From: a virus
Taxonomy: Duplodnaviria; Caudoviricetes
Direction: 5' to 3' (one strand)
DNA length: 60,309 bases
IMG/VR virus record: IMGVR_UViG_3300035670_000225
Coordinates: 1 to 60,309 of that record
The translations under genes and the position numbers were made by a program. The notes below the pieces were generated by a model that saw only the letters and a program-made list of their open reading frames with translations, ran no database searches and was not told where the DNA came from. Positions 1 through 60,309 of this stretch are shown piece by piece (position 1 is the first letter of the stretch; every line of letters starts with the position of its first letter).

Positions 1-705
1 ACGTTTAAGTCTTGCGGGCATTCTAATTTTTGCCCGGCTTGCTGGGGCGCCGTAGCAATGCGGCAGTACCAGCAGTTTCGCGCGCTGATTAACGAAATTA
101 TGCGGCAGGGGCCGTTAGGGCGCGTGTGCGTCACGGCGTACATCACGGAGCAAGCCGTACCCGCGCCGTTCAGCGATATGTACGCGGGCGCGACAACAGA
201 GGAAATCGGCGCAGCATGTTTGGTGCTGCGGCGCGAAATTGCGCGCTGTAAAAATTTGATTACACGGCGGCGAAAACAAATTCAACGCACGACGTTTGGG
301 GCGTATTGGCACATTGTTCCGATTCCTGCCGAGACGGGCTGGCGCCTGCAATTTCGTCAGTTGTTTTTGTCGCCGCCCGAGACGCCACCTCCCACCGAGC
401 GCGTGCGCGCACTTAATACGCGTGTTTTTCGAAAGAAAACAATTGCGTTGTCTGGCGGTAAGAACTGGCAAGAACGCCGGCTTGATGCCGCGGAAAATGA
501 TATCAATGACATGATGGTCGAGTTCTTGCAGTACCCCGCCGAGTTGCTGACTGAGCAAATTGATTTGGCTGCGGTGGCGCTACACGCGACCGCCAAGCAA
601 AGAATGCTGGGCGGCTATGGCGCGTTTCGAAGCGCCGGCAGCAGCCTGTTAAAAAAGATGCGACAGCAGGAACAATCCGAACATGTCCGACAGCGGCGCG
701 CCTAA
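1..705 (+). CDS. 5'-truncated ORF resembling a rolling-circle Rep_1/HUH protein with degenerate catalytic motifs
   Basis: Frame is open from base 1 (TFKSCGHSNFCPACW...). It has a C-x5-CPxC motif, GWRLQFRQLFL at the HUH position and RMLGGYGAFR near the C-terminus. Confidence 0.4.
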   Translation, partial: TFKSCGHSNFCPACWGAVAMRQYQQFRALINEIMRQGPLGRVCVTAYITEQAVPAPFSDMYAGATTEEIGAACLVLRREIARCKNLITRRRKQIQRTTFGAYWHIVPIPAETGWRLQFRQLFLSPPETPPPTERVRALNTRVFRKKTIALSGGKNWQERRLDAAENDINDMMVEFLQYPAELLTEQIDLAAVALHATAKQRMLGGYGAFRSAGSSLLKKMRQQEQSEHVRQRRA

Positions 706-1927
706 GCAACCGGTGCGGCAAAATAAAGTTCGCCGTAACGCTGAGTCGTTGCGGCGGTACGGGCGCAACCCGCGGCAGGTGTGGCATGAGTATCCAGCCG
801 TAAAAGCACGGCTTGTGTACGCCTGCAACCTTCTCTTCAACGGCGACGCCCACGAGTTCGCTGCGGCTGTTGGGGTGTGCTACCGGCATTTTTATCGCGT
901 GCTGTATGGGCACTCTCGCCTCAGCGTTAGCATGGCTGCGCAGATCGTCACAAAAACCGGCATCCGCGCCGAGTGGCTGTTGAGCGGAGCCGGCGACATC
1001 TGCTCGCCGGCGGCTGCCGGAGAGCACCTAGTTTTGCCGCCGCGGATGCAGAGTAGTTTTCGGTTGTTTGATGCTGCTGCGCACAACCCCGGGACCGAAT
1101 TTTTTCCTGCTGAACTTATATCTTTTGCTGACGCACCTGTTTCAAACTTACAGTCTTACGAAGCCGCTGGTATTTCCATATACGCAGCGCATTCCAACCA
1201 AAAGCCTGTTGGGTTTTTTTTAGGTAGCGAAATATTTGCCGCTCCTGCGGCGCACATAGTGGCGCCGTTTTTCGACGCACGCTACGCCGATTTTTTGGTG
1301 CTAACGCTGGCAGCCGCGGCGCACGACATTCAAGCCACGCACCCCGAGCAGCCGATAGATATCAATTCCGTCGCCCGTTTTGCGGCGGCGCGCGGCATCG
1401 GTTACGGCGAAGCGCTGGGTCTTGTTGGCCTAAACCGCGGCGGCGATCGCAGCAAGAGTCTGCTGGCGACTGTGCTCGACAAAAGCCTGCCAGCAGTCGT
1501 TGCCGTCGAGATCGGCGAACTGGGCCGGCACACAAGCACGCCTGTTCGCGGCGCGGAGACCGGCGCCGCTATTGGCGCCGCCGCATATACCGACCTTTTC
1601 GTCTACACCGAACAACTGAGAAATTTCTTTGGCAATCCCGGCGGCGTCATGATCGTTGCCGGCGACTGCGTTCGCGGCGTTCGTTTGTTTTTAGCGCGGT
1701 TAGAGTCGCTAAAACTTGTTGAGCCCGCACAATCTGGATTTACATTCGTTTTATTTTCTAAGCCGGACGACACACTTCAAACAGAAATTCAACTCCGCGG
1801 CGGTCACGTCATCTTTTTAGACCCACCAACAATAACGACGATAAGTCAGTTATTTCAAACATGCAACGACGTGTACGCGGGAAAGATTAACCATGAACGA
1901 CGAACACCCTATCGCGACAGCATTTGA
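683..1927 (+). CDS. Cro/CI-type HTH fused to a deoxyhypusine-synthase-like domain
   Basis: N-terminal EFAAAVGV...AEWLLSGAG matches a phage-repressor HTH. C-terminal KPVGFFLG, GIGYGEALG, SLLA, GAAIG and GGV match the bacterial DHS-like family pattern. Confidence 0.6.
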   Translation: MSDSGAPKQPVRQNKVRRNAESLRRYGRNPRQVWHEYPAVKARLVYACNLLFNGDAHEFAAAVGVCYRHFYRVLYGHSRLSVSMAAQIVTKTGIRAEWLLSGAGDICSPAAAGEHLVLPPRMQSSFRLFDAAAHNPGTEFFPAELISFADAPVSNLQSYEAAGISIYAAHSNQKPVGFFLGSEIFAAPAAHIVAPFFDARYADFLVLTLAAAAHDIQATHPEQPIDINSVARFAAARGIGYGEALGLVGLNRGGDRSKSLLATVLDKSLPAVVAVEIGELGRHTSTPVRGAETGAAIGAAAYTDLFVYTEQLRNFFGNPGGVMIVAGDCVRGVRLFLARLESLKLVEPAQSGFTFVLFSKPDDTLQTEIQLRGGHVIFLDPPTITTISQLFQTCNDVYAGKINHERRTPYRDSI

Positions 1928-3029
1928 CAGTTTTATTGATAATCTCGCCGGGCACGAAACGCCTGACAAACTATTTTTTACGGCCGGCATTGTTGAACTG
2001 CTGCGGCATTCAAAATCTTCTAAGACAGGGTTTGCGCTGGCGGAGTTGCTGGCGAGCCTGCCGGCCGTCGAATGGAGTCGGATTCCGTTTTCTATTACAA
2101 AGACCATATTGTCTGACAAGTACAAAAAGATGGTCAGGCAACTTGGCGTGCCAGAAGAACTTGTCACGGCCGTTCTGCTGACTGGCTTGTGTGATTTTCT
2201 TGCGCACATCGAAGAGCAACCGCCGACAGAAGATTTGCTTCAAATACTGGTCTGCGAAATAGCCCGCGCCAACGCAGAGAAGCCGGCGCTCTCCGACGCG
2301 CCCAAACCTTCAGAACTTTTCAATCACTGGATGGTGAAGCGCGTGTTTGATCCCGCTGAAATTGACGATGACACGTTGACAAAAATTGACGCTGAACTGG
2401 TTTATTTTTCCGCCGCGCTTGCAAACGGCCATATGGGTCCGGACATTCGCGGCCTTGCTTTTGACAACGGCACAAACCAGTATTTTGTGTTGCTGGAAAG
2501 CGGCGAGTTTGTCGTGGTTCCAAAAGACTACGAGCACATTCGCATCGTCACAAAAGACGTTTTGTTTCCGGACGCGCCTACAGCGTTGTTTTTATCTGCA
2601 TGTGTTGCCGCGCAGCAATTGGAGATGCATGCGGTTATTTCAAAGCCGCAAGAAGAATTTGTTGCCGCTGGTAATTTGGGCAAGCCGTTAAAACCGCTCG
2701 TACCTGCGGTTGCGTCTGTAGAAGATATCGCAGCGTTAGAGCGCGTGTTTGACATTGGCCGAGAATCTGCTAGGCTCGGCATCACAGGCGCCACGGGACC
2801 TGTGGGCGCGATTGTGCGCTTCCCGATCCCAGAAACCGACTTGATTGTTGTGTTAGACGCAAATCAAGATTCTTTAGGGCCGTATAGCACGGCCCGCCTC
2901 GTTCGCGTAAACGAGACAGGCACGGAAACCGTGCTGATGCGGCACGAGACGCCGCGCCTTTATTCGTTACGCGGCGTGTATTTGTTTCCTTTGAAAGATC
3001 AACTGATTTCACTCACCGTTATGTTTTGA
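1893..3029 (+). CDS. hypothetical protein
   Basis: 378-aa ORF in a tightly packed + strand run. Confidence 0.75.
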   Translation: MNDEHPIATAFDSFIDNLAGHETPDKLFFTAGIVELLRHSKSSKTGFALAELLASLPAVEWSRIPFSITKTILSDKYKKMVRQLGVPEELVTAVLLTGLCDFLAHIEEQPPTEDLLQILVCEIARANAEKPALSDAPKPSELFNHWMVKRVFDPAEIDDDTLTKIDAELVYFSAALANGHMGPDIRGLAFDNGTNQYFVLLESGEFVVVPKDYEHIRIVTKDVLFPDAPTALFLSACVAAQQLEMHAVISKPQEEFVAAGNLGKPLKPLVPAVASVEDIAALERVFDIGRESARLGITGATGPVGAIVRFPIPETDLIVVLDANQDSLGPYSTARLVRVNETGTETVLMRHETPRLYSLRGVYLFPLKDQLISLTVMF

Positions 3030-3036
3030 GTGCTTT

Positions 3037-3312
3037 ATGACAAACGCAGATTTTGCTGATTTTGATGACTACGAGCCGACGACCGAAGGCCTTGAGCCGT
3101 ATGAAGCGTATTTGTCTGTTCGTGGTTTGTTATGCCTGAGATTTGGCAAAGAACACGGCGACGAGGTGTACGCGCTTTTGCAGCGCGCGGCACAAGGCGC
3201 CGCCGATGAGATCGACGCCCCGACGACGCCCGGCATTATTTTTAATGACGATGGCGGCGAATTCGTCGGGTTTGAGGCTAATCCCGAAAGCACGGAAGAG
3301 TACTACAACTAA
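3037..3312 (+). CDS. small acidic hypothetical protein
   Basis: 91-aa ORF; TAATG overlap with the next gene. Confidence 0.7.
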   Translation: MTNADFADFDDYEPTTEGLEPYEAYLSVRGLLCLRFGKEHGDEVYALLQRAAQGAADEIDAPTTPGIIFNDDGGEFVGFEANPESTEEYYN

Positions 3313-3890
3313 TGTATTTGTTTGTTGATACAGAGACGGGCGGGCTGACGCCGCAGCACAGTTTGCTTACTGTGTCTTGTATCGGCGTTGACGAGAACTT
3401 TGATATCATTTCGCGCAGCCCCCGCTGGCCGACCGGGCTGTATCTCAAACTCAAACACGAAGAGTATGCGCTTACAGCAGGCGCGCTCTCCGTGAACAAA
3501 ATAAACATTGTCGACCACAACGCCACCGGGCTGACGCTTCGGGACGCGCAAACTATGCTGTTAGCGTTTTTAGACGAAATGCTGCAACTGGCGGGAAAAA
3601 AGCGGCTGGTGCCGGCGGGGCACAACGTCGGTTTTGACGTGCAATTTATTCGCGCCAATTTGCTGGACGACGCGCAGTGGGATCGTTACTTTACGTACCC
3701 TGCGTTTGACACCGCAGCGATTGCGCGGTTTCTACACGCCGCGGGCAAGCACGATGGCGGCTATTCGCTTGGCCGGCTGCGCGACAAATTTGTGCCGCAC
3801 ATGAATAGCGGTGATTTACATAACGCGGAGGTCGATAATTTGACGACCATTGCGTTGGCCAAAAAATTTGTCGACATGGTGCCAAAATGA
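3312..3890 (+). CDS. DEDDh 3'-5' exonuclease (DnaQ/RNase T-like)
   Basis: ExoI VDTETGG, ExoII GHNVGFD, ExoIII HNAEVD. Confidence 0.9.
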   Translation: MYLFVDTETGGLTPQHSLLTVSCIGVDENFDIISRSPRWPTGLYLKLKHEEYALTAGALSVNKINIVDHNATGLTLRDAQTMLLAFLDEMLQLAGKKRLVPAGHNVGFDVQFIRANLLDDAQWDRYFTYPAFDTAAIARFLHAAGKHDGGYSLGRLRDKFVPHMNSGDLHNAEVDNLTTIALAKKFVDMVPK

Positions 3891-3903
3891 AATTGTCGGA
3901 AGA

Positions 3904-4036
3904 GCCGGCTTCCGTTCGTCCCGCAAAGTCGCTGCCCATCGACGGCGACCCGGCGCCCAAGTCGTGAGTGGGCTGTAACCACGAGGCTGGGGACGCTTAA
4001 ACAAGATGGACTCCTTTCAGGCGTGCCCCGGAAGTC
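3904..4036 (+). ncRNA. candidate structured RNA upstream of tRNA-Gln
   Basis: Long-range helix GGCTTCCG(3907-14)/CGGAAGTC(4029-36) encloses three hairpins (3928-49, 3962-84, 3989-4029); folded by eye. Confidence 0.3.
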
Positions 4037-4062
4037 GTCAACGCACGGATGCAAGCGCAGGT

Positions 4063-4133
4063 TGCCCGATGGTGTAACGGTAGCACAAGAGATTTTGGTT
4101 CTCTTTGTCTAGGTTCGAATCCTAGTCGGGCAT
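4063..4133 (+). tRNA. tRNA-Gln(UUG), CCA not encoded
   Basis: Acceptor TGCCCGA/TCGGGCA, anticodon arm AGAGA-TTTTGGT-TCTCT, T-arm CTAGG-TTCGAAT-CCTAG. Confidence 0.95.
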
Positions 4134-4170
4134 TGGTTCGATAGTTTTTATCTTGCAAGGACAATAATAC

Positions 4171-5508
4171 ATGCAAGCAGGCACATCGTTACCTCCGCAA
4201 CCGGCAGCGCGCGATCTTTTAGTAAAAGACGTGGTCCGCGAAATAAAAAACAACGAACTGATTAATCCGTTTTTTCAGCGCGAGTTTGTTTGGCCGGTTC
4301 AAAAACAAAAAGATTTTATCGACTACACTCTTCAAACAGGGCAGTTGTCGGCATCTTTGCACACGTACTGCGTAGAGGGCAGTTTAGTGCGGTATTTGAA
4401 GGACGGCAGACAGCGTATAACTACGTTGCGTTACGCAATCGACAGCCCAGAAAAATTCAATTTAAGTGAGGCCCAAGTTGAAGTTCTGAAACATGTTGGC
4501 GTGCACATCATGCACCGGCAACATGAAAATCACGACGTCGCGATGGTCGATTTTCAGAATTTGAACAAAGGCACAGGTCTTTTGCCGTACGATCTCTGGC
4601 GCGGCGAACTGACAAATACCGAAGTGGGCAAGCACGTTTACGAAAAGATTAAAACGGTTGTCACGCACGTGACCGCGGACCTTGCCGGAACAGACGTAGT
4701 CAAAAACAGCGATATGGCTTCTTCGCCCGGCGCGCACGGGCGTAAACGCAACGGGCAATTGCACCGCGGCGCGCTGGCTTTGTTTTACATGTGGATTTCA
4801 AAACAGCCAGTTATTGAAAACATTTTGACCCACAACACTTATTCCAAAAACGCGCAACCTGAAGTTTTGGTTGCTAATTTTATTCGCCAACAAAACTGGA
4901 CTGTAGATATCGCTGACAGGGAGATTCAACGCTTTTACGACTATTTGGCCAGTGTTGTGGCTTTGGTAAAACGTAGAATAGCCGCCCGTGACGCGGCTTT
5001 TTCTGCCGCTAATAAGTTATGGGAAATACAAGCCGTACGCGCTCTTTTAAACGCAGGCGTATTTATTCATTTACGAAAAGACTTGCCTGCAACGCTGCTA
5101 CAGTCGGTTGTCGACTGGTATTTGGAACGTGCGGATGGGTTCAAAAAATGGCGTTCACGGTTTGATGTTATATCGCGTTTCAAAATGGGCGAGAAAGAAG
5201 AGTGCCGTATGTCGCAGCACAATTTGTATTGGTTGCGTGAAGCCGCCGCCGCGTGCGAAACCGACATTGACAGAAAAACTACGACAAAGCCTATCGTAAA
5301 AGGCGTACAAGCAAAAAAAGGCTATCACATGAGTCATGTTGTGCCCGCGGTAGCCGGCGGCGTAGAAACAATTGTCGAAGACGCTATTTCAAACTTGTCG
5401 CGCGGTGCGCGACAAATGACGCCAGAAGAAGTTGCGTCTTTAACGTCTTCGGCGCCCAACGATTTACCCCAACAAACTGTTTTTCCATTTAACGAGGAGC
5501 AAAATTAA
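4171..5508 (+). CDS. DUF262 (GmrS/ParB-like) domain protein with a C-terminal HNH-like motif
   Basis: FQREFVW, DGRQRITTL and FQNLNKG motifs; C-terminal HMSHVVP..GG...N..RG. Confidence 0.75.
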   Translation: MQAGTSLPPQPAARDLLVKDVVREIKNNELINPFFQREFVWPVQKQKDFIDYTLQTGQLSASLHTYCVEGSLVRYLKDGRQRITTLRYAIDSPEKFNLSEAQVEVLKHVGVHIMHRQHENHDVAMVDFQNLNKGTGLLPYDLWRGELTNTEVGKHVYEKIKTVVTHVTADLAGTDVVKNSDMASSPGAHGRKRNGQLHRGALALFYMWISKQPVIENILTHNTYSKNAQPEVLVANFIRQQNWTVDIADREIQRFYDYLASVVALVKRRIAARDAAFSAANKLWEIQAVRALLNAGVFIHLRKDLPATLLQSVVDWYLERADGFKKWRSRFDVISRFKMGEKEECRMSQHNLYWLREAAAACETDIDRKTTTKPIVKGVQAKKGYHMSHVVPAVAGGVETIVEDAISNLSRGARQMTPEEVASLTSSAPNDLPQQTVFPFNEEQN

Positions 5509-5510
5509 AC

Positions 5511-5765
5511 ATGCTCTGTTCAATCTGTTTCAACGACATTCCCAGCGTCAACGGCTGGGACTCTGGCAACAACGCAGCGCCGGTCAATCACGGCCGCTGC
5601 TGCAATGACTGCGACAACAATGTGGTGTTTCCGGCGCGGCTCAATATGATGATGCGCGGCGTATCGAACGAGGTGTTTATGGCCATGCAACGCGAGCAGT
5701 TTGAAAGCATGCAGCGCGTGATGGCGGCACAGGTAGAAACGGCTGAGGTACAGGCTGATGGCTAA
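5511..5765 (+). CDS. small zinc-finger-like protein
   Basis: CSIC...CCNDC; SD GAGG upstream. Confidence 0.7.
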   Translation: MLCSICFNDIPSVNGWDSGNNAAPVNHGRCCNDCDNNVVFPARLNMMMRGVSNEVFMAMQREQFESMQRVMAAQVETAEVQADG

Positions 5766-5919
5766 CACGCACATGACCCTTGACGATTTGCGCAAGTCAC
5801 TCAATAACTTTATGCCTGTATGGTTTGAGATCGAACGTTCCGACGACGGCGAGATCGTGATTCGCACCGGGCTGGTCGAAAACGCTGACGGCGAACTCGT
5901 ATCTATGGATGATGCGTAA
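5758..5919 (+). CDS. small hypothetical protein (53 aa, not in ORF track)
   Basis: MANTHMTLDDLRKSL...SMDDA; fills the gap and overlaps both neighbours. Confidence 0.6.
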   Translation: MANTHMTLDDLRKSLNNFMPVWFEIERSDDGEIVIRTGLVENADGELVSMDDA

Positions 5920-6398
5920 TGACTAAAGAACAAGAGCCGGCAGCATGGGCAGTGTGGTCGCGGCAAAGCGGGTGTTTGGCGGCATCCGTTCGCCGCGAAG
6001 ACGCAGTTGATATGCAATCTGAGTTTGAGGTCTATACCGACATTGTTCCGCTTTATTTATCGTCGCCACTTACCGACACGGAACGGGAGGCGATCCTGTT
6101 TTGCGTCAGTTGCGCGCAGGACTACCGCGATACGCTGGACGGTAGCGAGGAACGCGCCACGCAAATGATCGAAACAGCGATGCGGTTCGCCATGCCACCA
6201 GTCGGCCCTGCTCCCGTCGAAGGCCCTCGCACCGCGTCGGTCACTGATGTAGGCGGGGCGGGGCCGACGCTCGCCGACGAGGAGCGGGAGGCGATTGAAA
6301 TGGCGATCCGGCGAGAACGCGGCGAGTGGTACGGGAACCCAGATTACATGCGGGCTATTACGCTGCGGGGGCTGCTGGAGAGGACACGCAATGGCTGA
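5919..6398 (+). CDS. hypothetical protein with LTDxEREAI / TLRGLLERT modules
   Basis: Two EREAI motifs and one TLRGLLERT motif. Confidence 0.7.
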   Translation: MTKEQEPAAWAVWSRQSGCLAASVRREDAVDMQSEFEVYTDIVPLYLSSPLTDTEREAILFCVSCAQDYRDTLDGSEERATQMIETAMRFAMPPVGPAPVEGPRTASVTDVGGAGPTLADEEREAIEMAIRRERGEWYGNPDYMRAITLRGLLERTRNG

Positions 6399-6725
6399 CG
6401 GCAAGGGATGCAAGTGTGCGGCACATTCCGAATCCGAGTGCGGCTGCGATGCCGATTGGACCCCGCAAGAGGTTTACGATCTGCGGGCCGAGATCGAACG
6501 GCTGCGCGAGGCCATTCGCCGCCTCGCGGAGCAGGACGCCACACTGTCTGTCTGCGACGGCAATGTGACGGTGGCGATGGACGCCACCCTCACCGACGCG
6601 GAGCGGGAGGCGATACAGCGATCCATCTTAGAACTGGACGGAATTATGCAGGAGTTTATCCCTACGCCAGTGGAGACACGGCTGCGACGGCATGTGTCCA
6701 CGCTGCGGGGGCTGCTGGAGCGGAC
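6069..6725 (+). repeat. dispersed direct repeats (two motif types)
   Basis: ct.[ag]ccgac..gga.cgggaggcgat at 6069, 6270 and 6589; acgctgcgggggctgctggag.ggac at 6360 and 6700. Confidence 0.85.
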
Positions 6726-6732
6726 GAAGTGA
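6391..6732 (+). CDS. hypothetical protein with Cys-rich N-terminus and an EREAI...TLRGLLERT module
   Basis: Start at MADGKGCKC after GAGAGGA; the ORF-track start at 6295 overlaps the previous gene. Confidence 0.65.
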   Translation: MADGKGCKCAAHSESECGCDADWTPQEVYDLRAEIERLREAIRRLAEQDATLSVCDGNVTVAMDATLTDAEREAIQRSILELDGIMQEFIPTPVETRLRRHVSTLRGLLERTK

Positions 6733-6950
6733 ACGCCGATATCGTGCACCGACTGACGCTATGGGCTGCCCGTCAGCCGCGCACGGAAGGCGCCCAGTTA
6801 GCGCTAGAGGCCGCAGCGCACATCGAGTCTCTGCGCCGCGAGGTACGAACTCAGCGGGCAGAGATTGCGCAGCATATCAGCGTGCGAAACGCAATTTTGG
6901 AAATGGATAAGCCGCCAGAGCACGGAAATATTTTACTGGAGGATAAATGA
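6729..6950 (+). CDS. small coiled-coil phage protein (DIVxRL...EAAxxIExLR type)
   Basis: GTG start overlapping the upstream TGA. Confidence 0.6.
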   Translation: MNADIVHRLTLWAARQPRTEGAQLALEAAAHIESLRREVRTQRAEIAQHISVRNAILEMDKPPEHGNILLEDK

Positions 6951-7255
6951 CGTTTCAAGAACTGGAAGAGAAAGTATTGCTGTGGGCAGCGGACCGAAAG
7001 ATCATCCCTAACAGCAACCCGACAGCGCAACTTATGAAGACGATGTCGGAGTTGGGCGAGTTAGCCGACGCCACGCTCAAAGGCGACGACATCGGCATTA
7101 TGGACGGGGTCGGCGATGTGCTGGTGACTTTGATCCTGTATTGCGAACTGCAGGGCCTCAGCGCGGTTCGTTGTTTAAAAAGCGCTTACGACGAAATTAA
7201 AGATCGCAAAGGCACCCTGACGCCTGAAGGTATTTTCGTAAAGGAGGCTACGTAG
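6947..7255 (+). CDS. mazG: MazG-like nucleotide pyrophosphohydrolase
   Basis: KTMSELGELADA...DGVGDVLVTL...AYDEIKDRKG. Confidence 0.85.
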   Translation: MTFQELEEKVLLWAADRKIIPNSNPTAQLMKTMSELGELADATLKGDDIGIMDGVGDVLVTLILYCELQGLSAVRCLKSAYDEIKDRKGTLTPEGIFVKEAT

Positions 7256-7257
7256 TC

Positions 7258-7491
7258 ATGACTCATATCAGCGATATGTTTGTCGACCCGGACATTGTGG
7301 GCGAGGCTGAATATCGCGTAATTTATGAAACGCTAGAAGACGTATGGCAAGATTTGCACGACCACGAGGCCGATACTGATCCGGCGCAAAAAGTGGATAC
7401 GCTTATTGCCGTGCTCAACGAATTTATTTCCAGCGCCGAGGCGTTAAAACGTCGCGCGCGCGTCTGGAAACAACGCGTGCGGCAAGCGTAG
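7258..7491 (+). CDS. hypothetical protein
   Basis: 77-aa ORF starting 2 nt after the mazG stop. Confidence 0.6.
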   Translation: MTHISDMFVDPDIVGEAEYRVIYETLEDVWQDLHDHEADTDPAQKVDTLIAVLNEFISSAEALKRRARVWKQRVRQA

Positions 7492-7514
7492 TTTTTACAG
7501 ACAAGGACGTCGAA

Positions 7515-7712
7515 ATGTTTGACGGCAAGTATCGTATCGGCGATAAAGTGTCAGTTAAAATTGGAGACCGCCCGCCGATCGTTTTTACGATACTCGAATG
7601 CGTAACGCGAGACCGCCCGCACTACAAATTTGACTGGGCAGAACACGGATTTAATGCTATCTTAAATACTGTAGCAATCCCGGAAAGTTCTGTGCTAGAT
7701 CAAAACGTGTAG
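7515..7712 (+). CDS. small SH3/KOW-like hypothetical protein
   Basis: KYRIGDKV N-terminal pattern; SD AAGGA. Confidence 0.55.
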   Translation: MFDGKYRIGDKVSVKIGDRPPIVFTILECVTRDRPHYKFDWAEHGFNAILNTVAIPESSVLDQNV

Positions 7713-7723
7713 CGCGGTGCAAT

Positions 7724-8392
7724 ATGTCTTTTGCCGGAATGTCTCAGGCGGAAATGCAATTCATCCGCTTGTACGTAGCGACACTGCGCCGCGAATATTA
7801 CTTGCTGCGCTCTGTAATGGATTTGATGCATCCGTCCGGTTTAGGTTTAAAAAGTTTTATTGACGCGACGAACGCTGCTGTCGCGCTGGATGAAATGCAT
7901 CAGGACTTTGAGGCAAACATAAGCCGCATTCAAAAGAAACGAAAAATGCGGAAAATTGCCGTGCCGCAAGGGCCGACAACTGACGAACTTGCAGATATGT
8001 TTTCGCTGTCGTTTTTCAAACTGGTAACAGTCACTGAAAAACCTAACGAAACAGGCGTCGTAGATTCGGTCAAACAGGACGACGGTTGGTTTAGCGGAAA
8101 ACCGGCCGAGTGGAAAAAAACACTGGCGCTGTATAAAAACACGCCAAAATCCGCTGGCGATAATCTGCCTAACTTGTTGTCAAATTTTTTGGCAACTTTG
8201 TTGAAATTTTTTCCATTTGAGCCGGGGCAGAAAGACTGGCACAAATTTCCGTTTGGAACTACTAAAAAACTTTGGCCACCTCAAAACAATTACATAGAGG
8301 ACGAAGACGAGCAGTACTTCGACGAAGACGATGAAGACGACGGCATGTCAGAATTTGACATGTTTTTTGGGAACGATGATGACGATGAATAA
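7724..8392 (+). CDS. hypothetical protein with acidic C-terminal tail
   Basis: 222-aa ORF ending in D/E runs. Confidence 0.7.
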   Translation: MSFAGMSQAEMQFIRLYVATLRREYYLLRSVMDLMHPSGLGLKSFIDATNAAVALDEMHQDFEANISRIQKKRKMRKIAVPQGPTTDELADMFSLSFFKLVTVTEKPNETGVVDSVKQDDGWFSGKPAEWKKTLALYKNTPKSAGDNLPNLLSNFLATLLKFFPFEPGQKDWHKFPFGTTKKLWPPQNNYIEDEDEQYFDEDDEDDGMSEFDMFFGNDDDDE

Positions 8393-8403
8393 GAGGTTTT
8401 TGC

Positions 8404-9582
8404 GTGCAGCCATTGTTTGTGTTTACCGCTGATCTTCATTTAGAGGACGGCGCGTGGTCAACAAAACCCGGTATTTACGGCGACGCTTATTACAGTTTTG
8501 CCCAGATAATTGACTATTGCATCGCGCACCGGCTGCCGCTGATCCTTGGCGGCGACGTGTTGGAGCGCAAACAGAACCTCGCCCGCCCGATCGCGAAGTT
8601 GTGCGAGGGGTTATCGCGGATGCAAGCCGCGCAGTTGGACGTGTACTACATTCAGGGCAATCACGAGTACGACCGAAACGCCCCGTGGCTCAGCATCCAC
8701 CCGTGGCCGATTCACCTGCACAACATCAGCGCCGATTTTGGCGCCATTAGCATTAGCGTTCACGGACTTGACTGGCTCCCCCGCGGCGAGATTCAGACGG
8801 CATTCCAAGCCGTACCCGCGGATACAGATATCTTGGTGACCCATCAGGTCTGGAAAGACTTCATGGGTGAGATCGGCCGTACAGAATGCGAACTGACCGA
8901 CGTACATCACGTCCAGACAGTGCTGGCCGGCGACTTTCACGTGACGAAGATCGTGGAAAGCGTCAACGCGCAGGGTAAGCCTATCAAGATGCTGTCGCCC
9001 GGCTCGACGGCCATGCAGGACATGGGCGAGCAGCCGTCGAAGTTTTTCTTTGTAATCTCTGAGCACAATGGTGCGATTGTTTTTGATGCGGTACCGTTGA
9101 AGACGCGTGGCACGCTGAGTTACGTTGTTAAGGACGTTGAGTTGCTTGACGAGTTGTGCGCCGGCAAATTGACTCGAGAGATCGAGAAGTTAGTGGCGGA
9201 TAGCAAGTCCGCCGGCCACCACCCCGATATCCACAAGCCGCTTGTTCGAGTTAAATTTGACAAACGGCTTCCCGACGCTTTTCTGCGCATCACAACTGCA
9301 GTATCTGATTCTGCGCATTTGTTTTGCGAGGCGCTGACCGACAAGGTGGCTCAGCGGCAATCTCAAACCCGCGATTCGGTTAAGAATGATCTGTTGTCCG
9401 CGCTGTCCGATTTGATCGGCGACGGGAATGAGTCATACAAATTGGCTTCTGCTCTTTTGACGGCGGACGACCCCGGCAAAGAGTTGGAAGCGCAGTTCTC
9501 TAAGTTTATGAACGAGGAGCCCCATGCAACTTCTGAAACTGGAAGTGAGGAACTGGGTTCACCATCGGCAGCGGACGTGTGA
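8404..9582 (+). CDS. sbcD: Mre11/SbcD/gp47-like metallophosphoesterase nuclease
   Basis: DLH, GDV, GNHE, HQ and GDFH motifs; adjacent to an SMC ATPase. Confidence 0.9.
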   Translation: MQPLFVFTADLHLEDGAWSTKPGIYGDAYYSFAQIIDYCIAHRLPLILGGDVLERKQNLARPIAKLCEGLSRMQAAQLDVYYIQGNHEYDRNAPWLSIHPWPIHLHNISADFGAISISVHGLDWLPRGEIQTAFQAVPADTDILVTHQVWKDFMGEIGRTECELTDVHHVQTVLAGDFHVTKIVESVNAQGKPIKMLSPGSTAMQDMGEQPSKFFFVISEHNGAIVFDAVPLKTRGTLSYVVKDVELLDELCAGKLTREIEKLVADSKSAGHHPDIHKPLVRVKFDKRLPDAFLRITTAVSDSAHLFCEALTDKVAQRQSQTRDSVKNDLLSALSDLIGDGNESYKLASALLTADDPGKELEAQFSKFMNEEPHATSETGSEELGSPSAADV

Positions 9583-11680
9583 GTTTACACGCGGGTTAGT
9601 TGCCATTCTTGGTGAAAACGGTTCTGGCAAAAGCAGTCTTTTCGGGGCCATCCGTTGGCTCCTCACGGGCGAAAACCCCAACTTCGGCGTCAAGGCTGAC
9701 AACATCAGCCAGTACGCCAAGGAGGGCGAGCCAGCCTACGCGACCCTAGAGTTCGAGCACAACGGGCACATTGCCGTCGTGACTAGATATCTATTGCCGG
9801 AAAAAGAGCAGTCATTACTGGCTGTCGACGGCAAGGAGGTCGCACGCGGCGACAAGGCGGTAACGGCTGGGATCGAAAAACTGCTGGGCGTTGATGCCAA
9901 GTTCATCAGCCGGTTTATCATCGTCTCCCAGACCGAGATATTTTCATTTATTGACGACAATCAAACAGACACAGACAAATTTTTTCAGCGTCTATTCAAC
10001 ACGGCTAAAGCCGACAAGTGTCAAGATGTAATTGGCAAGGGGCTGCTGAAATTAAATGTGCCTGAAATCATCAAACCCAGTTCGCAAATAGCGGCGGAAC
10101 AAGCGGAGGTCGCCAAACAAATCGAGTACATGGACGAGCAGATTGAAAAACTGCCCTCACTCGACGCTTTTATCCAAGCACAAGACCGCGACCAGAAACT
10201 TATTCACCAATGGGAGGCGCGAAAAAAAGCAGGCATTGAACTGCAGCGTTTGACCCAGCAAGCAACTGAGTACGAAAAAGAAATAGAAGACGCAGAAGAG
10301 ACCTGCCGTCAGTACGAAAAAGATTTAGAGGCGTTCTCGGCGGCTATCAACGGCAAGGAAACGAACCACCGCGAAGCCAAGATCGCCCTAGGTCACTGGG
10401 AAAATTACAAAAACATTGCGAAGGTAAAAGCCAAGATTCAAGAGCAACGCACCGCCATTGCAGCGGAGCGCGTCCAGAATCCAGAACCGCCAATACCGCA
10501 AGGCCCGACTGCAGAAAATCTGCGAGGAAATGCCGAGGCTGTCAAACGTCAACTGAAAGACGCAGAGCGGTTCGTCGCCATGTTTACCGAAGACGGCGTG
10601 GCCGAGTGCCCGACCTGTCATACACCTTCGGCCCAGTTAGCGGCGCAGGTAACGGAGCAGCAAGACCAAATTCCTAAATTGGTTGAACTGCTGTCTGAAT
10701 TGCAAGTTGAAGCCGCAGAACGGGCTGCGGCAGAAAATGCGCGCGGCCAGTGGGAGTTGCTAAATGAAAAACTAAAGGCCCGCGAAAAGCATCTAGATGA
10801 ATCCGAGCGTGACTTGACGATTGTTAAGCCGCCGGAATCTACCGAAGAAGAACTTCAGCAGGCCGTATCAGATTACGAGGATTTTCAAGCGGCGCAAAAT
10901 GAACTTGCCCCGCTGATGCAAACCACGCGCGAGCACATCGCCAAACTCAATGGCGCGCTAGCCGCTGTCCGTGAACGTATTGGAAAACTGTCTGAAGATA
11001 TTAAAGCCATTACGACCACCGAAGCGGACGCCCATTTAGCCGGAGCGCGGCTGGAAGAATTGCGCAAACAATGTTCCGGCCGGCAAGTTTTGGAGCAGCA
11101 CAAAGTAGCGTTGTTGGCAGAAGACCGTCGACTACAAGAAATATACGACCTTACTTTGGCGCAAGAAACGGCGGCAGTGAAGTTGCGGCAGTGGGTCACG
11201 GTTGCCGAGCAGGCACGTGAGGCGCTGAAAAATGCGCCGCGAATTGTTGCGCAACGAAATTTGCAGCGGCTTGAGGCGGCTATTAATGAGTTATTGCAGG
11301 TGTTTAGTGTAAACTTTCAAGTAAAGGTCGCGAACGACGGCTCGCCAAACTTTGTTGCGGAGTTTTACGATGGTCGACGTCAACCCGCGCAGCGACTTTC
11401 AATCGGGCAAAAAACAGTCTTGGCTCTTGCGTTTCGAGTCGCCGTCAACGCCATGTTTGCCGAAGAGATCGGGTTATTGGCGCTGGACGAACCTACTGCG
11501 TCTTTGGATCAGCCGCGTATTCAAGCGCTAGCGCCGGTGCTTGAAAAGTTACGCGATCTTTCTACGGCAAAAGGGTTACAATGTTTGCTTGTGACCCACG
11601 CGTCAAGTTTGTCGCATTTATTTGAGTCAACAATCGAATTAGAGCCGCCGGAGTTACGCAATGTTCGCGCAGCAGGATGA
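9524..11680 (+). CDS. sbcC: Rad50/SbcC/gp46-like SMC ATPase
   Basis: Walker A GENGSGKS, coiled coil with CPTC zinc hook, signature LSIGQ, Walker B LDEPT, H-loop VTH. Confidence 0.93.
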   Translation: MQLLKLEVRNWVHHRQRTCEFTRGLVAILGENGSGKSSLFGAIRWLLTGENPNFGVKADNISQYAKEGEPAYATLEFEHNGHIAVVTRYLLPEKEQSLLAVDGKEVARGDKAVTAGIEKLLGVDAKFISRFIIVSQTEIFSFIDDNQTDTDKFFQRLFNTAKADKCQDVIGKGLLKLNVPEIIKPSSQIAAEQAEVAKQIEYMDEQIEKLPSLDAFIQAQDRDQKLIHQWEARKKAGIELQRLTQQATEYEKEIEDAEETCRQYEKDLEAFSAAINGKETNHREAKIALGHWENYKNIAKVKAKIQEQRTAIAAERVQNPEPPIPQGPTAENLRGNAEAVKRQLKDAERFVAMFTEDGVAECPTCHTPSAQLAAQVTEQQDQIPKLVELLSELQVEAAERAAAENARGQWELLNEKLKAREKHLDESERDLTIVKPPESTEEELQQAVSDYEDFQAAQNELAPLMQTTREHIAKLNGALAAVRERIGKLSEDIKAITTTEADAHLAGARLEELRKQCSGRQVLEQHKVALLAEDRRLQEIYDLTLAQETAAVKLRQWVTVAEQAREALKNAPRIVAQRNLQRLEAAINELLQVFSVNFQVKVANDGSPNFVAEFYDGRRQPAQRLSIGQKTVLALAFRVAVNAMFAEEIGLLALDEPTASLDQPRIQALAPVLEKLRDLSTAKGLQCLLVTHASSLSHLFESTIELEPPELRNVRAAG

Positions 11681-12602
11681 AACTGTAATTAAACTTCATA
11701 CTGCGGCTGACGGAAAAGTCTGGTATTCCCGCGGTATTAGCGCCGTAAAAAATTCTGAGCAAATTGTCGACAGTTTTTTGCTGTCGCCGGTTGTAGCGGG
11801 AATTGGGCTTACGTTCAGACTACTGGGCGTACAACAAAACGCCGAGTTGTTATGCGCGTTGTATTTACGGCGTTATAAAGGCGAGATTCGTTCTATCGAA
11901 ATTGCCGGCCCGAATATTCTGGACAGCCAGTACGAACTGAGCAGTCCGGAACTCGTCGTGCAACGTATGCGCACGGTTGCAATGTCGCCTGCCGCGGGCG
12001 GGTGGCATCAATTGACCATGCACGATTATCCGACGTACGCCATGTTAGCGCGAATGTTACGGACGAATTACGAATATGACGAAACTACACAGCATTATTT
12101 TCAAATGCACCCAGCGCACAAAGCCTTGACGTTTATCCCGACGCTCGCCGCTGCGTCCGCCGCCAAAATGCTTATCTACATTATTGACCCGCGTTGGTAT
12201 ATTGACCGCCGACGCCCTGAGCGGCTTAAAAAGTTGGAGTTGTTTCTTGGTTTAACGCCGGCGGTGCAAACAAAAGTTTCGAACAGCAAAAAATTACTGA
12301 TTAAGAATAGAGAATTTCGTTGCGCGGCAGTATTGCGCAGTTGGAAAACACAGCCCATTGAAAATGTCGATCTCGCCGATCCGGCAAATTTTTTATATCG
12401 TATCTACCAAGCCGCCGGCGGCGGCGCAAAAGGCGACTTGCGAGCGTCACAAGCGTTTATTCGGTATGTAAACGACAATTGGCTGGCTGGGCTAGAAAAC
12501 CGAAAAGGAATTCGTGACGGTTTATTTGCGCCGAACTTATTTTTCAAAACGCCGGCTGAAATCGAGACATACGAATATCACATGAAACCGCCAAAGAAAT
12601 AA
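11661..12602 (+). CDS. IS110-transposase/Nop-domain-like protein, apparently lacking the DEDD catalytic set
   Basis: HPAHKALTFIPTL...AAKMLIYIIDPRWY...KKLELFLGLTP follows the IS110 C-terminal pattern L.sIPGiG...aa.ll.eigd..RF...L..y.GL.P. Confidence 0.55.
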   Translation: MFAQQDETVIKLHTAADGKVWYSRGISAVKNSEQIVDSFLLSPVVAGIGLTFRLLGVQQNAELLCALYLRRYKGEIRSIEIAGPNILDSQYELSSPELVVQRMRTVAMSPAAGGWHQLTMHDYPTYAMLARMLRTNYEYDETTQHYFQMHPAHKALTFIPTLAAASAAKMLIYIIDPRWYIDRRRPERLKKLELFLGLTPAVQTKVSNSKKLLIKNREFRCAAVLRSWKTQPIENVDLADPANFLYRIYQAAGGGAKGDLRASQAFIRYVNDNWLAGLENRKGIRDGLFAPNLFFKTPAEIETYEYHMKPPKK

Positions 12603-12603
12603 A

Positions 12604-13101
12604 ATGCAAGAAGTCACGATTACCATTCGATTTAATCGGGTGTGCCTTGGCGCCGCAAAAAAGCGGCGTCACGGACAAGTGATTTTTTGTTTTGAACGTG
12701 ATCCCAGTCAGCGGGTTATGTTTATGTCTGCGGCGTGGTTGGCGTGTATGCGCCATGCAGCCAAGATTGCAAACCGACACCATTCTGAAGTGAAAAAAAT
12801 AGATTGGTGTCCGGTCATTGTGGGCGAGCCGCGAACAGATTGGCGTCGCACCATTCTGACCCCGAACCAGCAAAACGATGGTATGCGCAGCCACTACGCG
12901 CTGCATGAGGCGTTTCGCCCGGGAGATACGGTGGTCATTTCCGCTGTTCTGCCAGATGAGATATCATTGGCGGACTTCACGCACCTATTAACGCTGGTGG
13001 GGAAGTATCGCGGATTTTCGCCGTTTAACAACGCACAAGACAAATATGGGACATTTGAAATTATATCAATCGAACCAGTCGCAGGTCCGGGAAGCGACTA
13101 A
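12604..13101 (+). CDS. stand-alone minimal RAMP (Cas7/Csm3-like RRM fold)
   Basis: VTITIRFNRVCLG, RD..RVMF.SAAWLACMRHAA, HEAFRPGDTVVI, and a C-terminal G-loop LLTLVGKYRGFSPF.....YGTFEI. Confidence 0.6.
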   Translation: MQEVTITIRFNRVCLGAAKKRRHGQVIFCFERDPSQRVMFMSAAWLACMRHAAKIANRHHSEVKKIDWCPVIVGEPRTDWRRTILTPNQQNDGMRSHYALHEAFRPGDTVVISAVLPDEISLADFTHLLTLVGKYRGFSPFNNAQDKYGTFEIISIEPVAGPGSD

Positions 13102-13102
13102 C

Positions 13103-14638
13103 ATGAATTTTGCGGGTTATCCGGTCGTCATTAACCGCACTGGTAACGTGCTAAAAATTACGGGCGCCGGAGGCACCGCGCTTAACCCAGAACTAGCGAC
13201 GCGGCTGACAAAAGACCTGCGCTACGATCACGTTGAGCAATTGCACGGGCAGTCGCGCAAAAATCCAATCACCGGCCAGCGCATTTTTTTCCAAACGCGT
13301 GAGTACAAACTTTATCGAATTGAAAACGGGCACGTTATTTTATTGAGCGGCTACCTAGCCCGAATGGTGAGTCGGCTAAAGAAGTTGGGTTGCGCGCTGA
13401 CGCTTGTCGATTCTTCTCCGCAACGGAAGCGGCCTAACTGTTATGTTCCGCAGTGGGAAAACTTATCTGGCAAAATCGAATTTCGCGCGCGGCAGGAAGA
13501 ATGCTTGCAGTTAATTTCGCGCGTTCCGTGCGGCATTATTAAAGCCGTGACGGGCTTTGGTAAAACGACGCTGATTGGCGCCGCGTCGCAACTTTTCCCA
13601 GACGCAAGAATTGACGTAGTCACCAAGTCTGTTGACGTGGCTGAGCGTATTGTGCGCAGCCTTCGGCGGTTTGTACCCAAAGTGGGCATGATCGGCGATG
13701 GGTGGAAGCAGCGCGAACGGGTGACAGTGATTACTGCCGGCAGTCTGCAGCATGCGGACGGCGAAGCCGACTTCATGTTTGCCGACGAGGTCCACCAACT
13801 TGCCACAATAAATTTTTCGACCGCGCTGGCGGCTCGTTATCGGAATAGCCGCAATTTTGGCATGAGCGCGACTCCGTACGCCCGCATGGACAATGCGCAC
13901 GCAATTCTGGAGCCGCTGTTTGGCCCAATGATCTTCGACCTCCCGTACCAGCAGGCGGTCGAATTAGGGCTTGTAGTCCCGGTCAAAGTGCGCTGGCTGC
14001 CAATCCGCTTGACACACAACCCCGCCGAGCGGTACAAGCATCGCGTCGCTCGGAAGCGGCATGGCGTTTGGACTAATCATGCACGGAACAGCATTATCGC
14101 CGACGCCGTACGAGAATACCCCGATGACTACCAGATTCTTATTCTGGTGGAAACGATTGAGCACGCGGTGCATTTGGGTTCTTTGTTGCCTGAGTTTACG
14201 CTTATGTACTCTCAAATGGCGCCGTACGACTGCGCAGGCTATAAGCGCCTCAAACTGCTACCGCAAGACTACAAGCCGCTTACAGACGTACAAAAACACG
14301 ATATGCGATCGGCGTTTGAGCAGGGCTCGCTTAAACGCGTTATTGCAACAGACGTCTGGTCAACTGGCGTAGACTTTGAGCAGTTAAATGTTTTGGTGCG
14401 GGCAGATGACAGGGATAGTGACATCGTTGACGTACAGGGTCCGGGTCGCGTTAGCCGAACTTACACGTCGCCCGAAGGCGTAGTGAAAGAATTTGGCGAA
14501 GTTATTGATTGTATGGACACATTTGACCCAACGTTCTATCGCAAAAGCACGGGACGCCGCGATAGTTACAAATTGTTGGGGTGGGAGCAAAATTGGAATG
14601 AGGCTGCAAGGAGTTGGCGCACGAAGGAAAGCGGATGA
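13103..14638 (+). CDS. superfamily 2 DExH helicase (UvsW/Rad25-like)
   Basis: TGFGKT, DEVH, SATP, TGVD and QGPGRVSR motifs. Confidence 0.92.
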   Translation: MNFAGYPVVINRTGNVLKITGAGGTALNPELATRLTKDLRYDHVEQLHGQSRKNPITGQRIFFQTREYKLYRIENGHVILLSGYLARMVSRLKKLGCALTLVDSSPQRKRPNCYVPQWENLSGKIEFRARQEECLQLISRVPCGIIKAVTGFGKTTLIGAASQLFPDARIDVVTKSVDVAERIVRSLRRFVPKVGMIGDGWKQRERVTVITAGSLQHADGEADFMFADEVHQLATINFSTALAARYRNSRNFGMSATPYARMDNAHAILEPLFGPMIFDLPYQQAVELGLVVPVKVRWLPIRLTHNPAERYKHRVARKRHGVWTNHARNSIIADAVREYPDDYQILILVETIEHAVHLGSLLPEFTLMYSQMAPYDCAGYKRLKLLPQDYKPLTDVQKHDMRSAFEQGSLKRVIATDVWSTGVDFEQLNVLVRADDRDSDIVDVQGPGRVSRTYTSPEGVVKEFGEVIDCMDTFDPTFYRKSTGRRDSYKLLGWEQNWNEAARSWRTKESG

Positions 14639-15353
14639 TATCGACTATCTTGATCCCGAGTGGTATCGATCTTTAAACGATGTGCAACTAGCGGCCTATA
14701 TTCGCTATTTGTTCATCTATCATCGCGAAGGCGCGATTGATTGGGATTCGTCCGTACATCAGAAGCCTCGTCCGCACGTAGACGGCGGTCGCGACCAGTA
14801 CGGCAATAAACGCACCGCCCTATGGCCGAAAGTAATTTCGGCAATTAAGCGGCGGGACGCAGTACCCGGAATATGGGTGGCAGCGCATTTTTCTGGGGCG
14901 CTGCATTCAGCGCGCGTAAGCAGCGGTAAAAACGTTATCGGCAGTAAACCAGAAGTCTTGGCCAGCGATATTTCTGAGCGCGTTTACGATGATTACATCG
15001 GATATTTTCCGTCGCTTATTAATCAGCAGCGCAAATCTGCTGAAGTGTCAATAACTACGCGCTACACAATTACTTCGTCGCTTGATTTGCCAGAAGACGA
15101 TCATGTATTGTTGGTGCTCTGCGATAAATCGCACGTAAACGCAACTCCGTTTTTACGGTACGCCTTTGCCGCCAGCCTCGACTGTCAGCGCGCAGCGAAC
15201 AAGTTTATTTGGCCTGCGGCAATCGAATACGAGACAAAACAGGCGCTTTATGACAAATACATTGAAGACAACCCAGAGTGTGATTGGTTTGTCTCACCCG
15301 CACTAAAAAAGTTTGTAGTAGATGTACGGAAGCACTGGAGCCGATATGCCTAA
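14598..15353 (+). CDS. hypothetical replication-module protein
   Basis: ORF between the two helicases, overlapping both; start uncertain. Confidence 0.7.
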   Translation: MRLQGVGARRKADDIDYLDPEWYRSLNDVQLAAYIRYLFIYHREGAIDWDSSVHQKPRPHVDGGRDQYGNKRTALWPKVISAIKRRDAVPGIWVAAHFSGALHSARVSSGKNVIGSKPEVLASDISERVYDDYIGYFPSLINQQRKSAEVSITTRYTITSSLDLPEDDHVLLVLCDKSHVNATPFLRYAFAASLDCQRAANKFIWPAAIEYETKQALYDKYIEDNPECDWFVSPALKKFVVDVRKHWSRYA

Positions 15354-17043
15354 TTATGGAAGATTTAGTGAAGGCCCCGTAGACGATATTGAACTCACAT
15401 TCGCCGAACTAAGGGCGATGGTCCGCGGGCTGGTACGGTTTCCAAGCATTCTTAAGTCTGCGGTTCGCGCCGGCTTTGCGCCGTCTCTGTTTACGGACGT
15501 CGCAGAGCAGGGTTTAGGGGTGTTCTTGACAATTTATTTGCAGTTGCACGATCGCCACGAAACGGTCACGAAAGACATGTTTCTTGCCGAAATTGAAGCA
15601 ATGTCGCAACTGCACGCGATTGCTATGGGTCGCGCGGAGGCCGACTTTTTGTTTGGCTCCCAAGATGGCGAAGACGGCTTTATTGATTTTGCGTTTGCTC
15701 CGCCGGCGCGTGATTTAGCCCCCGCTGAAATTCGGTCGGAGCGCGATTATTTTTCAAATATTTTGCGGCGGTTTTTAAATGCGCGATCGCTCAAACAACA
15801 ACTGAAACAACTTATAGCGCAAAGCAGCGATAATACTTCGCCGCTAGAGTTTCAGCGGTTGTTGGACGATTTCAACAAAAAAGCGCAAGTTATCAAATTT
15901 CTAGGCAACGAAGCCGTCAACTCGGCGCCAATGCCCGATATCGGCAGCCCGATCATTTTGCCGCCGCAGTTCGAGCCGACGACTATTGCGTGGATCGATA
16001 ACTTTATCGACGGTTTTCGCGAAGGCGACATCATTGGTTTGTTGGGCCCGTATGCTGGCGGCAAAACAACAATGCTCAGCACAATCGCTGTGCGGCTGGC
16101 CCAGCAATACGCGGCGAACAATCAAAATAAATTGGCTGTGTACATTTGCTACGAAGACGGCGCGCAAAAGTTGAACTACACATTTTATTCTGCTGCGGCC
16201 CACATTGAGCGAGCAGCGTTTATCAACAAAACTCCAGACGAAGTTTGGGCGGGCTTGTCGACGCGGGAAAATTTGAAAGCCTACGAGCGCACAATACCTG
16301 TTAACGCAAACGCTGAAATTTTGCTTTGCGAGCGCGACCGATGGGCGGCTGTACAGAGTTGGTACAACAGTCACTTTGTGTTTTTAGACTTCTCCAAAAA
16401 TCCCGAGACTGGCGGTCGCGGAAGCGGCGGCGTACACGAAATCGTGTCCGCACTTGAAAATCTTATTGCGCAAACCGGTATGCAGATCGGGTTGGTGTGC
16501 ATTGACTACGCTAGTTTGCTACTGAACCGCGAAATGGCGCAAAACACCAATACGAAGTATCAAGAGCAGATTTGGCGGCAGTTGCAGCAGTTGCCAGACG
16601 AACTAAAAACGCTTGTGGCGATCCCGTTTCGCTGCACTGTGTTTCTGGCGCATCAGTTGGCCGGCAGCGACATCAAGAATATCCCGCCGTATCGGCATGT
16701 CACGCATTTTGACGCTCAAGGTTCGAAGGCCTTCGCAGAAAATCTTCACGCGTGCGTGTGTTTGAACAAGCCCGATCCCGAGTCACGAGTATCTACGATT
16801 AATTGGTCTAAGGTTCGTTTTTCTCGCCCGGCGAGCCCGTACGGTTTAGTCAGAATTGACGAAAACGTCGTTGATGTGCGATCCGTCGATGACGAGTATT
16901 ACGTGAACGATCTCGCCAAAAAGATTATGCGGCGCGACGAGGCCGCTCCGACCGCGCATAACAATACCGTCGTGAGCCCGAGCGAGTCGACGCGCCGTCG
17001 CGTAATGCCAAACATTGATACGTTCGGAAGCGACATGTTGTAG
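15346..17043 (+). CDS. DnaB-like (SF4) replicative helicase
   Basis: GPYAGGKT, CYED, CIDYA and HQL motifs; next to the primase. Confidence 0.8.
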   Translation: MPNYGRFSEGPVDDIELTFAELRAMVRGLVRFPSILKSAVRAGFAPSLFTDVAEQGLGVFLTIYLQLHDRHETVTKDMFLAEIEAMSQLHAIAMGRAEADFLFGSQDGEDGFIDFAFAPPARDLAPAEIRSERDYFSNILRRFLNARSLKQQLKQLIAQSSDNTSPLEFQRLLDDFNKKAQVIKFLGNEAVNSAPMPDIGSPIILPPQFEPTTIAWIDNFIDGFREGDIIGLLGPYAGGKTTMLSTIAVRLAQQYAANNQNKLAVYICYEDGAQKLNYTFYSAAAHIERAAFINKTPDEVWAGLSTRENLKAYERTIPVNANAEILLCERDRWAAVQSWYNSHFVFLDFSKNPETGGRGSGGVHEIVSALENLIAQTGMQIGLVCIDYASLLLNREMAQNTNTKYQEQIWRQLQQLPDELKTLVAIPFRCTVFLAHQLAGSDIKNIPPYRHVTHFDAQGSKAFAENLHACVCLNKPDPESRVSTINWSKVRFSRPASPYGLVRIDENVVDVRSVDDEYYVNDLAKKIMRRDEAAPTAHNNTVVSPSESTRRRVMPNIDTFGSDML

Positions 17044-17051
17044 GAGTTTTT

Positions 17052-18131
17052 ATGACGATGACAAAATCGTCAGTGCCTAGAGTTAATCCGTTAAATCCAA
17101 CGCTATATGCGCTACTGGAGCACAAGTTTGGAGAAGTCAAAATTGCTAACGCCGGTTCTGCGGCTAATATTCAACGGTTTCCAGACCCGTTGCGACCGGG
17201 GCGAATAATCACGCAGGCCCATTGGTGGGGCGAGTATTATTGCGTCAACTGCCCGTTTTGTAATGACGTCGGAAATCGGTTGTGGATCAACCACCTGTAC
17301 GGCGCCGATTACAACCCGCGAACCGGCCGCCGCACCGATACGTTTTTAGCGCACTGCTACAAAAATGATTGCGTCGCAGCAGAGGGGCGCTCCGCGCAAC
17401 TAGAAGATATGATTTTTGGCCCCGGCAAGTGGGCTAACAGAAAATTAGCGATCCGCACGGGCGACATGTCGCAGGCTACGGAAACGATTGACGCCCCCGG
17501 CGATATTATCTCCCTGCGCGATCTGCCCGATAATCATCCGGCCGTCGAGTATCTTTCCGCGCGCGGATTTGATATCAATGAACTTTCTGATGTGTTTAAC
17601 GTTGGTGTGTGCGCAAAAGCCCCGACACGTTATCGCATTATGAACGGTCGCATTTACATTCCGTCGTTTTTCAACGGCCAGTTAGTTGCGTGGCAGGGCC
17701 GGCTTGCGCGAAACACAACGAGTAAGCAAGAGATCAAATATTACACGCAAGGCCGCAAAAGTCGCGCCCTGTACAACTACGACACGGCGCGCAATGAGTC
17801 TGCGGTTGTGCTAGTCGAAGGCGCGCCCAGCGTCTGGCGAATTGGGCGGGCTGGGGTATCTATCTTCGGTAAGACGTTGTCGTATTGGCAGGAAAACACG
17901 GTGGCAACGACGTGGGCTGGAAAACCTGTTTTCGTTGTGCTAGATTGCGACGCCCAAAAGGAGTTGGAGCACGTGGTCACGCAACTGTGCCAGCACAATT
18001 TACACGTTGTTCCTGTCGTGTTGCCGGATGAACGTGATCCCGCTGACTATTCTCGCGGCGATCTTCGCGACATTCTTTCCGCCGCCGCCTCTGCGGTTGG
18101 CGTTTCGGCGAATCTGTCTTTCTTAGAGTGA
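17052..18131 (+). CDS. DnaG-type primase
   Basis: Zinc finger CPFC...HCYKNDC, WQGR, KY, Toprim VEG and LDCD, and DPAD motifs. Confidence 0.88.
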   Translation: MTMTKSSVPRVNPLNPTLYALLEHKFGEVKIANAGSAANIQRFPDPLRPGRIITQAHWWGEYYCVNCPFCNDVGNRLWINHLYGADYNPRTGRRTDTFLAHCYKNDCVAAEGRSAQLEDMIFGPGKWANRKLAIRTGDMSQATETIDAPGDIISLRDLPDNHPAVEYLSARGFDINELSDVFNVGVCAKAPTRYRIMNGRIYIPSFFNGQLVAWQGRLARNTTSKQEIKYYTQGRKSRALYNYDTARNESAVVLVEGAPSVWRIGRAGVSIFGKTLSYWQENTVATTWAGKPVFVVLDCDAQKELEHVVTQLCQHNLHVVPVVLPDERDPADYSRGDLRDILSAAASAVGVSANLSFLE

Positions 18132-18134
18132 GTT

Positions 18135-21100
18135 ATGTCGTCTGCTGTATCTTTAAACCACAGGCACGCAAGCGCGTTATATGATGATTCTGGCGCGGAA
18201 TTGACGGCTGAACTGTTTCCAATGGTGGCTTTAGATTCCATTGGAATGCCGCCCGCCGGCGCCGATTTTATTGCACACGCTGTCGCGCTCGGGGATGATC
18301 CGGCAGTCGTGAACATCAAGAACAAGAAAAAACTGCCGGTCGGAGAAAAGTTGGTCCATTTGTATCGGGCCGCTCTTTACGACCCCAATTTCTCTATGCC
18401 GATTACGTTGAAAAGCGGAATCGAAGTTGTTCAGTTTTTGCCGGGCCATCTTTTGAAATACGGCACGGGCGACGACCCGGTCTACGGGCCGAAGCCGGCG
18501 CGTGTCATGATTGTCAGTAAAATTCCCGGGATCAACGAACTCAATGATCGCAGCGCTATTACGGGCCCGGTCATGGAGCCGATGTTTAAGGCCCTGCGTC
18601 AATGCGGCTTCAACCCGCGCGACTACCGCGAGTGGTACATTACGCACGCGTGCAAATTCGGCTCCCCGACGCCTGACACGCCCGCCGTACCTGCGGCTTG
18701 GATTAAAAATTGCGCCGTATTGTTGGCGCAAGAAATCCGGCTCACCAAGCCCGATTTTATTTTGTGTCTTGGGAATGAGGCGACCAAAGCCGTACTGAAT
18801 ACGACGGCGAGTGTCTCCGAATTGTCCGGCCGCGCGACTACGCTGCAAACCTATGACGCCGAAGGCAACGCCCGCGATATCAAAGTAATGTCGATTATGC
18901 ATCCCGGCTACGTCATGCGAAAGCCAGAGATGTACGAGGATTTTTGTGGGCAACTTTCTCGTTTTAAGGATTTAATCGAGAACCGCGAAACGGTGGTCGA
19001 AGAGGTCGATCACGCAGATATTTACACGGAGGAGACGCTGCGTGAAACCGTCGACGCCATGCTGGCCGACCCAGACCCAAATGCCAATATCATCGCAGTC
19101 GACTGCGAGTGGCACGGCGACTATCCTACAGAAGACGGCGCGTATTTGCGCACGATTCAGATATCTAATAAAGATAAGTGGGCGCGCACTATCGTTTTGC
19201 GGCATCAAGGCGGCGCGGAAGCGTTTAAGCCAAACTTGGCCGCAGCCCGCGCGCAATTGCAGCGGCTGCTCAAAAGTACGCCGGAAAGAGCCGTTCGAGT
19301 TGGGGGGCATTTCTTCCGTGCTGACCTGCCATGGCTTATTGATTTTGGCGTGGATTTGCGCCCGGAGTATGCTCCCGCCCCCGATCCCGAAGACCGTTCC
19401 CGCGGAGGTTGGGATACCAGCCTCATGTACCACGCCGTTAATGAGTGCGCCAAGTATGGTCTCGACGTTTGCTCCATGCGTTTCACGTCAGCCCCTACTT
19501 ACTGGGACGAACTTAACGAGTGGCGAAAGCGTTATCGCGCAGAAAAAAAATTAAAAGCCAGTGATATGGCCGGCTATGGCGATTGCCCCGCGCACATTTT
19601 GCACCCATACGGCAACTACGACGCCGATGTGACACGACGCATTATGATGCACTTTTACGGAACTAACGGCGAAGATGGCGCAATAGCCAAAGACCAGCAC
19701 GGACACGACTGCTGGTTACCGTATTGGACTGCACATCAAGCGTCCCTGTCATTTTTGGAAATGGAAATGACCGGCCTACTCGTCGACCGTACGCGGGCCG
19801 ATGAGTTGACGACTTTATTTATGAACACGCAGGATCGGTTGTTGGTAGAAATTCGGCAAGAACTTAACTGGCCAGATTTCAACCCTAAAAGTCAACCGCA
19901 ATTGTCGGTCGCCCTGTTCGGCGCGCAGTTTTCGAATCGATATACAAATCCGCCTAATGTTCCGGAAGACGCGCAACTTTTGAACTTACGGCCTGTGAAA
20001 ACTACAGGCAAACGCCCGGTGCTATGGAATGAAATGAGTTGGAGGGGCGTAAACCCCGACACCGCCACGCCTAGCACAGACAAAGAAAGCCTTGGTATTC
20101 TCGGGCACATTAACGCAACTGCGGCTAAAATTCGCGACTACAAGTTCATCAGCCAAGTGTTGCAGTCGGTATTGCGTAAACCCTCCACCACGGAAGACGG
20201 AGATTACGAGGTCGATGAAAACGGTAATTACTCGTATGAAAAAGGTTTGGTCGGCTGTGTCCACGCCGACGGTAAGGTCCGTACTCACTTTTTTCAAACC
20301 AAGGAAACGGGCCGCGCCTCCTCATCTCGACCACCTTTGCAAAATCTCAGTTCGCGGCGAGAAAACGACTACGCACGAATTCTTGGAAACCAATACCAGC
20401 ATCCAGTTCGATCGATATTGCGCGTCCCGCCCGGTTACGTCGGGATCGAAACGGACCTCACTGGTGCGGAATTGGCGGTCCTCGCGTGGTTAAGCCAAGA
20501 CGCCGATATGATTGAACATGTGCGACGGAACATATTGCCAGAAAACCATCCAGACCACTACGACATTCATAGCCAGCAGGCAGTGAAAACTTTTAACATC
20601 ACTGACTGCCCGCCAACAAAAGAAGGTCTGAAAAAAGCAGGCAAAAAGGGTTTGCGCGTCGCCGCCAAGAACGTCAACTTTGGCATTCCTTATGGTCGCG
20701 GCGCCGAGGCGCTGGCGCGGCAATGCAAAGAAGAGGGGGAAGACGTTACGGCCGACGAGTGCCAAGCGATGATCGAGGCTTATTTTGCGTCATATCCTCG
20801 CACGCGCACATTTCTAGCCGAATGTCGCGCTCGCTCTCAAGACCCCGGCTGGATTATCGGCCCCTACGGGCGGATGCGGCGTTTTGTGCCGTCTAAGGAC
20901 CGGGCGATCCGCGGCGAGCAAGAGCGGCAAGCGCAGAACTTTCCGATTCAAGGCGGTGTGGCTGATGCTGTGTCTATTGCGCTGTCAAACTTTTATCAGT
21001 ACCGCGAAACGCATCCAGAGATTGATTACAAAATTGCGCTGCAGATTCATGACGCTATTGTGTTGCTCGTGCCGATTGAGCACGCTGAACAAGTGTACAA

Positions 21101-21293
21101 AGAGGTGGTGCCTAAATGCATGGTGGATGACGTTCCCTTTTATCCGCGGAAATTAGACGGGTCTATGATCTCCGCGGGTCCGTATCGATTTGGTTCTTCT
21201 CGCGAAGTGTTTGTTCACTGGGGCGAAACCCTGAACGCAGAGGACGCCCACGCGCTTGGATTGCGATGGTTGGCCGAGGAATTGGGGGCTTGA
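18135..21293 (+). CDS. polA: family A DNA polymerase with N-terminal UDG-like domain and 3'-5' exonuclease
   Basis: UDG-like KPDFILCLG and MHPGY; exo DCE and YDA; TGRASSSRPPLQN; motif A DLTGAEL, motif B KNVNFGIPYG, motif C QIHD. Confidence 0.93.
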   Translation: MSSAVSLNHRHASALYDDSGAELTAELFPMVALDSIGMPPAGADFIAHAVALGDDPAVVNIKNKKKLPVGEKLVHLYRAALYDPNFSMPITLKSGIEVVQFLPGHLLKYGTGDDPVYGPKPARVMIVSKIPGINELNDRSAITGPVMEPMFKALRQCGFNPRDYREWYITHACKFGSPTPDTPAVPAAWIKNCAVLLAQEIRLTKPDFILCLGNEATKAVLNTTASVSELSGRATTLQTYDAEGNARDIKVMSIMHPGYVMRKPEMYEDFCGQLSRFKDLIENRETVVEEVDHADIYTEETLRETVDAMLADPDPNANIIAVDCEWHGDYPTEDGAYLRTIQISNKDKWARTIVLRHQGGAEAFKPNLAAARAQLQRLLKSTPERAVRVGGHFFRADLPWLIDFGVDLRPEYAPAPDPEDRSRGGWDTSLMYHAVNECAKYGLDVCSMRFTSAPTYWDELNEWRKRYRAEKKLKASDMAGYGDCPAHILHPYGNYDADVTRRIMMHFYGTNGEDGAIAKDQHGHDCWLPYWTAHQASLSFLEMEMTGLLVDRTRADELTTLFMNTQDRLLVEIRQELNWPDFNPKSQPQLSVALFGAQFSNRYTNPPNVPEDAQLLNLRPVKTTGKRPVLWNEMSWRGVNPDTATPSTDKESLGILGHINATAAKIRDYKFISQVLQSVLRKPSTTEDGDYEVDENGNYSYEKGLVGCVHADGKVRTHFFQTKETGRASSSRPPLQNLSSRRENDYARILGNQYQHPVRSILRVPPGYVGIETDLTGAELAVLAWLSQDADMIEHVRRNILPENHPDHYDIHSQQAVKTFNITDCPPTKEGLKKAGKKGLRVAAKNVNFGIPYGRGAEALARQCKEEGEDVTADECQAMIEAYFASYPRTRTFLAECRARSQDPGWIIGPYGRMRRFVPSKDRAIRGEQERQAQNFPIQGGVADAVSIALSNFYQYRETHPEIDYKIALQIHDAIVLLVPIEHAEQVYKEVVPKCMVDDVPFYPRKLDGSMISAGPYRFGSSREVFVHWGETLNAEDAHALGLRWLAEELGA

Positions 21294-21317
21294 TTCTTCC
21301 TCGTGGTCTGCTAGACT
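21290..21317 (+). promoter_or_regulatory. sigma70-like promoter with extended -10
   Basis: TTGATT-16 nt-TAGACT with TGn immediately before the -10. Confidence 0.5.
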
Positions 21318-21367
21318 GGCGGTAACCACGCGGGAGCCTCAACAGCATCCCGTACTTTATTAACAAC

Positions 21368-21386
21368 GCTGGGTACGATACCCAGC
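21368..21386 (+). promoter_or_regulatory. leader hairpin upstream of the SSB-like gene
   Basis: Perfect 8-bp stem GCTGGGTA-cga-TACCCAGC. Confidence 0.5.
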
Positions 21387-21408
21387 ACAACAAAGAAAGA
21401 GGCTTAAA

Positions 21409-22776
21409 ATGCCACGGTATGATTCTGAAAATCTTGCTGCCATCGACCCCGAGTTCCGTCGGCAGCACAATCTGGATAACGGCCCCCGCAAGAACAGCCC
21501 GTATACATACGGCAAAAACGTTCTGATTGCGGCTGGCAACGAACTCATGGCCAACGGCTTGTGCTTGCGGCTGATGCCCATGTACGAAGAGGGCGCCGGC
21601 CAGCGCCAATTTGTCAATTTCCGCGAGGGTGCGGACGACGTCGCCATCGGCGACTGGTGCCGGTTGCGGACCGTGGCGCACTGGGTTGGTAATCCCGGCG
21701 TGTGCATGATCCTGACTGACGGTTCGCCGGAAATGGACTTGCGTGAGAATCCGTACAACCTGTTGTACAACGTCGCGTGGAAGAACAAGGAAACTCCGGG
21801 TATCGGCCGGCTTTACAGCGAACTGCTTCAGAAGCCGAAGGTCATGAAGTCGCACATCGGCTCGCTGACCAAACCCGAGAAGATTCTGTTTGTGTCGGCT
21901 AGCATCGTCGGCACTGATGATCGCGGGCAGATTGTGCTGAGCCAGTTCCTCGACGACCCGAAGAAGAACGCGCGCGTAATCGGCCTTAAGTTCAGCGCCC
22001 TTCAATCGCTGTTCTCGATTCTTAAGGTCCGCGATCCCGATACCAACGAGTACTTGACCGGCGACATGCTGTCGTTTGGTCCGGCTAAATTGCTCACTAT
22101 CCTGCCCGAGGCTTACCAGAGCAAAGAGCAGAAGGTGATGGGCATCGGCGCCGACGGCCCTGAGACGTTCTTCTGCCCGAAGTACGCCCGCGGCCCGAAG
22201 GACTCGCAGTACATCGTTGGCTACCCGCCGCCGGATCGCCGCAGCGCCTTCACCCACTTCGCGATTGTTCATGACTCCTACAACGGTCAGCAGATTTCGT
22301 TGGAAGATCACGCCGACCGCATCGCCGAAGAGGCGCAGTCGTGGGATCAGATGCTGAACGTACTGTCGTACGAAGAGCAGGCGGAAAAGTTGGCGGGCGC
22401 GTTTCCGCGCGAGGCGCTTGAGTTTGCGTGGCGTGAGTATCCGCAGTACTTGCGTACGCTGGGTCGTGGTTCGTCTTCTCCCGCTCCGAGTTCGTCGGCG
22501 TCTGAGTTTATTGACGACGAGAACGACGAGGCCGTGCAGGCGTTCCAGCAGCGACCCGCGGCGAAGAGCGCCCCGGCGCCGAAGCCGGCCCCCAAGGACC
22601 CTCCGGCGCCTTGGGACCCCGTAGACGCCGAGGTCAGCCCGGAAGACGCCGAGGCTGTAGCGGGTCTGTTTGACGCGGCAACCGCCCCGGCAGCAGAAGA
22701 GCCCGCGACTGAGAAGTTGAAGCCGGCGGACATCCTTGCGCGTGCGCGTGCTAAGGCTGCCAAGTTGAAGAAGTAG
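21409..22776 (+). CDS. probable single-stranded DNA-binding/recombination protein
   Basis: Lies between polA and recA; own promoter and terminator; C/G-ending codon bias; acidic, Pro/Ala-rich tail. Function inferred from context. Confidence 0.45.
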   Translation: MPRYDSENLAAIDPEFRRQHNLDNGPRKNSPYTYGKNVLIAAGNELMANGLCLRLMPMYEEGAGQRQFVNFREGADDVAIGDWCRLRTVAHWVGNPGVCMILTDGSPEMDLRENPYNLLYNVAWKNKETPGIGRLYSELLQKPKVMKSHIGSLTKPEKILFVSASIVGTDDRGQIVLSQFLDDPKKNARVIGLKFSALQSLFSILKVRDPDTNEYLTGDMLSFGPAKLLTILPEAYQSKEQKVMGIGADGPETFFCPKYARGPKDSQYIVGYPPPDRRSAFTHFAIVHDSYNGQQISLEDHADRIAEEAQSWDQMLNVLSYEEQAEKLAGAFPREALEFAWREYPQYLRTLGRGSSSPAPSSSASEFIDDENDEAVQAFQQRPAAKSAPAPKPAPKDPPAPWDPVDAEVSPEDAEAVAGLFDAATAPAAEEPATEKLKPADILARARAKAAKLKK

Positions 22777-22783
22777 TCTTTTC

Positions 22784-22847
22784 GCCGCCGCAATGTCGCG
22801 GGTGTCCCGGGATTTTGCCCCGGCATTGCGGCGGTTATTTTATTTTT
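22784..22847 (+). terminator. rho-independent terminator
   Basis: GCCGCCGCAATGTCG/CGGCATTGCGGCGGT stem followed by TATTTTATTTTT. Confidence 0.7.
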
Positions 22848-22871
22848 ACACGCACAAAGGGCAGATTGTTT

Positions 22872-24248
22872 ATGGGCCGCAAGAAAAAGAACGAAGATAA
22901 TGATATCAGTGTGTTCGACGTTAACGGCGAACACCCCGTTATTACGGAAGTGCTAAAAGCCGCCGCCGAGGACAATGACCCGCTAATTGGCATACCCCTG
23001 CCAACCTTGGCGGCGCGTTACCTGCTTCAGGCGAATATTTTTCCGCTGTCGCGATTCACGCAATTGCGCGGCGAATTTAGCGCGGGTAAATCAGCGTTGT
23101 TGCTGGAGATTATGCGGTGGTTTCACGTCTACGGCGGCGGCGCCATCCTGATCGACACCGAGAACAAGGGTAGTCCGACTATGTTGGCGGGCATGCTGGG
23201 GCATAACCCGCAGCACATCGCCCGCACGAAGGTCACGACGGCCGCCAGCGTAGAAGAGTGGCAGAGCAAGTACATGGGTTTTTGCAAGGCCATCCACGCG
23301 CAGATCGACGCGGCAAACGCTCCTGACCGTGTCATCCCAATTTGTATTGGCGTCGATTCTATCTCGGCCGTCGAGGTAGATAGGCGTGTGGAAAAGGTTG
23401 CCGACGAAGGCCACGCGGCTGCCGGCCATCCTTATCTGGCTCGTAACCTTTCAGACTTTATGCGGACAGCGCTAGTGCCCACGTTGCGGCACTATCCGAT
23501 TGCTTTGATCGCTACGAATCACCTCAAGGAGGAGATTAATAGCATGGGTTTTGGTCCGCCCAAAAAGTACGCCCCGGGCGGCGCCAGCCTCGACTATTAC
23601 CCGACCTTAATCATCGACATGCAGAAAGCGGCACGAAACAACATTGTTTCCGGCCGCGCCGAAGGTCAGGCCGTACGGCTTATGGCTACCAAGAATAATT
23701 TGGGCGCTCCCGGCCGTAAGTTGGTCGTAAACCTAATGTGGTACAACGACATCGTTTCAGCAAAGGACGCTGAAGGAAATGAAAATTACCGAAACCAGCA
23801 GTATCACTACTGGGACTGGCATACGGCGTCTATTCGCCTGCTTATGGATTTGCAGGCGGCAGACAAAAAGCCCGCACCCGGAATCGACCCGAAGTTGCCG
23901 GCGCTCGTCAAACAGGTGTGCGACTTTGAGTACAAGCACGGCACCAAGAACGCCGAAACGCCGCTTGTTTATTCAACGGCTCTCGGCATCACGAAGCAGA
24001 ACGCGATCTCCGAGGTGGAGGCGTCAATGGCGCTCGAAGAGAATAAAAAGGTGCTCGGCGTTTTGCACGGGTTGCTCGGAGTCAACGAATACACTATTTG
24101 TGACCCGGCTAAAAAGTATCGCGAGCAAGTTATGGCCGAGTTGAAGCAGCAGCAGATGACCGACGTGCCTGAACTTATGGCTGCCGCCAGCATGTCAGGG
24201 GCCAGCATTATTCCAGAAGATTTTGATCCGCTAGGACAAGTAGATTGA
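22872..24248 (+). CDS. recA: RecA/UvsX-like recombinase
   Basis: GEFSAGKS, IDTE, Walker B GVDS, TNH, PGG and KN motifs. Confidence 0.85.
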   Translation: MGRKKKNEDNDISVFDVNGEHPVITEVLKAAAEDNDPLIGIPLPTLAARYLLQANIFPLSRFTQLRGEFSAGKSALLLEIMRWFHVYGGGAILIDTENKGSPTMLAGMLGHNPQHIARTKVTTAASVEEWQSKYMGFCKAIHAQIDAANAPDRVIPICIGVDSISAVEVDRRVEKVADEGHAAAGHPYLARNLSDFMRTALVPTLRHYPIALIATNHLKEEINSMGFGPPKKYAPGGASLDYYPTLIIDMQKAARNNIVSGRAEGQAVRLMATKNNLGAPGRKLVVNLMWYNDIVSAKDAEGNENYRNQQYHYWDWHTASIRLLMDLQAADKKPAPGIDPKLPALVKQVCDFEYKHGTKNAETPLVYSTALGITKQNAISEVEASMALEENKKVLGVLHGLLGVNEYTICDPAKKYREQVMAELKQQQMTDVPELMAAASMSGASIIPEDFDPLGQVD

Positions 24249-24255
24249 TTTTAAA

Positions 24256-24450
24256 ATGGCTGCTAAAAATATACCTAAAGTATATGCGCAGTCTTTTTTT
24301 CAAAGTGATTTGCCGCAGCGTCTTCGAGACTCGGCAAAGGCTTGTCGAGCAATAGATCGTGCGCCGCTATTGCGGGAAGCGGCCGATTGGATTGAGCGGT
24401 TAGAAAAAGAACTTTCTAAGAAAAAAACGCATGGACAGGCAAAGCAATAA
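24256..24450 (+). CDS. small protein of RLR...EAADWIERL type
   Basis: Motif shared with 6729-6950. Confidence 0.55.
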   Translation: MAAKNIPKVYAQSFFQSDLPQRLRDSAKACRAIDRAPLLREAADWIERLEKELSKKKTHGQAKQ

Positions 24451-24748
24451 ATACAACGGCTATAGCCCGTCAGACAAAGATATTATTGTTGATGGGTACA
24501 GGCTAATTTGTACGTCGATCGCGTGCCCCGAGCAGTACGACGTATTTGACGACTTGAGCGCAGAGCAGGTTGGTTACCTCCGGCTCCGGCACGGCTACTT
24601 CCGGGCCGACTATCCGGCCTGCGGCGGCAAAACAGTATACGACGCCGAAACAGCCGGCGACGGCCTATTTGATGAAGACGAGCGCATGCCGCAATTGACC
24701 GCGGCCGTTGCAGCGCTCGCCGCTGCCCGGTCGGGGGCTGCCTCGTGA
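24431..24748 (+). CDS. hypothetical protein
   Basis: ACPEQYDV...VGYLRLRHG; overlaps both neighbours. Confidence 0.7.
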   Translation: MDRQSNKYNGYSPSDKDIIVDGYRLICTSIACPEQYDVFDDLSAEQVGYLRLRHGYFRADYPACGGKTVYDAETAGDGLFDEDERMPQLTAAVAALAAARSGAAS

Positions 24749-25344
24749 CGGATTCTCGCGATCAGTTTTTCGACAAACTATTTGACGAAGCAGCGCGACT
24801 GCAGACTAGCGGCTTTCAACGGCAATTGTCGTACGAGAGCCGTTTGGTACGCCGGGTGTTCAACGAGTGCGGCGTGAAGCCGCCAAGTTGGGGGCAGTTG
24901 GTCAACCTATGCAAAGCCGAAACCGGTACGCATGAAATGAGTTGCGGCTGGTTTAACAGTACGTTCCCGCGCTTTCCCGCGACGCTGTGCGGGAAAAGAA
25001 TCGGATACTGCGGCTACCGAAAAGACGAGGCTGGCAATAAAAAAAGCCTGTCGCTGTATCAGTTAACAATTGCGGAATTGTTGGCTGTTAAACACAACAT
25101 TATGGTGCGCACAATATCAAAAGCGCTGCATGTTTTGGGCGTCGAGCCGGCGCAGCCGTTTGCTTTTGTTTTTCCGGTTGTCAAAAGATTTTTTGTGGCG
25201 CATAATATGGACCTGCCTGCAAAACCCGCCGGCGACACTCCGCGGGTTTGCTGGACATACTGCACGACTGACGGCGCGATTATGCACGTCGAGCACTCGA
25301 CAACATTTTTTGGCGCACTAGGCGGCGACTGGTTCGAACTGTAG
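24745..25344 (+). CDS. hypothetical protein
   Basis: GTGA overlap, 199 aa. Confidence 0.7.
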   Translation: MTDSRDQFFDKLFDEAARLQTSGFQRQLSYESRLVRRVFNECGVKPPSWGQLVNLCKAETGTHEMSCGWFNSTFPRFPATLCGKRIGYCGYRKDEAGNKKSLSLYQLTIAELLAVKHNIMVRTISKALHVLGVEPAQPFAFVFPVVKRFFVAHNMDLPAKPAGDTPRVCWTYCTTDGAIMHVEHSTTFFGALGGDWFEL

Positions 25345-25355
25345 GAGGCGGCGCC

Positions 25356-26495
25356 GTGGTCCGGCCGGCAACTCAACAACTGCGAAGTGTGTTTGCGCCC
25401 GTTGCCGCGCTGTCTTTTAACGCCAAGCAGTACGACGAGTGTCGCGACTTTTTGTCGTCGCGAAGTTCGCAAACAGAGTCAATACCAATTGTTGACGAAG
25501 CCCAGTTGTCTATGGCGGCCGACGGCCGCATCGCAGAAAACGGGTATAGGTTTAATGCGATTGGTTTTGCCGCTGTCGCAAACGCATTGTCGTCAGGGTT
25601 GAATAGCGTGTTCAACGAACTCGCCGGCGAGACGAGGGGCAAATACAGCGTTAGCGTCGATAACGGCGATCTGGCGACTGCAACGAGCGTTTACAACGCT
25701 GTATTGCGCGCGCGGTTCGAGTTTTTGCGCGAACGTACGCTGCTGGTTAATCACCGGGAAAAAACAATCGAAGGTTTTCTTGGGCTTGAACACCGGCTGA
25801 TTGACAACGCTGTTTTTTTCAATATGGTAGCGGACGAAATTCAGGCCAAGCAGCCGGCCGCAGAGTTCTATCGCGCCGAAGTGCTGGGCCGAGAACTTCG
25901 CGTTTACTACATCGACACAAAGACAAAACGAAATGATATCTATGTAGACCCGCGGCACATTTTTGCTGGTGGCTGGTATTTTTCCAATCGGGAAGATAGT
26001 GGCTTTGCCATGCGGGCCGCGTTATGCGTCATGACCAAGTTCGGCCCGGCAATCGAGAATCGTCGAAGAAGCATGCATATCCGGCACACGGGCGCCGATC
26101 TCCTCGGCCGGGCGGCGATGATGGTTAGTAAGACCGTGGACCGCGAGATTGACATGGATGTGGTCGCAAAAAATATTAACCGACTGACGGCGACGTCGCT
26201 AAATTTTTCAGATTCCAAAGCCGTGCTCGACGCCGCGACAGAAAACTGGGTCGACTATTTAGGTCGGTTTAAAGTTACGCGCGATGATGCGCGTCAAATA
26301 TGTAAAAACGCCGCAATGGTGGGGGCGGACATAGACCCGCGAAATCCAATAGATGTCTATACCCGCGAAGTTATGAGCGCGCGGTCGCTGTATGACATGT
26401 TTTGTTCAATTTTGCGGTATTCGCGCAATCAATACCACACCACACGCGACGCGCTGCAAAGCGCGGCAATGCAATTATTGGTTCCTAACAGTTAG
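25356..26495 (+). CDS. DUF932-like protein
   Basis: RLIDN..., GWYFSNREDSG and IRHTG resemble the DUF932 pattern; SD AGGAGG. Confidence 0.4.
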   Translation: MVRPATQQLRSVFAPVAALSFNAKQYDECRDFLSSRSSQTESIPIVDEAQLSMAADGRIAENGYRFNAIGFAAVANALSSGLNSVFNELAGETRGKYSVSVDNGDLATATSVYNAVLRARFEFLRERTLLVNHREKTIEGFLGLEHRLIDNAVFFNMVADEIQAKQPAAEFYRAEVLGRELRVYYIDTKTKRNDIYVDPRHIFAGGWYFSNREDSGFAMRAALCVMTKFGPAIENRRRSMHIRHTGADLLGRAAMMVSKTVDREIDMDVVAKNINRLTATSLNFSDSKAVLDAATENWVDYLGRFKVTRDDARQICKNAAMVGADIDPRNPIDVYTREVMSARSLYDMFCSILRYSRNQYHTTRDALQSAAMQLLVPNS

Positions 26496-26513
26496 AAATT
26501 ACAGGAGGATGCT

Positions 26514-27431
26514 ATGGGTCGTAAATCTAATGCGATGTCAATTATGCAGGCTGACTTCGTACCCGCGGCCGGAGAAAACGAACTTTCGTCGCGGCTGAAC
26601 GAGCACACGTTGACCACAGAACTGCGCGATGTCGTATCAGAAATTGACCAGATTTTTGGCGACGTTCAGGTCGCGAGCCTGACGGCGTTTTGGCGGGTCG
26701 GGAAACTCATTACCGACGTCAAAAACAATCCAGAAACTTACTTAACCGACGAGCAGCGGGCAGCGCACATTGATGGCGCATCGTTGGTTATTTCTATTTT
26801 TGCTCCCGTGTACACGGCGGACCAGTTGCGGGGCGCTGTAAACTTTTATGAGCGCTACCCGGCAGAACAGGAAATCACTCGTCTGTTGTCGCTGCGCTGC
26901 CCGGATCGTCCCCGCTGGCGCATGACAGTGTCTCACGTGCAGTTGCTGTCGCAAATTTCTGACGAAGATCAGCGGGCCGTGTTAGAAGACAAGTGCGCCG
27001 AAGAGGCGTTGACTGCCCGAAACTTGTCTTTGGAATTACAAGAAATTCGCGGCAAGAAAAAGAATGGCGGGCGTACGCACCAATCGCCCAAGGGTTTGAA
27101 ACAGCAATTGCTTGATCTGTTAAACCATCAGCGGCGGTTTATCGCCCGGTCAGAAAAACTCTGGCTGGCGGAAGACGCCGACAATATTTATGACGACGTG
27201 GCCAATGCCGCGCCAGAAAAGTTAGACGAAATTATTGTGGGCCTGTTCGCGGAAATGCGGCAAAACTTTGACACTATGTCTGATATGGTCGCGGATCATG
27301 TTGCGATGTGCGCTAAGATTTACGACGAAGTTATTTCGCGTCTTGGTGACGAGGACAACGAAGACGATTCGACTTTTGACGACGAGCCAGAAAATACCGC
27401 ACCCCGCCGCAAGTCCGACATTACCCGATAG
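26514..27431 (+). CDS. DUF1016 (YhcG) N-terminal-like DNA-binding protein
   Basis: FWRVGKLI and MTVSHVQLL...EEALTARNL resemble YW.iG..I and LsWSHy...wsvR.L; SD AGGAGG. Confidence 0.45.
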   Translation: MGRKSNAMSIMQADFVPAAGENELSSRLNEHTLTTELRDVVSEIDQIFGDVQVASLTAFWRVGKLITDVKNNPETYLTDEQRAAHIDGASLVISIFAPVYTADQLRGAVNFYERYPAEQEITRLLSLRCPDRPRWRMTVSHVQLLSQISDEDQRAVLEDKCAEEALTARNLSLELQEIRGKKKNGGRTHQSPKGLKQQLLDLLNHQRRFIARSEKLWLAEDADNIYDDVANAAPEKLDEIIVGLFAEMRQNFDTMSDMVADHVAMCAKIYDEVISRLGDEDNEDDSTFDDEPENTAPRRKSDITR

Positions 27432-27441
27432 TGAGGCGCAA

Positions 27442-27990
27442 ATGCTTTCGATTCGAAATGTGCCAATTGTTATTGAGCCCGGCGTGCCCGCTATTGAAGC
27501 CGAGTTTGCAGTAACGGGTCCGCCAAAGAAACGCCGGTCTTTTCCCGTGCAGTTGCTGCGCGTCGATTTAGACGGTGACGCGTTATCAAAGTTGCCATTT
27601 ATTCCGGCGACAAAACTGCCGCATGTTTTTTCGCTTACAAATGACCCCGAAGATTCTGCCACATTAGTCGTGTACGACAACGTGGGACGTATTTCTCGCG
27701 TTTACGTGCGAGACGAAAAAGGTAAGTCGTGGGAGCGCAGGGACGTAGCCGCGGAGCACGCCGGAAAAAGCGTGACCCAATTCTCGGTTCGGTTTTCGTT
27801 CGGCTCTGAAAAATCTCGTGACGAATTTATGTTCGCTATAGACAGGGTATTAGCGCAATTGCAGGCCGCTGAAACCCCCGCGCGCCGCGACGTAGAGTCA
27901 GTGTTTAAAATTCTTTCTCGCTCGCGCGTCGCGCCGGTAGTCATGCCCGTGGCTATCGCGAAGGCTGATTTAAAGCAGGTCAAGATATAG
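27442..27990 (+). CDS. hypothetical protein
   Basis: ATG after GAGG. Confidence 0.7.
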   Translation: MLSIRNVPIVIEPGVPAIEAEFAVTGPPKKRRSFPVQLLRVDLDGDALSKLPFIPATKLPHVFSLTNDPEDSATLVVYDNVGRISRVYVRDEKGKSWERRDVAAEHAGKSVTQFSVRFSFGSEKSRDEFMFAIDRVLAQLQAAETPARRDVESVFKILSRSRVAPVVMPVAIAKADLKQVKI

Positions 27991-28021
27991 GTCGGCTCTT
28001 TTCTCACTGAACGGACTCATC

Positions 28022-28726
28022 ATGGCGGAAGGAATCGCTGATGTCTGTGTTTGCGTCTTGTTTTACGGCGCAGAAGACAAACATTTTAAACTTGCCCAAC
28101 GAGTTTTAAATGAACCTATGCGCCGGCTCGCCGAGCGAAATGTCGAATTTCGCTTCGGCTGCAACGCCGTAGGTGCAGCGACAACAAGTTATTTGCTGCA
28201 GCAAATTGCTACGCATTTTCATCGGGCTGTTTTGTTTCACAGCCCAGAAAATATCATGAAGTACCCCATGATGCGGCGTATGCTGCACGAGCCGCCCATT
28301 CGCGCCCCGATTACGATGTGGTTTGACCATGATTCTTATTTGAATTTAAACGCAGACGACAATATCGACGCGTGGCTTGGGCGCGTAATAAAAAACGTTA
28401 ATGGCTGTAACTTTATTGGCTCCGTCTATAAACAGGCGCTTTCTACTGCGCATCTTGATTGGCTGGCCAATCAACCGTGGTTTAACCCTGCTTATGACAA
28501 AAAGTATTTGTCGTATATTGTCGGCGGTTGGTGGACAATCAAAACTGATTTGCTTCGTAAATTTGACTGGCCGCCGCAAGATTTGCAGCAGAAGGGCGGC
28601 GACGCATTACTGGGCGCCATGTTTAAACATCAAGATTTACCGTTTTGTCACTTCCGTGACGGCGTGCGTGTCAATGTAAACGACGCCGGCGTCGAGTCGG
28701 CTGAGCCGAGGACAATCGACTTATGA
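28022..28726 (+). CDS. GT-A-fold glycosyltransferase-like protein
   Basis: WFDHDSY DxD-type motif, GGWW, GGD..LG. Confidence 0.55.
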   Translation: MAEGIADVCVCVLFYGAEDKHFKLAQRVLNEPMRRLAERNVEFRFGCNAVGAATTSYLLQQIATHFHRAVLFHSPENIMKYPMMRRMLHEPPIRAPITMWFDHDSYLNLNADDNIDAWLGRVIKNVNGCNFIGSVYKQALSTAHLDWLANQPWFNPAYDKKYLSYIVGGWWTIKTDLLRKFDWPPQDLQQKGGDALLGAMFKHQDLPFCHFRDGVRVNVNDAGVESAEPRTIDL

Positions 28727-29142
28727 ACGTCGTCACGTCACGCATCGACTTGAAAACAACGCGCGCAAACTGGCCTCGCGACATGGCTTTTGCGCCGGCT
28801 TTAGTCAAGGCAAAACAACCCGGCCAGCCCGAAGACTGGTACGCAATTGACGCGAAACTAGAACTAGATCAACCCCCGAGTTTTGCAGATACCCGCCACG
28901 ATCAGTATTTGCGCGTGCCGTTATTTGAATACGTTTTAAGCCCAGAAGCCGATCTTGCTTTTGCGCATGTTGTGCAACTTGTTTTAAGTTGTGCAGGGTA
29001 TATTGGTCGCCCCATAAAAACGCTGCACATAGTGACAGGAAACCCAGTTGACCTAATCTACGCTGACAGTATAAATACAGCATCAGGCCTACGGTATTGG
29101 TTTGGTATAGCCTTTTCTTTGGAGAGACAACAAAATGTCTGA
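28723..29142 (+). CDS. hypothetical protein
   Basis: ATGA overlap. Confidence 0.7.
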   Translation: MNVVTSRIDLKTTRANWPRDMAFAPALVKAKQPGQPEDWYAIDAKLELDQPPSFADTRHDQYLRVPLFEYVLSPEADLAFAHVVQLVLSCAGYIGRPIKTLHIVTGNPVDLIYADSINTASGLRYWFGIAFSLERQQNV

Positions 29143-29803
29143 AAAACCCACAGTCATTGACGCCGCTTCGGTCCCCACAACCAGCCCTAGCGTCCAGAAC
29201 GTTCCGGTAAAAATCAATACAACACAGATGGAAAAAGTTATCAAAGAAATGGCCGCCAAGTCGATGACGGCCACGACGCTCCCCGGCGTGCAGACCGGGC
29301 AAGGCGCAGGAGCCGAACCCGTCGAGCGAATTAACCCCTCTGTTTTTATTCGAGACATGTCGGCGGACATGGAGCGTCTTTACCAGCGTTTTGAAACGCT
29401 TAAAGTCTTGGCCGCCGAAATCAACGGCCGCGCTACTAATGAGCCACTTCCTCCGCAGGTTATTTTTCGCGGCCTGACTTTAGATTTCGCTATTAGCAAG
29501 GACGATAAGGTTACGGAGCACAGCGTAAAGATGCAGGCGCTCTCCTGCATTGGCGACATCTCGAATCTGATGTCGAACGAGTTTGGCTACATTATCGCCG
29601 CGCTTCGAGAACTCTCGCAGCAAGTAGCCGACCTCGCCCAGAAAACTAATGAACGTTGCACGGCTGCGTTCAAGGACTGGGAGGCGTCGAACAAAGATAA
29701 GCAAATTGTCGGCGCTACGAAGACGGCAACTATCTCGGCCGTTACGACAGACGCGGCCCCACCTTCGTCTGCCCCCGAAAGCATTACTTTGCAGCAGCAA
29801 TGA
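29135..29803 (+). CDS. hypothetical coiled-coil protein
   Basis: 222-aa ORF, SD GGAG. Confidence 0.7.
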   Translation: MSEKPTVIDAASVPTTSPSVQNVPVKINTTQMEKVIKEMAAKSMTATTLPGVQTGQGAGAEPVERINPSVFIRDMSADMERLYQRFETLKVLAAEINGRATNEPLPPQVIFRGLTLDFAISKDDKVTEHSVKMQALSCIGDISNLMSNEFGYIIAALRELSQQVADLAQKTNERCTAAFKDWEASNKDKQIVGATKTATISAVTTDAAPPSSAPESITLQQQ

Positions 29804-30642
29804 CGCTAAAGAAATTTAGTCGAAAACAAGTAATAACTCGCCGCGCTAGATTGGTCGCTGTCCTGACAAACTATGTCGGGCAGCACATCGTCGGCGAGGC
29901 GATCTACGCGATTACTGACGGCTTATGCGCGGCACTGCCTAATACGGTGTCGCGCAACGCCGTTTTTGAGACAATTCGTTTGCTCGCCGGCACGCAGTTA
30001 ACTCAAAAAGGCGCGGCTAAACTTGCGTGGCGTCTGGCGGGAAATATGGACGCGCTCATTGCGGGTAGTCCTGTTCCGCCGTGGACGCGGCAGATGCACG
30101 ATGAAATTGTTCCGGTGTGCGTAGAAAATGTCACGCCAATGCGCCGTAAAGATAAGAACGGCTTTTTGTTTCATTGCCGCGCCCTAGCCGGCACCCCATG
30201 CGCCGAAGTATTTACGCAATTTTTCTCAGCAAATAGTTGTCGCGCAATTTCAAGAGTTGTTGGGTTTTCTACAAACTCTTGGGGTCCGTACCAGTACGCT
30301 GGCATCGGCATGCATTTTGTAAATCTGTTGTTTTTTGCGCACATAGAGGCCGACAAATCACGCGACCGTCCGTTCTTTCGGCGCGTGAGCGTGACGAGTA
30401 GTATGCTGAAGGCGAACAAGGCGCTGCTCGAAGTACGTTGCCGAGTCGCGGCTTGCCCGCAAAATTTTCAACACTCTTGCGTGAACTGCCCCGTCGGCTA
30501 TAACGAGTGCGCATACGCTACGCACCCCAAAACATATTCCGAGTCACATTGCCGTGTTTGCAATAATTTGGCCTTTTTCGATCCGGACAACCCGGCGACA
30601 ATGTGCATAAACTGCTGTAAGGTTGGCCGCCATACGGTATAG
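29800..30642 (+). CDS. hypothetical protein with C-terminal Cys/His cluster
   Basis: C...CP....HSCVNCP.G...C..A.H...HCRVC...CINCC. Confidence 0.75.
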   Translation: MTLKKFSRKQVITRRARLVAVLTNYVGQHIVGEAIYAITDGLCAALPNTVSRNAVFETIRLLAGTQLTQKGAAKLAWRLAGNMDALIAGSPVPPWTRQMHDEIVPVCVENVTPMRRKDKNGFLFHCRALAGTPCAEVFTQFFSANSCRAISRVVGFSTNSWGPYQYAGIGMHFVNLLFFAHIEADKSRDRPFFRRVSVTSSMLKANKALLEVRCRVAACPQNFQHSCVNCPVGYNECAYATHPKTYSESHCRVCNNLAFFDPDNPATMCINCCKVGRHTV

Positions 30643-30666
30643 TTGCGATTGTTCACGGAGGAACAA

Positions 30667-31332
30667 ATGGGCAGTATTGGTTATCGAAACAAGGGCGACA
30701 CCGGCCCGATGTATAATCCCGAGCGGGATTATGCTTACATTACACCCACGCTTATGCGCGTGGCCATTGAGCGGCTCGAAACAAACGAAAGTCAAGAAGT
30801 CAAAGCGTGGCTTGAGCGACTTCAAATTACGTCTGATGAAATTAACGCTGCGGTGTCCGCGCTGGCCAACGCGCAGCGCGATTTTGTAAACGGCGCGGAC
30901 CCGGTCGCAAGTTTCGAGCAGGCGCTTTTCCGGCATAACTTTTACAATTGCCGTTTTGAAGTGCGCCAATTTTTGTTCGCCACGCTGGGCGAAGTATTTT
31001 GCGCGGCGTGGTTTGTCGCTGTGCGCGAAGTTTCTTTGGTGGGAGAAGAGTCGCCGGCGCACACAGATATGGCGCGGTTTTGCGCCGCGGTACGCGAGTT
31101 CGTAAATAAAACGAAAGGCGTCACACACGACGCGTCTTTCATGGCCGAACATTTACGAATGTATCAGGATGTTTTAAACACGCGCATCAAAAAATTGATG
31201 GCCGACGTGCTCGCACAAAACGACGCTATTTCGCGGCGTGATCGCGAGATACAAGATTTAAAAGCCCAATTAGCCGGCGCGCAGGCCTCGTGGTTTTCTA
31301 AGTTGGTTTCGATATTCAGAAAGAAATCGTAA
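30667..31332 (+). CDS. hypothetical protein with C-terminal coiled coil
   Basis: ATG after SD GGAGGA. Confidence 0.7.
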   Translation: MGSIGYRNKGDTGPMYNPERDYAYITPTLMRVAIERLETNESQEVKAWLERLQITSDEINAAVSALANAQRDFVNGADPVASFEQALFRHNFYNCRFEVRQFLFATLGEVFCAAWFVAVREVSLVGEESPAHTDMARFCAAVREFVNKTKGVTHDASFMAEHLRMYQDVLNTRIKKLMADVLAQNDAISRRDREIQDLKAQLAGAQASWFSKLVSIFRKKS

Positions 31333-31970
31333 TGCCCAAATACAGAATGTATAAAGACCCCGAGGCCTTTGCGCCGAAAGTGGGTCCGTGCCCGGCCGGG
31401 TCTACGAGATTCTTGGGTCTCGACCTAGGCAGTAATTGCGGCGTAGCGGTATACGACTACACTCCCGGCAAAAAGTTACTCCAAGAAAAGTTGCAATTGT
31501 TTCAGTGGGACCTATCGCCGCAGGGCTTAGAATCTGGTGCGGCACGTTTTGTTCGACTTCGCGCGTTTCTGAACGTTACAAAGCCTGAAGTCGTTGGTTA
31601 CGAGGACGTAAAATACTCGCCGCCAAAAGAGTTTTTTGTCAACAAAAAGTTCGGCATTCCGGCCGTGTTGTCTCGCGTAGCGACCGCGTCAGAAGTGCTC
31701 GGTGGCATGAAGGTTACCGTAGCGACGTGGGCAGAAGAGCATAACCTGATATCAAATGGTTACGCAATTTCAACGATTAAGAAGTACGCCACAGGAAATG
31801 GCAAGGCGAGCAAAGAAGAAATGATTATTGCCGCCAATAAATCGTTGGGCGCAGCATTTGATACGAGCAAATATAAATCGACAGGAATTGACAACGTTGT
31901 CGACGCGGCTTTTGTTTTGCTGCTTCTGATACAAAAAGTTCATGCCGGCATGCCTTTGCCCAAAAAGTGA
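31332..31970 (+). CDS. ruvC: RuvC-like Holliday junction resolvase
   Basis: LGLDLG, GYED, IKKYATGNGKASKEEM, DNVVDA. Confidence 0.88.
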   Translation: MPKYRMYKDPEAFAPKVGPCPAGSTRFLGLDLGSNCGVAVYDYTPGKKLLQEKLQLFQWDLSPQGLESGAARFVRLRAFLNVTKPEVVGYEDVKYSPPKEFFVNKKFGIPAVLSRVATASEVLGGMKVTVATWAEEHNLISNGYAISTIKKYATGNGKASKEEMIIAANKSLGAAFDTSKYKSTGIDNVVDAAFVLLLLIQKVHAGMPLPKK

Positions 31971-31973
31971 ATC

Positions 31974-32618
31974 ATGGCTCCTCCTGCGCCATTTACGCGT
32001 GTTGACGCGATTACGAACGCGGACGAGATCGCCGCGCGGTCGTGCTCTGAATCCCTGCGCGGTTTAAACCGTCAAATATCTTTATTTACTCCGGCGCTGC
32101 TTATTACTTCAGGCAGGTTCGATCGCGATCCGGTAATAGAGTTTGACGCGCGGTTTCCAGCAGAGTCCGCCGATCTTCGGCCGTTTTGCATCGACTTGAA
32201 GCCCACGACAGACGAATTGTTTTTTTCTGGGCTTGGCGTGCGGGCTATTCCGGGGCGACCGCGGCCAGTCAACTGGGATAAACGGCTGTACGGGATCGCG
32301 CAAACACGAGAAGAAGAATGTTTTGCGTTTTTGTCGGGCATCGCATTCTCCGACGCTAAGACCGGATATTTTGCGAGCACCTTTGCGTACGACCTGACAA
32401 TACCTGATCCGACATCGCGGTTTAACGAGATGCTGCCCGTAAAAGTGTTTGGTGTCATTTCAAACCAATTTATCGCAATGCTTGAGCGGCGAGTCACAGG
32501 CCCCGCAGTTGTTCGCCACGTTCCGGTTCCAAATGAAACTGCCGCATTAAACTTTTTGCAGCAAAACGGCATTTTAAGTTCGTTTAACGGAAACGACCCC
32601 CTTATCATATGTGAGTGA
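31974..32618 (+). CDS. hypothetical protein
   Basis: 214-aa ORF. Confidence 0.7.
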   Translation: MAPPAPFTRVDAITNADEIAARSCSESLRGLNRQISLFTPALLITSGRFDRDPVIEFDARFPAESADLRPFCIDLKPTTDELFFSGLGVRAIPGRPRPVNWDKRLYGIAQTREEECFAFLSGIAFSDAKTGYFASTFAYDLTIPDPTSRFNEMLPVKVFGVISNQFIAMLERRVTGPAVVRHVPVPNETAALNFLQQNGILSSFNGNDPLIICE

Positions 32619-33033
32619 CATGTCTGATACGCCGCCGCCTGCTAACTTGTTTCACGCTGTCATACTTCAACATGACGGCGAGTTTTTAATGGAATCATTT
32701 GCGTCCGCAGAAGAACTAGCCGCAAAATTAAAAACGCTCATTAACCGCGACGTTTCTGTGGCTTGCTATCAAGGTGTGCGACTAAACATATCGAAACCAC
32801 CGTTGCGCCACCTGATGACGCCAGACGGCAATATTCCGTTGTTTGACGCCCCGCAAACAATTGAACCCGATGACACGGGTTATCTTGGTGTCGACCCTGC
32901 GCATTTAGAAGAGCCGCCTCAACTTGGCGGCCCGGCGCAAAAAGTCGGAGCGGTGCCGGACGAGTTTTTCTCGGACGACGATGGCGAAGCAATTAATATT
33001 TTTGACAGCGCGCTCCCCGATCCAGACAACTAA
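32611..33033 (+). CDS. hypothetical acidic protein
   Basis: 140-aa ORF. Confidence 0.7.
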   Translation: MSDMSDTPPPANLFHAVILQHDGEFLMESFASAEELAAKLKTLINRDVSVACYQGVRLNISKPPLRHLMTPDGNIPLFDAPQTIEPDDTGYLGVDPAHLEEPPQLGGPAQKVGAVPDEFFSDDDGEAINIFDSALPDPDN

Positions 33034-33069
33034 ATTTTGAGCAAAAACGCGGCATATTTACAGCACCCC
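33031..33069 (+). promoter_or_regulatory. conserved 39-bp intergenic motif, copy 1 (putative phage promoter/operator)
   Basis: TAAATTTTnnnCAAAAACnnGGCATATTnnnAGCACCCC; 31/39 ungapped identity to 59080-59118. Confidence 0.7.
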
Positions 33070-33105
33070 TGTTTTGTTTAGGGCGTGCTAGTAAACGAGG
33101 GCTTT

Positions 33106-33291
33106 ATGCGTGTTGTTTTATTTCGCGGCGCCGCGGTCAAGCGGCAGCGAAAAATCGGAGACGATAAGATTTTGCTTGTGTTCTATTCTCGCCCGCCGAT
33201 AGTGGTTACGCCGCAGGAGTGGGAATCAGAAAAGCAAAATATGTATTACGACGCCAGCGTCCGACGACGCGACATTGTCCGCAGCCTATAA
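33106..33291 (+). CDS. small hypothetical protein
   Basis: ATG after GAGGG. Confidence 0.55.
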   Translation: MRVVLFRGAAVKRQRKIGDDKILLVFYSRPPIVVTPQEWESEKQNMYYDASVRRRDIVRSL

Positions 33292-33300
33292 AGGACTTTT

Positions 33301-34359
33301 ATGTCTATTGCAGCAGAAAACACGAACATTGGTGCCTCCCCCAAGGTAACCGCGGTTATGGCTCAGCAGCGCCGCCTGCTGAAACGGTGGGACGCCGTTT
33401 CTCATTATCTGGCCGGCGTTTGTACCGGCCTGTATCTGCCCGGCATTGATCAGACGTTTGATAAGCCTATTCGGCGCGTGTCTGGTCGCCGGCCGCCCCT
33501 GCTCGTTCTTGAAGGCGATGGGCTGAACCTTACCGGGTCTATCAGCCGACCACAAAATAACAAACTGGTATACACCCCAATCTTCAGTTATGACTTGACG
33601 ATGCCCTACACGCCCCGCGGCGGCGGTCGCGTGTTGCCGGCCAACAATCTGGTCTTAGCGCGCCGCGCAAACGAATTGCTGGCTGCTTTGGTTGCATACG
33701 GTCACCGAGTCGCAAACGACGCCCACGATGAACTGCCGGTTTTTGTGTTTCCGCAGGCTCTGCGGGACATGAGCGGAAAAATTGTGGCGGAAGATTACAC
33801 GCCTGTGCTGGGTTTTGAAACAGACAACCCGGCCGCGGCGATGGAGACGGTGTATATCAAGCATCCAAATCCGGCTCCCAAGATTTTGGCGCGTCACGGC
33901 ATCGAGTTTCCGATGTCCTTAACGCCCAGCGAACTCGACGATTTAGTTATTGAGTTTCGCGCTGAGTTCAATGACGCAGACATTGATTGGGGCATTGCAG
34001 TAGACGCGATTTTATTTCAGCGTCCGTACTGCTCGTTCTCGGTTCCGCTGGCTGAGGCGCTTTCCTCCGCGCCGGACGCCGTCGTTTCGGCTATGCGCGG
34101 GGAGTTGCGTGATAAGCATCAGTGGGAAGCGTCTTACGCAGACTTGCTGTGTGCGGCGCAAAACCCCGGGCAAATGCTGCGCATAAGCCGGCTGTCGGCG
34201 ATGCAGACTTTTCCCGTAGAAAGCGCGCAGGAGATGCCCGAAGACTATGCCGGCACGGTACTGGCCCCAGTTGACTGGACCCCGCCGCCCGGCGCGGCGG
34301 GGTCTTTTGGGGCCTCAACACCGGCGGCGCCACGAGCGCCGACAACTGCTGCCGCCTAA
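33301..34359 (+). CDS. hypothetical protein
   Basis: 352 aa, SD AAGGA. Confidence 0.75.
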   Translation: MSIAAENTNIGASPKVTAVMAQQRRLLKRWDAVSHYLAGVCTGLYLPGIDQTFDKPIRRVSGRRPPLLVLEGDGLNLTGSISRPQNNKLVYTPIFSYDLTMPYTPRGGGRVLPANNLVLARRANELLAALVAYGHRVANDAHDELPVFVFPQALRDMSGKIVAEDYTPVLGFETDNPAAAMETVYIKHPNPAPKILARHGIEFPMSLTPSELDDLVIEFRAEFNDADIDWGIAVDAILFQRPYCSFSVPLAEALSSAPDAVVSAMRGELRDKHQWEASYADLLCAAQNPGQMLRISRLSAMQTFPVESAQEMPEDYAGTVLAPVDWTPPPGAAGSFGASTPAAPRAPTTAAA

Positions 34360-34376
34360 ACCGCGTACATGTAAAC

Positions 34377-34658
34377 ATGCGCTATTTTTTAAAGCCTGAA
34401 AAACCAATTTTAGCGTGGTTGCTCGATTGCGACGCATATCCACGCATAATTCCTATCTTCCCTCAAGAAGATAGTTCAGGCTTAGTAGTGGCGCATTTAC
34501 TTTCGGGCGGGGTGTTTGCTGAGGTCATTACAGGCCCGAAACACGTCGCCGAAGTGTGCGGTACAGGCGTTCCGCTTGGCAGACTGTATTTTCAGATTCC
34601 CAAAAGTCTGCTATACAGTGTGTGTGACGGCCTCGGCCCCGAGAACTTTGGGGGTTAG
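34377..34658 (+). CDS. hypothetical protein
   Basis: 93 aa, followed by a terminator. Confidence 0.6.
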   Translation: MRYFLKPEKPILAWLLDCDAYPRIIPIFPQEDSSGLVVAHLLSGGVFAEVITGPKHVAEVCGTGVPLGRLYFQIPKSLLYSVCDGLGPENFGG

Positions 34659-34684
34659 CGCTACGCAGCGCGCCCCCTTTTTTT
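34650..34684 (+). terminator. rho-independent terminator
   Basis: GGGGG..GCGCT-acgc-AGCGC.CCCCC followed by T7. Confidence 0.7.
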
Positions 34685-34700
34685 AGATATCAGAGCGCAC

Positions 34701-35624
34701 ATGTACAAAGACCCTTCTGAAATTCAGATGGAAAACGGCCGCACAATGGCCGATTACATGCGCCGCGGGCCGGCGGGTCTGCGCGGTGTCGTCGTGGGCA
34801 AAGCCACAGCCGGCGGAACCCCGGTTAACTACGATCCGCACGACATGTCGAAAGTGCGAATAAATATCATTGACCCGACCGGTAAAAACACAACAGACAT
34901 TTCGTTAAGTGAGTTTACACCAGATCGTTTAAACGCCGCGATGGCCAAAGCCAGCGAAACTATTGCTGGGGACGATATCGAATCTATCCGGGAGCGGGCT
35001 GCTATGGTTTTTGAAGAAATGGCAAATATGGCGAAGTCAGGCGTGCAGCGCGTGCCGAGCAAGCGCACAAACGCGCTCCCGGCGCCGCTTCCGCCCCCGG
35101 AAGAGGATGAAATTGTTAACGAACTAGAAGAAGAAATTCAACAAACTTTTGCGCCCGCGCCGAGTAGCCCGCCAATTGAAAAAATAGACCGTAATTACAG
35201 TCCTATGGCGGCATTTGGTTTGAAGAAAAAAACAACGGCTCCTATGCAAAACGCGGTCGCCTCTACCGGCGGACACGCGCAACGAGTTGGTCCGCCACAA
35301 AAGTTAGTGTATTTCGAGAAAGAGGGCATCGGGACGGTGCCGGCGTTTTTTCATGACGTTATTGTGTCCCTTACCGCTACGGACGAATACGGCCTAGAAG
35401 AAAGCGGGTTTTTAGTTTTAGTTTACGATTTACGCTTCGAGCAGAATGCCGCGCGCTGGTTTCCTCCCGCAAATGACCCGTATAACCGCCCGTGGGCCGC
35501 TCAAATTAGTGACGATCGGCGGCTGTACCTTGTGCATACGACCGGATTTCAGTATGTTTATGATAGCCGTGAATACTGTATTTTAATGGTAGAAAAGGCC
35601 GTGACCTCGACAGGGCTGGAATGA
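34701..35624 (+). CDS. hypothetical protein
   Basis: 307 aa with Pro-rich linker. Confidence 0.75.
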   Translation: MYKDPSEIQMENGRTMADYMRRGPAGLRGVVVGKATAGGTPVNYDPHDMSKVRINIIDPTGKNTTDISLSEFTPDRLNAAMAKASETIAGDDIESIRERAAMVFEEMANMAKSGVQRVPSKRTNALPAPLPPPEEDEIVNELEEEIQQTFAPAPSSPPIEKIDRNYSPMAAFGLKKKTTAPMQNAVASTGGHAQRVGPPQKLVYFEKEGIGTVPAFFHDVIVSLTATDEYGLEESGFLVLVYDLRFEQNAARWFPPANDPYNRPWAAQISDDRRLYLVHTTGFQYVYDSREYCILMVEKAVTSTGLE

Positions 35625-35785
35625 TGGAGAAACACGGTGTTATCAAATCCGGCATTACTCCGCCGGAGCAAGAGCCAGAAAAAACCGCGGCACATGTAGA
35701 TAGCGAAAAGCCGACGGTTGCTGAACTCGATAACGATTTTCGTAAACGGGCTGCGGAAGCGGCGCGTAACACCTGCCAGAAATAG
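35621..35785 (+). CDS. small hypothetical protein (54 aa, not in ORF track)
   Basis: MMEKHGVIKSG...NTCQK; ATGA overlap; fills the gap before the portal. Confidence 0.55.
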   Translation: MMEKHGVIKSGITPPEQEPEKTAAHVDSEKPTVAELDNDFRKRAAEAARNTCQK

Positions 35786-35793
35786 GTGCTGCT

Positions 35794-37728
35794 TTGGCGC
35801 TCGCTCCGTCCGTAGAAATGGGCTACAACTCGCTGGGCAAGGGGGTTACTGCTGACGAGCGGTTTCCGGACCCGTTCTGCGACATCGCCAGCCTCTCTAT
35901 GCCTGAAAGTATTCAGACAGCCCTGCGCTGGACTGAGTATGTCATGAACGCTAACGGGCCTTACCGGCAGGCTATCGATCGCGTGGTTTCGTACTTCATC
36001 ACCGACGTTGAAATTTACGACATTGGCGAGAATACAACTGGTCGCGAAGAAAAAGAAAAATTTCGTGTGTTTCTTGATGACACGCTGAGCATTAAGAATA
36101 CGCTGCACAGTATCGGGCTGGACTACATGGCGTACGGCAACTCGTTCACGAGTTTGCTTGTTCCGTTCCGCCGCTACTTGTCGTGCAAAAAATGCGGCCT
36201 CGAAATGCCGTTAGAAAAAGTGCACAATTCGCCGCAGTGCGCTTTTAAGTGGCAAAACTTTGAGTTTCACGCCACCTGCCCGAAATGCAAAGCGACCGGT
36301 GAGTGGCGGCATATCGACCGCCGCAGCGGCGACAACGATCAGATGCACGTGAAAAGATGGAGCCCGCACGAAATTGATATTTTGTGGGACCCATACACTG
36401 ACGAATGCTCGTACGTTTGGAAAATTCCGCAAGACTACCGCACGCTAATTAAAAACGGTCACCTGCACCATCTTGAGCGAGCCAGTTGGGAAGTTATTCA
36501 GGCAATTAAAAACGAACAGAATTTGATGTTCGATAAGGGCGTTATTTACCACCTCAAAGAAGATGCCCTCGCTGGTATGCGCAACCGTGGCTGGGGTATT
36601 TCACGCGTGCTGACAAATTTTAGGCAGGCGTGGTATTACCAGATTTTGCATAGGTACAATGAAGCCGTCGCCCTCGATTACGTAATTCCTTTTCGCGTAA
36701 TTACGCCGGCGCCCCGCGGCGGTGACAACCAGTCGTCTGACCCCGTTCATACGATTAATTTGTCGAATTTTACGGCGCGCGTTAACTCAATGCTACGCGC
36801 GCGGCGAACCGATCCGGCGCGCTGGAATGTGCTTCCGTTCCCCGTAAACTATCAGGCGCTCGGCGGCGACGCGAGCCAGTTAGCGCCGCGAGACCTTTTA
36901 GATCAGGGTCTCGAAACGTTATTGAAGTGCATCGGAATGCCCGTTGAGTTATTTAACGGCACGCTGCAACTTCAGGCCGCGCCAGCGGCGCTTCGTTTGT
37001 TTGAGGCAAATTGGAGCCACCTGCCGCACAACATGAATCGCTTTCTCACCGACTTGGCCGCGAACATAGCCAAGATTATGTCGTGGGAGCCGGTCGGGGC
37101 GAAGTTGATGCGCGTCACTCATGCTGACGACCTCAACAGGCAGATGGCGAAACTGCAACTTATGCAGGGGCAGCAAATCAGTAAGACTACAGGTCTGGCC
37201 AGTGTCGGTTTGGATTATGAGGAAGAAACCAAACGTATGCTGGAAGAAGAGCGCATTTATGCCGAAGAGCAAGAGCGCATGCAAAAAGAAATGGAACAGG
37301 CGCAGACGATGAAAGACCTGTCCCAGCAAACCGAGATGATGGGCGGCGTTGGTCAGGCCGGCGCGGGCGCAACCGGTATGCCGCCCGCGGGCGCGCCAGC
37401 GCCGGCGCAAGGCGCGGCCCCGCCCGGTATGCCAATGCCCGGCCAGCCGACTGCCGTAGATCAGTTCCTAATGCAGCGACAAAACTCGGGTAGTATTCCG
37501 CGCACGCCAGAAGACCTGCAGCAGCAAGCCCAACTTATTGCTAACCAACTATTGTCGTTACCGGAGTCGCAAAAAGACTCTGAACTTATCAAACTTAAGC
37601 GCGGCGACAATACTATGCACGCGCTCGTCACAAGCATTATTGACGACATCAGGCAGCAGGCTCGATCGCAGGGCGGCGCCATGGTTATGCAGCAGCAATA
37701 TGGTCAACCGGCTCCCGCAGGCGGGTAA
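35794..37728 (+). CDS. probable portal protein with zinc-ribbon insertion and Gln/Pro/Met-rich tail
   Basis: YRQAIDRVVSY...IGLDYMAYGNSF portal-like helices; IYHLK...GWG; inserted CKKC...CPKC. Confidence 0.6.
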   Translation: MALAPSVEMGYNSLGKGVTADERFPDPFCDIASLSMPESIQTALRWTEYVMNANGPYRQAIDRVVSYFITDVEIYDIGENTTGREEKEKFRVFLDDTLSIKNTLHSIGLDYMAYGNSFTSLLVPFRRYLSCKKCGLEMPLEKVHNSPQCAFKWQNFEFHATCPKCKATGEWRHIDRRSGDNDQMHVKRWSPHEIDILWDPYTDECSYVWKIPQDYRTLIKNGHLHHLERASWEVIQAIKNEQNLMFDKGVIYHLKEDALAGMRNRGWGISRVLTNFRQAWYYQILHRYNEAVALDYVIPFRVITPAPRGGDNQSSDPVHTINLSNFTARVNSMLRARRTDPARWNVLPFPVNYQALGGDASQLAPRDLLDQGLETLLKCIGMPVELFNGTLQLQAAPAALRLFEANWSHLPHNMNRFLTDLAANIAKIMSWEPVGAKLMRVTHADDLNRQMAKLQLMQGQQISKTTGLASVGLDYEEETKRMLEEERIYAEEQERMQKEMEQAQTMKDLSQQTEMMGGVGQAGAGATGMPPAGAPAPAQGAAPPGMPMPGQPTAVDQFLMQRQNSGSIPRTPEDLQQQAQLIANQLLSLPESQKDSELIKLKRGDNTMHALVTSIIDDIRQQARSQGGAMVMQQQYGQPAPAGG

Positions 37729-37730
37729 AA

Positions 37731-38774
37731 ATGAGTGTCGGTATTTATACGCATTACGCGCAATGCGACCAGACATATTTTGCGATTCGTCTTGCAGATT
37801 TCTTGCGCAACCAAGGCGTTGATTTTTCTATTTATACAGATAACCAGCCCGCCAAAATCAAGTCTGCGTATGACAACATAGTCGTACACAAAAATAAACA
37901 ACGGTATAGCGATTGGGCGAAAAAACAGCGCATTCTAGTTTGGACTCATGTACCTAAAATAGAGCAAATTAATATTGCTAAGCGCGCCGGCGCCACGACC
38001 GTCTTAGTGCCAATGTGGCAAGAATTAAATACGCCGTTCAAAAAAACCGTACGCCAAGCCGATCATCTCATCGCGTTGTCGACAGAATGCCGAGAACTTT
38101 TCCACGGTGTATACAAGTTTCGCAATGTAACGTTAATACCTTTTGACACGGGATTGCCGCCGACAAAAAAAGACGGCAATGTAGATGCCAAGAAAATAAA
38201 ACTGTTTTTGCCGTGGTTTGATCGGAATGCACGTTGCGCACAGAATTCTTTTTTGGATCAACTAGAGTACTTGCTATTGCGCATGCCAGAAGCGCATTTA
38301 ACTGTTGCAATTTCGTCGAGCAAATTTTCACCGGCAATTGCCAAGTTTTTTCAACGTCTTGGAAGACACACAGAGGGGCGCGTTTCTTTGTTGCGAAACG
38401 TTGCCGTGCCGGCTCGCACAAAACTTTACGGCGAACACGACTTAACCGTATTCCCCGCCGAGTGCGATAATTTTGGATTGTGCAGTTTGACTTCAATTTG
38501 CTGCGGCACGCCAGTGATTACGCTCGCAGTTTCTCCGCAGACTGATTTTGTATATCAAGACGCAAATGGCGTACTTGTAAAAACTAAAGTTGATTATGAC
38601 GAGCATGGTGTGCCGCACGCGCGCCCTGATTACGACTTGTTCGGTGAAACATTGCAGACACTCATTGCGGAACCAAACTACATCAACGCGATGAATCGCA
38701 AAATTAACTACAACTTAAATTCTCGCCGCAAATCATTTGAACTAGGTTGGCAATCTGTTTTGCGGCTTGTGTGA
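37731..38774 (+). CDS. GT-B (GT4-like) glycosyltransferase
   Basis: HDLTVFPAECDNFGL...CGTPVI...NGVLV. Confidence 0.75.
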   Translation: MSVGIYTHYAQCDQTYFAIRLADFLRNQGVDFSIYTDNQPAKIKSAYDNIVVHKNKQRYSDWAKKQRILVWTHVPKIEQINIAKRAGATTVLVPMWQELNTPFKKTVRQADHLIALSTECRELFHGVYKFRNVTLIPFDTGLPPTKKDGNVDAKKIKLFLPWFDRNARCAQNSFLDQLEYLLLRMPEAHLTVAISSSKFSPAIAKFFQRLGRHTEGRVSLLRNVAVPARTKLYGEHDLTVFPAECDNFGLCSLTSICCGTPVITLAVSPQTDFVYQDANGVLVKTKVDYDEHGVPHARPDYDLFGETLQTLIAEPNYINAMNRKINYNLNSRRKSFELGWQSVLRLV

Positions 38775-38796
38775 CACTTGGCGCACGGAGGCGCAC

Positions 38797-39576
38797 ATGA
38801 AAAAAGCCGACGACCTGTCGTTAGACAAAACGTTATTGTTTGCCCAACAATGCTACGCCGAAAAGCAAAACAATTCTGGCGAAAACTTACTCGCGCATTG
38901 CAAAAGAGTCGCGTATCAAGCCGAGACTATTGCGCATAAGTTGTATCAGGACTTGCGCACGGATTACGTACCTGAGAATCTCAAAGATACTGTCGCGGCA
39001 ATTATTCATTGCGGGCTGCTGCATGACGTCTTGAATGTCCGCGCGTGTGCGTTTGAAACTATTGCCGAGGTAGCAAATGTTCAAATCGCCGCTATGGTGT
39101 CAGCGCTCAGCCGCGATTTTCGTCTTGTTGAAACAAAGCGAGATATGGAATTTCGTGGGCGACTTAGCCAGAGCGCGGTCGGCACACAAATTGTCGCCGT
39201 CGCCGACATTATTTGCACGGCAAAAGAATTGCTCAAAACGCTAGAACGCAGCGGCATGTCGGTTGTGCCAAAATCTAAAAAAATTTTGGCGCAATTAGAC
39301 GGCGACTTGCTGGCAGTGCATGCAGCAAATAAATATTACATGCTGCGGCTGTATGTGCACGCCGCCCGCAATCTTCTCGTGGATGTGAGTCAAAAAATCA
39401 AATCTTGCAGGCAAAAAGCAAAAGCGGACAAAGCGGCAGCCAGTCTTGCCAAAAAAGTGCAAGAAGCGGTAGACTCTCGCGCCAAGAAAGATCGACGTCC
39501 GCGCGGCAAAACTAAAGAGAAAAAACAGGAGGTGCGCTATGCAAGAAAAAGAAATCTTCGCACAGATGTTGACTGA
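38797..39576 (+). CDS. RelA/SpoT-hydrolase (Mesh1/SAH)-like HD domain protein, divergent
   Basis: AHCKRVA, GLLHDVL, MVSALSRD, VAVAD; basic C-terminal tail. Confidence 0.6.
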   Translation: MKKADDLSLDKTLLFAQQCYAEKQNNSGENLLAHCKRVAYQAETIAHKLYQDLRTDYVPENLKDTVAAIIHCGLLHDVLNVRACAFETIAEVANVQIAAMVSALSRDFRLVETKRDMEFRGRLSQSAVGTQIVAVADIICTAKELLKTLERSGMSVVPKSKKILAQLDGDLLAVHAANKYYMLRLYVHAARNLLVDVSQKIKSCRQKAKADKAAASLAKKVQEAVDSRAKKDRRPRGKTKEKKQEVRYARKRNLRTDVD

Positions 39577-39853
39577 CTTCGCGGCGACCCGACCCGAGAT
39601 TACAGACAATCAGGTCTTGCAGGACTTTTGCGATTATGCTAAGACGTGGTTTTCTGAAAAAGGCGTTGTGGGTGTCGCGCAAACCGTCAATGGTTTTGCT
39701 TTGCGTTTTAAAGACGGTTCTGAGCGGATTTTATTCTCTTCTAATTTTCAGGCCGTAGCGGATCAGCCTTCTTTTTCGATTTCTGGCGTGGGTGGCGGGC
39801 CCGTGCGAATTACGCCCATAGCCGTAGACACGTCACATAAAATTACCGGGTAA
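39539..39853 (+). CDS. hypothetical protein
   Basis: SD AGGAGG. Confidence 0.7.
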   Translation: MQEKEIFAQMLTDFAATRPEITDNQVLQDFCDYAKTWFSEKGVVGVAQTVNGFALRFKDGSERILFSSNFQAVADQPSFSISGVGGGPVRITPIAVDTSHKITG

Positions 39854-39868
39854 TTACAAGGAGCGTAA

Positions 39869-40549
39869 GTGTTTATTTGTTTTGAAGGTATTGACGGCGC
39901 CGGCAAGAGTACGCAGGCCCGCATGCTTCAGCAGCGACTTGCGGCCGATGGCTATAAAGTTGAATTAGTGGCAGACCCCGGCACTACTAAAATTGGGACA
40001 GCAATTCGGCAGATTCTTCTCGACAACGACGGCCCGATCACGCCCGTCGCGCAAATGCTGCTATTTTCTGCGGCCCGGGCTGAGTTATCTGCGTATGCGC
40101 GTGCACAATTGCGCAAAAAAACCGTCATTATTTGCGATCGCTGGTTTTTATCGACGGTAGTGTATCAGGGTGTCTTGAATCGGATACCGATACATAGTCT
40201 TTTTGATATTTTTGAAATGTCGGACTGTGTGTTTCCAGATTTATGTTTTTTGCTTGACCTCGATCCGCGCGACGCCAAGAAACGGATGGGCAAGCCGCGC
40301 GACAGGTACGAGCGCAAAGGCATGGCTGAGCGCAAGATTATGCGCGACGCGTATCTAAATTTTGCCGGGCACCAGTTCGCTGCCGCCACTGAAGTAGTCG
40401 CGGCAGATCGTCCGGCAGAAATAACGCACAAGCAGATTTACGCAATTGTGAAATCTGCTTTGACGGAGCGGAAGATAAAACCCACAAGGAAGGAGCCTAA
40501 AAATGGCCGTTCTCGTGTCCGAGCAAACGCACGTAAATCAAGAACGTGA
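39869..40549 (+). CDS. tmk: thymidylate (dTMP) kinase
   Basis: FEGIDGAGKST, LLFSAAR, CDRW..S..YQG, PD. Confidence 0.95.
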   Translation: MFICFEGIDGAGKSTQARMLQQRLAADGYKVELVADPGTTKIGTAIRQILLDNDGPITPVAQMLLFSAARAELSAYARAQLRKKTVIICDRWFLSTVVYQGVLNRIPIHSLFDIFEMSDCVFPDLCFLLDLDPRDAKKRMGKPRDRYERKGMAERKIMRDAYLNFAGHQFAAATEVVAADRPAEITHKQIYAIVKSALTERKIKPTRKEPKNGRSRVRANARKSRT

Positions 40550-41006
40550 TTACTCCGTATTTGTCGCTCTAAAAGAGGTGCAGCAATTAGAGCGGCAATT
40601 AATTGTTAGCCCAGAAAATCGCACAATTAACGCGGCTTTGCGCAACGTTGTGTTTCTGCTTTTAGACCTTGCGCAGAAATATGTGCCGAATACCGCCGCC
40701 ACTTTTAGCGATTACTCGCATCTGACGCACTGCATTAAACTTTTGCAGGAAATGGGTTTAAAGCCCCAAATTGCGGCAAAACTTGACGCAGCCGTAGCCG
40801 GCGTAAGTGCCGATATCGTGTACAATTCTTTTGAATACCGGCAGTTGCGCAATAAAATAAAAGCGTGTTTGGCGGTTGTTGCCGACCTAACCGAGCGCCC
40901 TGCTGCCGCGGGCTCAAAAGAGTTTCAGCGCGGCGTGCGCGAAGGTTACCGTCGCGCCAGCGATATCGCCGTATTATTCCTTGAAGACATCAATGAGACC
41001 GCGTAG
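40503..41006 (+). CDS. hypothetical protein
   Basis: SD AAGGAG. Confidence 0.7.
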   Translation: MAVLVSEQTHVNQERDYSVFVALKEVQQLERQLIVSPENRTINAALRNVVFLLLDLAQKYVPNTAATFSDYSHLTHCIKLLQEMGLKPQIAAKLDAAVAGVSADIVYNSFEYRQLRNKIKACLAVVADLTERPAAAGSKEFQRGVREGYRRASDIAVLFLEDINETA

Positions 41007-41271
41007 CATGGACGCCCACAGCATAACAGTAGCCCTTGGCGATTTAAATCCGGACGCCGTGTTACTCGAAAACATGGACACGGCGCTTATTGGCGTTGGT
41101 TATATCGGCCCGCGCGATCCGGTGGCGATATACAGCAAAGCAAAGATATACGAAAAACTATTTGCTGACGGTTTTTCGCAGGAAGATGCTAATGAGTATT
41201 TCGGCAAATACTCTAACACATGGGCGGCTGAAAACACGCCTGTAATTATGGATGACCTTTCGGAGCAATAA
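40993..41271 (+). CDS. small phage hypothetical protein
   Basis: D.ALIG...AIYS..KI...EDA.EYF...TP pattern. Confidence 0.65.
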   Translation: MRPRSMDAHSITVALGDLNPDAVLLENMDTALIGVGYIGPRDPVAIYSKAKIYEKLFADGFSQEDANEYFGKYSNTWAAENTPVIMDDLSEQ

Positions 41272-41573
41272 TGGCTACGGTTGTTGAAAACCACCCTGAC
41301 AGCATTATCTTTGTCAACGGCGGGCGCGGCGATAAAGAAAACTCACCGACGCTGTCTGTGCAGGCGGGCGATTGGGAGGTCGAGGATCACGTCGAGTCTG
41401 GCGTGGTGTTTGACGCGTACGGCCCACAACCACCGCTGCTCACCCCGGCTGACGCGCGCAAACTGGCTAAATGGCTGCAACGCGCCGCCGACAGCCTAGA
41501 GGGCGTAAAACATTCGGACAAAAAAAAGAGTCGGCACAACTATTACGAGCAGGATGATGTAGACGATTATTGA
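41271..41573 (+). CDS. hypothetical protein
   Basis: TAATG overlap. Confidence 0.65.
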   Translation: MATVVENHPDSIIFVNGGRGDKENSPTLSVQAGDWEVEDHVESGVVFDAYGPQPPLLTPADARKLAKWLQRAADSLEGVKHSDKKKSRHNYYEQDDVDDY

Positions 41574-41893
41574 GGTTATTTGTGAAAAACTCGCTGCTCT
41601 GCTGGCTTCTACTGGTTGCTCTGTCGCGCGTAGAGGCGGCAGAGTTGCTCATTTTTACGGCTGATTGGTGCGGCCCGTGTCAGCAATTAAAAACAGACAT
41701 CGCACAGAACCCCGAGATTATGCGGGATTATGAGTGGGGCTATGTCGACTTCGACGCTGAAAAAGATTTGGTGCGCGCCTACAGTGTAAAAACAGTGCCC
41801 ACTTTTTTTATACTAGAGGGGCATAACGTTGTGCGCCAACAATCCGGTTATCGCGGCCCGGGGCAATTGAGGCGCTGGTTGCAAAGCAGGTAA
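41570..41893 (+). CDS. thioredoxin-family protein with signal-peptide-like N-terminus
   Basis: FTADWCGPC and VPTF; hydrophobic leader ending in AxA. Confidence 0.85.
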   Translation: MRLFVKNSLLCWLLLVALSRVEAAELLIFTADWCGPCQQLKTDIAQNPEIMRDYEWGYVDFDAEKDLVRAYSVKTVPTFFILEGHNVVRQQSGYRGPGQLRRWLQSR

Positions 41894-41905
41894 GCGGGCG
41901 CCGAT

Positions 41906-42307
41906 ATGACCGTGAACAAAAAAATATCAGAGTTGCCCGACAAACCGCTCCCCGAGCCGTCGGACATCATATTGCTGGTCGATACGGGCGTCACGCCGAT
42001 CAGTACGAAAAAAACAACGCTGGCAGACATGTTAGCGTCGTTTCGAAATTTACCGAACGGTTTAGCGATTCTAGACGCTGCTGGTAAAATACCGGCAACG
42101 CAGTTGCCGCCGCTCGCAATTAACAACACTTTTGTTGTAAACTCGCTAGGAGCGCTCGTCGACCTTGTTGCCGAAATTGGCGACGTAGCCGTGGTGACAA
42201 GTCTAAACAAAAGTTTTATACTGGCCAACGAGCCGGCTTCTGCTATTGGAAACTGGGTTGAATTACTGGCCTCGGGAACAAATATTCTTGATGGCGGAAA
42301 TTTTTAG
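41906..42307 (+). CDS. fibre-associated structural protein
   Basis: KKISELP...TKK..NG.A.LD..GK.P..Q.P module shared with 52428; ends in LDGGNF. Confidence 0.6.
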   Translation: MTVNKKISELPDKPLPEPSDIILLVDTGVTPISTKKTTLADMLASFRNLPNGLAILDAAGKIPATQLPPLAINNTFVVNSLGALVDLVAEIGDVAVVTSLNKSFILANEPASAIGNWVELLASGTNILDGGNF

Positions 42308-42321
42308 GAGCAATGTAGCCG

Positions 42322-45300
42322 ATGTCTAACACTATTCAAATTAAGCGTCGCACCTCCGCGCCCGGCAACCAAGCAGGCGCTCCGACCAATCTCGCCGTGG
42401 CCGAACTGGCGTTCAACGAGGTGGACAATACGCTGTACATTGGGCGCACTACCGGCGGTACGACTCCTGTGACCGTTGAGGCGCTCGCCGGCGCGGGCGC
42501 TTTCTTAGCGCTTTCTGGCACTCAAACAGCCAGCGGCAATTACACGTTCAACACCGGCACTGTCACGCTGAACGGCACTGTGTCTGGCACCGGCATCAAT
42601 TCTTACGTGACCGGGAAGCGGTTAAACGAATTTACAGCGCCTAATGCCGCAGTCAGTTTTGGTTCACAGCAAATCACCAACCTCGCGGCCCCGACCGCTG
42701 ACGCGCACGCTGCCACGAAGAAATACGTGGACGATACTGTGACCGCCTCGCAGCCGACCGGCGTCGCCTATTTAGCAGCCAATAACACCTTCACCGGTAT
42801 TAATACGTTTGCAAATACCGTAACGGTGCAGGGTTCGTTCGCAATCGTCGACGGCACTGATGTTTTTAACATTGATCAAGGCGGTAATTTTAGCGGCGCT
42901 AATGGCACGCTGAGTGGCACGCTTGCGGCTGCTGGGTTGACAGTGAGTTCCGGCACCGGTGGTTCTTTTACGGTAGTTAGCAATGGTGAAACAAGCATCA
43001 CCAACGCGTCTCTTACGTTGACCAGCAACAGCAACTTTGCGCCAGTTTTTAAAGTAGGCGACGGTACTAATGAAAATTTTGTTGTATATCCTGACGGCAG
43101 TTTTAACGCAGCCGGCGGCGCTAATTCGTTCTCAGTTGACAATGCTGGCGTGTGTTATCCGTCAGCCGTTTACATGGGCGGCGGCACAGTTGTTATCAAT
43201 CCCGGCGATCCGGCCGGCAACGTGTTCATCATCAACAACGGAGCCGACACTTTTACGGTGAATCAAAGCGGCAACTTTTTTGCCACAAGCGGTACGGTCG
43301 GCGGCGCTATGTATGTCGACACAATGTACCTCGGCGGTAGCACCATCGTTCTTGATCCCGGCGCGACGAACGTGCTGGAAATTTCTGATACAAGCAACAC
43401 CGTTGGTTTTGGCGTAACGGCGGCTGGCACCGTCTCGGCGAAAAGCGTGGAAGTCAACGGGCAGTTTATTGCGGCTGGCACCGCGACAAGCGTGTACACG
43501 TACCCGAATGCTAATCCGTTTGCAGTTTATGGGTCGCAATTAGCGCCCGTATTTGAAGTGGCTAACGACGGGACTGTTACGGCAGATACGCTCGTCGCCG
43601 GCACGCTCAATGTCCTCGACAAGCAGATAGTGCTAGCCGACGTTGCTACCCCCTCAGATACGACAGCAAATGGTAGCGGCATCGTTGTAAAAGGCCCAAC
43701 AAATTCGACTTACAAAAATATTTTGTGGGCGGACGAAGATGACTCTTGGCGCTTCAATCAGGCTATCCACGCCGCCGGCACCAGTTTTATTCTCAGCAGC
43801 GGCACCACTACAGCGTCTGGTGGCGGCTCATCTTCCAGTGTGCTTAATGTCGTCGACGATTACAACGTAGAGCGAAAAGTAACTTTCGCGTTGCCGGTCA
43901 GTTTTTCGACCGGTTCGTGGCTTATAACTGTACCGCTTAAAACCGGCACAATGGCGCTTAGCACTGATAAACTCAGCGCATTTGCCGCGACCACATCCGC
44001 AGAACTCGCGGGCGTAATTAGCGACGAAACTGGCACCGGCAAACTTGTGTTTTCTGGAAGCCCCGAATTTCAATTTAGCGCGGGGACGACGAGCACCGTA
44101 TTTGATGTTTTCAATACGACCGCAGAGACGATCAACGCCTTCGGCGCCGCGACGACGGTCAACATCGGCGCGAATACCGGCACTACGTACATCAAACACG
44201 CGCTCGACATAACCGGCACAATTAGCGCAGCAAACAACAACTTTACCGTCGACGCGTCTGGTGCTGTAAGCGCGGCCGACGGCAACTTTAGCGTTAGCAC
44301 AACAGGCGCAATAACAGCCGCCGCCGGCGCCTTCCTTGTCACATCAGACGGCGAACTTTCCGCGGCTTCTGGAAACTTTTCCGCCACAACTTCTGGCACA
44401 ACGATTTCAGGTGACTTTTTGGTCGCACCCGCCGGCGGCGGTGGCGATATATTCAGTGTGGACGCTGCAACCGCGACCGTTCGTGTAAACGGCGACGAAG
44501 TTGCTACCAAGCCCTACGTTGACGCGATCAAGCAGGGTCTTGATATCAAAGACAGCGTGCGCGTTGCGACAACCGCGAACATTACCCTGTCCGGCACGCA
44601 AAGTATTGACGGAGTATCGGTAGTTGCCGGCGACCGCGTGCTAGTTAAAAATCAGAGCACGGCTAGTCAAAACGGTATTTACGTTGTTGCAGCCGGCGCT
44701 TGGTCGCGCGCAGAAGACGCAGACACCAGCGAGAAAGTTACGGCTGGCTTGTTTGTATTCGTGGAATTGGGTACGGCAAACGCGGACACGGGCTGGGTAC
44801 TTGTCACGGATGAGCCGACAACTCTTGGCACAACAAGCCTTACCTTCTCTCAATTTTCGGCTGCCGGTCAAATTTATGACGGCAACGGTCTTGTAAAAGT
44901 TGGCAATACTATTAGCGTCGGTACGGCGTCTACGAATCGTATTGTCGTTAACGCCGATAACATCGATCTTGCCACGACCGGCGTAACGGCCGCCGCTAAC
45001 TACACGCGCGTCACAGTTGACGCGTACGGCCGCGTGACCGCCGCTGACAGCCCGCTTGTGGTCGCTGCCGGAAAGACGCTGGGAGTGAGCAACACGCTGA
45101 CGTTTACCGGTACAGACGCCAGTTCTGTGGCCTTTGGCGCCGGCGGTACAGTCGCTTACATTGGCAGCAACAACGCGTTCACTGGCGCCAACACGTTTAC
45201 GAATACTACCGGCCAGACTTTCCGGCAAGCGGCGACGCAGGACGGCATTATTCTTCGTGGCCGCGCCGGCGGTACAAGTACGCGCGCCGTGACCGTCGAA

Positions 45301-45420
45301 ACAGCGGCGCTCTCTGCTAACCGCACCATCACCCTTCCTGACGCTGCGGGTACAGTGCTTTTGGATTCTACGGTATGCGCCGCAGTGGCCGATTGCACAA
45401 TCGACGGCGGCACGTTCTAA
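42322..45420 (+). CDS. long tail/head fibre protein
   Basis: T/G/N/S-rich; AATKKYVD; GLDIKDSVRVAT...GDRVLVKNQ...NGIY module; VTVDAYGRVT; ends in IDGGTF. Confidence 0.8.
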   Translation: MSNTIQIKRRTSAPGNQAGAPTNLAVAELAFNEVDNTLYIGRTTGGTTPVTVEALAGAGAFLALSGTQTASGNYTFNTGTVTLNGTVSGTGINSYVTGKRLNEFTAPNAAVSFGSQQITNLAAPTADAHAATKKYVDDTVTASQPTGVAYLAANNTFTGINTFANTVTVQGSFAIVDGTDVFNIDQGGNFSGANGTLSGTLAAAGLTVSSGTGGSFTVVSNGETSITNASLTLTSNSNFAPVFKVGDGTNENFVVYPDGSFNAAGGANSFSVDNAGVCYPSAVYMGGGTVVINPGDPAGNVFIINNGADTFTVNQSGNFFATSGTVGGAMYVDTMYLGGSTIVLDPGATNVLEISDTSNTVGFGVTAAGTVSAKSVEVNGQFIAAGTATSVYTYPNANPFAVYGSQLAPVFEVANDGTVTADTLVAGTLNVLDKQIVLADVATPSDTTANGSGIVVKGPTNSTYKNILWADEDDSWRFNQAIHAAGTSFILSSGTTTASGGGSSSSVLNVVDDYNVERKVTFALPVSFSTGSWLITVPLKTGTMALSTDKLSAFAATTSAELAGVISDETGTGKLVFSGSPEFQFSAGTTSTVFDVFNTTAETINAFGAATTVNIGANTGTTYIKHALDITGTISAANNNFTVDASGAVSAADGNFSVSTTGAITAAAGAFLVTSDGELSAASGNFSATTSGTTISGDFLVAPAGGGGDIFSVDAATATVRVNGDEVATKPYVDAIKQGLDIKDSVRVATTANITLSGTQSIDGVSVVAGDRVLVKNQSTASQNGIYVVAAGAWSRAEDADTSEKVTAGLFVFVELGTANADTGWVLVTDEPTTLGTTSLTFSQFSAAGQIYDGNGLVKVGNTISVGTASTNRIVVNADNIDLATTGVTAAANYTRVTVDAYGRVTAADSPLVVAAGKTLGVSNTLTFTGTDASSVAFGAGGTVAYIGSNNAFTGANTFTNTTGQTFRQAATQDGIILRGRAGGTSTRAVTVETAALSANRTITLPDAAGTVLLDSTVCAAVADCTIDGGTF

Positions 45421-45429
45421 TCGCGTACC

Positions 45430-46635
45430 ATGCCAAACCAAATTCTGCACAAACGCAGCAGCACGCCCGGAGCAGTGCCTACAACTGGGCAACTCGCTGA
45501 CGGCGAACTTGCGTTAAATCTGGCTGACGGCAAACTGTTCGCAAAAAAGGCGGACGGCACCGTGGCGGCTTTTCCGGCCGAAGTCGAGGGTGGAACGGAA
45601 ACTACGGTCGCAACAGAATTGACGTATTATTTTCGCAACGTCGCGTCAGATTACTGGGACGACCCCAACAACTGGTTTTTAAACGCTGACATAGATTATC
45701 CCGCTAACACGATTCCGCCGGCAAATTCGAATGTGATCATTACGTCGTTGTGCGAGATAGGGCGAGTAATGGCCAATGCCGGCGCGAATCTTGTCGTTAA
45801 AAATATTAAGTTATGCGGCGAAGGACTCGACAGTGTCGGCAACCCAATTTACGCAGAACTGCGCGACACGAATTACGGGGGGTATCGCGTCGAAGTAACC
45901 GAGACGATGACACTCGGTGACGATACGGTTGGCATCAACGGCTTTTCATCTTCTTGTTACGCCGCGCTTAACGCAGACGTGTATTTAGCAACTGGCGCTG
46001 TCGCTACATTGTATCATAACAGCAATTTCAACAGCCGCAACATTGACGGCCCGGGCACGCTGATTATTCAGGGCGGCAGCATTAGTTACGCGAGCCTATA
46101 CGCAAATACAGAAATGCGCTGGGGGTATGCAAATCCCTACTTTTACGGCGAATTTAAGTACTTTGGCGGTACTTTGCAGTACGGCACCGCATACTACAAC
46201 TACAACACAAGCGCGCCGCCTGTCATCATTTTTAACCCCGGCGCCTACGACCCGGCGACCATTAACAATGCGGACTACAACTACTTTTATAATGCCGATT
46301 TACGCATTTACAATCTAAGCGGCGTGACAAATAACTATATTCAAGCCGAGTCGTGGGCCGGCCCGGCGCCGACAGTTGTTTCCGTGTACAACGCTGTAGA
46401 AATAAATAACACCGCGTTTACTACAATTTCGTTAATAAACATGACCGGATCGTTGATTACGTTCTACGATTCGTCGACAAATGCCGGGATGATTGACGGC
46501 GACGCGCACTTTAGAAACTCGTCGTCAAATTCCCCGTCTGGTACGATTAACGGCACCGCGACATTCTTCGATTCTGCGTGCAATAACGGCGGTAGCGCGA
46601 CCACCTTTGTGCCCAGCCCGCCGCCGAGTTGCTAA
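45430..46635 (+). CDS. fibre/adhesin protein with a beta-helix-like body
   Basis: KRSS.PG.VP...L.DGELALN..DGKLF N-terminal module; W.DPNNW; N/Y/G-rich. Confidence 0.7.
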   Translation: MPNQILHKRSSTPGAVPTTGQLADGELALNLADGKLFAKKADGTVAAFPAEVEGGTETTVATELTYYFRNVASDYWDDPNNWFLNADIDYPANTIPPANSNVIITSLCEIGRVMANAGANLVVKNIKLCGEGLDSVGNPIYAELRDTNYGGYRVEVTETMTLGDDTVGINGFSSSCYAALNADVYLATGAVATLYHNSNFNSRNIDGPGTLIIQGGSISYASLYANTEMRWGYANPYFYGEFKYFGGTLQYGTAYYNYNTSAPPVIIFNPGAYDPATINNADYNYFYNADLRIYNLSGVTNNYIQAESWAGPAPTVVSVYNAVEINNTAFTTISLINMTGSLITFYDSSTNAGMIDGDAHFRNSSSNSPSGTINGTATFFDSACNNGGSATTFVPSPPPSC

Positions 46636-46652
46636 CCGCATGAGGTACTGCA

Positions 46653-46940
46653 ATGGAATTTAATCCGCCGCTCGTGATCCCGATGCCCGACGGTACGCAA
46701 CGCACCGTCGCGCGTCTATTTCCGATTATTTATGACGACGTGACCCGCAAGGTGTGCAACTTAATGCTGCACCCGTTTCCGAAACCGTTGACGCTATGGC
46801 GCGGCGAGGCGTACGACATCGCCGGCGACTATACGCAGGCAGATGTTGATGCACGGCTGCTGGAATTGCTTGGCGACGACCCCGTACATGTACTGCGCGG
46901 TTTGATTCCCGGCGCCAATGGAAATATGCCGCAAGGATAA
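46653..46940 (+). CDS. small fibre-associated protein (possible chaperone)
   Basis: LTLWRGEAYD..GDYTQ; lies between fibre genes. Confidence 0.6.
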   Translation: MEFNPPLVIPMPDGTQRTVARLFPIIYDDVTRKVCNLMLHPFPKPLTLWRGEAYDIAGDYTQADVDARLLELLGDDPVHVLRGLIPGANGNMPQG

Positions 46941-46943
46941 TCA

Positions 46944-49421
46944 ATGGGCACTGTAATTAAACATCGCCGCGGCTCGTCGCTTGCGCTCGTTAACGAAAAT
47001 CCAGTGCTAGCCGACGGTGAACTGTGCTTTGATACCGACGCGAACCTTTTCAAGATCGGCGACGGGGTGACGCCGTGGCTTGGTTTGCCGTTTATACAAA
47101 ACCCGCCCGCCGACGGAAGTATTCACGCCGGCAAAATATCTGACGGCGCGGTAACACTCGCCAAATTTGCGCCGGCGCCAAATAATCAAAATCCGGGGTT
47201 TTTGAAAACAAACGGGTACAGCGCCCCGATTGAATTTCAAACAGTAGCCAGCGGCAACAGATTTTTTAACTTCGCCGCGAATTACAATAGTTCAACTACT
47301 ATTCGACGCCTGCTTGGCGCCCAAACAAGTATTGGCAGTTTTTGGATTCAGCGCCCCAGCATAGGTAGAAACGGTGCAAGCGTTGCTTACGGCAACCGCA
47401 CATTTGTATTCGTAGCCGACAGCGGTAGTCAGCGCACGGGGTACTCAACAAACGGCGGCTACTCGTGGACATATGTAAACTCTGCTGCCGAAGGCAACGC
47501 GTGGTATTCCGTCACGTTTGGTGACGGCAAGTTCGTGGCCGTGGCCAATAGCGGCACGTCTGTCCGCGCTATGTATTCCATAAACAACGGGCAGTCGTGG
47601 ACGCTCTGCACGGTTCCTGCCGGCGTATCTACCGCGGCGTGGACCAGCGTAGCGTACGGCAACGGCACGTTTGTCGCTGTGTCGTCTAATGGCTTTGTGA
47701 TGTCCTCCGCGGACGGCATCACGTGGACGCAACGCACGCCTTCCACAACGAGCATTGCGTGGCAAGCGGTGACTTACGGCAATGGCGTATTTGTCGCCGT
47801 AGCAAGCGCCGGCGGGACGCGCATCATGACGTCGCCAGATGGCGTAACGTGGACGAGTCGATCAGGTTCGACAACACAAAACTGGACGGGTATCGCGTAC
47901 GGTGCTGGTTATTTTGTCGCGGCTGCGTTTAACTCTTCTGCAATTATGCGGTCAGTGGACGGAATTACGTGGCAAAGTATCAGCACCCCGTATTTCGGCG
48001 CGACGCGCGTGCATATAGCATTTGGCGGCGGCAAATTTGTGATAACGCGTCTCGGCGGAAGTTTCTCCGCCGGACAGTTTGTGATTGTGTCCGATGACGG
48101 CGGCGATACGTGGTGGTACCCGTTGCCGATAAACGATTACAATCTCGGCATTGATTTGATGCCGTATTCGACTAGCGTTCGCGGCAGTTGCTACGGCGGC
48201 GGTAAGTACGTCGCAATCGGTAATAGCCTACATTGGACAAGCGGCGCGTTTAGTCCAGATGAAAATTTGACCGACGCGCCGCTTGATTCTGCGTTTTATT
48301 TGCGCAAAAACGGCGACTGGCTGGCGGTGACGGAGGCTACGCTCACTGGCGCGACAGGCGTGCAAGGCGTTACGGGCCCAACCGGGCCAACGGGTCCTCA
48401 GGGTTTAACTGGCGTAAATGGCGCGACAGGCGTGCAAGGATCAACTGGACCTACAGGCCCGCAAGGCAATGTAGGCGCACAAGGCCCAACCGGCGCGACA
48501 GGCGTTCAAGGTTCGACGGGACCCACAGGGCCTCAAGGCATTCAAGGTGCGCAGGGTTTAACAGGTGTAACTGGCGTAACAGGTCCGCAAGGTATTCAAG
48601 GTAATGTTGGTGCAACTGGTGCGACAGGCGTTCAAGGAAACGTTGGTGTAACTGGGGCTACTGGTCCTCAAGGTGTTCAAGGAAACGTTGGTGTAACAGG
48701 CGCGACAGGCGCGCAGGGACTGACAGGCGTGCAGGGCGCAACTGGCGCCACAGGAGTGCAAGGCGCCACAGGCCCCGCGGGGCAAGGATTTTCTGACGGC
48801 GATAAAGGCGATATCACAATCAGCGGCTCGGGGGCCACGCTGACTATTGACAATCAGGCCGTAACGTACGCCAAGATTCAAAACGTTTCTGCTACCGACA
48901 AACTTTTAGGACGTTCTTCTGCCGGCTCGGGCGCTGTGGAAGAAATTACTTGCACCGCATTTGGGCGCAGTCTCATCGATGACGCCGACGCCGCTGCGGC
49001 CAGAACAACGTTGCTTGCCGCGCCGACTGATTCGCCGACGCTTACAGGCACAACAACATTAAATGGTCCGCTTTATTTGCTCGGCGGCTATAGTGAAAAA
49101 GTTGAAGCGCTGACGATCACTTCGTCCACGTTGACAATCGATCTCGCAGATTGCGCGTTATTCACGTGCACCCTCGACTCCGACATCACGACGTTTACGA
49201 TTTCAAATACGCCCGCGACCGCTGGACTGGCCACTGGTTTCACGCTAATTTTTACGGCTGACGGTACGGCACGCGCGGTGACATGGCCCCTGAGTGTAAA
49301 GTGGGCGGGCGGAACAGCGCCTACGCTGACAAGCACAAACGGAAAGAAAGACGTATTCAGTTTTTTGTCGCCGGATAACGGCACGACATGGCTTGGCTTT
49401 ATTGGCGGGCAGGATTACTGA
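46944..49421 (+). CDS. fibre protein: Mtd-N/hyaluronidase-type N-domain, beta-propeller, collagen segment
   Basis: NPVLADGE...FKIGDG.TPW..LP; repeated YGNG.FVAV...S.DG.TW; GXY repeats; C-terminal VTWP..VKW.GG.AP. Confidence 0.85.
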
Positions 49422-51610
49422 TGTTTGGCGGCATTGCCAGTAAACGAGGGCTTTTGCGCGCGGCGGCCGACGGCGACGCCGTATATGCTGTAGGTAGGTT
49501 TCGATTTTCGTCGCCCGGGCTTGCGCGTGCTAATCGCATTGTGCAGTTAAACGCAGACGGCTCGGTCGACACTGCGTTTAATATTGGCACCGGATTTGCA
49601 CAAAACGTTTCAGCAGTAGCGCTACAAAGTAATGGCAAACTTATCGTTGTTGGCGCTTTTTTAACTTACAACGGCTCGTCCGTCTCGCGGATCGTGCGGC
49701 TGAATACGGACGGAAGTCTTGATACGTCGTTTAACGTCGGAACGGGGCTAAACAACAGCGCTAATGACGTTGCAGTTCAAAGCGACGATAAAATCATTGT
49801 GGGCGGGGCTTTTAGCGCCTACAACGGCGCAACAGCCCCCCGGCTCATCCGATTAAACAGCGACGGAACACTTGATACAAGTTTTAATCCCGGCACAGGC
49901 CCGGGCAATTCGGTTAACGCTTTGACCCTGCAAAGTGACGGAAAAATTCTCATTGCGGGTTCTTTTGTAGACTACAATGGAACCGCACGAAATTATATTG
50001 CGCGTGTAAATTCAGACGGCGCGTTAGATACGACGTTTGACGTTGGAACAGGTTTTAGCAGCATTACCACCGCTATAGGATCGGATAGCACTGGCAAAGT
50101 AATTGTTGGCGGCCTTTTTAGCACGTTTAACGGCGTATCTCGAAACCGCATTGCACGACTAAATAGCGACGGCTCGTTGGATACGACTTTTGTTGTCGGA
50201 ACTGGTTTTAACAATCCGGTTTTTACAAGAAATATTGCTGTTCAAAGCGACAACAAAGTGATTTGCGGCGGCGACTTTTTTGCATACAACGGCACTACGG
50301 CCAATCGCGTAGCGCGGCTTGATACAAATGGCGCGCTCGACAATACATTTGGCAGCGGCGTAAACACGTCTGTTAACACCGTTGCGTTGCAACCTGATGG
50401 AAAAATTCTTATCAGCGGCGGTTTTGAATCATTTAACGATCAATTTGTTTCTCGTATTGTTCGTTGCAACACTGACGGAACTATAGACACAAGTTTTACG
50501 GCCGCAATCAACTCGGCCGCCACAGCGATAGCCGTGCGCGGCAACGGCAAAATAATTGCAGCAGGCGGTTTTACAACGGTCAACGGACAACGAGTCGACT
50601 TTTTAGTTCGAATCAAGAACGACGTGCGTGATCAGTCGCTTAACGTCTCCGGTAACTTTGACAATCAGATTAATCGGCTTGTTGTTCAGCCAGATGAAAA
50701 ATTAATTGTTTGCGGGACTTTTACGACGATCAGCGGAAATTCCCGAATGCGCGTTGCGCGGTTAAACGCCGACGGGTCTCTAGACACGACCTTCAACGTT
50801 GGAACTGGCTTTAATAACACTGTTAATGCTGCCGAGGCGACCTCTGACGGCAAGATTATTGCTGGCGGCGCGTTTCTGTCTTATAACGGCACGAGTATCA
50901 ACAGAATTGCGCGGCTTAACGATGACGGGTCGCTAGATACGACCTTCAACGTTGGAACTGGCTTTAATAACACTGTTAACGCGCTTGCTATTCAAGAAGA
51001 CGGAAAGATTCTAGTTGGCGGGTTTTTTACGGCTTATAACGGCGTCACGGCAAATAGAATAATACGTCTTAACGCAGATGGAACACACGACACAAGTTTT
51101 GCCATCGGCACCGGGCTCGCTAATGCAGTTAATGATTTTGCGTTGACGCCAGATGGTAAAATAATTGCTTGCGGTTCTTTTACTACTTATCAGAGCGTTG
51201 CCGCGTCACGAATTGTGCGCATCAACGCCGACGGTTCCAGAGATACTGCATTTAATATTGGAACAGGGTTTAACACGACTGTAAATTCTTGCGCGGTTCA
51301 AAGCGATGGAAAAATTGTTGCGGTCGGCGCGTTTTCGACATATAGCGGCGCGGGTTCAATTCGAATTGTTCGAATTAACGCAAACGGCTCCCGCGACACT
51401 GGATTTAATGTTGGAACCGGGTTTAATAGCACAGCAAACACTGTGCGAACACAGCCAGACGGGAAGGTATTGGTAGGCGGGTTTTTTACGGGCTACAACA
51501 ATACCGATGTGCGATATATTGTGCGGCTTACGGATTCTGGCGCGATAGACAATACTTTTGACTTCGCGTTCGACAATGCAGTTGATCGCGTACTATTTGT
51601 GCCAGCGTAG
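49421..51610 (+). CDS. delta-60 (DUF5122) repeat beta-propeller protein
   Basis: About 14 repeats of Q.DGKI..GG.F..YNG....I.RLN.DG.LD.TF. Confidence 0.9.
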   Translation: MFGGIASKRGLLRAAADGDAVYAVGRFRFSSPGLARANRIVQLNADGSVDTAFNIGTGFAQNVSAVALQSNGKLIVVGAFLTYNGSSVSRIVRLNTDGSLDTSFNVGTGLNNSANDVAVQSDDKIIVGGAFSAYNGATAPRLIRLNSDGTLDTSFNPGTGPGNSVNALTLQSDGKILIAGSFVDYNGTARNYIARVNSDGALDTTFDVGTGFSSITTAIGSDSTGKVIVGGLFSTFNGVSRNRIARLNSDGSLDTTFVVGTGFNNPVFTRNIAVQSDNKVICGGDFFAYNGTTANRVARLDTNGALDNTFGSGVNTSVNTVALQPDGKILISGGFESFNDQFVSRIVRCNTDGTIDTSFTAAINSAATAIAVRGNGKIIAAGGFTTVNGQRVDFLVRIKNDVRDQSLNVSGNFDNQINRLVVQPDEKLIVCGTFTTISGNSRMRVARLNADGSLDTTFNVGTGFNNTVNAAEATSDGKIIAGGAFLSYNGTSINRIARLNDDGSLDTTFNVGTGFNNTVNALAIQEDGKILVGGFFTAYNGVTANRIIRLNADGTHDTSFAIGTGLANAVNDFALTPDGKIIACGSFTTYQSVAASRIVRINADGSRDTAFNIGTGFNTTVNSCAVQSDGKIVAVGAFSTYSGAGSIRIVRINANGSRDTGFNVGTGFNSTANTVRTQPDGKVLVGGFFTGYNNTDVRYIVRLTDSGAIDNTFDFAFDNAVDRVLFVPA

Positions 51611-51632
51611 CGCGAAGTAATAAGGAGTAGTT

Positions 51633-52166
51633 ATGCGTTATGCGGAAGTTTCTGCGGCCGGCGACGTCGTGCGCACTTACACACAGTTACCGAAATCGTA
51701 TCGCAACATCTCAAACTTTTTTGCGCTTAATCCAGAGCGCCTTAAAGATTTGAGTTGGAGCGGTAACGACGACGTTATGTTTTACGAGTACGTCGAGGAT
51801 CGCCCGCCCACCGAGGCCGGAATGGTTGCTTCCGGGCCAATTTATACAGTTGATCACGCTGCCGGGAAAGTTATCGGCGTTTTTACTAATGTCGCCGCCC
51901 CGCCCCCGGCCCTGCCAGTTGTGCCAGAATCGATCTCCGCGCGGCAAATTCGAATGTGGCTTGTCAGCCGCGGCTACAGTTTGGCCGCAGTTGAAGCCGC
52001 TATTGAATCAATTGACGACGCTACGCAGCGCGAACTGGTGCGTATTGAGTGGGAATACGCACCTTACGTGGAACGCACGCACCCGGTCGTTATGTCGGTT
52101 GCCGCGAGCCTAGAAATGACCGCTGAAGATGTTGATCAGGCTTTTATAGAGGCCAGCCTTCTTTGA
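51633..52166 (+). CDS. fibre-assembly-type protein
   Basis: VPESISARQIR..L...EWEYA...R.HP...D.AF C-terminal domain; SD TAAGGAG. Confidence 0.6.
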   Translation: MRYAEVSAAGDVVRTYTQLPKSYRNISNFFALNPERLKDLSWSGNDDVMFYEYVEDRPPTEAGMVASGPIYTVDHAAGKVIGVFTNVAAPPPALPVVPESISARQIRMWLVSRGYSLAAVEAAIESIDDATQRELVRIEWEYAPYVERTHPVVMSVAASLEMTAEDVDQAFIEASLL

Positions 52167-52223
52167 ATTTTGCAGCGCTGTTTTTAATTGAGTAGCGGAT
52201 ACACGTAACAACCAGAGCGTCGA

Positions 52224-52325
52224 ATGAAAACTTTGAATGCGTTTATGGCATTTATTTGTATCACCGCCACCGTGCTGGCGGCAATTTTGTCGTGGGCGCT
52301 GATCTACTTACGGCCGGCGCTGTAA
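52224..52325 (+). CDS. 33-aa single-TM peptide
   Basis: MKTLNAFMAFICITATVLAAILSWALIYLRPAL. Confidence 0.4.
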   Translation: MKTLNAFMAFICITATVLAAILSWALIYLRPAL

Positions 52326-52427
52326 TTGTTTGTTGTTTTGTGCGTTATTTGCGCCGTTTAAACAGTAGATCGTGTGTACAAAATGTGCTATTTTATATGG
52401 CAGAAACCTCTGCTGCGAGAATAGCCC

Positions 52428-54440
<2,013 letters not shown>

Positions 54441-54445
54441 TTATT

Positions 54446-54820
54446 ATGCGTGGGCACCTTGGCTTTCGAATTCGACCCCGACTCCCCGTAGATGTTGTCA
54501 TCACGCAAATAACGCAAGACGCGCTCATATATCAGCCGCCGATCCCAGATGTTGTCATCACGCAAATAACGCAAGACGCGCTCATATATCAGCCGCCGAT
54601 CCCAGATGTTGTCATCACGCAAATAACTCAAGACGCCCTGTTATATGCGCAGCCAGAAAATGAACTACGACTAACTCAACTGGCGTCTGACGTTTTGCTA
54701 TATGCGCAAGCAGAAAATGAACTACGGCTAACTCAACTGGCGGCTGACGTTTTGCTATATGCGCAGCCGGAATCTGAAATTAGAGTGACACAAATTTCAA
54801 TCGATGTTTTAACCTATTGA
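54446..54820 (+). CDS. 19-aa tandem repeat protein
   Basis: Six units of (D/E)hhhTQh..Dhh.Y. Confidence 0.7.
   Translation: MRGHLGFRIRPRLPVDVVITQITQDALIYQPPIPDVVITQITQDALIYQPPIPDVVITQITQDALLYAQPENELRLTQLASDVLLYAQAENELRLTQLAADVLLYAQPESEIRVTQISIDVLTY
54491..54817 (+). repeat. 57-bp coding tandem repeat, about 6 units in two subtypes
   Basis: Units start at 54491, 54548, 54605, 54662, 54719 and 54776; the first two are identical. Confidence 0.9.
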
Positions 54821-54830
54821 GCAACAAATC

Positions 54831-56012
54831 ATGAGCGTAATTTTTTTCGAAGGTTTTACTAACGCCACCATTTCCGCTTCTGTGCCCAATAACGGCTTAG
54901 ACCCCGCGTATTTGATTCCTACGGGTATATCTACTGCGAACAATAGCGCTATTCCTCCTTTTGTTGCATTTACAAGAAACAGCAGCAGCCGCCTAAAATT
55001 AACCAACATCGGCACACATGCGAATAAGAAGTTGTATTTTGGATTGCGCGTTAATTACTATGAAACAACGCCCGCTCTTCCGCTGAAAATTCTTGAGGTT
55101 TACAACGATTTAGACGCGCCTGTTTTGTCAATAGAGCCCGTGCATGAGTACAACAGCGCCGTTGCCGCAGCCAAACCGAACGTATTACTAGATGTAAAAG
55201 ACGCAAACGACGTAGTTCTCGGTACATTTGTGGTATCAACAATAATTGCCGATACAGGTTTTTCTAAGAATGACGCCGACAGTTCAAGCGGTTATGGATT
55301 TTTTAACAACACATTAAAAGTTTTGGAATTTGAATTTGATCTAGTAGCAAATACTGTTGCCATGAGGTACGAGGGTCAGCCGCTAGTGACGACAACAAAC
55401 GCGGCTAACGTTTCGCTTCCGGCGGGCGGATTCGCTATTGGCGGCTTCGCTACATATCCCACGTCCGCCGGCGTAAATTACGTCGGCTCTCAAACGCATA
55501 TCTACGATCTTTACCTTGTCGATAATCAGGGGACTTTTGCAAATTCGTGGCTTGGGAAAGAATTTTCTATACAGCGAGTCAGTCTGCTCGGAAATCCGTT
55601 ATTGAGTGACGGCTGGGTAGATCAGACTAACGCAACGTCTTTTAACGTAAGCGCGATTAATTCGTTTGACGGTGACGCCACGTATGCTCGCACGGGCACG
55701 TATCCTAACAATCTTTTATTTAGTGCCGCTACGGCCACGCCGCCGCAGGCTACGCCAATCATCGCCGGAATCAGAGTGCAGAGTGACGCGCGGAAATCGA
55801 CTGATAACTCGAAATATGTGCATATTTTCCAGAGCCCAGATACGGCCGAGATATACGAAATCGGCAGCCCGCGGCTGCTTACAAACATTAATTACGCTAA
55901 ATATACGCAGTTCATCAACGAAAATCCCGAGCGAGTAGGTGACGCGTGGAGTGTTGATGACATTAACAACGGCGGTTCGTTTGGCGTTAGGTCGCTCGAC
56001 CCGGACGCCTGA
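54831..56012 (+). CDS. virion-associated beta-rich protein
   Basis: IFFEGF start; IYDLYLVD...WLG; NP...AWS..DIN...FGV end. Confidence 0.65.
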   Translation: MSVIFFEGFTNATISASVPNNGLDPAYLIPTGISTANNSAIPPFVAFTRNSSSRLKLTNIGTHANKKLYFGLRVNYYETTPALPLKILEVYNDLDAPVLSIEPVHEYNSAVAAAKPNVLLDVKDANDVVLGTFVVSTIIADTGFSKNDADSSSGYGFFNNTLKVLEFEFDLVANTVAMRYEGQPLVTTTNAANVSLPAGGFAIGGFATYPTSAGVNYVGSQTHIYDLYLVDNQGTFANSWLGKEFSIQRVSLLGNPLLSDGWVDQTNATSFNVSAINSFDGDATYARTGTYPNNLLFSAATATPPQATPIIAGIRVQSDARKSTDNSKYVHIFQSPDTAEIYEIGSPRLLTNINYAKYTQFINENPERVGDAWSVDDINNGGSFGVRSLDPDA

Positions 56013-56016
56013 TACT

Positions 56017-56586
56017 ATGGCCAAACTCACTATTATCAATTCGTGCTGCGGGCCGCGGTTGCGCACTGAAGGATGTAACGGGCCGCTTGTACTAGCAAAT
56101 GAAGAGGACGATAAGGGCTGCTGTTGCGACGAGTGCCCCGAAGAATGCAGCGTCACGCAATATGGTCTATTGCAGGATGACTCCGGCTGGTCGGTGGATG
56201 CGGCCCCGACCGCTTTGCCAATTGAAATTAGTTTTAAGTATGAAAACGCGTCGAGCACCGGCTGCGGCGGTTCAAACAACAATGCGCAAGGCGGGTCGGT
56301 TACTTGTTGTTTTCGGCTTCAGGAAGAGAGCACAATTGAACTTGATGTGTCAGGGCCGGTAGAACAACAAAACGAAGGTTTTGACTTCGGCCGTATAGAG
56401 GTTGGCGGCGTTACTGCGAAAATCGGCAGTTTTGGCCGCGGGCTACAGTGCGTAATGATTGACACACAAGATACGCAAACAGTTGTGTTGCCGGCCGGCG
56501 TGCACAGTTACACCATAACCGCGGGAACTAATGACGGTTTATGGCATCAAAACATGACGCATACGTTTAAAATTCGCAAAACTTAA
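56017..56586 (+). CDS. Cys-rich beta-sandwich hypothetical protein
   Basis: SCCG, CCCDEC, T.DGLWH. Confidence 0.65.
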   Translation: MAKLTIINSCCGPRLRTEGCNGPLVLANEEDDKGCCCDECPEECSVTQYGLLQDDSGWSVDAAPTALPIEISFKYENASSTGCGGSNNNAQGGSVTCCFRLQEESTIELDVSGPVEQQNEGFDFGRIEVGGVTAKIGSFGRGLQCVMIDTQDTQTVVLPAGVHSYTITAGTNDGLWHQNMTHTFKIRKT

Positions 56587-57173
56587 TGCCTAAACTCTAC
56601 TTTCGGTACGGCACCGTCGGCAGCGCCAAGACGCTCAATCTTCTCGCCGTAGCGCACAACTACCGCCAGCAGGGCAAGAAAGTCCTGCTCGTCAAGCCCG
56701 AACTCGACACGCGGTTTGGCGTAGATATCATTAAGACGCGCGCCGGATTAGAAATGCCGGCCGATGTTTTGGTTCCGCCTGTCGGACCTGCGCGGCTCCC
56801 CGATTTAGCCGGCGTCGTTTGTATTCTCGTTGACGAGGCCCAATTTTTGTCGCCGACTGCGATTGACCAGTTTCACCAAATCGTTCACGACAGCCCCAAA
56901 ATCCCAGTTATTTGCTACGGGCTGCGCGCGGATTTTCGCCGCCAATTATTTCCCGCAGCCGCTCGCCTCGCGGAACTTGCCGATACTATTGAGGAAGTCA
57001 AAACCACGTGCCATTTCTGCTTGCGGAAAGCCGTATTCAACCTTAAACTGCTCGACGGCGTGCCCACTATGTTCGGGCCGTCTGTTGAACTGGGCTGCGA
57101 AGAAAAGTATCTACCCGCGTGCGCCGGCTGTTTTAACGAGCAACATAGACGTGCTGGGAACTCAAACTGCTGA
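56586..57173 (+). CDS. tdk: thymidine kinase (type II)
   Basis: KLYFRYGTVGSAKT, DTR, VDEAQFL, YGLRADF, zinc-binding Cys pairs. Confidence 0.95.
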   Translation: MPKLYFRYGTVGSAKTLNLLAVAHNYRQQGKKVLLVKPELDTRFGVDIIKTRAGLEMPADVLVPPVGPARLPDLAGVVCILVDEAQFLSPTAIDQFHQIVHDSPKIPVICYGLRADFRRQLFPAAARLAELADTIEEVKTTCHFCLRKAVFNLKLLDGVPTMFGPSVELGCEEKYLPACAGCFNEQHRRAGNSNC

Positions 57174-57188
57174 CCGTACTCACGCACG

Positions 57189-57449
57189 ATGGTTACGCAC
57201 GTTGTTATTTTGTTGGGCTGTTTTGCTGCAATCATTGCGGCATTTCTTTTTCTGGCCGCGCGCGACGAACGAGATACGCGGCGCCGCAAACAGCAGTACG
57301 AAGAAGAAAGACAGCGCTTCCGCAACGAAATCGACGCAATTTTGGCGCGCGCTGTGGCTCAACAAAAAGAAGATAAGCCAGCCATGGGTTTGCCGGTCAC
57401 CAATAAAGAACGGCAAGATCGGCGTCGAGTAATCAAGTTGTACCCTTAG
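57189..57449 (+). CDS. small membrane-anchored protein
   Basis: N-terminal TM helix followed by a charged coil. Confidence 0.6.
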   Translation: MVTHVVILLGCFAAIIAAFLFLAARDERDTRRRKQQYEEERQRFRNEIDAILARAVAQQKEDKPAMGLPVTNKERQDRRRVIKLYP

Positions 57450-57469
57450 TCTGACTTTTAGGAGAAGTT

Positions 57470-57928
57470 ATGGGTTGCTGCAATAAACAAGGCGGCTGCT
57501 CCAAGCAAGAAAAAGACTTGCCCACCGACGCGCTGCTTGAATCCTTGTCAGGACTAAGCGCCGATCTCGTTGGGAAGTTACTTCAAGTTGCGGCGGCAGG
57601 ATTAAAAGCCAACACGCTGCTCCGCCAATTTGGATTCACGGGCACAAAAGCCGGAGAACTCGCCAAACGGATCGCCGACTTGGCTATTGAAAACGAGTAT
57701 TTGCGCAGTGTATTAGATTTGTATTCTCCGGTCACCTTCAATGCGGCCGCCAGTCAGGTCGAGATTTTTTTCGGCCCGGGCAACGAGTATGTGTTAAAAA
57801 TTCCGCTTACATCAAAGAGCGATCGCGAACGGATTGTCACGCAATTACGCGCGGCAGCCGATAAACTGGCTCGCGTTGAAGACTCCGCAGAAACAACCCA
57901 GCAATTCTTACCGTTTTTCGACAAGTAA
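57470..57928 (+). CDS. hypothetical protein
   Basis: SD AGGAG. Confidence 0.7.
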   Translation: MGCCNKQGGCSKQEKDLPTDALLESLSGLSADLVGKLLQVAAAGLKANTLLRQFGFTGTKAGELAKRIADLAIENEYLRSVLDLYSPVTFNAAASQVEIFFGPGNEYVLKIPLTSKSDRERIVTQLRAAADKLARVEDSAETTQQFLPFFDK

Positions 57929-57951
57929 ACTCGGCTGTCAAAGGATTGACA

Positions 57952-59082
57952 ATGGCTAAACCGACGCTGCACCTAATCGGCATTTTTCACACAATTCACA
58001 ATCAGGCGTATTCGCATTGCGCGTTTACCGGGAAAGCCCTGCGCTTTTCTAAGATGATGCGCCCGTTTGGTTACAACGTCATCGAATACGCTAACGAGGG
58101 CAGCGAAAGCGAAGCCGACGAAAAAGTGCCGATGTTGCTTAAATCGCAGTTTGACGAATACATCGGCCGCCGCGACAAAACAGCCTTTCATGGAGACGTC
58201 GCAACTGTTGGTACAAAGCCGCATCAAATTTTTGAATCCAAACTGATCGCGGAAATGAGCAAACGGATTAAACCAAAAGACTTGATCTGCCACCCATTCG
58301 GCCACGCTCATTCTCGTTTATTGCAAGAATTTCCCAAGCACACGCACATTGAAACCGGCATCGGTTACCCGACGCTGGTAAAAGGCACAATGCGTATTTT
58401 TGAATCCGAAGCGTGGCGGCACTACCACTGCGCCAAGGAAGACAGGCAAGGCACAAACTACGAGTGGGTTATTCCTAACTACTTTGATATCGATCACTGG
58501 TCGCCCAAATATGAGCCCGGGCAATACTACGCTTTCTTGGGTCGGATTTCGTCGTGCAAAGGGCTCGATACAATTAAAGAAATCGCGAAATACATCGGCA
58601 ACAAAAAAATTATTCTGTGCGGACAGGGCGATCCAACTCCGTGGCAACACCCCAACATCGAATACTGGGGGCCGATTACCGGTCAGCAACGCAGCGAATT
58701 TATGCGTAACGCAATTTGCTCGCTGATGCCCACAAACTTTTTAGAGCCGTTTGGCGGTTCTGGCGTGGAAGGCATGTTATGCGGCACACCGCTAGTATCC
58801 ACAGATTACGGCGCATTCACAGAAACCGTAGTGCCGGGCTTGACGGGTTATCGGTGCAAGACGTTGCGGGACTGGCTAGAGGCGCTGGAAATCGTCGGTG
58901 ATTTGGATCGCAGAAAAGTGGCTGAACACGCGAGGCATAAATATAGTCTGCAAACATGTGGCGCAATGTACGACAAGGCGTTTACGCAAATTTACGAATT
59001 ATACGGTAAAGGCTGGTACACGCTTCCCGATAAGTATAAACAGCGCAAAATTGACGCGCCGCCAGTTTCGAATCCCGGCTAA
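57952..59082 (+). CDS. GT4-family glycosyltransferase
   Basis: FLGRI...KG, EPFGGSGVEGMLCGTP..TDYGAFTETV..G.TGY. Confidence 0.9.
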   Translation: MAKPTLHLIGIFHTIHNQAYSHCAFTGKALRFSKMMRPFGYNVIEYANEGSESEADEKVPMLLKSQFDEYIGRRDKTAFHGDVATVGTKPHQIFESKLIAEMSKRIKPKDLICHPFGHAHSRLLQEFPKHTHIETGIGYPTLVKGTMRIFESEAWRHYHCAKEDRQGTNYEWVIPNYFDIDHWSPKYEPGQYYAFLGRISSCKGLDTIKEIAKYIGNKKIILCGQGDPTPWQHPNIEYWGPITGQQRSEFMRNAICSLMPTNFLEPFGGSGVEGMLCGTPLVSTDYGAFTETVVPGLTGYRCKTLRDWLEALEIVGDLDRRKVAEHARHKYSLQTCGAMYDKAFTQIYELYGKGWYTLPDKYKQRKIDAPPVSNPG

Positions 59083-59118
59083 ATTTTTGCCAAAAACCGG
59101 GCATATTCTTAGCACCCC
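59080..59118 (+). promoter_or_regulatory. conserved 39-bp intergenic motif, copy 2
   Basis: 31/39 ungapped identity to 33031-33069. Confidence 0.7.
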
Positions 59119-59172
59119 CGTGGTTCTTTATTACGGGACTTGGGTGCGCGTTTCGACACCGGGAGGGAACCC

Positions 59173-59352
59173 ATGTCCACGCTTCGTCTGCTTCGCGAGG
59201 TCGCGATGTTTGTCGCCGTTGTCGGTGGCGCAGCGCTCGGTTATGCCGCGGGTCAAAGTTTTGAATCCGGCGGGCAACTCGTGTGTGCGTTTGTCGGCAT
59301 GGGGGCCTTCGGGGCTTTCGCGGACATCTGTCTGCGCGGAGGAAAAAACTGA
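59173..59352 (+). CDS. small two-TM membrane protein
   Basis: SD GGAGG; two hydrophobic segments. Confidence 0.6.
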   Translation: MSTLRLLREVAMFVAVVGGAALGYAAGQSFESGGQLVCAFVGMGAFGAFADICLRGGKN

Positions 59353-59984
59353 TGATGCAACTTGTACGTGCGTTGTTTCTTTCGACGTTCTGGTGGTGGA
59401 TGGCGGTACTGGCGTTCGTGCTCGGCTACGCGACGTATGTCAACGCTGAGCGCCCGGAAGAGATGGAGATTCGCGCGGCTCTCGATCAAAACTTCGAGGC
59501 CTACAATCGCGAAGACGTGCCGGCGATGATGGCGACGCTCTCTCCCACGCTACCGCGGCGGGACGAGTTTGCGCAGCAGTCGGCGGCCCTGTTTCGCGAC
59601 AACGACGCGTATATCAGCGTGCTCGATTTTGAATTGCTAGAGGTGCGCGGGCAGTACGCTGTCGCCCGCGTTATCCAAGGCACGACAACCCGAGACGACG
59701 CGCCTGAGCCCACGCCCGAAGAAGCCTTTTATCGAGAACACTCTAAACTCTTGCCCAGCGAGGCGGAGACAGAATATGTTCAAGGCTTCAAAAAGGAGCG
59801 GGGCAAATGGCGGCTATGGTTGGTCATGACGCAGCCGCGAAAGCCCTTCGTCGGCTACACTGACGACGGCGTGTATCACGGCCCGAACGCGGCCGAGATT
59901 AATCGCAGGAACGGCGTAAAAACGCGGAGTCATTGCCCGGGCGGAAACTGTTCATTTCCGCGAATTCGGGTGACGGCGCAGTGA
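59352..59984 (+). CDS. membrane-anchored or exported NTF2/SnoaL-like protein
   Basis: Hydrophobic leader; EIRAAL...AYNRED; F.KE.G.W.L; C-terminal CPGGNC. Confidence 0.6.
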   Translation: MMQLVRALFLSTFWWWMAVLAFVLGYATYVNAERPEEMEIRAALDQNFEAYNREDVPAMMATLSPTLPRRDEFAQQSAALFRDNDAYISVLDFELLEVRGQYAVARVIQGTTTRDDAPEPTPEEAFYREHSKLLPSEAETEYVQGFKKERGKWRLWLVMTQPRKPFVGYTDDGVYHGPNAAEINRRNGVKTRSHCPGGNCSFPRIRVTAQ

Positions 59985-59990
59985 GTGGTT

Positions 59991-60062
59991 GGGGCTGTGG
60001 CGCAACGGTAGCGCAAGGGACTTTTAATCCTTTGGTTGTGGGTTCGAATCCCACCGGCCCCA
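59991..60062 (+). tRNA. tRNA-Lys(UUU), CCA not encoded
   Basis: Acceptor GGGGCTG/CGGCCCC, anticodon arm AGGGA-CTTTTAA-TCCTT, T-arm GTGGG-TTCGAAT-CCCAC. Confidence 0.95.
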
Positions 60063-60104
60063 TTGGTTGGTTTTGTTGTTTTCATCACTTCAAGGAGGAG
60101 CCCG

Positions 60105-60308
60105 ATGAACTGGCTCGTAATGTTGATCGTGACGCTGCTCACGCCCATTGTGCAGCCGATTGTGCAGCACAGCGCGCAGCGCGTTCAGGCGCGATTGCAG
60201 CAAAACCAGCCGCAATACGTGCAGCCTTCCCCACAGCCCCAGTTCGTGTACCATGAGGGGCGGTGGTGGAAATTCGAGAACAACCAATGGTACGTGGAGG
60301 TCAAATGA
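60105..60308 (+). CDS. small Gln-rich exported/membrane protein
   Basis: SD AAGGAGG; hydrophobic N-terminus; YH.GRWW...QW. Confidence 0.65.
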   Translation: MNWLVMLIVTLLTPIVQPIVQHSAQRVQARLQQNQPQYVQPSPQPQFVYHEGRWWKFENNQWYVEVK

Positions 60309-60309
60309 C

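Follow-up and report, generated by a model that had tools for sequence, protein, structure and literature searches.

A predicted TasR-like Nop protein and a predicted solo RAMP, both without a detectable guide array, in the replication operon of large uncultured phages

We find that a 313-aa Nop protein and a 165-aa RAMP are conserved genes of one phage clade, a large family of uncultured phages of ~200 kb whose DNA-replication cluster includes both. The window, meaning the whole 60,309-nucleotide stretch of Caudoviricetes DNA analyzed here (IMG/VR record IMGVR_UViG_3300035670_000225), carries the two genes side by side. Our preferred reading, in which we place about even confidence, is that they are array-less, separately recruited descendants of guide-RNA-binding folds that act as accessories of recombination-dependent replication. 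In phages, RAMP and Nop folds have so far been described as guide-holders in conflict (VIPR, TIGR-Tas) or as serving transposition; their presence as conserved replication-operon genes, even guide-less, points to housekeeping use and bears on the origins of CRISPR RAMPs and of Tas, IS110, and snoRNP proteins.

All genes of the locus lie on the plus strand. The Nop gene (11661..12602) is preceded by genes for an Mre11/SbcD-like metallophosphoesterase (8404..9582; Pfam Metallophos E 7e-7, PHROG SbcD-like E 0.005) and a Rad50/SbcC-like ATPase (9524..11680; PHROG 77, E 3e-38), the latter overlapping the Nop gene start by 20 nt. A 1-nt gap separates the Nop gene from the RAMP gene (12604..13101), which adjoins or overlaps the gene of an SF2 helicase with ResIII/Helicase_C domain matches (13046..14638, with an alternative start at 13103). 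The downstream replication block (14493..24248) holds an ORF of unknown function, DnaB, primase, UDG-PolA, an SSB-like gene whose assignment is weak (PHROG E 0.027), and RecA/UvsX, an order shared by related loci. ORF coordinates and Pfam/PHROG matches reproduce the gene order of the preliminary description, from Mre11 and Rad50 through the 313-aa and 165-aa proteins and the SF2 helicase to an unknown gene, DnaB, primase, PolA, SSB, and RecA. Its claim that insertion-sequence ends or an array cannot fit here also holds: the genes abut on both sides, and no non-coding array was found in the window. The arrangement extends to related phages: Rad50 lies upstream in 73 of 74 Nop loci with flanks, and the SF2 helicase follows in 74/74. 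The synteny is thus conserved, and the replication or recombination role proposed earlier is likely. Of 120 loci in a GTDB scan, three were true matches, in three unrelated MAGs.

The AF2 model of the Nop protein, built from a deep alignment, has a pLDDT of 96 and places a RuvC/RNase H-like domain at about residues 1-118 and a Nop-like domain at about 150-308. The region between them, a coiled coil in TasR, is shortened in the model to two short helices (123-134 and 141-149), and the median distance from the RuvC end to the Nop core is 32 residues (116 of 146 sequences). In VIA comparisons, the whole model matches TasR (PDB 9MTY) at Z 10.8 (rmsd 5.4, 232 aa, 9% identity), residues 123-308 match TasH (21kl) at Z 8.5 (rmsd 3.1 over 136 aa), and IS110 recombinases match at Z 8.1-8.6, with IS621 at 8.6. 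The top Foldseek matches are IS110 bridge recombinases, whose E of 0.03 misses the 0.001 threshold; weak PF02371 matches occur in 4/105 and 3/146 homologs (best E 0.03). The predicted structure is thus in line with the IS110/Nop-like fold first suggested for this protein. Its RuvC-like domain lacks conserved catalytic acids: Asp or Glu occurs in at most 4% of 146 sequences in strands 9-14 and 51-56, positions placed from the strand pattern rather than by residue-level superposition. Basic residues are conserved, both in this domain (K/R11, 87%; R53, 92%) and in the Nop domain (R178, R220, R247, and R261), as are D/E122 (98%), H116, and H150. The GxG helix-hairpin motif of Tas seed sequences is not retained in the column frequencies of the homologs. 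The family comprises 847 clusters at 50% identity, and we found no homologs among cultured phages.

The AF2 model of the RAMP (deep alignment, pLDDT 91) shows a single RRM with a thumb hairpin at residues 77-104 and a variant G-loop, an architecture resembling a minimal Csm3/Cas7. Foldseek reaches type III Csm subunits at E 2.4e-6, with 94 matches at E<=0.001, and VIA gives Z 12.1; these modeled comparisons agree with the Cas7-like RAMP fold that had been claimed. The thumb arginines and the G-loop are retained among the conserved residues, which are K/R19 (92%), R32, R81, R82 (92%), G16, G137, and G149. Across 85 dereplicated homologs the glycines G133, G137, and G149 are retained; the search pattern itself contained G133 and G137, yet both are also invariant in the HMM-derived alignment. 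The predicted surface is basic and of RNA-binding type (median pI 9.5). Pfam and PHROG gave no match for either the Nop protein or the RAMP, a PDB sequence search with both returned nothing useful, an ESM Atlas search returned only unnamed viral clusters, and our literature searches turned up no publication describing this RAMP family.

Whether the two genes form one module can be judged from their distribution. The preliminary description had proposed a ribonucleoprotein module, under which the genes should co-occur in relatives. Co-occurrence is seen in part: both genes are present in 81 of 104 non-redundant loci and are mostly adjacent or nearly so, whereas 14 have only the Nop gene and 9 only the RAMP. 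On a tree of 74 SF2 sequences, the RAMP is absent in seven separate places and the Nop gene in five. RAMP absence was confirmed in 5/5 whole records tested, three of them at least 90% complete (control 5/5). The Nop gene went undetected in 5/5 RAMP-bearing records, of which just one (G012) is complete; it cannot fit in loci L376, L407, and L427, whereas L465 and L500, counted as Nop-less, appear by eye to hide very diverged copies, so that some Nop-less loci may still hold the gene. A single obligate module is not borne out, as the genes are lost independently and the RAMP has a sense promoter-like site of its own in 15/21 relatives with a gap before it, compared with 0/21 on the other strand. 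An NrdR-like box was set aside after matching in just 4/21 loci. Because each gene is lost without the other and no guide array was found, the two look like replication helpers that were borrowed independently, and not like a single new RNA-guided system.

The RNA guiding proposed earlier found no support in a whole-genome check for short periodic arrays, which gave no guide RNA in eight near-complete relatives. Repeats in the window are collagen-like and other coding repeats only; Rfam finds two tRNAs and one DUF3800-VIII RNA there, and neither the window nor the operon contains a CRISPR array or other cas genes. Periodicity and box C/D pattern scans of the window and the eight relatives detected no TIGR-like array, although a stem-loop array that lies at a distance from the gene and whose boxes have diverged could escape such scans. 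A two-unit TIGR pattern matched 0-3 times per genome, as in shuffled sequences, except in G002, which has 13 matches, those listed falling within its period-9 repeat region. The scans revealed no non-tRNA ncRNA shared among the eight relatives, and they would overlook a single, diverged, non-repetitive guide. CRISPR-like arrays are present in the genome G003, from which the RAMP is absent. A guide RNA inside the Nop gene was rejected, as its synonymous sites vary freely (homozygosity 0.36, 35 sequences).

The junction between RAMP and helicase has features of its own. A helicase start at 13046, which would give the gene an overlap with the last 56 nt of the RAMP gene, is probable: an open in-frame ATG at this upstream position is kept in 24/24 close relatives, four of which have no other ATG ahead of the aligned helicase start. 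A synonymous-site signal at the RAMP 3' end is accounted for by the helicase start that overlaps there. In 30/46 relatives with a gap before the helicase, we observed an antisense small-RNA-like unit of 65-105 nt; in some loci a coupled leader peptide appears beneath it, which we do not claim as a feature. The unit occurs in 23 loci with both genes, 6 with Nop only, and 1 with RAMP only; it is sequence-diverse, the window's clade has no room for one, and in the two genomes that allowed a check no clear second match to the unit was seen in the same genome.

Beyond what the predicted folds, synteny, gene coupling, independent loss, and lack of a detectable array demonstrate, we infer partners, substrates, and a mechanism for the separately recruited accessories. 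The Nop protein would be a TasR-like protein that is catalytically dead, lacks the dimerizing coiled coil, and is translationally coupled to Rad50. Its most likely place of action is DNA ends or branched DNA, together with Mre11-Rad50, and its conserved basic residues would stand in for the RuvC acids. The RAMP, expressed together with the SF2 helicase, would bind single-stranded nucleic acid, most likely coating or handing over the displaced strand or RNA of helicase-remodeled D-loops and R-loops. Neither protein would need a programmable guide. Counting against the array-less reading, the kept basic residues make a specific RNA ligand for the RAMP or the Nop protein quite possible, and we weigh the conserved D/E122, H116, and H150 on the same side, together with the close spacing of the two genes in most loci.

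We considered several other explanations. The RAMP might be an RNA-binding regulator of the helicase-to-polymerase block, for which T4 RegA and ColE1 Rop are models, acting on the helicase leader or the antisense RNA. Its RRM core and basic surface, its own promoter-like site, its overlap with the helicase start, and the antisense unit at the same junction would suit such a role; however, the unit also occurs in six loci without the RAMP, and a conservation among close relatives like that of the helicase (0.83 versus 0.84) suits an enzyme partner equally, leaving this regulator quite improbable. Viral Cas mimics are known, and the RAMP could be a Cas7/Vipr mimic that poisons host CRISPR or a rival VIPR, while a dead TasR represses competing elements. 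This we regard as very doubtful: VIPR and CRISPR arrays are patchy in these phages, a vipr-like gene lies directly upstream of the RAMP in L402, and dead TasRs are RNA-guided repressors according to the preprint by Xu et al. (bioRxiv 10.64898/2026.09.09.750476, September 2026), but both genes hold a fixed place in a core replication operon and evolve slowly across very diverse phages, there is no array, and the RAMP is present in 4/6 genomes without VIPR.

It is also rather unlikely, in our estimation, that one or both proteins still hold a specific guide RNA outside any array, be it encoded elsewhere or supplied as the helicase-leader antisense RNA, and with it open an R-loop, e.g., at an origin or recombination hot spot, which the helicase extends or removes. 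In favor of this, the closest solved matches of both predicted folds are guide-binding scaffolds, basic residues are conserved in both proteins, the antisense unit is a candidate, and Xu et al. allow another guide source for the array-less branch. Against it stand the distribution, diversity, and lack of a clear second match of that unit and its exclusion from the window's clade, as well as the absence of the long coiled coil of TasR and the failure to find a shared ncRNA. We judge it unlikely that the mini-RAMP, perhaps together with the dead TasR, forms a ribonucleoprotein with a single dedicated small RNA to open an R-loop, which SF2 and DnaB/primase would then convert into a replication origin or recombination start. 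If true, this would mean that replication initiation is RNA-guided and that RAMP and Nop folds have a housekeeping role outside immunity, one that may be ancestral.

Comparison with known systems places the array-less accessories among several relatives. The 313-aa protein shares the predicted RuvC-like plus Nop architecture of TasR and, like dead TasRs, lacks the RuvC catalytic acidic tetrad; unlike TasR, it has no TIGR array or GxG motif, appears to lack the long coiled coil that dimerizes TasR on its guide, and is fixed behind Rad50. Xu et al. report a "divergent tas clade" of compact TasRs that come from tightly packed viral genomes and lack both coiled coil and array; they leave an alternative guide source open for it. 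This branch and the 313-aa protein are probably the same family, and our loci supply gene context for that open question. The seed alignment of Faure et al. (PMC12045711, Data S1) includes A0A3M1VGY1, which by eye carries the Nop-protein motifs. IS110 recombinases (IS621, ISCro4) provide the top Foldseek matches and the weak PF02371 matches, whereas the 313-aa gene is a single copy in a fixed operon without DEDD residues, a PF01548 match, IS ends, or space for a bridge RNA; an IS110 insertion was rejected, as PF01548 has no match in the genome and the genes abut on both sides.

VIPR (bioRxiv 10.64898/2026.04.26.720920) likewise involves a phage-encoded RAMP that has one RRM, a thumb, and a G-loop and stands apart from CRISPR, but our RAMP is without flanking GGY/NN vrRNA, long intergenic space, or vap, and its G-loop (G-h-S-P-aromatic) has neither the acid nor the arginine with which Vipr reads GGY. 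Its profile does not retrieve the two Viprs, and alignment with one Vipr, that of G006, is insignificant (hhalign probability 1.4%, E 0.037). Period-5 GG around the window's RAMP gene reaches at best 5/10, compared with 9/10 in the G006 array, and a vrRNA-like tract lies near the RAMP in 1 of 195 loci scanned, coming after a distinct vipr-like gene. Within these phages, canonical VIPR has a locus of its own and is patchy: 2/8 relatives have it, irrespective of the RAMP, and vrRNA arrays are confined to the vicinity of its vipr gene; vrRNAs acting in trans as a general RAMP guide were rejected, one of these two genomes having no RAMP. Type III/VII Cas7 proteins (Csm3, Cmr) are the RAMP's best structural matches (E 2e-6, Z 10-12, TM about 0.6), although the RAMP is smaller, shares 10-14% identity with them, and has neither other cas genes nor a CRISPR array in its neighborhood. 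T4-type recombination-dependent replication employs gp46/47, UvsW, UvsX, and RegA. The present locus resembles it in uniting Mre11-Rad50, an SF2 helicase, a recombinase, and an SSB-like gene in one block, and differs in that its accessory slots are occupied by Nop and RAMP folds.

The 60-kb window belongs to a virus record with 29% completeness, and relatives reach up to about 235 kb. Its open reading frames (ORFs) and domain matches agree with the gene order of the preliminary description: Mre11, Rad50, the 313-amino-acid (aa) Nop protein, the 165-aa RAMP, the SF2 helicase, an unknown gene, DnaB, primase, UDG-PolA, an SSB-like gene, and RecA. The presence of the Nop (11661-12602, plus strand) and RAMP (12604-13101, plus strand) genes in this replication operon is a real and unusual feature; neither protein has a Pfam or PHROG match. 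The helicase gene is coupled to the RAMP gene, its start probably lying at 13046, within the latter, where 24/24 close relatives have an open, in-frame ATG, which in four is the sole usable one. The helicase match is ~1 kb longer than usual in five related loci (L016, L019, L021, L024, and L035), which suggests an intein or intron. Farther downstream, the family A polymerase (18135-21293) carries an N-terminal uracil-DNA glycosylase-like domain.

Structural modeling bore out both folds guessed from the sequence. For the 313-aa protein, with 847 clusters at 50% identity in a profile search, a model built from 146 sequences (pLDDT 96) has an IS110/TasR-like Nop fold. Its top ten Foldseek matches were IS621 or TasR only, at E values of 0.03 to 0.1 and none under 0.001. 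A wide structural search returned TasR at Z 10.8 (rmsd 5.4, 232 aa), TasH at Z 8.5 over residues 123-308, IS621 and ISCro4 at Z 8.1-8.6, and unrelated RNase H folds at Z 7.4 and below. Strands 9-14 and 51-56 of the N-terminal domain lack a conserved acid and carry K/R11 (87%) and R53 (92%) instead; this predicted strand pattern points to a dead nuclease. The two domains are linked by two short helices only (median 32 residues in 116/146 sequences), and the Nop part keeps arginines R178, R220, R247, and R261. For the 165-aa protein, a model built from 84 sequences (pLDDT 91) gave 94 Foldseek matches at E≤0.001 (best, 2.4e-6), those listed being all class 1 CRISPR subunits, and Z 12.1 in the wide search; three proteins of viral origin reached the same E-value threshold. 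Its 85 dereplicated homologs have a median pI of 9.5 and conserve G16, K/R19, R32, the thumb R81-R82, and the G-loop glycines. Homologs also occur among accessory genes away from any helicase (L360:4934-5407, L492, and L505).

A pattern search of viral contigs gave 100 matches, 93 of them true Nop genes. Synteny across relatives proved conserved: among 74 Nop loci with flanks, Rad50 was present in 73, SF2 in 74, and RAMP in 57. The expected co-occurrence of the two genes held in part, as 81 of 104 non-redundant loci had both, 14 Nop only, and 9 RAMP only. This set comprises loci found via either gene, with Rad50 and a full helicase start, so that loci with neither gene escape it. RAMP was missing from all five whole records tested (control, 5/5), and the Nop gene went undetected in five of five RAMP-bearing records, one of them complete. 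Absences of RAMP map to seven places, and those of Nop to five, in a midpoint-rooted FastTree built from 74 helicases. The profile missed very diverged Nop-like genes, seen by eye, in two further loci, which makes some of the absences among basal loci uncertain. A sense promoter-like site precedes RAMP in 15/21 loci with a gap before this gene (opposite strand, 0/21). Based on this site and the loss pattern, the Nop gene tracks Rad50, whereas RAMP tracks the helicase. The Rad50/RAMP junction is a frequent site of insertions, and one locus has a TnpB-like gene (by eye) there (L449:842-1906).

The preliminary description placed any guide RNA elsewhere in the genome. Repeats in the window are coding, with no non-coding array: collagen-like repeats lie at 48300-48800 and 52600-54200, and 57-nt tandem repeats, two of whose copies are identical, at 54490-54802. 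None of three Rfam matches relates to Nop or RAMP; one is DUF3800-VIII RNA (6202-6267, 56 bits) within ORF 5919-6398. Eight near-complete relatives were scanned for periodicity and for a two-unit box C/D pattern, and their intergenic regions were compared by blastn; this yielded tRNAs, tmRNA, VIPR tracts (two genomes), and CRISPR-like arrays (one), but nothing common to the set. The CRISPR-like arrays (13597-13862, 28851-29138, and 30035-30610; period 61-62) are in G003, which has no RAMP. Canonical-looking VIPR loci, each with its own vipr-like gene, an accessory gene, and GGY/NN tracts, adjoin tmRNA/tRNA genes in G006, which has RAMP (L149:4930-7028, ~5-7 kb past the region matching the window's end), and in G002, which lacks it (L156:100-1800). 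In a complete 169-kb phage with no detectable Nop gene, a vipr-like gene and one short GGY/NN tract lie directly upstream of RAMP (L402:5420-6090).

Just upstream of the helicase, 30 of the 46 loci where this gap measures 90 nt or more carry a predicted antisense unit (sense strand, 1/46; shuffles, 0/230) consisting of a sigma70-like promoter, a hairpin-containing stretch of 65-105 nt, and an intrinsic terminator (e.g., L122:5174-5503, L062:7164-7336, L092:4727-4852, and L052:7070-7203, among others). In some loci a leader ORF stops where the helicase starts. Because the antisense unit co-occurs with Nop, RAMP, or both and the window's clade leaves no space for it, we take it for a putative cis-acting regulator of the helicase block rather than the guide.

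Given independent loss, and no TIGR-like array or shared RNA in the scans of eight relatives, a single RNA-guided Nop-RAMP system is unsupported as stated and keeps a low probability. We favor, at roughly even confidence, two accessories of recombination-dependent replication that lack arrays and were domesticated separately. With partners and substrates that we infer, the dead TasR-like protein would act with Mre11-Rad50, while D-loops or R-loops would be where RAMP works with the helicase. A specific non-arrayed guide seems unlikely: no element was common across the eight relatives in scans blind to a single diverged RNA, and synonymous sites of the Nop gene are unconstrained. A translational regulator is less probable again. 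Least probable is a conflict factor, with both genes kept beside replication genes in most loci.

Related families have been described. A0A3M1VGY1, in the accessible part of Data S1 of Faure et al. (PMC12045711), is by eye a member of the Nop family; DPRW, GGWH, NFLYR, and FLWR had no matches in a portion of their Table S1. In the accessible text, Xu et al. (10.64898/2026.09.09.750476) describe compact TasRs, from densely packed viral genomes, that have neither coiled coil nor array; these are likely this family. Their main text does not mention "replication" or "helicase." The VIPR discovery preprint (10.64898/2026.04.26.720920) gives types III-V nuclease or helicase partners in its accessible text; its main text mentions neither "Nop" nor "replication," and its supplements could include related loci. 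Passages of two October 2026 preprints contained nothing on this family, and literature searches that cover few subscription journals listed no paper on a RAMP in a phage replication operon.

RAMP differs in its G-loop from the RAMP of VIPR: in the accessible text on Vipr, an acid and an arginine of the G-loop read GGY (10.64898/2026.04.26.720927), whereas our alignment shows neither in RAMP. Its profile match to the Vipr of a close relative was insignificant. The GxG motif visible in Tas seed sequences is not kept in the Nop protein. The antisense unit resembles plasmid antisense copy-number control. For the proteins, parallels exist in T4 recombination-dependent replication, in T4 RegA and ColE1 Rop as RNA-binding regulators, and in viral Cas mimics as conflict factors; an NrdR-like box was matched in 4 of 21 loci.
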